Positions 1 through 64,000 of a stretch of 64,000 bases of DNA are shown in pieces. This DNA comes from Bugula neritina (Eukaryota > Animalia > Bryozoa): positions 4,186,741 to 4,250,740 of the forward strand of contig OZ037768.1 of assembly GCA_964035545.1 (NCBI GenBank). The letters are read 5' to 3'. The notes under the pieces are model-generated. The model did not search any database. It saw only the letters and a list, made by a program, of their open reading frames with translations, and was not told the DNA's origin. A program made the position numbers and the translations under genes. Positions within the stretch are counted from its first letter, which is position 1. Every line of letters starts with the position of its first letter.

Positions 1-324
1 ATGTTTCAACTTTAAAGTGCGTGGTTGATAAATATTGACGGTAAATTAAAATCATGCGTATTATGCATATGTACCTGATAAATAAAACTGAAAACTGGTT
101 ATATAACATACTGCAATTGCACTGTGTAATATAAATATATACATATATCAATTTTAGTAGTAAATTACAAATTCTAATATATGGATGGAATAATCAAAAG
201 CTTTTAGATTTTGTGTATAAAATATTTGAAAAAATTAAACTTGCTATACGTCCACATACTGTAATCTTCAAGAATAATGTAGACGTAAGTATCGTTCTTT
301 TGTGCAGTTTGGTAATCAATTGCA

Positions 325-1029
325 TCAATCACAGCAACATGCGCAGAGTGTGATCACAAGTAGAGAAATGAACGTTGCTATTGCACAAACTACTGTTGTC
401 AGAATAATTGAGGCAGCTGCAATTGCAGCTGTGGATATAAGCATAGCTGTGAATGTTGTTGAAAATGCAATGCTTGAAAATACCAGGCAGACTACACCGT
501 AAAACTTTTGGCAACTTGATCTCTTAAACATGATAATCACATTCCCTGTTGTAATGATCAGCTGAAGAAAGCTGACAGAAAATGCTACGATACTAGCAAT
601 TCTCTCAAAATCATCTTGTAGCGAATAAACTGCTTGATCAGATTGTCTAGCTATCAGCAACTTGGCAACTCCAATCATGAAATCTTCAAAAGCAAACCCT
701 AGTATGTAGTTGACTTTATTCCACATAGAAAAACATGAAGAGTCATCAAGTTCTTCCGAGTCATGACAATCGCAGCCAACAACACACCAAGCTGAGATGA
801 ACAGGAATACTTGACTGGCACACAGTATTCCTTGTATTATACATCCAGCCAACCACAAATCTGTATATACTTTAATTTCAGCATCTTGTGCAGTTTTCTG
901 CGACTTATTCAAAAATGTGTGCAGAGCCCTGCTTTCTGTTACCAAGTCAGTTGTACTTGCAATAAACTGAACAAGGTAGAAGAAAATTTTCCATCTTACT
1001 GTACACGTTCTGCCAATACCACATGCCAT
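325..1029 (-). CDS. Uncharacterised multi-pass membrane protein (about 6 hydrophobic segments), paralog 1; uninterrupted CDS, 234 aa
   Basis: ATG-to-stop ORF with several long hydrophobic stretches and a Cys-rich tail (LCACCCD). Aligns by eye along most of its length with the 14271-15023 ORF (WLAGCIIQGILCASQ / WLVGCILQGVLCASQ; FSMWNKVNYILGFAFEDF / FSWWNNINYIIGFIFEDF; SIVAFSVSFLQLIITT / SIVAFSVTFLQLVITT). TATA-like TATATTTAAA lies about 25-35 nt upstream of the ATG. Confidence 0.8.
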   Translation of the reverse strand: MACGIGRTCTVRWKIFFYLVQFIASTTDLVTESRALHTFLNKSQKTAQDAEIKVYTDLWLAGCIIQGILCASQVFLFISAWCVVGCDCHDSEELDDSSCFSMWNKVNYILGFAFEDFMIGVAKLLIARQSDQAVYSLQDDFERIASIVAFSVSFLQLIITTGNVIIMFKRSSCQKFYGVVCLVFSSIAFSTTFTAMLISTAAIAAASIILTTVVCAIATFISLLVITLCACCCD

Positions 1030-1091
1030 CGTAATGAGGGAGCGTCACTGCCCTTTAAATATATAGGAGTATATAATTATTATTTAGCCTG

Positions 1092-1780
<689 letters not shown>

Positions 1781-2519
1781 CTGACATTACTTCAACTGCC
1801 AGTATTCTATTGCTTAGCAACTGTAGCCTGTTTTTCAAGGAATTGCATCACCTCATTGTCATTACATGTATGAAGGTAACTGAAACGTTTTTTCCAACAT
1901 GCCTGCTGCTGCATACAGAATTTCTCTGTGAATCCAATTCCATCGGTAGTTGTATTCTAATAGAAGCAAACGCCTGCATCTCTTCTGCTGTTTGACAGAG
2001 CGATGAGTTGCAGTGTCAGAAAAGACTGAGAACTGAGATCATTCAGCTGGAAGACACTCTGGCTCAGGTGAGGAAGGAGTATGAGATGTCTCGTATTGAG
2101 TTGGAACAAACCCTAGCGGCCAACGAGCAGATGGGCACAATCAACCGGGAGATGCGAAACCTGATAAGTAGTTTGCAGAATCACAACAGACAGTAGAAGG
2201 CGGAGTGACAGCGGTACAAGAGGAAGTTCAAGGACGCGCAGGTTGAACTATCAAAGTTACGTCTGACGGACAGAAACAGCCCGAAACCGGAGTTGGTAAG
2301 TAAAACCTTTTTCATTACTCTATGATATTCACAACAGTTGCATAAACAGTATGTTTTTTGTGGGACAAGTTTGTGTTTTCATTTTATATTTCAATGAAGT
2401 GTTAACTTATTAAAGGATTTTTAAGTCCAAGTTTTGTAAATTTTGAAGTTTTTATCTAAAATTTATTTGTATTTGGTAAGAGTCGATCATACATGCACTT
2501 TACTAACTAGTCAACTCTC

Positions 2520-2620
2520 TAGATGTAGTCACTCTTATCCACATGTGTAGACTTTACTATCAACATGTGTAGACTTTACTATCAACACGTGAAGACTCCA
2601 CTATCAACACATGTAGACTG
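2520..2620. repeat. Degenerate 22-bp minisatellite (TGTAGACTTTACTATCAACATG), 4-5 copies
   Basis: Visible tandem units in the Bre1-fragment intron. Confidence 0.75.
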
Positions 2621-3586
2621 TCATAATAGGCATATACAACCCTGGATAGATTAAATATGTGTCAAAATTATAAGCCGCTTTTCTGGTAGAAACTGAGGGC
2701 CAGAAATTTCAAACATTTATTGAACTTTTAACACTGAGCAAAATGCTGCCTGAGTTTTCTGAATTTTTTGCTGCTTATTGAATAATAAAAATATTCAAAT
2801 TTCATGTCTGATGCCTTTTGTCAATGTAGTCCGCCTTAGTTTTGTACCCAAGTTTCAAGTAGCTCCCAGCTGCATCACTGTTTGCTACAGAAAGGGGAAG
2901 GCAGCACGCCATCCAGCTGTACAGAGTTGAAGCCTGCTAAAGAGATTCCCAAGCAGGAGCTGACCGGCAAGAAACACGAGGTAGACGAGTTTGTGGACAA
3001 GTCGAAAGGTAAAGGCAAGGCTGACAAAGAATTCGTGTCCAACATGAAGCAGCAACTGAAATAAGTTATAAGTTGGTAAAGCATCCCGTGTGACTCGCTA
3101 GATTATATCTATGTGGTAATTGTTGTGGGAGTTTATGTTGGATAGTGTTGGTGAAAAACCAACATATTCCAAGAGTTGATAGATGTGCCAGTAACCTTGT
3201 TTTTAAGTGGAGCTCTCACTCTATTAGTTGTATTGATTACTGTGCTGTAGACATAAGATCTCATATGTGGAATAGGTGGGCAGGTGGGCGAAGGTTGGCC
3301 TAAATCTATCCCAATCTGCTTCTGGAACAATTGCACTGTTGAGGAGACAAATCTTAAATATTTTATAGCACTATATGATGGGCAACTAAATCTATTCTTT
3401 CACAGCGTATTTGAGATTTGTCTTTCTGTGTTTAGTATATTGTGTACAGGTGTTTTCGTAGATGGTTAGAGGGACTGTTTTTACTTTGATATAATAAATA
3501 ACTGGTGTAACTCTGGAGGTAGATTCACTCATTGTGTGGCATATTTAAAGAATTAAAAGCAATAAACAGCCAGAAAGAAATGAAGC

Positions 3587-3714
3587 TGTAAGATGATCTG
3601 ATGTTGACAAGCTACAAGCTAGCAAGTACTAAAGCTACTGACAAGTGATAGCCGAAGGAAAGCCAACAAGGAACACTCTGGAGCTGGAGCTTAGCCTGGT
3701 AGGTTAACATTACA
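3587..3714 (+). repeat. 5' LTR (128 bp) of the Gag-protease element
   Basis: Identical to 6122-6249; TG...CA termini. Confidence 0.95.
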
Positions 3715-3732
3715 TGGCGCAGTCGGCAGGAT
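3715..3732 (+). other. Primer-binding site, tRNA-Ser type
   Basis: TGGCGCAGTCGGCAGGAT is complementary to ATCCTGCCGACTGCG-CCA, which matches the 3' end of metazoan tRNA-Ser (AGA/TGA family) as recalled. Confidence 0.8.
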
Positions 3733-4038
3733 ATTGAGGAGACAAGAGTTACAAAAGAGAGAAGTGCGTTGTTTGGAGTTCACTAGACTTCAGAGGTTTA
3801 TATTTGGAAAAAAGAGTCGAGAGGCTTGTTGAGAAAGGTGGTGAGTGTTGACTTTTGAGCAATTTATAAAGAATACTAATAGATTCAGAATAAGAGTGAC
3901 TGCGAAAGGAACTGAGAATTAAACTTTGAGAGACACGGATGCCCAGAGATTGAAACTGAGAGTACAGTGCATAATCACGAGATAGCTGCTTAAAATTAAA
4001 TTGTTTTATTTACTATATTAAAACTGCTCAAGTGTAGT

Positions 4039-5412
4039 ATGGCTCATGAAGACATCAAATTAGACCTTAATGCTTTTCCTAAATTAAAGTTGGATGAAAG
4101 CAACATAACCAAATCTTGGAACTCATGGCTCATTCAATTTAAATTGAGTATAGAAGTTACTTCCCTTAATGCAGGGTTTGAAGTAGTAGGGGATGAACAG
4201 GTTAGCAGATTCAGAGGTAGGAGAAAGCTTTTAGCTCTGTTAGGAGCTGTAGGGTCAGAAGGTCTTGATACTTTACAGTCATTAGGTTTTGATTTGAATA
4301 ATAACTCTGATGATGGATATGAGTTAGCCTTAGACTTACTGCAATCTCACTATGATAGAGATGATACATTTTATGTGAAAACCATGAAGTTTGTCACTGT
4401 GACCCAAGCTTGTGGAGAAAACGAAATTGATTATTTGCTAAGAGTTGAGAAGCTAAGTAGAGCAATAAACTTTGGCAATAATGATGATGTTAGAATGGGA
4501 TTTGCAGTTGCACTAGCAGTTAATGGTCTAAGAAATGCAGGATTACGTAGACATTTGTTGCAGCATGCTAACCTAAGCTGGGAACAGCTGAAAAGAAAAA
4601 GTCGTGCTGCACATTTAAGTAAACTTTCTGAGGATGCTTTAAATGCAATAAACAATGAATGCATAGATGAACAGTCAATTGGTAGACTCACATATTCTTA
4701 CCAAGCTAATGGTAACTCAAAACATTGTAAGAAAAGAGATAAAGTCCTACATAGATCTAATTATGATAAGGCAACTTCTATCAATAGAGATAACTCTTTT
4801 TCAAAGAAAAAGGAGGCATGTAATTCATATCAACATTGTAGTTATAAATCGCAAAATGCTTACAAAAGTCATGTTAGATGCTTTAGATGTGACCGTACAG
4901 GACATTATGTGAGAAACTGCCCTAAAACCCGTTGCTACATGTGCAAGGAATTCGGCCACATTGCTCAAGATTGTTCTGATACTGAAAGATACCATCACAA
5001 AAAGAGATATGTGGAACAAAGAAAAAACAGGATCAGAGTTATGGACTCCTTAAAATCAGTGAAGTTTTCTAAAAAGAGTGATGTGACTTATAATCACAAT
5101 GTCAGTCCTAAAATAACAAGGACTTTACTAGTTAGTGGTAGGCGTGTAGAATTCTTGCTAGATACTGGGTCTGAGGTTTCTACACTTACAGAGGCGACTG
5201 CAGAAAAGTTGAAAATTAAATTAAAGGAACCAGATAAGCATATTACAGGTGTTGATAAGTCTTTGGTGAATGTGCTAGGCAGAGCTAAGGTTTGCATTGG
5301 CGACTTCAACAGATTTGTGGATACCAAGATTTATGTATTGGCAAACTCTACTGAAAATTTGCTTGGTATAGCTGATATTACTAGGTTAAAATTGCTGGAT
5401 CTGCAATGTTGA
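4039..5412 (+). CDS. gag-pro: Gag-aspartic protease polyprotein (457 aa)
   Basis: Gag-like N-terminus (WNSWLIQFK), two CCHC knuckles (CFRCDRTGHYVRNC, CYMCKEFGHIAQDC), retropepsin active site FLLDTGSEVSTL and closing NLLG motif; stop immediately after the protease. Confidence 0.92.
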   Translation: MAHEDIKLDLNAFPKLKLDESNITKSWNSWLIQFKLSIEVTSLNAGFEVVGDEQVSRFRGRRKLLALLGAVGSEGLDTLQSLGFDLNNNSDDGYELALDLLQSHYDRDDTFYVKTMKFVTVTQACGENEIDYLLRVEKLSRAINFGNNDDVRMGFAVALAVNGLRNAGLRRHLLQHANLSWEQLKRKSRAAHLSKLSEDALNAINNECIDEQSIGRLTYSYQANGNSKHCKKRDKVLHRSNYDKATSINRDNSFSKKKEACNSYQHCSYKSQNAYKSHVRCFRCDRTGHYVRNCPKTRCYMCKEFGHIAQDCSDTERYHHKKRYVEQRKNRIRVMDSLKSVKFSKKSDVTYNHNVSPKITRTLLVSGRRVEFLLDTGSEVSTLTEATAEKLKIKLKEPDKHITGVDKSLVNVLGRAKVCIGDFNRFVDTKIYVLANSTENLLGIADITRLKLLDLQC

Positions 5413-6121
5413 TATAAAATGATACATGTGTGTTGTAGATATGGAAAAGTGTATTGATGTTCACTGTAATGATATAAACACATTATTGCAGTGGAATACT
5501 ATGGAATGACAGGCAGAAGCAGTTACCAACAATGTTGTCTGCTCCCGTGAGTTTAACTCATGGAAGACTCTGTAAGCCGACGAGAGAAGTCAGTTGTGAC
5601 CCTCGCTGTTGCTTCACGGGGTGTGAGCCGAGTGTAGTCTATATGCAGACCCTCGACATCTCACTTTCAGATAATATGATAAATGTGAGGTTTGACCTCA
5701 GTACTGACATGACATCATCAACATTGCCACTAATGTTGTCTGCTCCTGTGAGTTCCTTAGTTTAACTCATAGAAGACTCTGCAAGCTAGCAAGAGAAGTC
5801 AGCCTTGACTCTTGCTGCTACTTCACTTGCAGATAATACGATAAATGTCAAATTTGGCATTGTTCTTCCCAACAGTGCTAGCAATGAGAGGAGGTGGGAT
5901 TCAACATCTAGGACTGAGCCACTTTGAACCACTTCATAATAAGTTTAAGTATTCAAGGGCATTAGTTGAAAGCTAGTTTTGTTTGAATTGATTGCACTTC
6001 TCTTTTAAAAGAAAAGGGCATGTGGAATTATTAGCATCATGATGATGATAATATAGATATGTGTTCTGGTATTCTGAAAATGTGCTCTTGTGCCCTGCTT
6101 CTCTTTTGTAAGGAGGGAGCA

Positions 6122-6249
6122 TGTAAGATGATCTGATGTTGACAAGCTACAAGCTAGCAAGTACTAAAGCTACTGACAAGTGATAGCCGAAGGAAAGCCA
6201 ACAAGGAACACTCTGGAGCTGGAGCTTAGCCTGGTAGGTTAACATTACA
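6122..6249 (+). repeat. 3' LTR (128 bp) of the Gag-protease element
   Basis: Identical to 3587-3714; followed by TSD GAAGC. Confidence 0.95.
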
Positions 6250-8774
6250 GAAGCTGCTGTTAGATATGTGCAAATCATCTCCTAAAGAACAGAAAGATAA
6301 AGTTCAGGTATAGTTTGATATATTGTACGGCTTGTTCTTAGGTCATCATTTACAGTTCACTCAAATTTTAGTACTTGATATGTTGAATCGTAAGCTGTGC
6401 ATACATGTACATGCACGTATATACAGGCGTGTACCTACTAGGTTGGCTTGCGCTTACATGTAGACTGACACCGGTAATATATAGGAAGTATATTGAATTT
6501 TATAATTTGTATAAGGACACACATGGATACAAATAAAAATTTTAGTATAATATTATATTTATATTATTATGGAATGTGTGATAGTGCCAATTGCGTGAAA
6601 ATGAAAAGATAACTCCAATTAGCTTCTATTATGTTTAAATTTATTCATGCTCAAAATTACCTATGGTAATTTTCGTTGGGTTTTAGCAACACTAATTTTT
6701 CATACTGATTCATTTAGCCAACTGCAGTGTAGAATCCGTGTATATTTTAATATAGATGTATATATATATTATAATGTTGACAAGGGGTAAGGTGATAAGC
6801 TATGTCATAAGCACATCTAAAAGACTGTTTAAAGTATTTTTCATTGAATGTCACAGTTTAATAGTGTTAGTGGCACCCAGCAGCGTTGGACAGTCACTCC
6901 CAACTACCTGACTGTAAAGAACATCATTTCTAAACATCTTCTCATTTGAAATTAATGGTAAGATATAGCAGCATATACTTCAGTTATGAAACGGCTCGGT
7001 ACAACTCAAGTGCTCATTTGTATTCATTAAAATATAAACACATACTTCATCATCTCAAGTGGCCATCTATAGGTAATAACCTTTTAACAGATAATAATTA
7101 TTTGACTTCATTTGTCAAGATATCTGACTTAAACTAAAGTAGAGATCAAAGCTGCTCCCATTTCTCTAGTTTAGCAGGTAAAATATCACCTTTTGTTGTA
7201 ATGAGGTCAATTTGCACTTTACAGTTACACTGCCTTTATTCTTCTTCATGTTTTCCACCTACCCTAAAGGTATTAGTCAACTGTGTAAATAGAGCTCTTT
7301 GATGTTTCTTTTTTTAAACTGTTATCTCCTCATATAACCTTGGAACTCTGTGATATTAATTTTTTTCATAATTTAGCTTCTGAACTCTGTGATAATAATA
7401 TTTCTCATTTACTTTTATATCAGCGTTGACAGGCGGCAGAACTTGTTTAAAATAACTTAGTTAGGCTTCTCTCATTTTAAATTTTATTGTTGATGAATTG
7501 TTTAAAAGTTGTTGTGGTGCTAACAGATGCAGGAGGAAAAGTGATGATAACATGAAACGCATTGCACTTGGCATATTCTTGCTTCATTATTGACTGCGGT
7601 TTAGGAAACCTCACTGTCATTCTATCATTATCTTCCTTTTTATTTCTATTAAATTAAAATTATTTACCGATGTCATATCCAGCATAGATAATTCAAATAC
7701 TTATGTCAAGCTTGTCATTCGCTGTATTTGATTTGTTGAGAATTAATTCATATGATTTTAATCATGTCTACCAGTTTTTATATGCATTTAACAATAACTG
7801 GGCGTGTACTGTTCATATTTGCCAGACTATTCATATTTTCCAGCTCTCAAGTTTCACAATAGATTCTCCTGAGCTAACAAAGTTGAACGCTGGCAGCGGT
7901 CCTGCTATCTCCATCACTTGACAGCTGCGACGGTCTGCACCAGTCTTCCTGTTGAAGTTGAAGTTGAAGTTGAACTTTTGAAATGTCTTGAGCGTTATTC
8001 ACCGGCTTTTCATATATCGATCTCAGATCGATCTCAGCGAGATCGATTCATGGAAAGCCAATGATTGGGTGTAGCTGTCAATCAACTGGGAGTGGTTGTC
8101 CTTTGTACGAGATGCTTTCATAGACAATATACTTTGAAAGAGGAACTAATACTGACAACTATGAATATCAAGCAGCGGCTGTCATGTCACAGACAGTGTG
8201 TTAAATTTATGGGAATATTGTAAGAATAACAAAACTAGATTTTCTTTGAAACTTTGAACCATTATATAAACTTTAGAGCAAATAGTGTGAGTTTTTGGGA
8301 GATTTCAGCTTACCTAGGATATAAAATTTTAAAAATTGAAATTTGGCGACCCACATTTTGTCAAATTTATTTACTGCAACTGTGAATATACTTACCACCC
8401 AACATCTGCCACCACAAAACCGATTGGAAGACCACAAGGTTGAAATGTCATTATGTAAACATTATTTAAATATTAACAACACTGGCTTTTTATTGGCAAT
8501 ATTTTCATAAAGCGTCTTATTTTCATAGTTTTGCACTAAGCTATGGTAAAAGTTCTGGTTATTTTTGTAACCACTGTAGGTTATTTGGTCTCGGGGTACT
8601 TTTTAAAAATATTCACTTCTTAAGCTAATCTCTACTCCGTAGGATTTTTTCACATGTTCAAAGTGTTGCTAAGAAACAATCAGATGCTTAGAAGGACTAA
8701 ATGTTAGGGTAGATATTATGTATTATGATATACTAGTATTTGATGAATGAGATTGAAAGATATGATGGTTTACT

Positions 8775-8778
<4 letters not shown>

Positions 8779-8823
<45 letters not shown>

Positions 8824-9131
8824 GTTTTTTGACATCTTATCTAGCTTTAATTACTTATACGATGGAGCATGTTATAGATACATTATGTAACTTTACAGAT
8901 TGTAAAGTTATATAAATGTTGAGCTTTTCCTATTAAAATGATCTCATTGCATATATTACATGTATAATTCACTATTACTATTAGTACTATTACAACTACA
9001 GCATATTAGTACTAGTATAGCCTACTAGTATTAGTGTAGTATAACTATATTACTATTAGTACTCATGCTATAGTGTTGCTATTAAAATCTGGAAGACTCA
9101 ACTTTATTTCATAGAGTCAATAGATTATAGT
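8779..9131 (+). repeat. (TA)n run plus copy 2 of the 310-bp direct repeat
   Basis: Matches 1474-1780. Confidence 0.9.
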
Positions 9132-10987
9132 TGGTAAACCATGTTCTAAGCTCTACAATATTATTTCATTATTTCATTGGAATCAAAATTATGAATATAA
9201 AAACTCAACTTCTACTAGTATAATTTCACTCATTATAAAATATACATTTTTAATTTTAATTAATAACCCAGTAGTTACATTCCTAAATAAACAAATCACA
9301 AAATTCTTATTATATAACTTTTTGCTTATTCACAGGACTTTTGCTGTTGTGCAGATAAAAAATAAATACCTTAGCTTAAGTTAGCATTGTGCATGGTGAT
9401 GTAGCAAAGTACATTTTAATACTTTTTCTTTCGCATTTCAACATAGCTGCCAAATATCAAAAAGTGGTTGAGACTATAGCAAAGTAAAAGTAATGCATTT
9501 TTAAATTAGCACTATTTTTAATTTTTCTAAGTTATATAAATGGATCTGCTAAGATGGTGGATAAGATTATCACACACCTGAAATTTGTATAAGGAGTCTG
9601 GTAGCTGAAACTTTGATAAATCTTTGCGACTGTCTTCTTGAATCTTAGATTCTATATTATGGTTGTTTTCAATTTACTGCTTTCGCACCATCAAATGCAT
9701 GTGCCATGCTAGACTGTACAAAAGTTGGTTAGGCTGTAATTTAGATATTGATCCAAGTGGCGTGATGAAAATTCCATCTTCCAAGTTTGGAATTGTACGC
9801 GGGAAATTCCCCAGTAGGTACACAGGGGGAGGGGGGGGGGGGGGGGGGGGTAGAGCTAAGATGTAGCTTCTACAACCGTTACATTACTATGTAGATTGAT
9901 GCTCAATCATAATCATTGCTATTAATTATTATAGTAATTGCTATTATTTTTATACTTTATGTTGATGAAGTGACGAATTGAAGCCCTCCTCCTACTCTTC
10001 CATAAAGTATATACTGACAGTGCAGGCTCATTACATAACATTTCTATTGGTTATTTGTGGTTAGTTAGTATCATTACATAGTGGACATAAACACATCACC
10101 AGGCTGTTTGTACTTAAATAACTTCTAAAGCTAAAGTTACTTGTTTTATGAGAATCAACTGTTAAATCAAACTTGGTACGATTATTTACTGCAGGTTAAG
10201 TATTAGTTAGTGGAAATTTACCTATCCAAAAACTTTGAGGGAGGGAATTTCCCTTCTGAGACCCGAGCATGTCATCTGTTATCATCATCTGTCATTAGTA
10301 AGCAAATAGCAGAGCTGTAGCAATAGCATGGTAACTAGATTTGTTAGCCATAGGAGGTCCCTTATGTTTGAGAGGCCAAATTCTAAGACCTAAGTTTTAA
10401 GTCATTTGGTCTTTTGCTGAACATGCATTACATATATAACAATATTCTGTAATGGTAACGCATAGTAAAAGTAAAAGGTTATGTAATAAAAACTCTTATA
10501 TGTTGTGTTTTGCTTTCTCATTTAGTCGCAGTATAACTGAGAAAGTGCAATATTAGCCTAAGCTCTCTAACTTTTTTTATTTAAATATTAGTCTACTGTG
10601 TAACTCCACTAAGCTGAGTGTAAATGAAACCATTAAGACACTTTCTATAAACTACTAAAATTTGGTGTTATTTAGATATTGCAGAATTATTGAGATTTAA
10701 GACTGATTTGAGCACCTATCAGAATGTCTACCCAGCCAAATAGCTAAAAGTTTCAATTAGTCAGCATGCTGCTGACTTTGCAGAGAAAGCAAAACTTCCA
10801 TTTCCCAAATAGACAATAGAGGGGATTCCCAATTTGTAATCCCAATCAATAGCTGCTGTTAAAACAAGTGCAGCCCAGCTCTATAGCAACTCTGCTTGAT
10901 AAGCAGTAAAACTAGTGTCGAACGAAAATTAAAAGAAAAATAATTTTATAAAAATGTAATAAAATACTAATATAATAAACTATGTTT

Positions 10988-11055
10988 CTAAATGGAATAT
11001 TTAAGTGAGTATCTAAATGGAATATTTAAGTGAGTATCTAAATGGAATATTTAAC
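10988..11055. repeat. 25-bp tandem repeat (TCTAAATGGAATATTTAAGTGAGTA), about 2.7 copies
   Basis: Visible tandem units. Confidence 0.85.
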
Positions 11056-11360
11056 TGGGTAAAGTATTTAACTAATTGTCTCTGAAGTGTTTTGGGAATA
11101 ATTTATGGAATATGCAAATGACGTTTGTTGTGTGATATAAAGTATGTGAATGAAAATGTATAACTAAATTGTATATGATACGTGTAAACAGTGTAAAAGA
11201 ATGCTCGTAATTAATCAAGCTTAAATCTGATTTGCATAAACAAGAACTTTGAATGTCATTTAGTTAAAAACTAGAATATTATGTAGATTGATATTAGAGT
11301 TTTCTTCGATCAACAAATGTTAGATTTTGGTTTGGCTTTTAACAAAATTATTCATGCAAG

Positions 11361-11408
<48 letters not shown>

Positions 11409-11729
11409 TTCTATGTGTGTAATGGTAGCAACTCTGAACATTAATTTTCGGGAGGCAAATTTAGGACCTGCCCCTCCAAAGAATGAAACTATAAATTATG
11501 TTCTTGTTTATAAATATCTATTTCATGATAATAACTTGGAAGCAAAATTACAATAATAATAAAGATGATAACCAAACCAAAAGAAAAGAAAACAATTCCA
11601 GCGATCTTTCGAAATCTTGCTGTGCAATAGAATACTAGCAACTTACAAAGTTAATGAGCCTTCAAATATGACTTTATATAATTTCAAAATCAATAATTAA
11701 AAATTCTCTCAGAAATAAAGGATGGTTTC

Positions 11730-12075
11730 TATAATTTGTGCAGTTTAAAAAACATCCAATAATTTTCTTGATTCAAAACTTAGTTTCTTTCAAATATAAA
11801 TTTTATACAGCTTTAATTGACATCAATAAAATTTTCAATTCACAATAATAGTTTCTTCAAGTATAAATTTTGTGCAGCTTCAACATTCAATAACTTTCTT
11901 GATTCAAAGTAATAGTTTTCTTCAAATATAAATTTTGTGCAACTTCAACATTCAATAATTTTCTTAATTTAAAATAATAGTTTTCTCCAAATGCAATTTT
12001 GTGCTGCTTTAATATTCAATGATTAACAAATTTTCTCTCAATTCAAAAATAATAGTTTTCTTCAGATACAATTTT
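11730..12075. repeat. Degenerate tandem repeat of about 60-65 bp (AATAGTTTTCTTCAAATATAAATTTTGTGCAGCTTCAACATTCAATAA...), about 5 copies
   Basis: Recurring core at about 60-65 bp spacing. Confidence 0.7.
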
Positions 12076-14270
12076 CCTCAATAATGATTTCTCTAAGTGT
12101 AAATTTCCTCAATAAATCTTCTAAACAACAAAATATATTATAAAATGACTTACTATAACTGTTTCAGTTTGTCTTACACCTCTGCATCATCATGAGAAAT
12201 ATTACATACGTATAAATTAATTATATTAACTGCACTATTATTAATAGTCTGCTGCTGTTCTTCTTCCTTTTTTCCTTCTTTTCCTCTCTCTTCCTCCTTT
12301 CTTTCTTAATCTGATGTTGTTTCTGTCGGCTATTTTATAGGTAGCCTCCTTGGCAGCGTTTTGGGTTCCAGGGCATTGGTGATATCACAGGATTAACTTC
12401 GTTAGGTAAGTTGCCAGTTGGCTTACAGCACCAAATAGGGGGGTTGGTCGACATATATGGGAGTTGTTGGTGATAAGTTGTTGGCTCATCTTTGTATAAG
12501 GATCTTTGAATTACCTAGGTTACATCAATATTAATATTGTGGCTCAACCTGAAGTATAATTTCTTTTAAAGCTAAAAATAAATAACTATATATCCATATA
12601 TATATAAATGCATTGGCCATTGTTCACGTGCTGACCTTTGTAACATGATGTCACCATCAAGCTATATCAAGGCTGCATGATTTATCGAGCATAAAATATT
12701 GTATATCATCTATGTGTTAACATGACTGCATGTATAAATTCAAACTCAATTTATTCCTGTTTGTTTATCAGTAAATGTTTATATAAAAAGGCTAAACATT
12801 ACAAATTCCAACACGGCGAACATGACATTGTAATATTATCCCAAATTTCACAATTAATTGTATAAAACAACTTTACTAAGCATATCATAGTTGTATTATT
12901 TAGGGATTAGTAATTATATGTCTGGTATATTGATTAAGTTTCCATGTAAGACCAATTGCTATGTAAGATTAAATTTAATTCATTTAAATAATACGTCTGG
13001 TATATTAATTAACTTTCTTATCAAGACCAATTTAAAATTTTTTATGTACTTTATACTTCTCTGTAGGTACACTGTAGTCCACACACGGTGACAGAGCAGA
13101 TACAACAATTTATCAACCTGTCACCACCGAAGTCATCTCACCACAAGTCTCTAAGAAAAGGAGAAACTTCAACACCGAATGAATCACATCTCTTGAAGAC
13201 ATAGCTTGCAAAACATAGAAGTAAGAAAATAAATATAAACAGAACATTCCATTTTGCAGACTTTGCAGAAAGCTCACTCTGATTGCAAAATTTAGCTGCA
13301 CCACTTGCAAATGGTCTTGGCAGACTCTATAGAAGTTCCATTGTATCCTAGTCTTATTTGCATAATTAAAATGAGATATCTCAGATCTAATTTTGAACAC
13401 AATGGAATGGTTTGTTCCAAAGAACTGTCATTTGTGATGTTAATAAATGTGAGTGAGACTTGGGGTAATGTGTTCCAAAAGTTGTAAGAGCTGTCATGAA
13501 ACTTGTACAAGCTGTCACAAGTCTTGTTTCACCTCTGATGCCAGTAAACTTGGGTGAGGCCTGCAGCTGTTCCAGTTATAATTAGCATACAATGGGGGGG
13601 GGGGTGTTATTTTTAAAATAACTGTCTGTAAAAATGTGGCCTGCCCTCAATGTCAACCAATTTCACTCTAGCTTATAAACTTTCCAGTCCAGCCATACAA
13701 ATGCAGTACCTACTCTGCAAAAATAAAATGCTTGGCATTTTCTTGATCTGACACTAGTATTATTGGTACATCAAGTACACCACATACATCAAGTACATTA
13801 ATACTTATGTTACTTTATTGCTTAGAAATCTTAATTCAATAATGCAAGAATGTGTAAGTGTACCGTAATATATATTTCTATTTATTTCTCTGACATGTAA
13901 TGTATTTTCATGAAAAAGCATTGGTTACATGATAAAACTTCTAAAGTTTGCAAAAAACTGAGGTTTTATAACTTTAACCTTATAATAAACAATAGTTAAA
14001 AAGCAATTGTCTATTTACATAATATTATTGCAATAAAATCTATATTAGACACTATAGTTACATTATATTCATATGGAGGATAGACATATCCACGCCTCAC
14101 TTTGAAAATATAAGAAATGTTTTAAACATTATTGGTCAGTAAATCTATCAATTTTAAAGAACCAATTAGAATAACCACCTATAACTACAAGTCTCTATAC
14201 TGGATGTGCCAGCTCAAACTAGCTGTAGAAGTACTAATAACTCATTATATACCATCTCAGGGTATTCAGG

Positions 14271-15023
14271 TCATGTACGCCTTTCAGCTACACTAAACTT
14301 TTTACACAAATAGACCACTAGCAAGAGCAGACCTAGTAGAGGCAAAAAGGTACCAAATAATATGCCTACATAATGGCCATTGTTGTATGGAAGTACATCC
14401 GCGAAGATAATCAGAACTGTCATCGTCATAGAAAGTGCAATACTGGAGAGAATCACACACATATATCCATAAGCTTGCAAACACTTGCCCGGCTGGGGTC
14501 TCCTAAAGATACCGACTATAGTTGCTGTCGTGATGACGAGTTGGAGAAAAGTGACAGAAAATGCTACGATGCTGGAGAGAAGTTCGGCGAAACCTTCTTG
14601 TAACAACCATAAAGTATGCAGGGATTGCGTTGCTAATATAAATTTAGCGAGTCCAATTAGAAAATCTTCAAAAATGAAGCCTATTATGTAGTTGATGTTA
14701 TTCCACCAAGAAAAGTACTTTGAGCTTTCCGAGAACTCATCGTCTGTATTGTTTCTAGACATAGTGTAGCAAAAGATACAGATTAGAAGAAGCTGACTGG
14801 CGCATAGAACTCCCTGCAAGATGCACCCAACTAGCCATGCCTTTGTCGATGCTACTATTGCATTAGGCATGAATCTGTAATCATATAGTCCACCTAAAGT
14901 GAGTTTATACCAGAAATGGTGATATGCTGCACTCTCAGTGCCCAGGTCAATGATACTCGCTAAGAATGGTATGATGTAAGAGATAACCTGCCACTTCCTC
15001 TGACAACCCTTGCTACACTCCAT
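14271..15023 (-). CDS. Uncharacterised multi-pass membrane protein, paralog 2 (about 250 aa)
   Basis: The ORF track starts at GTG 15056, but the first ATG (15023, MECSKGCQRKW) aligns with the paralog 1 start (MACGIGRTCTVRW). Splice acceptor CCTCCAG|G at 15064/15063 implies an upstream exon; candidate donor AAAG|GTATTT at 16587. Confidence 0.82.
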   Translation of the reverse strand: MECSKGCQRKWQVISYIIPFLASIIDLGTESAAYHHFWYKLTLGGLYDYRFMPNAIVASTKAWLVGCILQGVLCASQLLLICIFCYTMSRNNTDDEFSESSKYFSWWNNINYIIGFIFEDFLIGLAKFILATQSLHTLWLLQEGFAELLSSIVAFSVTFLQLVITTATIVGIFRRPQPGKCLQAYGYMCVILSSIALSMTMTVLIIFADVLPYNNGHYVGILFGTFLPLLGLLLLVVYLCKKFSVAERRT

Positions 15024-16711
15024 TTCCTGTTCCGAACAGATTTTTTGTGCTTTCACTCCTAACCTGGAGGAAAAGTTCTATAATTAGTATTGTCTTTCAA
15101 TGGCTGTAAAGTTAGTCACTTATTGGCTTTCATTATTGAAAAACACACTTTTAGGTTTTCCAACAAAATGAATACATGGAAAGACAGAACAATGTTTGCG
15201 GGTACATGTTTTTTTTAATTTTTATTTAAATGATCACTGTTATAACTTAAAACTAACTCGTGGTATTTAAGTTGTATCAAATCCAATTATAACTCGCAGT
15301 TACATGAATATCTTAGCATGGCAAGATACTAACACCACCTACTAGCTGGTGACAAAACTATTTAGATGACAAAATGTAATTGCACAACATTAGTGTATAT
15401 ACATAATATCATTTTCCTAAAAATAAAATTATAAATATACATTCCACATTTATGTTGAAAATTGAATGTAGTTAAGACTCCATTAAATTGTGAAATTTTA
15501 TCACCAAATGCAGTTTAAATCAATGGAGGTAGATAATATTGCAGTTCTAAAGAATATTTTTTATTGCAGCTTTTTGTAATCATGTATTAATTTCAACTGG
15601 AGTTGATCAGCACATATTGATTGCCAAAGTATGCAATTCATTCAGAGGTAAGTGGAGACAACCACTGTTTCAGTTCTGTTGCTATCAAGCAAAAATTAAT
15701 TACAGTATTCTTTTTTCAAGTGAAGCAAGCTACAAAATTTCTCAAACATACACTCTGTATACATGCAGTATCAACATAGAAAACAAGCAGTCAAATTTCC
15801 ATTATATATAATTGTTGAAAACATAATTTTGGTTATCCAATGCAAATTAAACTAAGCAAGTTGCTTATATTATTCAATTTATGTTTGTATTAGTATACTA
15901 TTTGTTATTATATTATTATTTATCTTAGTATGTTTTTTATATATTGTAATATTATATCTTATTCTGGTAAATACAAGTTTCACAGCAATTACAAAGATTT
16001 TAAAAGTTCATCAAATGTACAATAATTGCAAAGCGGCACACCATTTTTTAAGCTTGAAGAGTTACACAAACTGCCGCTACACTATATATAACTATCACAT
16101 TGATATAATATTATAAGTAATAGTTAATTGATATATACCTTTTCAAGTACAAGATCTCACTAAAAAAATAAAGTATATGTGCACATATGTAACAAGTTTT
16201 ATAGTAGCATTACAGAAGTTAGGCAGCAAACAAAAGTAATTATGGTACCAGAACTTTAGCCTTGGAGTTGCGTGCGTTATGCGTATTTAACTAGGAATAT
16301 CTGTCAGATATTTTACAGAACTGCTATCTTTTTATTATGTGAATCGATATAAGTCCATAAATTGTAGAAAAACTTCATATAATTATTAGTCCGTAAAAGT
16401 AAATCCATATAACTGTTAGCATTAGTCCATATAATTGTTATCTAGTTCTAGTTCGTGAAAGCTGTAATTATTAAAAGAAAACATGATTAGTACTAATTAA
16501 ATTAGATTGTTTAAATATATTTTTATAATATTGCAGTGAACTATTAATTGTTGAATTACTAATGAGAAATTAAAAAACTAAAATACCTTTAGTACACTCC
16601 GAGTTAAATTTGAGCTTCACACTATGACTTCATGACTGTCTGCACGCAACTGAAGTTGACAGAGCCAGGCGACCTACACTTGTTGTTTAGTTAGTTGACG
16701 GCGAAGTAGCA

Positions 16712-16721
16712 GTCACGTGAC
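16712..16721. promoter_or_regulatory. Palindromic E-box / CLEAR-like site GTCACGTGAC
   Basis: Perfect 10-bp palindrome in a locally CpG-richer patch just upstream of the candidate first exon of the minus-strand membrane-protein gene. Confidence 0.35.
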
Positions 16722-18538
16722 CGTGTTAGATTCTATTAGGCCCATTATGAGTGTAGCAGTTCAGTTTATTGTTTTGTGTATTTTTACAACTAGCATTTAA
16801 CAACCCACAGCAAACACTATTGATTTAGTGACTATTCAAGAAAGGCACTTCTCTCTAAACATTAAAACAAAACTCCTTTATGTGTTCTTCATTTAATTCT
16901 TTGTGCGAGTATAATGCCTGCTTTTTTATTATTTTTGACTAATGTAGACTAGACAGTATTGTTTCAATGTCAAGTTTAACTTCTTTTTACCTCTTATTGC
17001 AAGAAAATAGATACGTTATTTCTGGTGACAGGCACTAATAATTGTCAAGAAAAGTATTAATTGTTCTCTTTTCAAATTAGCAATTTGGAGTAGTCATATT
17101 ATGAGTACAGTACATAGTGACTAAGAATAAAGAAGCTGATATATAGTATGAATAAAATATAAAATCAGTTGACACGTTTTGAAATGACCAAATTCTACAT
17201 ATATACTAATCTTGCTACACAATCACTATCACACTTCCAATAAGCTTTCTTATTCTAATAAATCATCATATTATATACAAATTTTATAATAAAAAATCTA
17301 TGTTTACAAAGTATTTAATGCATTTTACGAACACTACCAAAAAGTTTTAAATAAGTACTTTTTGACTGCATAGTTTCAGAGACTTAGGCTTATATAGCTT
17401 CCTAAGAACTAAAGATACTAGTTGCAGCAAAATTTAACTTATTGTCTAATGTTTTCGTGGCATAACTATGAACTTCAGAAAATGGTATGTATAGCCGAGC
17501 TATAACATATTATTAGCTAGTTATGGTACTAGAATGTAGATGATCTGTGTACTGTAGCTATGTACCTTGTGTTTTATTCTTAGTAAGTATATACCCCTAT
17601 CAGCATATTCAACACATATAGTTGCTAACACGACTTATGTAGTATTGCAAAATACATAAGAATTGGGATAACTTTTTTGTATAAGTGGGTTATAATTCTT
17701 AGACTATAGTGTATAACAAAAATGGAAACATCTGTTTTACTTGCTCGCTGGACAAATAAGTATTTTATGGAGTTGCACTACTAAAGTAGGAATTATGTTA
17801 ATTAATCAATCATATTACGAGTAATTTTTGTTGCGGGCTTGCTATTCGAAGAAAAGTTTATAACTCTCCATAGAAATACTAATTATGATGAACGCGATCA
17901 GTCTATATTAAATATGCGATCCGAATCTGTGATTTAATTTTATGGTGTATGAAAAACGTGTACCAAATTAATTAACAAATATGGAAAAAGAAAATCAACA
18001 AAATGATGAGCAAACGGTGAATATATTAACGCCTTTATTTTATTAAGACATACGTTTAAGAATGATTAAGATTTATATTTTAAGTTCTACTTCCATCAAA
18101 TTTAATATGAGTATCACAATCATTATCAATATGAATATTATTATAATTACAGAGATTATGAACAAGGTTATGCATTAAAACTGTGCTTATGAACTGAAGA
18201 TATACCTAATATTTGCACTTTTTGTCACTGATGGTTGTATTTTACTAAATTGCTATTTCTATTACTATCAGTATCAGTATTACTATTAGTATTACTATTG
18301 GTATTTATACGTAATATAAATATTTGTAAATTATTTTAAAAATTGCTCATTGTTTTATAACTTAAAAAAACCCTATAATCTGCTTAAATTATTATTTACA
18401 GTTACCAACTATACAGTAATTTATAATACAACGGTTTAAATAATGATATTTTACACCAAATTTTACATATGCATGCACATGCAAATTGTTAACAAACATT
18501 GATGTTGATTCTTTTGATCTTCAACATGTTATACATGG

Positions 18539-18809
18539 TGTAGTAAGGACGTAATGCGCGCGTCCCCCGTATTCCTTCAGCCTATCCAAGTGCGTCACGT
18601 GATAGCCCTGAGTTAGTAGTAGTTTTGCAGTAGAGAGAGCGTGCTAACTAAGCGAAGATGTAATCTCTAATCTGTGTACGTGCTGTATCTTTTATATAAT
18701 TAGTAGTAAATAAACTTGGAAACTTTTACCTAAATACTTTATTGGTGTAGATAAATAGACATAATTACAAGCTAGGAACCCACGCATAGTAGTTACATAA
18801 CTTACTACA
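18539..18809 (+). repeat. 5' LTR (271 bp)
   Basis: Identical to 25840-26110; contains TCACGTGA, TATATAA and AATAAA. Confidence 0.96.
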
Positions 18810-18810
18810 G

Positions 18811-18829
18811 TGGTGGCAGCAGTGGGATT
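18811..18829 (+). other. Primer-binding site, tRNA-Leu type
   Basis: TGGTGGCAGCAGTGGGATT is complementary to AATCCCACTGCTGCCA-CCA, one difference from the recalled metazoan tRNA-Leu(AAG/TAG) 3' end AATCCCACCGCTGCCA-CCA. Confidence 0.78.
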
Positions 18830-18870
18830 TCTAGCTACTGTATGAGAACAATGAGAAGTATTAGAACATC

Positions 18871-21800
18871 ATGGACGAGGGAGTAACTTCAATGGAAGGA
18901 GGTGAGCAGAACATTATTATAGGCCCTCTCGGAGCTGGAGAGGAGGTATATAGGAACACGTTGGAGGTTCCCGTGTTCACAGGCCGCGAGGATATTGAAC
19001 AATTCGTTCAAGAATTCCGTGAAGCTGCAGCCATTACAAGATGGCCGCCAAGAGTAACCCTTATGAAACTGCGGATGGCACTGACGGGAGAAGCCAAGCC
19101 GTACGGGTGGAAGCCTAGCATAAACGGGATCATTGCTACACTACGGGCCCGTTTTGGCATGCCCGTTGCCGTCGCCAAGTCCAGGCTGCGAGGATTACTC
19201 CGCAAGACAGGTACACCGCTTTCTGACCACGCCACTCTGGTGCAGAGACTGGCACGGACCGCGTATAGCGATCTGCCAGAAACACACAGACGGCACTACA
19301 CATTCGAAGCCTTTGTACAGTCTCTCAACTCTTTGGACTTCCACCACCAGTTACAAGCCAAGGGAGTGACCACAATCGAGGCTGCAATCCAGGAGAACAA
19401 AGCCTACGCTGGAGCCGAGCGACTCTATAAGACGGAAGAGACCACTCCCCAGACCTCTAGGGAACCAGACCATCCGGTCCACACAGCTGCCGCGACCACT
19501 AAACCCCCCATAGAGATGGAGATAAGCCGCTTGATGACTAGACTGGGACAATTGGTGGCGACGATAACATACAACCACTCAAGGAAGAGTAAGAGGACGG
19601 CAGCAAAACCCCCCAGACCTATGATGCGACGCTGGGAAAGCGGCAACCAGGGGCACCGCCACCTGAGCGGCCCACGATTCAAACGGCAGCAGAAACCACA
19701 ACCTCCCCGGAGACCCCCAGAGCTCCGCGGGCACACACAGAGAGGAAAACGGGGTGGATGTCGCCAGGAGCCCGTACGGGCCCAGCAACACACCCCCCGT
19801 CAATGGCAAACACCTCGCCGAACCAGCCAACCGGGTCGACCACGAGACCCCTTCTCTTTGCCTCTCACCAACCGCTTCAGTCCGTTACCAGTAATGGAAC
19901 AGACCAGCGAGGCCCCTCAGGGCATCGGGGAGGATCAGAACGCCTCCCCGCAAGGAAACTCTCACCGGCCCCGCAAACCGCGGAACAAACGGGCACAGCC
20001 CCGTTCGGCCGAGACCGAGCACGCTGGGGGAGTACGGGTACAACCTCACGGAGGCAGCTACTTCTTGCCAGGGAAGGTGGCCGGTAAAGCTGTCACCTTC
20101 CTGCTAGACTCCGGGTGTACCACTAATCTCCTCAGCCGTCGGGTCTTCGACACCCTCCCTCTCAAGGAGAGGGGAGCCTTAGCTCCCTATACCGGGGAAC
20201 CGGGCACCCTAGCTGACGGGTCACGGATTCCTTTCTACGGTATCATAGAATTGGCTGGGCGCGTCCGCGACCAGGCCATTCAGGAAACCTTCGTCATCAG
20301 CCCACTGGAGGAAGATGCCATACTGGGGATGCCGTTCTTGAAGAGACACGGGTGCCATATTGACTTTAGCAAGTCAGCCATGCTAATGGGCGGCAAAGAG
20401 CTCACCTGTGTCGACAAGTTCGGTCGTCCTCTAGCGGGAGGTGTGCAGGTAGTACGCAACTGTACTATACCCGGCCGCTCCCGGGCTACCGTTCACTGCA
20501 GAGTGAACAATAGCCAACTCTCGGGGCTAGGGGTTGTCGAAGGTGCGCACACTAGAATCCAACTCGCCAGCAGTCTTAACCGGCTGACTGACCGAGGAGA
20601 GATCTTGGTGCAGTGTGTCAACCCCTTCTCCGAAGCGGTACAATTACCGTCAGGATCCATGCTGGGTCGCTTCCACTCCATCCAGGAGGAGGATATAGGG
20701 CCGTCGCTGGGAGCTGCGACGGAAGGTCCCCAACAGAGCCCGTCAGTTAGGCGGGGGACCGTCCCATCACACGTCAAAGAGCTATACCAGGCAGCGTGTA
20801 ACGGCTGCACGGGCAACGTGGAACGCCAGACTATGGCTCAGTTGCTACGTGATTATAGCGACGTGTTCAGCAGTGGGGACCATGACGTCGGCCTGACCAC
20901 GGCCGTCCGTCATGAGATACCGCTGGCTGCAGGGACTACCCCTATTCGGCAGCCCACTAGGAGGCTGGGACCCGAGAAGGAAAAGGAGGTCAGCCAACAA
21001 GTCCGGGATCTTTTGGACCGCGGCCTCATCGAGCCAGCACATAGTGCGTGGAGTTCACCGGTCGTCCTGGTCCGAAAGAAAGACGGCAGTTGGCGGTTCT
21101 GTGTGGATTATCGCAAGCTCAATAGCGTGACCATACAGGACGCCTACCCCTTACCCAGGATCGACGAATCTCTGGACGCCTTAGCCGGCAGCAAGTACTT
21201 CAGTACGCTAGACTTGTTGAGCGGCTATTGGCAGGTCCCCCTCAGCCCAGACGCCCAGGAGAAGGCGGCGTTCATCACGCGGGACGGCTTATGGAAGTGG
21301 AAAGTCCTCCCCTTCGGACTGACTTCTGCCCCCGCCACGTTCCAGCGGCTCATGGAACAGGTCCTCAGTGGACTCCACTGGAAGACACTGCTAGTATACC
21401 TCGACGACGTCATCGTGATCTCCCCAGACTTTCAGACGCACGTCAGCCGTCTGCGGGAGGTCTTCGATCGACTCCGAGGCGCCAATCTGAAGCTCAAACC
21501 CTCCAAGTGCGCTCTCTTGCAGCCAGAGGTGAAGTACCTGGGGCACATCGTCGGCCGTCACGGTGTGGCGACGGATCCTGAAAAGGTACGAGCTATAGAA
21601 GATTGGGTAACCCCCCAGGATTTGACCGGGCTACGGGCTTTCCTGGGGCTGGTAGGGTATTACAGGCAATACATACCAGACTTTGCGGGGGTAGCGCAGC
21701 CATTAAACCGGCTCACCGCAAAGGGGGTGACCTGGCAGTGGACTCCCGTCGAACAGAGAGCGTTCGACTGCCTCAAAGGCCGCCTGCTGGAGGCCCCTAT

Positions 21801-22833
21801 CCTGGCCTATCCAGACCCTGCCCTGGAGTACATCCTCGATACTGACGCCAGTGACCAAAATGTCGGCGCTGTGCTGTCCCAGGTGCAGGAGGGCCGCGAA
21901 GTAGTCGTGGCCTACTACAGTAAGTCTCTCTCGCCCACTGAACGAAATTACTGCACTACCCGAAAGGAATTGCTGGCAGTAATCAAGTCAGTGAAGCATT
22001 TCAGACCTTATCTATACGGCAGGAAGTTCCGCTTGCGGACCGACCACGCCTCCTTGATTTGGTTATGTAAGAGAGCAGAACCGTCCAGCCAAGTCGCCCG
22101 ATGGCTCGAGGTCCTGGCTGAGTTCTCTTACCGGATCGAGCACCGACCCGGTAAGAAACACGGCAATGCTGATGGACTGAGCCGGCGACCGGACGAGGGG
22201 TGTAAACAGTGCCTCAACATCGAGAAGAGGGACGGAGGTCCTCCAAAATCCGAGTTGAGAGCACTGAACCACTCTGAAACGGAGTATGACTGGGACCAGG
22301 GTCAACTCCTACAGAAGGCCGCTACGCCCCCGGAGGCTATCCAACGCCTCCGTGCCAATCCTGTCTTGGCTGATAACGTTAGGGAGCTACGAAGACTCCA
22401 GGAGGACCTCCCTGGAGTGGTAGCCGTCGTATATCGTGCCAAAAAGGAGGGGCGACGACCCAGTGAAGAACAACTGCGGCAGGGATGCACCGAGTTACGG
22501 TCGTACTGCCAACGTTGGGACTCCCTGCGGATCGGGCCAGATGGTCTGCTGACCATCACAGTGGCTGCTCACAACAACCAGTATGGCAGGAAGAGGGTGA
22601 TCTGCCCAGCCGCCATACGCCGGGAGTTAGTATGGGACACCCACAAGCAAGCCCACGCCGGGGTGAGCAGGGTGCTCTCCAAGTTACAACTCCGGTGGTA
22701 CTGGCCCGGCATGGAGCGTGAGGTGCGGCGTAGAGTCAAACAATGCGAAATCTGCCAGGCCAGCAAGCATGGCCGTCTCCCTGGTGAAGCGGGACGGCGT
22801 AGGTATATGCTGGAAGGCCGTGGCAGGTGGTAG
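18871..22833 (+). CDS. gag-pol: Gag-Pol polyprotein: capsid, protease, RT, RNase H, integrase HHCC domain; frameshifted near 22804
   Basis: Capsid-like VPVFTGREDIEQFVQEF; protease FLLDSG; RT motifs WRFCVDYRKLN, PFGL and YLDD (21397); RNase H TDAS and TDH; integrase zinc domain HKQAH...CEIC. Confidence 0.95.
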   Translation: MDEGVTSMEGGEQNIIIGPLGAGEEVYRNTLEVPVFTGREDIEQFVQEFREAAAITRWPPRVTLMKLRMALTGEAKPYGWKPSINGIIATLRARFGMPVAVAKSRLRGLLRKTGTPLSDHATLVQRLARTAYSDLPETHRRHYTFEAFVQSLNSLDFHHQLQAKGVTTIEAAIQENKAYAGAERLYKTEETTPQTSREPDHPVHTAAATTKPPIEMEISRLMTRLGQLVATITYNHSRKSKRTAAKPPRPMMRRWESGNQGHRHLSGPRFKRQQKPQPPRRPPELRGHTQRGKRGGCRQEPVRAQQHTPRQWQTPRRTSQPGRPRDPFSLPLTNRFSPLPVMEQTSEAPQGIGEDQNASPQGNSHRPRKPRNKRAQPRSAETEHAGGVRVQPHGGSYFLPGKVAGKAVTFLLDSGCTTNLLSRRVFDTLPLKERGALAPYTGEPGTLADGSRIPFYGIIELAGRVRDQAIQETFVISPLEEDAILGMPFLKRHGCHIDFSKSAMLMGGKELTCVDKFGRPLAGGVQVVRNCTIPGRSRATVHCRVNNSQLSGLGVVEGAHTRIQLASSLNRLTDRGEILVQCVNPFSEAVQLPSGSMLGRFHSIQEEDIGPSLGAATEGPQQSPSVRRGTVPSHVKELYQAACNGCTGNVERQTMAQLLRDYSDVFSSGDHDVGLTTAVRHEIPLAAGTTPIRQPTRRLGPEKEKEVSQQVRDLLDRGLIEPAHSAWSSPVVLVRKKDGSWRFCVDYRKLNSVTIQDAYPLPRIDESLDALAGSKYFSTLDLLSGYWQVPLSPDAQEKAAFITRDGLWKWKVLPFGLTSAPATFQRLMEQVLSGLHWKTLLVYLDDVIVISPDFQTHVSRLREVFDRLRGANLKLKPSKCALLQPEVKYLGHIVGRHGVATDPEKVRAIEDWVTPQDLTGLRAFLGLVGYYRQYIPDFAGVAQPLNRLTAKGVTWQWTPVEQRAFDCLKGRLLEAPILAYPDPALEYILDTDASDQNVGAVLSQVQEGREVVVAYYSKSLSPTERNYCTTRKELLAVIKSVKHFRPYLYGRKFRLRTDHASLIWLCKRAEPSSQVARWLEVLAEFSYRIEHRPGKKHGNADGLSRRPDEGCKQCLNIEKRDGGPPKSELRALNHSETEYDWDQGQLLQKAATPPEAIQRLRANPVLADNVRELRRLQEDLPGVVAVVYRAKKEGRRPSEEQLRQGCTELRSYCQRWDSLRIGPDGLLTITVAAHNNQYGRKRVICPAAIRRELVWDTHKQAHAGVSRVLSKLQLRWYWPGMEREVRRRVKQCEICQASKHGRLPGEAGRRRYMLEGRGRW

Positions 22834-24329
22834 CTATCGACCTAGTCGGACCCATGCCCGTCACCCCCAGAGGAAACAGTTGGATCCTAGTATTAACCGA
22901 CCACTTTACACGGTGGGCGGATGCCCTGGCTATTCCAGATGCGTCCGCCCCCACAGTGGCCAGGGTGCTGGATCAAAATGTATTCTGCTATCTTGGACTA
23001 CCTGAGCAAATACATTCGGACCAGGGGGCTCAATTCCAGTCCCAACTGTTGAGCGACCTCTGCCGCCTCTGGGGAGTAAACCAAAGCAGGACCACCCCGT
23101 ACCATCCTCAGGGCAACGGGGTGGTGGAACGCAACAATCGCATGTTGGGCGATGCACTGCGCAGTCTGCTCCTCGGCCGGGGTCAGGAGGAGTGGGATAC
23201 GGTACTGCCGCAAGTCATGCGGGCCTACCGTAGTACACCACACACCAGTACGGGGGAAACCCCTAACCTCCTGATGCTCGGTCGAGAGACGCGAGTGCCT
23301 GACCACCTCACATACCACATCCCAGAACAGGACTATACCATCCACGAGTATGCCAGTAAATTGATAGAGGACCTGAGGGCCGCACACGAAATACTGCGGG
23401 CGAAGCAGTGGCAGGTACGGCGAGAGGACTCTCAGGAACCACCTCTCTATCAAACTGGGGACTGGGTGTGGATGGTCAACTACCGTAGGCGTCGAGGACA
23501 AGCGGCTAAGCTCCAGCCTAAGTTTGTGGGACCCTACGTAGTAGTTGAGGCTATGCCCAATCATACGTACAAGTTGGAGCGATCTGGACAGGTCTCTGTC
23601 CAGAACGAAACCCGCTTGAAACCGTATTGGGCTAGCCCAGGAGCAGCAGGAGCAGCCCCCCCGTTGTTGGAGCCCAGGAGGCAGACAGTAACGCGTGGGC
23701 GGCAACGGCATGGACCCGAGTACGAAGTGGTCGTGCCGCGGGGAGAGGACTTGGTGAGGCAGGAGACGCCACTCCCACCAACGGAAGTGCGCCCACCGCC
23801 CCCAGTACCAAGTCTACCCCCACCACTTCCGGTTCCGCATCCGCGTCCGGAAGTGCAAAACCCCCCCGTGGGAGGGGCTCCATCTGGAGACAACAGCGGA
23901 GAGGGGAACACCACCACCAACGGCGGGCCAGAAACACCACAGGTGGAGCAAAATAGCCCACCAGTGAGTACGCCGCCCCAACCAACAGCTACAACTCCCC
24001 CTCCAGCTGATACGTCACCTCCCCTGGAACGGGGACAGCGTACTAGACAACCCCCAGCATACCTTAAAGACTACATATGTGACCGTGTTACAAACGGCAG
24101 TTATGAAAGTCTAGCTGGGCGCCGTACGGAAGGACTGGCAGCAAAGCGTGGGAGTTGTGAACACCACGGAAATCTCAACTTTTGCGAAGGCGGAGTAGTA
24201 AACAAAACTACTACGCCCGGGGCAAATAGTTCCAGCCGTGCGCAACAACCACGCTGCCCAGTCTTTTCGTACGCTGACGTTGTCAAGGGAAGACGCATTC
24301 AAACTCAATCCACGGACATCCAAGCTTGA
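22804..24329 (+). CDS. pol: Integrase catalytic core, GPY/F motif and Pro-rich tail (continuation of pol after the frameshift)
   Basis: YAGRPWQVVAIDLVGP, IHSDQG and QGNGVVERNN give the DDE triad; KLQPKFVGPY; RTRQPPAYLKDY. Confidence 0.93.
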
Positions 24330-24394
24330 ACGCTGAGTATGATTACAAATACCGGGTTCTCAGGTAAGCTTGCTCTGAGCTAACATTTCCACTC

Positions 24395-25483
24395 ATGGAA
24401 ACCAGTCTACCATCAGTCAGTTCTGATTTAATCGCCTTGATTGAATCACAACTACTGGGGACTGAGTCTTACGTGAAAGGCGACGAGAACATAAAGATGG
24501 CCGACGATCTACTAGATCTGGAGCTTGACACTATGTCTCTCTGTCAGTCTACACGACACGACTCAGTCCCTCGAGTGCTATCTGAAAAGATGTATGACTC
24601 CCAGACTAGTAACAGTCGGTTGTCATCAGAATTATGGTGTAAAGATCATATTCGATCTAACAGTAATTCTGCTCTTTTAGATACCGCTCTCTCTCCTCTC
24701 TCTGGTGACATGCCGTCACTAGAAATGGCTTGGAACGAGGAACCCGTTCCCACTACTCTTCCGGAGGCACTCCTACAACAATCATGCTGGGTTACAACAG
24801 ATACAGAAACACTGATACGAGAGCACAAGGGAGACGACCAATGCACCACCTGCCGTTTATGCCAGCTTCACTTCACTACCTCACGAAGACTTCGAGTTCA
24901 TATTCCCCAACATTATTTCACCACCTTTTGTCCCTGTGGTGAATATAGTTACCACAGGGACTACATCCTCCGTCACCAGCGAACTATGGGATGCCATATT
25001 GGACACCTGTTCGAAGTCGACGAACCCTCCTTTCCACAATTCCTTAATCTCATCCGACCGTTCATATCAGACCCAGTTCGATATGAACGGCTGCGTCAGG
25101 AGTTCCCCGCACCCAGGACCATCACACAGGGACCCTGCCCTAAACCACCCGGATATAGGAAACCACGCGTATCCCGTTCCTCACCCCCCGCACGCACAGT
25201 GCTCCACCCCGACTCCATACCAAGAGTCGTGTTACGACGCATCGATATACCACAGCGATGGCGTCCCTCCCCCCCTGTCTCCCCAAGGCCTTCTCGTAAA
25301 CGGCGTTGGCCATCTTCATCCCCCAACCGACACTCTGCCCCTGCCAGGAATCTAGGCGAGGCAGAAGAGCGGATACGAGAATTAGAGAAAGAGGTGCAAA
25401 GACTGACACCGAGAATCTCCGCCGCCGCATCAGAACTCCGGGCCCTCTCTGCCTCTGTAGCCCGAATGAAAGGAAGTGCTTGA
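24395..25483 (+). CDS. Retrotransposon ORF3: zinc-finger plus coiled-coil protein (362 aa), not Env-like
   Basis: Intact ATG-to-stop ORF between pol and the PPT/3' LTR. C2H2 finger CRLCQLHFTTSRRLRVHIPQH and a second finger CPCGEYSYHRDYILRHQRTMGCH. Basic RPSRKRR segment. Heptad-like C-terminus. No signal peptide or TM segment visible. Confidence 0.8.
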   Translation: METSLPSVSSDLIALIESQLLGTESYVKGDENIKMADDLLDLELDTMSLCQSTRHDSVPRVLSEKMYDSQTSNSRLSSELWCKDHIRSNSNSALLDTALSPLSGDMPSLEMAWNEEPVPTTLPEALLQQSCWVTTDTETLIREHKGDDQCTTCRLCQLHFTTSRRLRVHIPQHYFTTFCPCGEYSYHRDYILRHQRTMGCHIGHLFEVDEPSFPQFLNLIRPFISDPVRYERLRQEFPAPRTITQGPCPKPPGYRKPRVSRSSPPARTVLHPDSIPRVVLRRIDIPQRWRPSPPVSPRPSRKRRWPSSSPNRHSAPARNLGEAEERIRELEKEVQRLTPRISAAASELRALSASVARMKGSA

Positions 25484-25839
25484 AGATGATGCCCCTCCTC
25501 TCCCTATCCGTGATGGTACAGCAGGTGGTGCCCCATTACAGACCCTTCTCACGCCGGTGCTCACAAACAATTACTCAGTGTAACAATATAGTAACCTACC
25601 AGTATACAGCTCTACCTCTACAAACTATCCCTTATAAGTGCCTCCCGCCGGTGCCATTGTGTATTTACTGTTATATTTTTTTATATATGTATATGTTTCT
25701 TATTACTGTACATAGCCATGTTTTTCTCTTATGTACCACACGCTCTCTCGGTTTTTTTTATATAGTTTTATAACATTTTATGTTCGAATTTATTGTATCT
25801 GTGTTATCAGAAAGTAGGGCTTTCTGCTGGGGGGGGCGG

Positions 25840-26110
25840 TGTAGTAAGGACGTAATGCGCGCGTCCCCCGTATTCCTTCAGCCTATCCAAGTGCGTCACG
25901 TGATAGCCCTGAGTTAGTAGTAGTTTTGCAGTAGAGAGAGCGTGCTAACTAAGCGAAGATGTAATCTCTAATCTGTGTACGTGCTGTATCTTTTATATAA
26001 TTAGTAGTAAATAAACTTGGAAACTTTTACCTAAATACTTTATTGGTGTAGATAAATAGACATAATTACAAGCTAGGAACCCACGCATAGTAGTTACATA
26101 ACTTACTACA
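25840..26110 (+). repeat. 3' LTR (271 bp)
   Basis: Identical to the 5' LTR; preceded by the PPT. Confidence 0.96.
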
Positions 26111-26394
26111 ATATGTCAGTTATTAAATGTTACTTCGATGTAATTTTTATATAGTTTGCAAGAAATACTAACATTGATTAAGGTTTTGTTGATTAAGGTT
26201 CTTTTTGTATACGTTAAGAGTATCATGATTAGATACGTTTTATGTATGCCCAAAATATTAAGTTGATGCCACTATTACACTTGATGCTACTTAATACATT
26301 TTTAGTTGGCAAAATTAATGAAATTGTAAACCTATCTATCTGCTTTGCATGCTATTTTCAAATGTAAAATTGACATTTATATGAATTTTAGGTT

Positions 26395-29300
26395 ATGAAT
26401 GCCTTGGAATCTCTCAAAGAGCCCCCACCCCAACCAGTAAAGGCGGAGGCTGCTATAACTGCTCCTACAGTTACCAGTCTTCCCAAGCTTCCAAGAGCTA
26501 AAAAGGGTTATTTATATTAATTAACATAAAACAGTGAATAAAAGCAGTCACTTAATGGTCTTCTGCGGCATTAAATTTGCTAATTTCAACTAACAAAGTA
26601 TTTATATCCTCATGCATATTACTGTGTTCTATAGATTCAATAAATTTTTAGCTTGATAATACAATGGCTACAAGGTGACAAAAACTTTTTAACTTATTTA
26701 AACTAATTTTGCTTTTAATAACTGCTGTGTTGAATAGTTGGTAACTTAATTAAAGAAAAAATAACAGATTGTATAAAAAATAAGGCTTATAAACGACTTT
26801 TGCAACTGTGTTAGATAGTTAGTAGAATAAGTTTTTCTTGATTGTGAATACTGTAGTTATAGGCTTTTAATGTAGTTTTGTATTATGCTAAACATCTATG
26901 TAGTTCCGGAGTTGCCTATCATTGAAAGAAGGAACTGGCTAATACATCTGCATTATATTCAAAAAGACTATGAGAGATGCATGGAGATAGTGAATGAGCA
27001 GTTGGCAGAAACAGGGGGAATGTGTGAATACGCCATCTATGCTAAAGGTGTGTATATAACAGCTGGTCTCCACTGTAAATCCTGAGTTTAAGGTTGTGGG
27101 CAGTCCAAATTAATTTGGAGTCGCTGCTTGTTTTGTTATAAAACATAAGTTTGAAAGGCAGGAACTGCTAAACCTTATAGTCTATATTGTATTTTTGTTT
27201 TTTTTGTTCCACCTAGTAAAAACTGATCCTAAAAATTATTTTAAAATTAAAATGTTTAGTTAATCTGAAATCATAAATAGTTCTAAATTTAATCTAAAAT
27301 AGGAAATTAAATTGTCTAATTTTGTGAAAAAGACTTTTTTACAAAATCCTATTGCTGTGTAAATAAAGCTTATATTCCCATCTGGTCATAGTTGTTGGTA
27401 GAACTATTTCTTACCACTTATTATCAACTTAATTACATTAATTTTTCAGCCCTTATGCTGCGACAAGATGGAAAAATACAAGAATCTTTGGAGCTCTTTC
27501 AAACTTGTAGTATTCTCAATCCAAACTCTTGTGACAACATGAAACAGGTTGCTAGATCCTTGTAAGTCACATTATGACCGCTCGTAATGTGACTCACTAA
27601 TCTAATGTGACTCACTAGTCTAATGTGACTCACTAGTCTAATGTGACTCACTAATCTAATGTGACTCACTAATCTAATGTGACTCACTAGTCTAATGTGA
27701 CTCACTAGTCTAATGTGACTCACTAGTCTAATGTGACTCACTAGTCTGATGTAACTCACTAGTCTCCTGTGACTCACTAATCTACTGTAACTCTCTAGTC
27801 TAATGTGACTCACTAGTCTGATGTGACTCACTAGTCTAATGTGACTCACTAGTTTAATGTGACTCACTAGTCTAATGTGACTCACTAGTTTAATGTGACT
27901 CACTAGTTTAATGTGACTCACTAGTCTAATGTGACTCACTAGTCTAAAGTGACTCACTAGTCTAATGTGACTCAGTATGTAAATAATAATAGCTGTACAA
28001 CTGTTGGGAAAGAGGTTTGCTTTCACTGTATCTCAAGTTACATCAATTAATTTCTATTTTTGAAGTCAGTATTTACTTGAACCAATTTGACTTGCAATTA
28101 CAAATGTTAGTGCTCTGTGTGTGCACCGAGTATCGTGTGAAACTTCTACCTGCAGATTTCTCTTGGGCCGACACCGTGCAGCTATTGATGTGTATAACGA
28201 AGCAGCTACAATGAAAGAGCAAGATTGGGTGAGCAGACTTTACATTTTACCAACTTATTAGAACTCTAGTAATATACTGCAGAACACAGCCTTAGATATG
28301 ATTTTCAGGAAGTGTACCACAACCAGGGGGTGTGCTACATGTACCTCAATGAGAGAAACCAGGCGAAAACTCTTCTACAGAAAGCAATAGACTGTCAGAA
28401 ACATGAACTGTCTTTCATAATGCTGGGCAAATGCTACATCCATGAGCAGGATACTAGGAAAGCTATTGAGATATTCAAGCAAGCAGTAGAGTAAGTTTTA
28501 CATGTTCTGATTGGACATTCAAACTCTGTGAGCAGCTGTCACTCAGTGGATGCAGGTGCTTGTCTAACAGATGCTCACTCTAGGTCTCATTGTTGTGATG
28601 TCAGAATGGCATTTATTTACAATATTTTGCTCTGAACTGGAGAAACCATACTGCTAGCAGAGTTTGCAACTCTAAATATTAAATAACTGTTTGATTGATT
28701 TACACATTAGCAATAGTAAACTATATTTTTTAAGAAAAAATTATTTAGTGCTCCAGTGATTTTTTTACATGTAATTTGCGTTGTAAAAATATTTACAGAT
28801 TTTTAATGATTAAATTCTTAGCCCAAGTCTGTGTAATATAATATATTTAGGTAATTTAAAACAGCAAATTTGTTTTATTTTATAGGTTTTCCCCAGAAAA
28901 TCCTGATTTGCTGGCTACTTTAGGCATCCTGTATATTGAAGTAAGTGAATAGACTTGAGCAAAATTCTGATGACTACGTTAGGGTAGATCACCATTAAAC
29001 TAGTTCTGTCTGTGAGCTTCACTGTTAAAACTTTTTCAGTTTGGGTTTTAGATCCTGTGTACTATATTATTAGTATCATAACTATAAACTATTAGTAACT
29101 CTAAACTGTAAAGTCTAAACTTTTAGTAACTATAAACTATTACTAACTCTAAACTATCAATGACATAAATGATTAGTAAACTATTAGTAACTATCAACTA
29201 TTAGTAACTATCAACTATTAGTAACTATCAACTGTTAGTAACTATCAACTATTAGTATCAGTCAAACACATGGCTCACACTACTATTGAATGTAGGCTGG

Positions 29301-32300
29301 CAACTACCAGAAAGCCTTTGAACACCTGGGCAATGCCATGACTCATGATAATCAGCATATTCAGTCGATACTGGCTGCCGGGAAACTGATGCAGCAGTTT
29401 GGAGAGTTTGACGTGGCCCTCACCAAGTACAGGATCGGCAGCAGGGAGACACCGGAAAGTGCGCCCATGTGGAACAATATTGGAATGTGCTTCTTTGGCA
29501 AAAAGAAGTTTGTTGCTGTAAGTGTAGGCCATAGGGGTCAACGACCTTGAACCTCTGTAAAATTGAAATTAAATGTTTAACATAATTTAAGAACTTTATT
29601 ATTTTTAAAGATGCCTGCCAATACATTGTTACCAATGCTAATCGTTTATTGCTAGAATTCTCATGCAACTCATCAAATTTATCCATTTATTTTCTTTTTT
29701 CACAACAGTTCTATCTTTTATAAAACAGAAAACTTGAAAGCTGATGAAATTATCATAGCTTTACTTTCATTGTTCATTCAGTCATATTTTTCATTTTCTG
29801 ATGCTTTTTGGCGAAATGTTATTGATGCCAGTCTACATGAATTTAGGCAATAGCATGTCTGAAAAGAGCCAGCTATCTCTCTCCATTTCACTGGAAGATA
29901 CTGTACAATCTGGGACTGGCTCATTTGCACATGCAGCAGTATGCGTCAGCTTTCCAGTTCTTCAGCGCTGCCATTAACTTTAACAACAAACACGCTCCTC
30001 TTTACATGCTTTTGGCAGGTATGAGTTGGAAATATAGTTGTACAGTATATAAACACACCATGTATGGAATTGTTTACATCAAATATATCTCATTTTTATT
30101 GTGAGTAAACAATAGTGAATCATAATCACTGTAAAGTTATACATACTTGTGCGATGTAATGTTGCTATGTCGCAATAGCTCCAGGGAACCCATTTAGCAC
30201 CACTTTTCAACCACTTTCTAAGTAATATATTATTTAAGTTTTGGTGGAGTTGTGTTGTCATTGACGTGATAATACTTTCAGTGGCCCTCACTCATCTTGA
30301 TGACAAGGAAAATGCTAGAAATGCTTATGAAGAAGCTGTGAGGTTATCAGACACGTGAGTTTTAATAAATAGTTGTCTGGCAGTATTTAGGTGCTGTGAA
30401 AGAGAAATTTTGATAGCCTAAGTTCTTTAACTATCTTTATAAATTTTGGTTAAAGGCACGGGTTTGAGACCCGCATGGTGACATAACTTCTTTTGCAATA
30501 TTTTCCAATTTCTCCATTACTGCACCTAGCTATCTGATAATATACGTAAGCTGTCTACTACAGTCTGTAGTAAGTAGAGACAATGCTTGACTAGCATCAT
30601 AATTTAGTCTATATGTAAGTGTATTTGAAAGTGTGTGGTGACATGATAAGGTAGAAACTGTTGTTATAGGAGTAAAATATTATGTCATACACCTTTGTCA
30701 GTATTGGAGTTTCTTGTATCAACCCGTAGGAAGGAACTTTCAATACCTCTCAACTATTCCGTATTCTTATACAAGAATGGAGACAAGAAAGGGGCCAGCA
30801 AACAGTTTACAACATTTGAACACAGAATCAAGGAGAGGAAAGACAGGGGAGATAAAGACTTTGATAGTCAGGTACTGTTCTATGTAGAGTATTGTATATA
30901 CTGTGTAGAGTATTGTATATACTGTGTAAAGTATTGTATATACTGTGTAGAGTATTGTATATACTGTGTAGAGTATTGTATATACTGTGTAAAATATTGT
31001 ATGCATTGTGTAAAATTGCCAGATCATTGTGTTATTTTATTTATGTTCAGCTATTTATCATACAATAAATAAAATATTATAGAATGAACATAATATTTTA
31101 TGATAAATGTAGTATTACATAATAAATATAATAATATATAATAAATGTCATATTATATAATAAATATTTTGTGAATTAACTAGCCATTAGTTAACAGATT
31201 ACCCAATGGCACACAATAGCCTGTAAATATTGTAGTTGATACAAGTCAGTTTGAAACTGGGTCCAGCTCTTCAGCTGGGTGAGAGTTTAGTATGGCAGAG
31301 CAGACCTGAGGCTAAGACTGAAAGTGTGAAGCCTCCTCCCCCTCCCCAACACATGGCTGAGCCAGTAGTTGTGCCCACAGAACAAAGGTAAATCTAGTAC
31401 AGTGGTGTGTGCATGTAAATACTGATATAGGTTAATTATTAATGCATACATTATATCACACTACTTTATCTAATATATCACATGCTTCAATTACAAGCAT
31501 TTAGAATAATTATCTAAAAGATGTACTATATTTGTTAATACTCTAATATTTTTGTGTCTAGTCTTCAAATCATGATCTACTGATTGTCTATAGAAAAGGT
31601 TATCTACACCGTACTGTACATACCTACACCGTACTGTACATACCTACACTGTACTGTACATACCTACACTGTACTGTACATACCTACACTGTACTGTACA
31701 TACCTACACTGTACTGTACATACCTACACTGTACTGTACATACCTACACTGTTCTGTACATACCTACACTGTACTGTACATACCTACACTGTACTGTACA
31801 TACCTACACTGTACTGTACATACCTACACTGTACTGTACATATCTACACTGTACTGTACATATCTACACTGTACTGTACATATCTACACTGTACTGTACA
31901 TACCTACACTGTACTGTACATACCTACACTGTACTGTACATACCTACACTGTACTGTACATACCTACACTGTACTGTACATACCTACACTGTACTGTACA
32001 TACCTACACTGTACTGTACATACCTACACTGTACTGTACATATCTACACTGTACTGTACATATCTACACTGTACTGTACATACCTACACTGTACTGTACA
32101 TATCTACACTGTACTGTACATACCTACACTGTACTGTACATACCTACACTGTACTGTACATACCTACACTGTACTGTACATACCTACACTGTACTGTACA
32201 TATCTACACTGTACTGTACATATCTACACTGTACTGTACATATCTACACTGTACTATACATACCTACACTGTACTGTACATACCTACACTGTACTGTACA

Positions 32301-32611
32301 TACCTACACTGTACTGTACATACCTACACTGTACTGTACATACCTCTGCATGACTATTCTATTTCTACAGTCAAGCGCCGGCAGCTGAAGAGTTACCCTC
32401 CTATGATGCTGCCGTAGCCAATACTAGAACCTCGCTGCCACCTATTAGAGCATCAGCTCCTCCTCTCAATGCTATAGAAAAAGCCCCGGCCCCTCCTGGG
32501 GATGACCTGGAGGGGAGACTAAATGAGCAGGAAATTGTGAATGCGCCCGAACCTCCGTCCAACGACCCCTCAAGTGCATCTGAGAAGAGCTCACTTGCTC
32601 TGGAGAGTTAG
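26395..32611 (+). CDS. BBS4: Bardet-Biedl syndrome 4 protein (BBSome TPR subunit), 12 coding exons
   Basis: Exons 26395-26506, 26904-27047, 27450-27561, 28156-28228, 28309-28490, 28886-28940, 29296-29517, 29847-30018, 30282-30354, 30730-30871, 31236-31387, 32371-32611, all GT-AG and phase-compatible. Signature peptides [67 protein letters not shown]. Confidence 0.95.
27585..27975. repeat. 18-bp minisatellite (TCTAATGTGACTCACTAG), about 21 copies, BBS4 intron
   Basis: Visible tandem units; source of the spurious LVSHIR ORF. Confidence 0.95.
29080..29255. repeat. About 17-bp minisatellite (AACTATTAGTAACTATC), BBS4 intron
   Basis: Visible, partly degenerate tandem units. Confidence 0.8.
30873..31014. 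repeat. 21-bp minisatellite (ATACTGTGTAGAGTATTGTAT), 6-7 copies, starting at a BBS4 splice donor
   Basis: Visible tandem units. Confidence 0.9.
31601..32345. repeat. 20-bp minisatellite (TACCTACACTGTACTGTACA), about 37 copies, last BBS4 intron
   Basis: Near-perfect tandem array with C/T variants. Confidence 0.97.
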
Positions 32612-34329
32612 TCACTTTCTGCTTTCTGCTCTTACCTTGCTTTCATTTTATTTCATCAAATATTGTAAATAAGTATACAGCAAGCTCTGTGATGCAACAT
32701 TCTCAACTTCACTATTTAATTATGCTTAATAAAAATTGCTCTTTGAAATGACATTTTTTAATTGCTGGTCATGTAACTTATAAGTAACAAAAATAGTTAT
32801 TAGAGTATAGTTTGAAGCTTATTGGATCACATGCTATATGACCATTTTTACTGAAAGGAGCAAACACTGATGATTGTGTTGTTAAAGGGAAGGTTTCTCG
32901 GTGTAGTTCACTATTTTCAGCTTGAGCTTATGATTATTTCTATAAAGTTCACATATGTTGGTATAAGAAAGTATTTTATATGGTATAAAAATAAATCTAT
33001 ATAGTATAAAACCAGTAATAAACAGTTAGTCTACCTTATTACGAATAATATGTAAACCTAGTTTCTTGATTTGTATAAAAAAAAACAATGAAAACAATTA
33101 TGCCTAGTTTGTGTTTCTAGCAAGTATAAAGCTGATGTTATGACGCTGCGTCATCAGTAGTTTTATTCTTTGATGAGTTGACAGATGAGTGAGTTTTTTC
33201 TTTCGCAACGAATAATGTGATGTCAGCAACAGCCATACATACAAATGAGCAGACGACTACAAATAAAGAGAATACAACTCCTTATAGTGAACATGTGCCT
33301 ACAGGCTACAAACACTGCTATGTTTTAGGATTATTGTACATGGGATATTAGATTACATGATTACAGCTTGAGTATTACCGCAAATAAACAAAATACTGCC
33401 TGCATGCATTTCTTTTAAGCACTGGGGGGGGGGGGGGGAGGGTTGATGCCCACATTGAGAACTGCTTAGTTAAATAGATTAAATAAGTCTAATGAAAATG
33501 TGAATTGCAAATAAGAAGACCAATGGTAAATTATACCTGTAATTTCCAGCCAACTATTCAATTTTGAAATGTTATACCAGTTATAAATCATTTGCTAGAA
33601 TATGATGCGTCTCAAATCTATATCTCTGAATGTATATTTCTATAAGGCTGATCCAACAGCTGATCCAACAGCCATTAGGCTGTGCTACGATGATTTTGAG
33701 GAGCTTTCCAGAGTTACTTAAGTTACTCTAACGTTAAGGCTTGTTTACAACTCTGCTGAAGAAGTGACAAGCTCTACAGTTTCTTCAACTTTTTTTATCG
33801 TAAAACACACCTTTAGGCTAGTTATACAGGTTTACAGTAAACAATAATATAATACAATATATTAGCTTTATAAGACACTTCAACTTACCTAGACACAGCC
33901 AGTACGAGTAGATAAGAGGGAAGTTTTGCATAACTACAAAAATATAATTCAAACTGTGTTATTATATAATATATTATTTGTAGATCATGTCAAAAATGTG
34001 CAACAAAATAACAATTACGTTCATGTAATTGTAGTTCATGTAAAATATTAACTTTTCTCCAAAAGATATACAGTATTTCACTATAGTTTCAAATGTAGTC
34101 ACACAACTAGACTGTGTAGAGTATGTTTGATATTTATAACTTAGACCAGAATCTGAACTCACCAATACAAGAGACTGTGATGTGGATAAGAGTAACTAAG
34201 GCTACAAACAGCCACACTGACTTCTGAACCGAGATGAGTAATATCAACAGGAGCATTGAATAGGCAGCTACTAGAGACATCAAGTTTACTGCAATTAAAA
34301 TGATAATTTCCACGTAGGTCATCATCATA

Positions 34330-34912
34330 TAATCTACAATCTACTTACACTATATGATTGTGCATGTGTAATATATACCTATATCTACAATCTACCTATA
34401 TATACACTACAGTTTACTTACAGTCTTACACTATATAATGTACATGTGTAATATAGGTACTTATATATACAATCTACTTATAATGTATATACAGTCTACT
34501 TAGTACTTACTGGACACTACAGTCTACATACATGTACAATCTACTTACACTACAGTCTACATTCATGTACAACCTACTTACATGACAGTCTACATACATG
34601 TACAACCTACTTACACTACAGTCTACATATATGTACAATCTACTTACATGACAGTCTACATACATGTACAACCTACTTACATGACAGTCTACATACATGT
34701 ACAACCTACTTACATGACAGTCTACATACATGTACAACCTACTTACACTACAGTCTACATATATGTACAACCTACTTACATGACAGTCTACATACATGTA
34801 CAACCTACTTACATGACAGTCTACATACATGTACAACCTACTTACATGACAGTCTACATACATGTACAACCTACTTACACTACAGTCTACATATATGTAC
34901 AACCTACTTACA
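34330..34912. repeat. 33-bp minisatellite (CAGTCTACATACATGTACAACCTACTTACATGA), about 12 good copies plus a degenerate 5' part
   Basis: Visible tandem units; 11-aa periodic spurious ORFs. Confidence 0.93.
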
Positions 34913-36299
34913 TATTCAGTATGATTTATATATATATTATCTGCAACTTAAACTCAGACCTTAAAATTGGTCTGTTGAAAACTTAACTGAAGAGTACTTA
35001 CTTGTACTTGTACTTACTTTTTGACGGAATTGAAAAGGTGCAACATTTGTCCAAGTCAACCCATGTTATAAAATCAAATGGAGATTTTGGATCGAATTTT
35101 TCTATCCTAGAATAGTAAGCAAGAGCAAGCATATTATTATTATTAAAAATGTTATGGAAAATGCATATGCTTGAAGTGTAGGAACACAATTAACAGTGTT
35201 TAAACATTAATAATTGATTCAATGATAATTGACTGAATGTATTAGGTTTAAGTTTGTGTATTGTAGAACAGTTGATTCCCATTATAATATCATATTTTCA
35301 TATAAAAGTATATCATTCTGCAGAAGCAGACTACAAATATACAGCCGGATACTATAGCAGGGGACAACATATACGTCTGCTGTTGAATGTGATGTAAAAA
35401 TCGATATGAAGCTTGACACAAACCTATAAGCACCATTCCCTATGCTAGCCATCAAGTATAGTCCAGTATAGAAGAAAAATATACACTTGGACAGCTGCCA
35501 TAAGATTATCTGAAAGAATAAACCCAGACCTATGTAAATAACTCGCACTAAAACTGAGAAGGACAATGATTTAAGTTGGAAAACATAAAATAGAGTGACA
35601 TCACATGATGAGGTATATAAGAGTTATATTGTATTGCGGTAGTGAATGTGTATTCATGTCATACTCTGATTCAACATGTATACATGAAATTATCATACAT
35701 ATTGTTATGTAAAGCTTACAGCACATACCTTACAGATTTCCAATACTCTCTCCTTATCCGGCATTGAATACAGCTCATTTACTGCTACTACTAATATAAC
35801 TTATTAATATAGTACATTACATGCATGTAATTTTAATGGCAGTCTTGGTTTCTTATAAACTAACACAGTAACTAAACTACTGTTAGTACTTCATTCAGTA
35901 ACTCATTGTTTACGTTTATTAACTCAACTGTAGGCATTAAATTACCTGCAATTCAAAAGAGCTACTCTTTGTTTATATGCAGCTAAGCAATCATTACTTT
36001 TGAACCAATCAGAAGCCGTAATAAACAAGATCGGTCTTCCTAGTATATAAGCCATACTTAGACTAAAATTAAGCACAATATATTCAATAACACATCTCTC
36101 TGTGGCATTAGCAATCAATACAACCGAGGTAAGAAAGAGCTGTGTTACGCTGCAGCAGTTGAGCTGCACATTTATCAATTTGAAAGTCTCCAACTGAAAA
36201 CAGGCAGTCAGAGTTAAGCTGCTCTACGATATTTCAGTTATTGTGCAAGGCATTTGAAATTTTAGCATAAATAATTTTTCCTTATAGAATCAGCAAACA

Positions 36300-38038
36300 A
36301 TGGCTTCAGGAGACAGCGCAGGTCTTGCTAGTCAGTTTACAGCCTTCTGCAACTTTGGCGGAGCTTCTGGCAAGACTACTTTGACCACAAAAAACTGCAC
36401 CAAGTTGTTCAAAGACTGCAAACTGTATGGCAAAAATTTGACTACTACAGATACAGACATTGCATTTTCTAAGGTGAAAACAAAAGGAAAAACGTAAGTA
36501 AAAAAAATATAGCTTGGCATGAATATATTATGTTAGCACCAAAAGCTTATAACAGCTTCAAAATTTGATAAGCTAGTGCTTTCAGATATTATCATCATGA
36601 TGTGCAACAATGTGCATACCATATAGTCAATAACCAATATCCTTTTCAAACTAGCATGAATGCAGCACTGAGAAATAATTCACCATAATTTTCATAATAA
36701 CTAAAGTTTACACAGCAATAAAGCTATTATATGTAATATGCCTATAGGCATTTCTTTAGGTTTTATAAACAATAATATTCAATAAACTTGCAAATATTTA
36801 TGCCTAAGTTAAATTGTTTTTTATCCAAATAAATTTGATTTTTCTGTCCGTAGGGAGATAAGTCTTGATGAGTTCAAGCAACTGCTAAAAGAGGTGGCAC
36901 CCAAGTATAAGAAAGATAAAAAGAAAGAAAGTGATGAGGCAGCAGTTGCTGACATGACAGAGATGATCTGTAAACATGGACCATCCACTGCTGGCACCAC
37001 AGTAAGTGCTCTGCCTATTCTTAAAATCTTATCTTAATTTCATCTTCTCTTTCTCCTATGCTCTTCATTGAAAGACTCTTTAAAATAGTGAGCATGTAAG
37101 AAAGGGTCAGTAAGGTATGCACCCACCTTTTGAGTAGGATTTCAAGCTAGGTTCAACTATAGATTGGTTGAATACACCAGCATTCAGCTAGGTAACAATC
37201 AATAAAATATTTATAAGGACTGATCATTCTGAAAGATTATCAGAAATATTCCTGTAGTTCTAGCTAATAGTCATATCAAACTACAAAGTAGCTACAATGT
37301 TTAGTGTGTGGTCACAATGTTGAGGTGGACAAAGATGTGGGCCAGGGTATACAAAGTGCACTTTTATTTGCAGAGTTGACTCTACTGCTAGTGATTTACA
37401 TGAAACTAATTAAAATTAATTTGCATATGTTAGTTGCTGGTGTCTTAGCAACACGTAAACAACAATTTATACTAAATCTCGAGTGGTTTGAGATAAGATA
37501 GACCGCAGGCACCTCTATGTTATGCAAGTTCAATAGCATTCCAAGTGTGGCTGGCTATACTATTATATAGGCATTGTATTTACAGTTAATAACAGCCTGT
37601 GGACAGTATATGATACTTAATTTACTGGACAATTCCAGCTTTAAAACACAATCATTACGATAATATTGATGTTGCTCCTAGAAAGAAAACATAACCTACT
37701 TGTAGCTATTGAGCAATTAATAAATTCACTAAAGAAAACATATTGCATCTTTCACTATTAAAATATTGCAAATATTTAAAAAATATCAACAGCTGTTGCG
37801 TTATAACAAAATAATGATGGTGGCACGCATTTGAATACGATATTTGGTGCTTTAGGGGACTAGTAAGACAGGGGGCGTGGCCAAGATGACGGACGCCTCT
37901 CAGTACACAGGGGCCCACAAGGAGAGGTTTGATGCCAGTGGCAAGGGTAAAGGTATAGAAGGGAGAGAGGAGAGGGCAGACAACTCTGGATATGTTGGAG
38001 CTTACAAGGGAGCAGAAACCTATGATAAAAGCCATTAA
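36300..38038 (+). CDS. TPPP: Tubulin polymerization-promoting protein (TPPP/p25-alpha family), full length, 3 coding exons
   Basis: Exons 36300-36493, 36854-37001, 37856-38038. KLFKDCKL...[34 protein letters not shown] (GxGxGxxGR) and SGYVGAYKG. Probable 5' UTR exon ending at 36128. Confidence 0.93.
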
Positions 38039-39559
38039 GGACCACAGCTGTTCACAGTCATAAAAACAAGCAATTTTAATGAACAAATATATATAATACG
38101 TGTTTTACATCATGTTGTTTGTTAGTATTAGCCTATGTTCTATTTCTGTAGCTAGTTTCGGTTTATATGTAATAGGGATGGCATTGATGTAGTGACAGTA
38201 TATCTGCTTGAACTAGCAGCTAAAACTGAAGCTACATCAAAACTCTCTATTCTGCTCAACATTAATCAGTGAATTATAGAAAAGCTACCAATTCAGAAAC
38301 ATGTTTGTTTCAGTCCTGTATGTTTATTATTTTATATAGTTTGCTTGAGAAATAACTCAGTGGATCAACACTTAGAGAAGCATATTATTTTCAGTTAGAC
38401 AATAAAAATGTAGAATAAACATGCTGACTAAAGAAAGTAATCACAGCACAGAGCAGGTTCAGCTGCAGGTCATCGGTACAAAACAAGTTCCAAAAATAAT
38501 TGCATTGGCTATCAATAACCACCAGAGATATCCTGTACACATTCATGGTATTTGTATAGACCAAATCACACAATTGTTGTAAAGCATTGAGGCAGTTGTT
38601 GAACACAGCTATAGATGAATAAAGGTGATTAGACATGCAATCAATATTTGCAATAACTGATATTTAAGTACTTATTTAAGCTATTGCCTTCTATTACGAC
38701 TAAATCAAATAAGAGTTCAAATAACACAATGAAACCTAACTAAAACACACCCACTTGTGTTGAAGCTTTAAGTTTGAAGTTATTCTGTATAGCAGCTCAA
38801 AGTACACTTGCACTTGTAGCAGTGGATTGAAATGTCATTCCAAACACTTGAGGACCCAGGGTATGGTAGTTGCAGTGGTATTATATGTACACATGTAGGT
38901 CCCTTTTTAACTTGGCTCATTTATTTTTATGTGTTTAAATAAACTTCAACGGAGATCAGAAGCCTTTAGCTGTTTTAAAACCCCACAGTGAAGCTTATGA
39001 GAAACAAAACTTCTAAGCAATTTAGCTAAATCAACTGATACACTAGTTTCCATAGATGGTAATTTGTGTCTGACATAAACAAATAACAATACAGTTGTTG
39101 TTGGATGAAACACTGACTTAGAGTAAAACTTAGTAAATTGTAATTGAAATTTAAATTTGTAAAGAAATACAGCATTATTCTAGTGAGACATTCTGCTAGA
39201 CATATCTCTGGGCAATTGAAGGCAGCACAATAACATACATTTATTATTTATATTATGGGACATTTTTTAAATTGACTTTTTCCTTGATGAAATCATAGAT
39301 GAATAACATATTAACAGCTGTTTTCAAATTTGCAAAACAGAAAATTCTATAAGCCATCCCTACTTTATAATATATTCTATACCAGCAACTGTACACCATG
39401 GCAGTTCATGTAAATCAGGATCTTATAAGATTTAAGTATATAGATGTGCATGCAGGGAACTGTGCACTGGAGCAAATACTGTGGGTGGGAGAGGCTGATA
39501 CATAGTGCCATTGTCGACGTCACACAACCTCTACTGGTATAGTAAGTATAGTGTTATGG

Positions 39560-39980
39560 GTACAGTGTAACAGTGTGGTGTACTGTACACAATACAGTGT
39601 AACAATGTGGTGTACAGTACACAATACTGTGTAACAGTGTAGTATACATGACACAATACAGTGTAACAGTGTGGTGTACAGTGCACAATACAATGTAACA
39701 GTGTGGTGTACAGTACACAATACAGTTAACAGTGTGGTGTACAGCACACAATACAGTGTAACAGTGTGGTGTACAGTGCACAATACAGTGTAACAGTGTG
39801 GTGTACAGTGCACAATACAGTGTAACAGTGTAGTATACAGTACACAATACAGTGTAACAGTGTGGTGTACAGTGCACAATACAGTGTAACAGTGTAGTAT
39901 ACAGTGCACAATACAATGTAACAGTGTAGTGTACAGTGCATAATACAGTGTAACAATGTAGTGTACAGTACACAATACAA
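39560..39980. repeat. 32-bp minisatellite (ACAGTGTAACAGTGTGGTGTACAGTGCACAAT), about 13 copies
   Basis: Visible tandem units between the two TPPP genes. Confidence 0.95.
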
Positions 39981-40335
39981 ATCAAAACTCGAAAATCCAC
40001 AATTCCTTCTATAATAAATTTTATTTTCAATCAACAATTTAAATCGTGAAAGTAAGTATCAGAAATACAAACGTTATTAAAGTTTACTAAAGTTTATTTT
40101 GCACTTAGTCATGTTGAAAGTCATCAACAACTATATAAATATTTTACTTCATGCTAGGAAATAGTTCTCGCCATCCTTTACAGACAGTGACCTAAATTTA
40201 CCATCACATTTAAACTGGAGTAAAGTAGTGTCAAGGGAGATTATTTAAGGCTTGAGTGAGGGGGTCAACTACCCGTGACCAATTACTTTACTAGTATATT
40301 GCTTTCTTATTGACACTTTTGCAGAATCATACAAT

Positions 40336-41824
40336 ATGGCTGGTACTAATCAACTAGAAGCAGTATTTAAATCCTTCTGCAGCTTTGGAGTAGGGAAAGA
40401 AGAGGAGGCATTATTGGAGCCTGCAAAATGCAGCAAACTTTTCAGAGATCTTAAGCTATATGGAAAGAGTCTGACTGAAACCGACGTTGACATTGCCTTT
40501 AATAAGGTGAAAGCAAAGACAGAGAGGTAAAGATTCACTGTACAGTAAGACTGAAAGCATCTTTTATGGTTCTTTTAAAACACCATAAAATCCTTACTTT
40601 TGAGTCACCATATTGAATAGGACCAAAATTCAAAAATGGAAACTTTTGAATAACTTGAACATACAACATTTGTATAAGTACCAGTGGACCAGTAAAAATG
40701 TGTGAGCAAGCGAGATTGAAACTCAAAATGTTCCAAATTAATCCCTGGTTTGTCATACTAAATACCTGTCACCAAATTCAATGCTGATTTCTAAGTTTTG
40801 CTATTATTATTACAAGAAGCTTTTTCTACACATACAAACTTCTTATGGATTTAGAAAACAAGGGTTTATTTACAATTCACAGCTTACTGAAATAACAACT
40901 ATGCAGCAGTAGCAAAATTTTACCAGCCACTGAAACACAACTTAGTTTAAAATGAATAAGAAGCACAATCAAATTCCACCCTTAATGAATAGTAGCTCAG
41001 CTGAACCAGTCCTAATAAACGCTGAAGCAAGTTGTGCACAGTTAAATTATCAACGATTCTTTGCTATCCCTGTCAGAACCTCTGATGGAAAGAGGTTTTT
41101 AAAGTGGGCTATGAAGTTATTCATATGCAACATAAGAACAATTATGACTGGATGCCATCCCTAACATTACGAGTGTTAGGACTCAAACCTCCTGTTCCAG
41201 CCAACGTTCTAACCACTCCACCACATCTGCTCCCCAGTTTAATTACTGTTATGATATGTAGTAAATAAATAAGGTTTAAGGATAAGTATAAACGCTGTAT
41301 TATTTTATTTCTTAGAAAAATAAACTTTAAGCAATTTCAAGAATTACTAAAACTTGTGGCAGAGAAATACAAGAGTGACAAACGCTTAGATGATGGTGTT
41401 GATGCGTTACAGGCTTTGATTGAAGATATATCTTCCAGAAAAACTCCAGCTCAGGTGATGTTAGCAAGTTATATGACTTTACTTTTGAAATACAGAACAT
41501 GCTGTAACACATTCTAATCATATAATAATGTATACAAGCTGAAGATTTTCATTGGCATCAGGTTTGTATTGAAAAGACAACTCCACTATAAACTAATCCA
41601 GTAAATGAAAGAGGGACAACTTCCTTAACAGCATCCGCAACTTATAATTAAATTGAGGCAAAAATACATTCAATACAGTGTTAAAACGAAACTGGAAACT
41701 CCTCTTGTTTTCATATGAAATTATCTGTTTCCAGACTCCTGGTGCATCTGCAAGCACAGACCGAGTGGTTGGGACGTCCAAATACACAGGTATGGCTGGT
41801 GGAGCTGATATAGATGAAAAATAA
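40336..41824 (+). CDS. TPPP: Second TPPP/p25-alpha paralog, C-terminally degenerate or truncated
   Basis: Exons 40336-40526, 41316-41454, 41735-41824, with the same intron phases as the neighbour. KLFRDLKLYGKSLTETDVDIAFNKVK, KINFKQFQELL and TSKYTG are present. HKERF/GxGxGxxGR is absent, and a TAA precedes an in-frame GYVG. Confidence 0.8.
41055..41235 (-). mobile_element. tRNA-derived SINE, degenerate copy (intron of TPPP paralog 2)
   Basis: Reverse complement GGGGAGCAGATGTGGTGGAGTGGTTAGA...GGTTTGAGTCC...ATCCAGTCATAATTG...TTTCCATCAG...ACAGGGAT shares collinear blocks with 51550-51745. Confidence 0.7.
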
Positions 41825-41979
41825 AGTTATGGTTATGTAGGAATTTATGGTACCAAGTAGTCTAGTTTGTTGGGAAAGACTAGGTAAAATAAGCATATGC
41901 TATATCTGAATGATATGTTAAGATACTAGAGCAATAGTGGTGTAAAACATTATCATTTTATTATGATTATTATGACAAT

Positions 41980-42075
41980 TACCACCAACACTACTACTAC
42001 TAGTACTACTTTCAGTACCACTACAACTGCTAGTACTACCACTACCACTACTACTACTTATCCTACTACTACTAT
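41980..42075. repeat. Imperfect (CTA)n microsatellite
   Basis: Visible trinucleotide run. Confidence 0.8.
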
Positions 42076-43203
42076 CACAACCTTTAGTCACACATGCAAT
42101 ACCAATCGAAACTTGTGTCGAGTTGTTTTCTCTTTACAATGAATGGAATAAAAAATATGAAAGCTTCCAACTTGTAAAACAAAATGCAATATTTGCTGTG
42201 TTTTAGTTACCAGCTGATGGAATCCCAGTGAATAGTGATCTCTTGTGGAGATCTACACCTTTCACACTAATCACATTAAACCTAGGAAGTATAATAAGAC
42301 TGTTTTTTCAACACTTTATAGCCCTGATGTTATGATAGAAAATATGATACATAGAATTGTTACTTCTATTAAACCAATATCAACAAATCAAAGCTATATT
42401 GATGCAATCAGTATTCTTCACGGAATTTTTTATAGAGAATTATGAATATATAATATCTATCATAATAGATACATGTATAGATTCGCACAACTAAAAGCTT
42501 GCAATACCTACAGCCCCCCCCCCCCCCGGGACAATGGAAAAATGATGTAGTGGAGACATCCAGCATATGAGAAATACAGAATATGCGATGTAGTCCATAT
42601 AGCTCTGGAGATGTTGATGAAAAAAGTTAATTTGTTTTAATTAAAAAGATAAACTTGGCATATATAATGAAACATACAAATATAGGATTATTTATTTTAA
42701 TGGTACTTTGCAATTGCTACTAAATACAGCAGTGTTGCAGCATCCTGTAAATTTTAGTAACACATTTGCTGGGCCCTGTATAATGGCAAATCGTTACGTT
42801 ATAAGTGAATTGTAGGAGTGTCAATCAATCAATCAATAAGTAAATCAATAAATCATGCTCTAGGGGCTAAAATCTCTCCAAGTTTTAGCCAGCCTTATTT
42901 ATTTCTTGTATATCATTCCAACTATTATAAAATTGCTGTCATATTTTTATAAAAAATAATATTGCAAAAAAGTGAGGATGAAAATATCAACTTATATGCA
43001 ATTTATCTTCTCTGCACACATCAACATACTTATAGCAGATACATTTGCACCAAGTTTAAACGTATTTAATTCAAAATTGAGTTGAATAGATATTACCCAT
43101 GCCAACAATATGACTCAATAGGTAACCTGACTGTAACAGTAAATAAATTATACAGTGTCAAGTGATATTATACGTCTTTCCATTTTACGGCTCACCCTAA
43201 AGA

Positions 43204-46200
43204 TCAACCTGTTAACATTATGTCATACAGTTTAACCTGGTGATCTTGCCCGCAGCTAGCCAACTGCACTACATTGTTGGTATGCCCTTCTGACACGTTG
43301 GATTTTGGTCTAAATATTAACTTCCTTACTGTTAAATGATGTGCCGCACTGTAAGAAATAGTAAAACATCATAGAAATACTTGAGCAATAAACTTACAGA
43401 AAACTAAGTTATAAGTATATGTATAAAATGCTGAAAAAACTACAAAGGAATGTTTTTGAAATAGTCTTCCTTAAAAGTTAAACTAGATTCAAATGGACAT
43501 TGGTGAAAGGGAGTATACAAGATATGGGAATTTCAATGTATGGGGAGCTACTATTGTATGAAAGAGCTGAAATAAAAATGCTCTAAAAATAAAACTATTT
43601 TACAATTCAATTAAAGCAATAGCATGTGATGACCAGGTTACAGTAGCACTACACAATAGAGTGTAAATGTCTGAAATGCAACTCTATTTTAATCCATCTA
43701 TTTACAGTCTATCAAAACCTTCACGTAAATTTTGCTCAACTTTTGTATTATTTTCAATAGTCTTTATAACTATGTTACATATATAGAGTTCAGATAACTC
43801 CAATTTAAATTATAATATGTACATAACATTGCAGTGTGTGAAAAGCTACGATAAGGTAAAATAATAGCTTGCATTACTAAACACATCTAACCATCTAGCT
43901 GTATAGAGACAAGCATGTAAACCTACTTTGTGTCTAACATGTGCAGTTGAGTCAAACCTTCAGACTTATTCCAGGAACAGAGAATTATCTCCCCATTCTC
44001 TAATCCAGCTGCCAGTAAATACCTACAGAATATATATAAAATGACAATCAGTATAAACCTATCATAAACACATGTACACCAATATTATTTTTATATAAAT
44101 GAGCAATTTTTCTATCAAATTAAAGTTCATAATAAAGTTAGAAGCAACCACACAGGCAGGTTGAGTTGCCGGTGTCTAGCCAGGTAGCAGGTGAATAAAA
44201 AGGGCCGTCAATGATTACCCCATTCAGATAAAACCTGGGTGTAACATGCAGACATGCATACAGTCCTACACACATCACTCACTCCTATAACTAAGTACAG
44301 TCTGCCAACACATTACCACACAACATACATTATACAGTTTACCAACTCTGCACGTGCAGTTTTTCAGGACTGCTTATAATTTGCATTTTTTGAACAACTA
44401 ATCAGACAATAGCAGAACATGTATGTTTATTGGTATTTGCTAGAGTAACCAAATTCAATGCATTGGGTTATAGAAATACTGAAATGGCTAATTGGTCACT
44501 CTTGGTGTAGAACCTAGAACATGTATATTATATAGTATGTACACACTACAGTAAGTATACTAGTACTGTATATACCCTATAGTATGTATACTAATACTGT
44601 ATATACCCTATAGTAAGTATACTAGTACTGTATATACCCTATAGCATGTACACTAGTACTGTATATACCCTATAGTAAGTATACTAGTACTGTATATACC
44701 CTATATTATGCTACTAGTACTGTATATACCCTATAGTAGGTACACTAGTACTGTATATACCCTATAGTATGCACACTAGTACTGTATAAGATAAATTACA
44801 AGACTAAGAACCTCATATTATCAAAGCCCAGGGTATAAGAAAACACCTGTGACCTGCACAAACCCTCATTTAACTTCCCCTGTAAAGGTTATTATGCAAG
44901 ACTGTAATCTGCTAAATGAGAGGATGGGATTATACAATACTCTAAATCCTACTTGTATTAACAGAACACAAATCTGCTGCGTTAATCTACCTATACAATA
45001 AGGAGATGCTAATCCCAGTTGGTGATTACCAAGGGTATTGTAACTATTCTCCCTTAGAGATTAAGGTGAAGGGCTATTATTAAGGTGAGTATTGCAGCCT
45101 GTGTGACGTAAGATGAATGAGTGATGGTCAGGATATTCCACACCTTCTCAAAGTGAGCTAATCGCTTCACCGTCATCATATTAGCAAATCATTGAGTAAA
45201 AAGTAGCAAATGTAATACTCTATACTTATATTAGTAAAAATATCTATTTTGTTTTAATTGAAATTGAGTTCTGGTGAATATTTGAAGCACAGAAGCTGCT
45301 TGCTCTCCATTTGGAACAACCCCAAACTAACAGTAAAAAAGCCTCAAGTAGAGTAAAACGTAGTACTTCTGCATATGGAGTTTCAACGGTCCTTCCACCA
45401 GTATTGAAAATATAAAGCATGTTGAAGCTTTAGTTCGGATAACATAAATATCAGTGGAAAGCTGCTCTCTCACCTCCCGGAAGAATCTAGAACATAAGAA
45501 ACACCGACAGCTGTGACTGACTGAGAGAATGTAGCCTGTGAACACGCTCCGTAACCATTGAGACCAGAGGGTTGGTCTCCACCACCCAAACTATCTTCAT
45601 TTCTACACCAGAAGATCACCTGAAATTATATTAAAATATAATGTAATTATAAAGTAGCATATCATTAAAATTAATGAAAAAATTATGAGTAACAGATGGG
45701 GTATTTGAACTCTGACAGGTTTTGGTGCAGGTATAGACTGCAAGAGTACAAGCCTTTTTATCCCTAGATGCCGTGAGAAAGAAAGCTTCATCAGGAGTCC
45801 AGCAGCAGGACCAGATGATTCTACTGTGAACAGCTGTCTTTTTGTCAGTTGCTGCCAGCTTATCGACAGCACCTGTAACATAGCATAGCATAGTGTAGAT
45901 TCTATATCAACAGCCAAAAATATGCTTTCAACAGGCAAAATAAAGGGAAATTTTAAATAATGAATGCCACTACATCCTGTCCAAGGAAAGCCTGTGGCCA
46001 AAAATTAGTTTCACAAACACCACAGACTATAACATAACTATATGCAAGTTTTCACTCTTGGATGCTCAGAATGATGGAGAACTTTAGGACTGCACAATCT
46101 CAACTAAGCTACGACTTTTTTGTAATAAGAAATTATTATAAAGTTATTTAAGGATAAAACTGTTAATTCATCATAACAAGCGATAATTTTCGATTTTTAC

Positions 46201-49200
46201 TTTTTAAAAACAACCTTGAAACATTATCAGATGGAATTTGGCAGAAATATATTATCGAGGAAATAAATATAACAACTGATAGGTTGACGATGATAAATGT
46301 AAGACAGACGTGTCTAAACAACAACACTTGGCATTAATTTTTCAACAAAAAAAATTAAAAAGAAGCAATTTCTTTTATTATTTTATATCAACATACATTG
46401 CAACACTGGAATGTTTCATAACGACATATGGCAGATTGAACACCTGTAAACACCGCGAAGTTATTATTTTAAGAACAGCTAATATGGTAGCTGGCCAAGA
46501 CAGCTTTGGTATATTTGAAAAAGAGGCTTTAATACTGTGAAATTAAAATATTATATTTGTTATAGAGAAGGAATCCTAGTTGTATTCCCAGAGAAGAGCT
46601 ATAATTCACTAGTTGATTGTGATGAATTACATGCCAGGGTAATTGTACCAGTTACTACAGAGACTACCGATCAACTAATTCTCTGAAACCATTTATGGTT
46701 TCACAAAGTACTTTAATAGCTCTGAAAGAAGAGGTTTTTTGGTAAAAGAAATGCTGGCTATAACTTATAAGCTGGTGTCAAAGAACCATGTGGTTAATTG
46801 GCAGTCTGCAGGCTATAAACTAAGTTACTGTTACAACAGAGAGCTGGCAACCTGGCTGAGACAGAATAGTGAAAATAAGCGGAAATGATAAATTGGAAAG
46901 CAGCATCCCACATTTGCAAAAAACCTCAATTCCTAGCTAAAATTAGCCACTAAAAAGGTAAACAGAAAGTTTTCTGCCACATCCTCTAAATTCTTCTATA
47001 ATTTTAAAATGCTGCAAGAAATTGGCGCTTGAAAAAAGAAGATACATTGTCAAATCAGAAGTCAACGTAGAATTGTATATCACACTCCTAACAGTCGCCG
47101 TTTCTAGTTGAATTTTCATTAAACATGAGAAATTATCTTCCTCAACACGAAGTCTTGACTTATTTAACTAGGACCAACCAATATAAACCATGAATTCAAG
47201 GCTTTGATACTAAACCATGAGGCTTCCAGACTATGTGTATTTTCATTGAAGCACAAGTAAATATTTTATTCTACTGTAAAGTGTAGGTTTGGGACAGAAT
47301 AAAAAAGAAGCAGACGTTCCAGCAAAACATGATACAGTTGTTGACACTAACTAAAGATGACGGAAGATGGCAGATTATAATATATGCACTTAATGTTCAG
47401 ATTAATAAAGATTAGTTAATTTTATAATAAGCCTAAGAAAGGAATACCCTCATCAATCTTATAAATGCCAATTATTGAAGAAAAAATAGTAGTTATCCCT
47501 CAACAGATTCACCAGCTAGTAACTTAAACCAGAGTTCTACTACTCTATATATTTTATTAGAAGTCATATTCAACTGATTTGAAACTGGAGCAGAGCTTTA
47601 AGTAAAGTATAAAAGTTTGTCTCTCAGATGAAAATCATCGATTGAAATCTTATTGTTGAAAAAATATAATCATGAAGCAATTCAATACAATTAGTAATTG
47701 TTTCTAAGATTTTCGGCAGTTAATCAGGCTTACTCAGGCCAAAACAGATCCAAGTTTAAGGGGGAAGGTGGGGGGGGGCAGTTAGCTAGCGTCAGAGAGG
47801 ATATTAACAAATGCACCAAGAGGGGGGGGGCAATGAACAGATAAGATGAGGTAAATTACAAACAGCAAGGTGATGGGATTAGCCTGCAGAAACCAAAGAG
47901 CTGCAAAGACAAAACAACAACTACCAGCAGTATAGTATAGAAACATAGAAGTTCCAAACATAGGTTAGTTAAGGCAGGTGTTACACATATATGAATCAGA
48001 TGTCATCATCTCCTTAAACAATTTCCAGGGTGGCAGGAGAGGGAGAGCAGGATGCTAGAGAAAGTATCACCAACAGTAAACCTTACAGGTGACTGATCAG
48101 CTACACAGTGTAAAGTTATTACCTACATTGCTCAATATAGCTTAACTACAATGTTGGGAACTAAAAACCATCATAATGCTACATTGAATGCATGTGAAAT
48201 CCACCCAAATGGAGCTAGATCCAGTCCCTGCAAATCTGACACTATAACTTAGAGATTCCTGTTGAACCAATGAAGACAAATGGCTAATTTACATATTAGC
48301 AGGGCGTAATGCTCCTACATTCAACCAACCTGCAAAATCATTAGCTAATAATAGACTACAAAGGGCAGAGGGATGGTGAGGGGTGAAACAGCACTAGATG
48401 GGAGGTAGATGTAGAGTTGTAACCGAGAATTTTTAGCATCTAACTGGCTTTTAACAGCAAAAAAAATTATTCACAAATATGAGGCACTTTAATAGACGAG
48501 TTGGAGCTAACTAACTGCCACTGGTTGCACATGCTCCGTTCATTCACTGACTGCACATGCTCACTCACCACTCGTGTAATCAAACTGATGGAGGGCCCAG
48601 GTTCTGTCTCTGGACACAGAGAGAAGTCTGTCTCCAGAAATGGGAGAGAACGCCATTTGGACAACCGTCAAGGAGTGACAGTACAAAGTGGCTATCTGCT
48701 GCCATGTCCTGGTGTCCCACAAGATGATTCCTGCATAGTCTGGTTTTGTGGCCTGCAAACGTTAGGGAAACATTATATCTAATGTCTAATGTTTGCTTTA
48801 CAGGGCTTTTTGAATAAGCCTCAGTTCTACGTCCTCTGTAGTGTTGCTACTTGGTATAACCTGAATCTAAGGTTATTCAGACACAAGGTCTGGTTGAATG
48901 GAGTATGAAGGCTAATAGCAGTAAATGACACCAACACAAGTGAAGTTTCGGTTTCCTACCTCTTCTTCTGAACCAAATTGAGCAGAGCAAATAAAACCTA
49001 ATAATCTCAAGTTCACTGCATGTTGCAAACAATTAGTAACGATAATTACTGGTGCAGAAGAAGATAAAATCTAGAAAGCATACTGTAGAAAAAGAGCTAG
49101 ACTATGCCTCTAGTTTGCTAATATGTGCTGCACCGTTACATTAAATTTATTTCTCAAGTGCCTTGACTATAATTACATAATAATAAGGATTAATCTGAAT

Positions 49201-52200
49201 TAAGAAAACATTACAGTGATTACACCAATTTGAGTAGAAAATCTCAAGATTCAAACTTTGAGAAAATAATTCAACTAGACTGGTTGGTGTAACTGAGATG
49301 TACTTGAAATGTCTTCAAGTGAAAATAAGTAGTAAAGCTAGATAAAAAAATTAACAAATCACCAAACTTGAGCTTACCTTGCATGCAGACGCAAGAATAG
49401 TGCCCTGGGGATTAGCTGCCAATGCGAATATCTCAAAACCATGACCATATAACTTTTGAGTTTCTGGCCAAAGTGTGTTCTGCAGCAAATTATCTTCAGA
49501 AGGAGGAACTGGCAACAGAAATAAAAGAATATCTACAGTGAGACCAGGTATTGAAGGTGCCAGTTAAATCCCTATTGCTACGCAAATACCAATGCTACGC
49601 TGCAGTGCCTGGAAAAGTTTTCATCTAAGGACTCAAGAAACATGTAACATGTAACAATAAATAAACTAGCTATTTACCTTCTGTATACACATTAGATACA
49701 ACTTGAAGTGGAATTGAGAGGAATGAAAATACTAAATTGCAAGTACACAGGTGCGAGAATCACCTGCCTGCATGAATTACTACCTGGTAGAACAGAACAC
49801 CTGAATGGCTAAAGTTAAATTAGTCAGTGAAGACCAATTTACTACGAAGTGAAGGTAACTGTGGAAAAACCCCAAAGAACACTTAAATTTGCTTTAAAAA
49901 AGAGTAATTAAACCTACTTATATTACAATACCATGCAAGATAAGTTGATAACAACTACAGCATAAAGCAGGTTAACAAGAAAACATGCATTACTCTGTTA
50001 ATCTCAGGATAAGCTAGATTTTGAAGAATGAAATAATCTGGCCTTTAACCGAGCATAAACCTTATACTGCAGGGATTATTTCTACTAACACTGTTCACTT
50101 GCAATGACTCTTTCAGTTTGTAATGCTTCTAAGATGCTTTTTTGATGGGGAAATACATTTTTTGTCAAGAAATGTTTTACCAGACAATTTTGATGCCCAC
50201 CAGTGAGATCTAGAGGTCTGAAGGAACTTTCAGTATACTGTTCATTAGCAACGGGTTGGACATCCTTGTCTGCGTACATGTCCACTGGCTGGTCGGCGAA
50301 GACTGCTTTGTTAGAGAGACCGAGGGCGGGCACACTGGCACCTTCGGCCATGGATCGCCCTTCCTGCATGGAAATTCGGCAATATATTAAATTGCTGATC
50401 AAATTAAAAAGTACAGTTGAAAAAATATATTTACTATTCAAATAAATTTTGTCTCTATAATATAACAAATTTTCCAGTGTTCACGGTTTTAGTAAATAAT
50501 TATTTAAAAAAGTAAACATAATAGTCACTATTATAAAGATGTTAAATGAATTGAACTCTAATTGTTTATTAATAGCTTGTTCAGAAAAATAATAATTAAA
50601 AATCTAAAATTTAGCACTGTAATGCAGAAGATTATATATCAATTAATAACAGCCCTGACATGCATCCCTGCCACCTATGAGGGATGAGATGTTTTAGCTG
50701 TCATTGTATTGACGCAATCAGAAAGCATATTTCAACACTTAATGTGTTTATCTTATCTAATAACTGATAATGTAACATATATATGAATTTAATATTTACT
50801 GATTATAAAAGCTTCAATGCTAGTAACATATTTCTAGAGAAGTGAACTTTAAAACTGCAATTACCTAATTTTAGTAAAATTTATTAAAAATTCTTTTCAA
50901 ATCGATGACTGACTTCCATTCCTTAACAAAATAGATCATTAATTACTTCAATAGTTCCCAAGACATGTTTTCTAAAAATATCGAACTATTTGATGTTGAA
51001 CATGACTGCTAATATCAATTTTTCATTCAATCATAAATTCAATCCGACTTCCTACAGACTACTGAATATAATTATGACAAGAGACGAATGACACTTGAAG
51101 GAAAGTTTACCACAGAGATATGAATTATGAACCGAGTTACCTTTTTCATTTGATGCAATTCAGAGCTAATTTTAGCATCACAAAGTTTATCAAGGTTTTC
51201 AAGGAAGTTTAGTGGGCACTGGAACACTCTCACAACTTTCTCATCAGCACCAGAAGCAAATGATAGACGACCAAGCATGGCAAGACACTGTAAGTCGTAG
51301 CCATGGACCTGAGGTCTCCCCATTTCATACCAGTTACCAGTCTACAACAAGTAGCCAATAGAAATGAGGATAACATAACTAAAATTGCTGTGTATTCCAC
51401 TTGCACATTTCTAAGTTAAAGTCTTTTTAAAAGCAATAAGAAGAAAATAATGAAAAACCAAATTATTTAAGGAATTAATTTCCAATAAAACGTTTTCAAG
51501 ATTTTAATCAACGTATAACTTTGTAATAACATGGGTTAAAAGTATTTCAGGAGCAGCTGTGGTCTAGGGGTTAGAGTGATTGACTAGTAAGCACAAATTC
51601 ATGGGTTCGAACCCCGACAAAGGCCATTGGTGATACCAGGAAGAGTATCCAGTCATAATTGCTCCTGTGCCTCATCTGAATAAGTCCTTAGCCAGATTTA
51701 ACAAAAACCCTTTCCATCAGGAGTTTTTTCACAGGGATGGTGACCATAAACTTGGGTGAGTTTTTTTATGGGTTGAAAATATTTCATTACATAACTAATT
51801 GCTTTTCTGATACCGATTATAGCAACAATTTGGAAGCAGGCCTTTCTAAACACATTTTTGTAAGATAATGGACAGTGTCTTCATGCAGGGAAATTGTTTT
51901 GGAAGCCAATAGGATACCCCACTTTTGGCAGTAAGTTAGTGTTAAATCACAGTAACATCCCAATTACATCATTAACACTATAGGTTAGAACAGGTGGGTG
52001 TTGGTGCAAGGGCTTTGGTGACATCATTTAGTCATGAGACTCCGGAACCATATTATGTACAGTCATACTTTTCTGGTTAACAAAGGAAACTTGTTCTTTG
52101 GACATCAGAGGAAAGTAGACAGAACCAATTGATGAATAATTATTTTAATAAGCAGTGCAATAGACTTCTAGAAGAACTATAAATTATTTTTGGGTTTTCC

Positions 52201-55200
52201 TTAGACAGAGGCGTTAAGTAAAGTGGTTTTGAAATTTAGGTTTCAACTTTTACACTGTATATTTTTTTAAATGAGGGTTTTAAAATTTTTATGTTCTGCA
52301 AAGTCTTTGAATAAATAAAGTATAAAGTGGATAAAATATTTCAATATTAGTAGTTCGACTATTTGAGTTGAAGGTTTTCTGCAACACTTTATCATTAGAA
52401 ATCTAGAGGCTTACTGACTTTATGCTACATAAAGTTTGTACACTATAATATATGCTAGAATGCAAGAGGACAAAAATGTCTACAAAAAGGTTATTAAGAT
52501 ATTATCATTAATTTTATATAAAGTGGTTATAAATTGTTTTAGTCTTTTATATCATGCAATTTGTGTTTTTAGTTTGCATATTTTATGCTAGACTGTTTCA
52601 GTAAATTTTAAACTTTCATGCAATATTTGACAGAAAACTTTTTGCATGAGAAGCATGCCAAAGCTACCCTATCCTTGATACACATGCAAGTGCTATGTCT
52701 TAGAAACTGTTATTGCAGAATAAAAAAATACTTGGTATGAAGGAGACATAGTTGACAAGATGTCAGGTGCATAAGTAGGTCAAGAAAAGGGAGGGACTTG
52801 GTGTGCAAAGACAAGGCGTGAAAAATGTAGAATTAACGAAGGTTTTGCTAGGTAAGATACAATTAGGCAATAGACCAGGCAGAATTTAAATATGCTTGCT
52901 TCACATTTTATGCTGTAGTAACTATTTATTTAGTGTATAGAGTATGGGCTATATATTCAATATATAAGTTACTCTGGTGATGAGCATTGCAGAAAATTTA
53001 GGAAAGACAATAAGACATATTATGCTGTGTGGGATAAACATTTATATTAATAAATATTTATAAAACTGGAAAATTTCTGATGTTCCCCAGGAAAGATACA
53101 ACAACTATGAGAAGCTTAATTGTTGCCCAACAACCAAAAACTGTTACTATCAATAAAATATGCGTCATACTTCATCTTTCTGTAAGGAATTGAAAAATGT
53201 GTGTTGGTAAGTTATAAATTATTTCAGATGACAATTAATGATCAGGTGGGTGAGTTGTTGCTTTGTTATGGAAATCAAAGCTTCACAAGTAGAACTAAAA
53301 CAACACCACACAAGTAATGATTAAAACAGAGCTACAACACATTACGGTATTTTGCTGAAAGCAATTTATCCATTATGTGCTATAGTTGTGTATATTTTTA
53401 AAAACTAACTAGAAAAAAATTATATAAACGATAGGTATTAAAAATTGCTAAAACGCAAGAGGTACACAAGTAGACTTATCGCACACAAATTTGATATTTT
53501 TAAATCATTGCACTACAAAAAGTTTACATATACATATATGGAACTACTACAAGAAATAAAGATGTTTTTTTTTCAAACTTGAACATAACATTTAGAATTA
53601 AGTCCTTGAGCACATCATATAATATCCTTGCCAGCTCTGTACATTTTAAACTGGACTCCTTTTGACAATCTTTCTCCAACCAAGAGATGTCCATAAGGAC
53701 TTAGTGCACAAAGTATAGGCCTAGTTGACTCCTTTACCATCAGCGCTCTACTCATATCCTTCTTTATAGCGATGATGCTACTCTTATAATAAGAAGTAGC
53801 TAATACAAATCCAGTTTTTCTGTCAATAGTGAGACAAGCAGGGTGGTTGGTAGTATCAGAATGCCCATAAGCAAATGATATGGCGTTTTCCGTGGTAAAG
53901 CCAATTATTCTGGCTTCATCTGAGACTAGCACCAGTTTACCATATAAGGCAATATGCGCAGGACTCGTTAAAGTTCCAAGCCCCAACTTTTTTACAATTT
54001 TATTGTTTTTATCAAAAACGTAAACGCACCGATCACTTTGACTGCAGACAAAGACAAAATTTGAGGAGCTAACAGTCACACCACACGGAGCAGGTACTGG
54101 TCCGTACTCCATTAGTTGTATTCCAATATGTGTAAATTCTTTGACGCAGTCATTTTTGTGATCAGAAACAAATACATTACCATTGTCGTGTATATGTATT
54201 CCCCACGGCTCTTGTATCTTATCTAAATACAAGCGCTCCATAAAATGTCCATTTGCATCATATAACTGGACAGAATGCCGAGATGTGAGAATGACATTGC
54301 AATCACCATCAAATTTAACATCTCGGATTTTATGATGTTTGGTAAAGCTGAGATAATGCCTCTTTTTGATCCAAGATTCCGAGTAGACGTCATTACTGTT
54401 AGAATCTGACAGAGATACCGTTGAATGTACCTGCACTTGTGAGTTTAAAAACCGGTCCAAAGTTTCTTTAGAAGGAGCAACTTTTCTGCTGCCACTGCTG
54501 TGAGATTGTCGTAAAACTTGTTTAGATGTAGTTGATGAAACCTCTTTGACAGTAGATCGGTTTAGTTCTGGTGTAGATGGAGTGGAGGAGGACGAAGATT
54601 CGGATGGTGAGCGAGATTCAGTGGATGGAGAAAGTGAGTCACCTGTGGTAATGCTGCTAAGCGAACTCTGGTGAGCAAATATATGTGAGTTATTGGCGCC
54701 TCCAAAACCGATTGGAACACCAACTGGAGGACTAAATCCATTGCCAAAATTGAGTACAAGTGTAACGTTATTTTCAGGTGCGTTAAGGGTAAAGCTACCT
54801 CTATTAGAAGCTGCCAATGCAGCAGCTCCCGTAGATGATAGTTTGAGTTTCTCCAAACTCTGTTGAGTTTCTAACAAACCTCTAGACATTTTGCGTGCCC
54901 ACCATCAAATCACCATTAAACAGCTTCAGTTACTTACAGTTATTGGGCGAGTTAAGCCTATATTAATATAAACCAACGCCTAACCACACTCAACAACAAA
55001 TGAATATAAAATTTGAATGATTCCAGCAGAAAGTATTATGCGAGGCTTTAGCCAATGACAGTGGATCTTATGTCTGATCCAATCGATAATCATTTCAGAC
55101 TAGTGCCAATTTACCTGTTGCCATAGTGATAAAATATTAAAAATAAAATATTGGTCTGTAAAATAGTACAATGAAGTATATTCAATGAGAAGAAATGTGC

Positions 55201-58200
55201 AAATCCCTTACATCATCATTGATATAATTATAGGTATGATCAAATTTTTGATATGAAACTGTCACTAAATGTTACAGATACATTACATAGCAATACGTGG
55301 TGGGTCTAAATCATATCTAATTGATGACTTTTTGACTTCAACTCTTGCTAGAAAACAACTAGAGCAAACTTTCTTAATGCCAAATCGTTTTATTTTTAGT
55401 CCAATAACAAAATAGTTGATTTGCAAATTATCATTAAGAAAGGAAAACGACTACCAAATAAGAGCATACTGATAGCAAGTTGAATATGTGTACAACGGTC
55501 AATTTGAATTTCATGGACTTGCAGATTGTTTTGTCTAGTGAGGGTAAGTGAAATTCGCCATATTAGTAGAATTGCTCTTTTGCAATATTTTAGACTGTGT
55601 ATACTGCAGAGCAAAGTATTAATTGATTTTTTTAGCCTCAATACTGTGCAGCAACCTTCATTTTTCTTCATGACATGTGAAAACTTGCTAATACTTGTCA
55701 TATTATAGCAGCTGCTCCTACCAAATAGAGACATTGCAGCCTTAAAGTTCCGATAAACATAATGTATGTTGTAAAAATTACCTCTTTCCAAGGAGCAAAT
55801 AGCCGAGTTGTTTGATCAAAGCTCGTACTTAAAAGGAAATGGCCTTCAGGATCCCACGCAATATCAGTGACATCACCAAAGTGTCCACTGACAGCGATGC
55901 CTCTACACCAATGCTCATCTCCCTAAACGGCATCATTTCTAAATTATCTTCATTTTAGTTGGGCTTAGAATGAAATTAACACTGTTGGATACATTTAAGA
56001 AAAAATACAATTATATGGGTGAAAAAATACAATACCTAAATTACATATTAATTAATATTACATATTAATAGTAACTTGCCATGCTGTCTACAATCAAAAT
56101 TGACATCAACTCAATAAAAGAAAGTACGTAGAATAGTAGAATGTAATTAACTAGCATTCTTCTGCATTAAGTTTACTATTAAACTATAAAATATAATTGT
56201 TTAAATTAACAGCTTTCATTTATTACATTTCATAATTTATTACATTGATACATATATAAAAAACACAGACATTAATTTATAATGTCTTCCAATTAAATTA
56301 GGATATTTAGATTATAAGAACAGTAAAGCAATCTCAATTATGTCGCATCTGAAAATGATTTATTGCCATAATTCACCTGCACTCGGATCAAGCGTGTTTT
56401 GCGAGAAGGTATTTTATTTTGGCAATTATTTAGACAAAATATGTAGGTATATTAAAGAAAAACTGCCGTGTAATGTGAAAGTTGAAGCCAATAAAAGCGT
56501 GCCATGTGTCAAGTGCGCATTCGGAAGAAATAACTCAAAATACTTGGCTTCAATTACTAAAAGTATTTTTAACTTTCATTTATTGTTTCTAAGTTTGAAG
56601 TATTTTTAAAAAAAGTGTGTTTGATGATTTCCTTTCTTTTCTATTTCGAAGACTCATTTGATTAACAAGGTGACCAACTTTTATGTGCTACAGCTGGCAT
56701 ATTTAAAGCCACTATATTCTGCTATTAATAGCTAGTGTCGGTCAACGAATAAACATCCAGATGAAAAATTCTAACAGAAAAACTAGCATTTTTATTTTCT
56801 CCCACTATTTCCCTGTGAGATCTGAAATGCTATAAAATATGCACCACTGGAACATAAAAACAAATCAACTAGAACAAACATATTGACATGTTTAATCCTA
56901 TAAAAATGATGATTTCAGAAAACTGGAGGTGTTCATGATCAACCAGAGAGCTATACCATGACATACAGACTCTAGTATCCTGATACAAAGTAAGTTTATC
57001 AACAACATGGAGCACATGACTGGAATAACATCCGCATGAATCAATAGAGAATATAATGTGTACCGAGGAGGATGTGGTCAGATTCCACAAGGTGAAGGCT
57101 CCGTGATATCCGTGAGCCAGAATAGTTCTACCGTCAGCGCTAAACTGGCAGCCGTACAGACCCAACGTATTGCCCCCTACCTCGCCAACTCTTAGCTTTT
57201 CTTCCCACACACCTGAGAAATACACAAATTAAATCAAACCCTAGTGTAAGCTTAACATGAGAACCTTGGTGGTAATGTTTGGCCCTTCACAAAGCATGAT
57301 TCATTGTGAATGTAAAACTAGTGCAGATATCGGCAGCCGTGTCTCAATGAAACTGTTACTAGGTTAGTGAAGTGTGCAGGAAGATCTACTATAAATTTGG
57401 TAAATGTTTACAAAATTAAAATCATTATGAAGTTTACTGAAAATATTACTAGCAGAACTAAATTTGTCTGTAGTATTTTCTTGCTGACTGCAGAGTTAAA
57501 GACACACTTCTTACTTCCCACACTTGATTACAGCTGCAAAGAGACCCATGTGTGTTATCATACGTACCAGTATCAGCGTCCGGCTGCCAGATTATCATAG
57601 TCTTGTCCATAGAAGCAGTTAGCAACTTCATGGGCTGCCGACTCGTCCCGGAGGCATCCAAGATCTTTGGGTGCCAGTGTATGCCATAGACCCAACCCTC
57701 GTGGCCATACAGCACCGTCTCCACGGTTACAGAAAAAGTCACATTTTTCTCTGTAACATCATAAGACTTATAAGTTACGTATTAAAGTAAGCCTGGACCT
57801 CCACAGGTGTGAGAGGGGAGCACCACCATACCAACCGTTATCAAGTGATGAGCTAACTGAGAACTCACTCTAGACTGAAACCCCAGCCTGTAATGTTGTA
57901 AAGATCCTGCATGGTCAACAAAACATGTTTACAGAACAGGATCACCACCATATAAGAATGAAAGGTTTAAAATTAATCTTATATTATTATTCTGGTAATA
58001 AAACAATGACTCAATGACCCAGTTACAATTAAATCCACTGACCTATATCTTATGACCCACTATTATGACAGCCAATTAGTGAACAGACTATTACGTGGGT
58101 GGTAATGAAGCAAGAGTGGATTATTGTCATAGCTGCATCTCATTACACTCAGCTGACACGAAGTTATTAGAGAAATAAATATGCAGTGCTAAGATTCTTG

Positions 58201-61200
58201 AGCAAATGGGTTCCAGTAGGATTTATCGTTGGGTTGAAAAAATAATTGAGAAAATGCCATCCAATGAATCAGGAGGAAAATATTTCTCTCTGACACAATA
58301 TTCTGCTAAATGTTGGGAGAAATTTCAACAAGAAGTAACACCTGAGAATTCATCAATAAAAAAAATTTGAACTGAAGGATAATTAATGATGTGATGCAGC
58401 CCTAGGGACTAACATTGAATCATTATGTAATATTATAATACTCTGATATTGGTGTATTGTGATTGTAATTACTGTTATGTTAATGAATATAATATTTAGT
58501 AGAAAAAAAGCAAAACTCAGGCATTTCTACTTAAAAACTATGAGCCAATTTACACAACTGTTTCTTGACAGGCTCCCTTAACCTGCTTTACAACAAATAG
58601 ATTAAATTTATGGGTTGAGGAGACAGGATTATATGGTATTAAACTCACCATTAACTTCAGCGACAAACACATTTTCCTTCAGTTTAATTTCGCCAGAAGG
58701 ATTCTGGGAAGGGTCTGGGACTTTGTTCGGAGATTCTGTGATGCGCCATATTCTAACAAAGCAGTCCTGGGAGCAGCTGGCCAATAGCATGTCCCCTTTA
58801 TCTGGAAACGAAATGCTTTACATTGTCATACATGATAACCTTCTGGACTGAAATATCATAAATTTATCATGGTTATCAGTTACTTTATAATTGTAACAGT
58901 TGACATAAATTTGTTACCTACTGTAGTTAATGCTAAATATTGATAAATGATACTTAATAAAGAGGTGTTCTACAATATATTCTATACCTGTGAACATAAC
59001 TTGTACCGTGGAGGTGATCTATTAGTGTATAAGGAAGATAGAGTGTAGTATAATTGCCTCTGCTCACCCCACTCATGGATAAACATAAATTATAAATATT
59101 TCAAACCAACGACAACGCATACTTGCCAATCTTCCGCCTATTATCTTAGCATGAAAAAGAAAAGACTATCTTGAAGCAGATTAATATAGGATTATAGGCG
59201 GCAAAATATCATTCAAGTTCTCATAACTGCTTATAAATGTGCCGGAGAAGCAGATAAGACGTGGGGAAGAGAGAGACACTGTTCGAGCAGTATATTATCT
59301 GAATAGCCATTTAGCTACAACAGGTCTCTGCACATGTTTGAAAAAACCAGAAAAACAAAAAAATGTTAATTAAGTTTCTTCGCTATGCCTAGTTGCACAG
59401 ATAAACTAATCTTAGCCCTTAGCACACAGTCAAAACACTCTATTTTTAGTATAATCTACCATATTTATATATAAATATCAAGCAAATTATGCATGCATTC
59501 CCTGTATAGGCTCCATATGAGCACACAGTGTAGCCAGATGCAGTTCAGTGTATGCTGTGCATTATAATATATTCATTGTATGTATGAGTAAAGGGTAAGA
59601 GCACAGTTAAATTCAGTATAGCTGTGGTTTATGGCATACTTCTACATGCAGTGTTTGATATATCCTTGACACCAGGGTTTGTAATAATAAACTTTTCCAA
59701 TATTGTTTAAATTCATATCGAAGCTGGTAAAATATTGTCACTGTTGAATGATTAAATAAGTGTATTTTATGCAATGTACCGTATTGAATGTGCATATAAT
59801 TAGTATTTGAAGTAACACCGCCATATATGAATGTTAGCCCACACCCAGTTGGATAGTCTGGTACCTAGTGTAAGAGTTTGAGCCCTCCAACACCCATCCA
59901 ATGATACAGAAAGTAAATAGATAGAAGATAGCTGGTAAAATGTTGTTATATAGAATGTGAGTAGTGCAAGTGTACCTAGTGACTGTGTAAGTGGTGGTGG
60001 AGAGGCTGTAGCACTCTGACATGCTCTTAGACTAGAATATTATTGCAATGCTTAGCATCATGTTCCGGTGCACCAGGTAACATTAAACATCCCACGTAAC
60101 GTTAAATATAATTCATAGGTGAGGAAAACTTTTATATGAATAAAAATGCTTTAATGACCAGTTTTCTGTAATGATATCATTATATAATGATGAATCAACC
60201 AGATACCTAAACTCTTATTTCAACAGGCATATTATATACATTTGTGTACTTGCTATAATACAGTTACAGCAAAATATGGCTCCCTTCCCACTGATCTGCA
60301 GCATGAATGGGGAGGGTGTGAGGACCGGTACAGTAGAGCCCCTTACTGCAACACTTTGAGATCTGACTTAGTAGCCACAGGTAGTGGGCTAGATATCTGA
60401 TTATGAATAAACCCCAAAAGCCAGTAGGCGTTGATGAGTTGAATTTTTTGGTTGAATTAACAATTAGTACTAGTAGAAGGACTTGAAGTTGGACTATATA
60501 TGAATGGAATAAATGGCATAATAATAGGATCAGGTAGACCAAAAATCAGAAAGGAGCTTAAAACTATTCAAATTTCCATTCAATCTTATGATTGCTACCC
60601 ACTACCTTCATCCAACATTCAACAATAGTGAATGGTAGGACTTGAGAATTTACATAATCACTTGTGAAATCAAATTTCCCATCACAGTCTATTATGATTA
60701 TGTTATTATGTAATCAGAACAACTACCCAACAGTTATTTGCTAATAAAACCCTCTTAGCCAGCCCCATAAATGGTTCTAAGCAGTTGCAGTATCCATTGT
60801 ACATACCATCAGTAGTAAAGTCCAACCCTCGAATCCAATCTTCATGACCGTGCAAGGAAATGGCTTTCACAAACTGAGCAAAAATCACAAATACATGATA
60901 GAAACTGGTGAACAAAGACTTGTTTCGTAGAATAAAAAAGTGGTTACTATAAAATCTGTCATACAATTTATCATATAAGAAGCATCAGCTACTCACCTGT
61001 CCTGCCTGCTGTATAAATATATGAATTTTGGCATCGTCTCCCCCACAAGCCAGCACTGGAACTGTAATATAAACATCTACATGCACACATGCTTATTCAA
61101 TTCATGCTTTTAGCTCTTCAAATTTAGCCATTCCTTCAAAATTTCACAATTTTGAACACTTTGACATTTATAGTGCAAATTTGATAAAGTTGGCCAAAAA

Positions 61201-63661
61201 TTTATTTTACATTTCAGAGTTAGATTTCACACCCTGTATTATATACATAAGCATATTGCAGTTCAACGCCCTGTAATTGAATGCAACTATGACAATACTT
61301 TTGTTTAGGCTAGAAATTAACCTCAGACTTAATTAGAAAATTATACAATACACACGTGTCTAAACATGGAACAAGTGTTTCAATGGTAGCGTATATAAAA
61401 TTGATACATATAAATAATGAGAAGACAACTCGAACAAAACCCCATTTCAGCTGAAAACGGGTATGTCAAGTAATTTATTGAATTCAATTGAATCAAGTTG
61501 GGAATCACCCAGTTTAATTTCATGTAACCACTAGCCTTTGCACATCACATAGCTAGTTAAAATATTCTAGTAGAATATCTACTAACCAGAAGTAGCTGAA
61601 ATAAACGTCAATTGCAGAGAAAGAATGAATCCAGTTCCAAACTTTATAGCTTGCAGAGCTTTCTCGGCATCTGGAAAATAGAATGACTGGCACATACTAA
61701 ACATTTATATATGTAACGAAATCAGTATTCATACTGGCAATTCTTACAATGCTAAATTTTAGCTGTTGACCTTGGTGTGGGTTGCATTGCTATAATGTCT
61801 GCCATGAATATACCCAAAGTAGACAATTACTAAAGCCTAAATAATTAGGTTACGTCTGTAAGATATATAAGCATGAAACTATGCCGTCTCCCAACAGGAT
61901 AATCCGATGCAGTGAGAAGCTCTCTAACAACCTTTATCTGGTTGATAAATCCTCACATAAGAGTCTCCACACGCACTGGCTAACAGAAACTGGCCAGACT
62001 TCAGAGCAAGTCCATCACAGCAGATCACACTTGACTGTGAATCTTTAAAACAACACACTGATTCAATCTACAACAAAATATTATTAAATAATGTTACACT
62101 TGGGGTCAGTTTTCAAATCTAAAGATTGGCATCGTTTAGCCAAAATTGGCAAATTCATTGCACACCATAAATATACATAATTAAATTTTTAGAAAAGTGT
62201 TACGAACCTCTCGAGTGTTTCTATGATATTTGCACAAGCAGAGAGCCTTGTCAACTCCTCCACTAAGGAAATAACAAAGTTCAGAAGAATTTGTAGAGTT
62301 TCGAAGCCATCTAACACAATTGACTCTATCCTTGTGAAGAGAGTTACTAGATATTACTCTTGGAGCACCATTCCTTTCAGACAAAACCTAAGGGGGAGGG
62401 GGTGGAATGTAAGAAATATTAAAATACTTTAGTAGTTACCCTTAGGAGAATTTATGCGACTTTCAACTTTTGTCCTATCTAAAAATTGGCATAATACAAG
62501 CCACTTTTACGATGACCAAAAAACTATTTTCAACAACTACTTTTATACTGCTACATTTTTATAAGAATAATTTCCTAAGCTTTCAACTCAACAGCTCAAG
62601 TCATTAAGCCAAAAGCTCGAGCAACAAAATTATTATTCATAGAAAGATACTTCTAGACTTGAACTAAGTTTAAACAGAAAGTAACATTTTAAAAAATATA
62701 TTCTACAATGTAGGAATACTAGAGTATCCAAACAAGGTATCATCAAGTGGGTTTCATTTATATTTAAGTGGTGCATTTGTAGAACAGATTTACATTTTAT
62801 GAATTTTGTTGTCCTGGTGGTCATATGCTTCTTTTAGAACTACTTAAAATATCTAGGATTTTAGATTATAAAAAGCTAGTAGTCAACAAAAACGGTTAAT
62901 TATTTTATGCAATACTGTAATTAACTGCTTCCAAACTTAAGGAATTGTAGAGGTTTTTTTTACTGGAAATGCCATATATTTTACCCAAGTTTTACTATAA
63001 TAGATAACTGCTAAATACAGTTTCACAGAAATGTCTCACCTTTAACTCATGTGATGGAGTAAGTTTTATTGACTATAGATTAAAACTGTGAAAAACACTA
63101 TTAATTATTTTGATAAAATTGCAAAATTAAAGCCAGTACGGTTTGCAGTGTAAGGTTCATCCATGATGACATATGAGCATAATTCCGGTGATCAAACATG
63201 GTTCAATTACAAAAACTTGAGCTATTTACTATACCTAAAGCTTGAAGAGTTTAAATTATATTTAGTCTAACTCTATACATATATTAACTTTGAAAAGAAA
63301 GTTGCTATTTCAAAGTCAAAGTGCTAAAGCGTGAATTCAATACAGTCTTGACAAATTTTAATGTAAATTTATAATAAGATGATAACATTAACTTTAAGTC
63401 CTAAGATAAAGTTAACAAAATTAAATTATATACTAATAACTTGCAGATCACGATAATAAAAATTATTAAATCAAATTAAAAACTCACCACTGCCACACTG
63501 TTTCTTGCTGCATATAAAAATAAACCATCATCACCTTGTTCGTCTTGATTTTGGGAGTCCTGCAGCCAATGAACACTGCTGGGTGTTCTATTGCACCCAC
63601 AAGATGTAAAAGCTGTTTTTGCAGACAGAGTGTTGTTTAATTCAAAAGAAACGTTGTTCAT
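43204..63661 (-). CDS. ELP2: Elongator complex protein 2 (WD40 repeats), about 18 coding exons
   Basis: Approximate exons: 63661-63488, 62387-62208, 62067-61932, 61670-61588, 61061-60997, 60873-60807, 58801-58648, 57750-57568, 57212-57063, 55922-55781, 51341-51141, 50363-50201, 49508-49378, 48752-48568, 45872-45754, 45619-45473, 44022-43922, 43348-43204. Signatures [108 protein letters not shown]. Confidence 0.95.
44540..44788. repeat. 31-bp minisatellite (TAGTACTGTATATACCCTATAGTAAGTATAC), about 8 copies, ELP2 intron
   Basis: Visible tandem units. Confidence 0.9.
51550..51745 (+). mobile_element. tRNA-derived SINE (ELP2 intron)
   Basis: Pol III A box (TGGTCTAGGGG) and B box (GGTTCGAACCC), followed by a non-tRNA body shared with 41055-41235; no acceptor stem. 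Confidence 0.75.
53615..54889 (-). CDS. Intronless NHL-like beta-propeller protein with a Ser-rich N-terminal region (424 aa), nested in an ELP2 intron
   Basis: Long ATG-initiated ORF in AT-rich DNA. NHL-type repeats [55 protein letters not shown] and [18 protein letters not shown]. No RING or B-box. Confidence 0.85.
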   Translation of the reverse strand: MSRGLLETQQSLEKLKLSSTGAAALAASNRGSFTLNAPENNVTLVLNFGNGFSPPVGVPIGFGGANNSHIFAHQSSLSSITTGDSLSPSTESRSPSESSSSSTPSTPELNRSTVKEVSSTTSKQVLRQSHSSGSRKVAPSKETLDRFLNSQVQVHSTVSLSDSNSNDVYSESWIKKRHYLSFTKHHKIRDVKFDGDCNVILTSRHSVQLYDANGHFMERLYLDKIQEPWGIHIHDNGNVFVSDHKNDCVKEFTHIGIQLMEYGPVPAPCGVTVSSSNFVFVCSQSDRCVYVFDKNNKIVKKLGLGTLTSPAHIALYGKLVLVSDEARIIGFTTENAISFAYGHSDTTNHPACLTIDRKTGFVLATSYYKSSIIAIKKDMSRALMVKESTRPILCALSPYGHLLVGERLSKGVQFKMYRAGKDII

Positions 63662-64000
63662 GCTTTTAGATTTAGACAACTAAAAACATAAAAGTGAAAA
63701 CTAAAACGAAGGAATGCACGTCAATTTCATACAATTGTCATCAAGAGCATGACATCGCTTATGGGGGCAGACATATTAAAAATACTCTTGAATATGTAAA
63801 AATATTCTTTAAAATAGTTGTTTTTTTATTATAATTTTTTTTTATGTTAAAAATTTTTTAAACAAATTTTTCAAACATAACTGTACATGTTTTACAATAT
63901 ATTATCACTGAGATTATAATATTTTAATTATACACGCGCGAGCGTAAAACAAATATAAATTTTATTATCGTATTATTAAATTGAATTCGCTAACGAGAAT

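Follow-up and report, generated by a model that had tools for sequence, protein, structure and literature searches.

Most Gypsy elements are thought to depend on host factors for transcription and for export of their RNA. The retroviral transactivators Tax and Tas/Bel1 are encoded near the 3' end, and the env of insect errantiviruses is made from a spliced message. It is already known that Gypsy elements can have accessory genes other than env (i.e., CERV of Cer1 and the third ORFs of rotifer elements). According to excerpts of the paper on Cer1, CERV contains a leucine zipper, a nuclear localization signal, and a Cys-rich region; its spliced mRNA shares the gag exons, and the protein is required for export of the genomic RNA (PMC10309623). 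The same excerpts describe H, M, and G domains, of which G resembles a GTPase, along with what may be a C4 finger, and they report no homologues beyond nematodes (PMC10309623). Bdelloid rotifers have LTR retrotransposons with family-specific, non-env third ORFs after pol (excerpts of PMC5408684 and PMC5718144). In the portion of PMC5408684 that we used, these proteins are DEDDy exonucleases, GDSL esterases, or membrane proteins, and a zinc-finger factor is not among them. Chromoviruses carry a chromodomain at the C-terminus of integrase (excerpts of PMC12440569 and PMC3605345). As for bryozoans, their repeats are poorly described (excerpt of PMC13326412), and their env-bearing elements are of the gB type, with the order gag-env-pol (excerpt of PMC13524379); the word "zinc" is absent from the main text of the latter paper.

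The element that we studied lies in a 64,000-nucleotide stretch of the genome of the bryozoan Bugula neritina (contig OZ037768.1, positions 4,186,741 to 4,250,740), which we will call the window. Unless we name another sequence, coordinates are positions in the window, on the forward strand. The ORFs encode, in order, protease, RT, RNase H, the integrase zinc domain, the integrase core, and an SH3 domain, which is the Ty3/Gypsy (Metaviridae) order (as assigned with Pfam). Direct repeats at 18537-18809 and 25838-26110 are 100% identical, and they contain a 5' LTR (18539-18809) and a 3' LTR (25840-26110) of the same sequence, each 271 nt long and bounded by TG and CA. The primer-binding site (18811-18829) is presumably of the tRNA-Leu type, and it is found again, unchanged or with one different letter, in the related loci L001 and L003. 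A G-rich polypurine tract is at 25829-25839. A single frame of 1320 amino acids (18871-22833) encodes everything from gag through protease, RT, and RNase H to the integrase zinc domain, and another frame (22803-24329) encodes the integrase core, the SH3/GPY-F domain, and a disordered tail. The break is a frameshift within integrase that interrupts pol in the window copy and is absent from many sister contigs (in three sequencing runs).

Contigs from sequencing run X1, which is possibly the sample that the window comes from, span both junctions between the element and its flanks. For this one insertion, there is no clean target-site duplication of 4-5 bp (the flanks at 18534-18538 and 26111-26115 read CATGG and ATATG). 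As the LTRs are identical yet the target-site duplication is imperfect, this copy is possibly a recombinant of two insertions. In the same run, 351 contigs cover the region of the third ORF, with a summed depth in the thousands, as compared to about 89 on the flank; this excess shows that there are many copies, and it is not usable as a copy number. The window element is a young, multi-copy Gypsy retrotransposon. Its LTR has a CACGTG box beside a GCGTCA motif, as well as a TATA-like box just 16 nt ahead of AATAAA (18590-18601 and 18693-18714, and again in the 3' LTR). The leader of the window element is only 40 nt long, versus a long 5' leader in L001 (positions 270-846 of that locus) with a strong predicted donor (540) and acceptor (473).

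The rest of the window contains several other features. An older LTR element, which we take to be Mag-like, lies at 1432-9131; its terminal repeats of about 350 nt are 96-97% alike, and although no long pol ORF is left, it retains a 470-aa ORF (4000-5412) in which a protease motif accompanies two CCHC knuckles. Short exons of a TPR gene that seems to resemble BBS4 run from about 26390 to 29600, starting roughly 280 nt past the end of the 3' LTR. On the reverse strand, a 429-aa open frame with repeats that we take to be NHL-like (53615-54904) sits amid the exons of a WD40 gene (about 45600-61000) that presumably corresponds to the Elongator subunit ELP2. Also on the reverse strand, 325-1044 and 14271-15077 are a paralogous pair of single-frame ORFs for multi-pass membrane proteins.

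Our subject is the third ORF of the Gypsy element (ORF3; 24395-25483, 362 aa). The first-pass annotation described it as an intact gene within the LTRs that takes the place of env and resembles a transcription factor. The ORF is indeed present and open; it begins after a 65-nt gap from the stop codon of the integrase frame (at 24329), and it lies between the identical LTRs. The motifs listed in the first-pass annotation are all where it placed them; the frameshift in integrase, the altered gag knuckle, and the mismatched flanks of this copy were not part of that annotation. Its N-terminus (24395-24751) is acidic, with 21 D/E versus 8 K/R, and is predicted to be disordered apart from short Leu-rich helices. 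A conserved globular domain follows (about residues 121-240; 24755-25114). It comprises a helix with W132, a C2H2 finger (24851-24913), a CxC-H-C finger (24929-24994), a strand that ends in VD, and two helices. Next, there is a basic Pro-rich stretch with the motif RPSRKRR at residues 298-304 (25286-25306), which is a candidate nuclear localization signal. An RKRR-like motif is present again in most of the close homologues that are long enough to reach that region. Finally, the C-terminal heptad repeat noticed in the first pass corresponds to a helix at residues 320-360 (25352-25474) that is modelled with a pLDDT of 86-93 and is predicted to form a coiled coil.

ORF3 shares its third-ORF position with the env of errantiviruses, but it has neither a membrane helix nor the fold of a fusion protein. 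We found no transmembrane helix, as the annotation had stated, because the highest hydropathy over 19 residues is just 0.93, and the predicted fold is that of zinc fingers. So we reject Env as the identity of ORF3. The likeness to Tax and Tas/Bel1 is limited to the 3' position and the proposed role. This is an analogy: we found no link in sequence or fold, nor would we expect one.

The two fingers are well conserved. In an alignment of 175 rows, with identity down to 23%, the ligands of finger 1 (C153, C156, H169, and H173, i.e., the canonical C2H2 finger that had been reported at this position) are kept in 95%, 96%, 96%, and 94% of rows, and C179, C181, and H194 of finger 2 are kept in 97%, 94%, and 94%. 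Finger 2 had been proposed to end in either Cys or His. Its first three ligands stand, and its fourth is more likely to be C200 (kept in 85%) than H201 (41%). Twelve positions (W132, T137, C153, C156, H169, H173, C179, C181, G182, H194, V208, and D209) reach 90-97% conservation across the rows. The helix of finger 1 is basic (R/K164 in 85%, R165 in 76%, and R/K167 in 82% of the same rows).

For residues 118-245, AlphaFold2 predicts a single domain of about 120 aa (pLDDT 95, pTM 0.86), while the rest of the ORF3 model, aside from the helix at 320-360, is mostly disordered. Finger 1 fits the C-x2-C-x12-H-x3-H pattern of classical C2H2 fingers, and the domain has profile matches to C2H2 chains, with a best E value of 1e-5. 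The window protein matches no Pfam family at the cut-off. When 54 homologues were compared to Pfam, the domain exceeded the cut-off only in P0111, a protein with two copies of it (zf-C2H2_4, 27.7 versus 27). Fold searches against PDB, PDB-wide, and viral libraries gave nothing significant (no Foldseek match at E ≤ 0.001; best Z of 3.4), which does not demonstrate that the fold is new. A structure atlas places a Watersipora homologue in unnamed clusters and in generic C2H2 sets. Since the only fold matches are weak ones to C2H2 tandems, it appears that finger 1 is ordinary while the domain as a whole is uncatalogued in the libraries that we searched.

The finger pair does overlay DNA-binding C2H2 tandems, with an rmsd of 2.5-2.8 Å over 50-57 residues but a Z of just 3.2-3.4. 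The best overlay is with Kaiso (Z of 3.4, and 2.8 Å over 57 residues). Like the tandems of the Kaiso/ZBTB33 type, ORF3 has a standard first finger. It differs from them in its CxC-H-C second finger, its short linker, and the extra helices and strand that are packed into one compact domain, and the scores are not significant. Specifically, the linker between the fingers has 5 residues, a hydrophobic residue occupies helix position +6, and the second finger begins with CxC. With these features, and with just two fingers, the pair departs from the canonical arrays of C2H2 fingers that read DNA.

ORF3 is not confined to the window. A search of 5.8 billion proteins yielded 6,856 candidates, of which 75 are homologues at 52-100% identity; 11 of these 75 match 97-99% of the length of ORF3 at 52-70% identity. 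In a full HMMER scan with a limit of E ≤ 0.001, representatives of 177 clusters were matched (150 of them listed), with domain identity down to about 23%. Behind the domain, 120 of the 160 carriers with tails of at least 70 aa have a heptad helix, versus 9 in shuffled sequences, although many of these rows are close kin. When ORF3 and RT were used as queries against a viral contig set, no relative came up. A first scan of metagenomes with an alignment of the close family found no relatives among 293 pattern matches. A search with the domain alignment among 5,192 candidates of 584-2,000 aa also found none, and given the fused Pols described below, that result was a false negative.

Variation among sister copies indicates that ORF3 is maintained. 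We had 40 of 91 variants from sister contigs to consider, and the 38 that fall within the ORF include 22 synonymous changes, 16 nonsynonymous changes, and no stop codons. About 30% would be expected to be synonymous, so the excess is significant (p = 3e-4), with a rough omega of 0.31. By region, there are 7 synonymous and 3 nonsynonymous variants in the domain and 7 and 2 in the C-terminal part, versus 8 and 11 in the N-terminus, which is not different from the neutral expectation (p = 0.21). The domain regions of L001 and L002 differ by 7 synonymous and 2 nonsynonymous changes. So ORF3 is neither absent nor disrupted in sister copies, and its dN/dS is not near 1; loss or disruption combined with such a dN/dS would have spoken against the first-pass proposal.

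These results bear on whether ORF3 might be a host exon that was captured just once, or a neutral passenger. The same domain does occur in bryozoan genes. But purifying selection on ORF3, the link to integrase across a clade, and the scatter of host-annotated copies over three branches largely refute this, and we give it hardly any credence. The available sequences support viewing ORF3 as a conserved, selected, element-borne, non-Env protein that appears to have the layout of a nuclear factor.

The relationship of ORF3 to integrase turned out to be closer than the window suggests. Two distant matches (P0201 and P0223) have integrase ahead of the domain. We scanned metagenome contigs for integrase and obtained 15 loci, 3 of which matched the domain. 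In L001 and L002, one unbroken frame runs through protease, RT, RNase H, integrase, the domain, and the helix, and is followed by a purine tract and TG; in L003, which is decayed, the domain lies behind integrase in a separate frame. We then took the best 120 of 194 matches to the Pol of L001 (proteins of 959-3,052 aa), which divide into 71 close Pols, whose integrases are 49-76% identical to that of the window, and 49 outer Pols. An in-frame fusion of the domain to the end of integrase is present in 26 of the 71 close Pols (25 of them at E ≤ 1e-5) and in none of the 49 outer Pols (at E < 0.001). As the query contained the domain and the search was limited to proteins of 959-3,052 aa, 26 of 71 is not an unbiased rate. 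Among the unfused members of the clade, a free ORF3 is visible only in the window and in L003.

A tree of RT-RNase H from 111 of the 120 Pols and the window (the other 9 Pols had no long RT match) places the close Pols and the window on one side of a branch with support of 100. This tree includes a few bivalve records. The hypothesis that the fused forms are a single clade was ruled out (p-AU = 5e-86). The scatter of fused forms on the tree probably overstates how often the state has changed, because records that were cut short are labelled as unfused; for example, the cluster of P0248 has fused members. Nevertheless, fusion recurs inside families: five members of one cluster, each of 2,373 aa, are fused, as are three members each of two others.

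The fused proteins resemble ORF3 in more than their fingers. Among 27 fused Pols, 21 have an acidic linker, 19 have a basic tail, and 19 have a coiled coil. An LDxLL-like motif is found in 12 of the 27, versus 1.0 expected, but this pattern was picked after viewing the sequences, and the linker was not located in 3 of them. Because most fused Pols keep the order of ORF3, the conserved unit is the whole cassette rather than the fingers alone. Judging by these alignments, the cassette is a mark of an entire Gypsy clade (the 71 close Pols), which the first-pass annotation missed. That annotation was right that the window copy has a free, non-Env ORF after pol, but with 26 of 71 Pols in the clade carrying the cassette in frame, it is not simply a gene in the env slot.

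We noticed a few other variants. The domain and tail of L001 (6347-6925) and L002 (5681-6259) differ at 15 of 209 codons, while the rest of Pol has just 4 changes in about 1,390 codons (too few to be informative about selection on Pol). This suggests that the 3' cassette may have been swapped between copies. Integrase is followed by a different set of C2H2-like fingers in two outer Pols (P0309 and P0323), which may have gained their zinc-finger extension independently. In P0229 and P0239, the terminal coiled coil is kept and the finger domain is missing, apparently by internal deletion. In P0163 and P0221, protease and the cassette are joined directly, without the intervening RT and integrase, and these may represent a non-autonomous family that retains the cassette. 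Finally, P0274 is a Pol of the clade with a dUTPase-family match (PF00692) and a diverged finger domain.

The in-frame fusion brings in a rival explanation: like a chromodomain, the cassette might tether the integration complex and steer it to chosen chromatin or DNA. In lineages of the window's type, the cassette would have become detached and would then either work in trans or be reunited with Pol through recoding. The position of the cassette is that of the chromovirus chromodomain (excerpts of PMC12440569 and PMC3605345), and in both cases an additional domain in frame after integrase marks a clade. Intact fused copies exist (L001 and L002), fusion is repeated within three clusters, and, as noted, it is absent from the 49 Pols outside the clade. 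Unlike in chromoviruses, the additional domain consists of zinc fingers, with a long acidic linker ahead of it and a coiled coil behind, and it is known as a free ORF too. There is no chromodomain: none was found in the three ORFs of the window or among the domains precomputed for the best 120 of the 194 Pol matches. Chromodomain is therefore rejected as its identity. Also, a stop codon and a change of frame separate ORF3 from pol in the window's family, and a contig of high depth (3578) is identical over this junction. The linkers of 70-593 aa, the acidic LDxLL motif, and the terminal coiled coil exceed what a reader domain needs, and L003 and L005 have a predicted acceptor and an ATG at the junction. 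We regard tethering as unlikely, though it is a serious contender because of the fusion to integrase.

Another role for the cassette could be in particle biology or in interference with the host, for instance as a stand-in for nucleocapsid or as a decoy of a host silencing factor. At the zinc-knuckle position of the window's gag (about 19630-19685), two histidines are kept and the cysteines are gone. Furthermore, zinc fingers and coiled coils are also known from structural and adaptor proteins, so they are not exclusive to nuclear factors. But L001 and L002 carry the cassette despite having an intact gag knuckle (in a separate gag frame, whereas gag and pol of the window share one frame), and the basic motif and the acidic segment are better suited to a nuclear factor. 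We find this role improbable.

How would a free ORF3 be expressed? We scored splice sites with generic weights, and all of the splice sites in this study are predictions. Of the 338 GT sites in 18811-25500, the top-ranked candidate donor (24361-24369, site 24364) is between the pol stop codon and the start of ORF3, and the second-ranked one (18899-18907, site 18902) is at codon 11 of gag, in phase 1. The best acceptor in the window, at 24680/24681, is weak (2.6 bits), and both of these donors and this acceptor are in phase 1. Joining the gag donor to 24681 would put ten gag codons in frame with residue 96 of ORF3 and would drop the first 95 residues. Residues 95-96 are compatible with an acceptor in 67 of 69 homologues. 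This conservation could also be explained by RNA structure, because the same stretch forms a predicted stem with which most sister variants are compatible. In L003 and L005, the top-ranked acceptors (1 of 399 and 1 of 94) are just past the integrase frame and immediately before an ATG, with a stop codon 8 codons after that ATG. In L001, the best donor is in the leader and the fifth-ranked acceptor is at the start of the linker. The first ATG of ORF3 is kept in four homologues whose frame opens further upstream, which makes a full-length form likely too. None of the sequencing runs listed as carrying ORF3 is an RNA dataset.

The predicted stem-loop is in the 5' part of ORF3 (24573-24689, z = -3.8), and its 3' arm contains the acceptor at 24680/24681. 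Among 149 windows along the element, 3 of the 13 with the lowest z fall in 24339-24728. Of 11 sister variants within the stem-loop, 5 are unpaired, 3 preserve the pairing, 1 disrupts it, and 2 would be compensatory if the same copy carries both.

These features raise the possibility that ORF3 is a post-transcriptional factor similar to Rev, Rex, or CERV, which would bind structured RNA of the element, multimerize by its coiled coil, and either export unspliced genomic RNA or balance splicing. The splice sites, as predicted, imply that unspliced RNA has to be exported, structure is predicted for the 5' part of ORF3, and the variants in the stem-loop are mostly unpaired, pair-keeping, or compensatory. 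There is also a precedent in Cer1, a Gypsy-class element whose CERV is needed for export of genomic RNA (excerpts of PMC10309623). Like CERV as described there, ORF3 is an accessory, non-Env protein of such an element with a (predicted) spliced message that includes gag codons, and its predicted coiled coil, candidate nuclear localization signal, and fingers parallel the zipper, signal, and Cys-rich region of CERV; it is set apart from CERV, as described in those excerpts, by its C2H2 and CxC-H-C fingers and by a cassette that is often fused to Pol. The first-pass view of a "complex" Gypsy element is supported in part, by the layout of a conserved non-Env gene, and such an element has a precedent in CERV (same excerpts).

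On the other hand, predicted structure occurs throughout the element (z ≤ -3.4 in 14 of its 149 windows), and Rfam has no family at threshold for it (the one match, with E = 0.61, is far below). Residues 35-44 match what we take to be a Rev-type export pattern, but several homologues lose its last hydrophobic residue. And the fold resembles DNA-bound tandems of fingers rather than the domains described for CERV. We consider an RNA-binding role rather unlikely; it owes its rank to the splicing and the RNA structure that are predicted.

The explanation that we favor, with a confidence that falls a little short of an even chance, is that ORF3 is a nuclear regulator of transcription that the element encodes for its own LTR. 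With its acidic Leu-rich segment, two fingers with a basic helix, NLS-like stretch, and terminal coiled coil, ORF3 is laid out as dimeric transcription regulators usually are. ORF3 would dimerize through its predicted coiled coil and enter the nucleus by means of its basic RPSRKRR stretch. The fingers would bind zinc and the element's own DNA, and the acidic segment would activate or de-silence the element. Free forms may be made as a separate protein from a spliced, sub-genomic RNA, and in fused forms the cassette could be released by splicing or by protease cleavage.

Several results support a transcription regulator: the spread of homologues, the selection, the single predicted fold, the overlay on DNA-binding tandems, and the basic helix of finger 1, as well as the heptad helix, the order of the cassette in fused Pols, and the predicted splice signals (those at the junction in L003 and L005, and the shared phase of those in the window). 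Other results weaken it. The in-frame fusion fits a Pol-borne tether equally well. The geometry of the fingers is not canonical, and there is no significant fold match. The N-terminus has no clear selection at the protein level, and the predicted spliced form omits its first 95 residues. Lastly, the acceptor in the window is weak, and L003 and L005 have the stop codon 8 codons past the ATG.

The domain is also found in proteins that are annotated as host genes. Of 30 proteins that we looked up, the named homologues are from Watersipora subatra and B. neritina only. One Watersipora protein contains two copies of the domain, which are 37% and 33% identical to the window's, and it is sister to the window's lineage (support of 98). 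Host-annotated rows are in three separate branches amid element-borne rows, in a tree that is short and weakly resolved. This suggests that the domain may have been domesticated repeatedly in bryozoans; the alternative is that these genes are mis-annotated elements. Three host-annotated proteins from Watersipora and Bugula (P0205, P0216, and P0217) have a common extra N-terminal segment with a YLYH/LLYH...W-like pattern, hinting that they may be one old family of domesticated genes.

The cassette is found both free and fused to Pol, and it is linked to integrase in one clade. A broader hypothesis is that an animal clade of Gypsy elements has its own sequence-specific transcription factor, which would be an analogue of Tax and Tas with an uncatalogued double-finger fold; that this factor moves between Pol-fused and free, spliced states; and that it has been domesticated at least three times in bryozoans as transcription-factor genes. 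We think that this is possible, but doubtful as a whole. In the open literature, to which our search was limited, we found no description of the cassette. The third ORFs of rotifer elements have the same non-env position after pol, but their protein types differ.

If Cer1 CERV is the well-studied exception to the dependence of Gypsy elements on host factors, then a clade-wide cassette that resembles a transcription factor would be a second, unrelated system. Because sister families have the cassette either fused or free, it should be possible to test how the accessory genes of complex retroelements originate, by fission of Pol or by capture and then fusion. And given that this uncatalogued domain is present in bryozoan host genes, we may be looking at the birth of zinc-finger genes from a retrotransposon.
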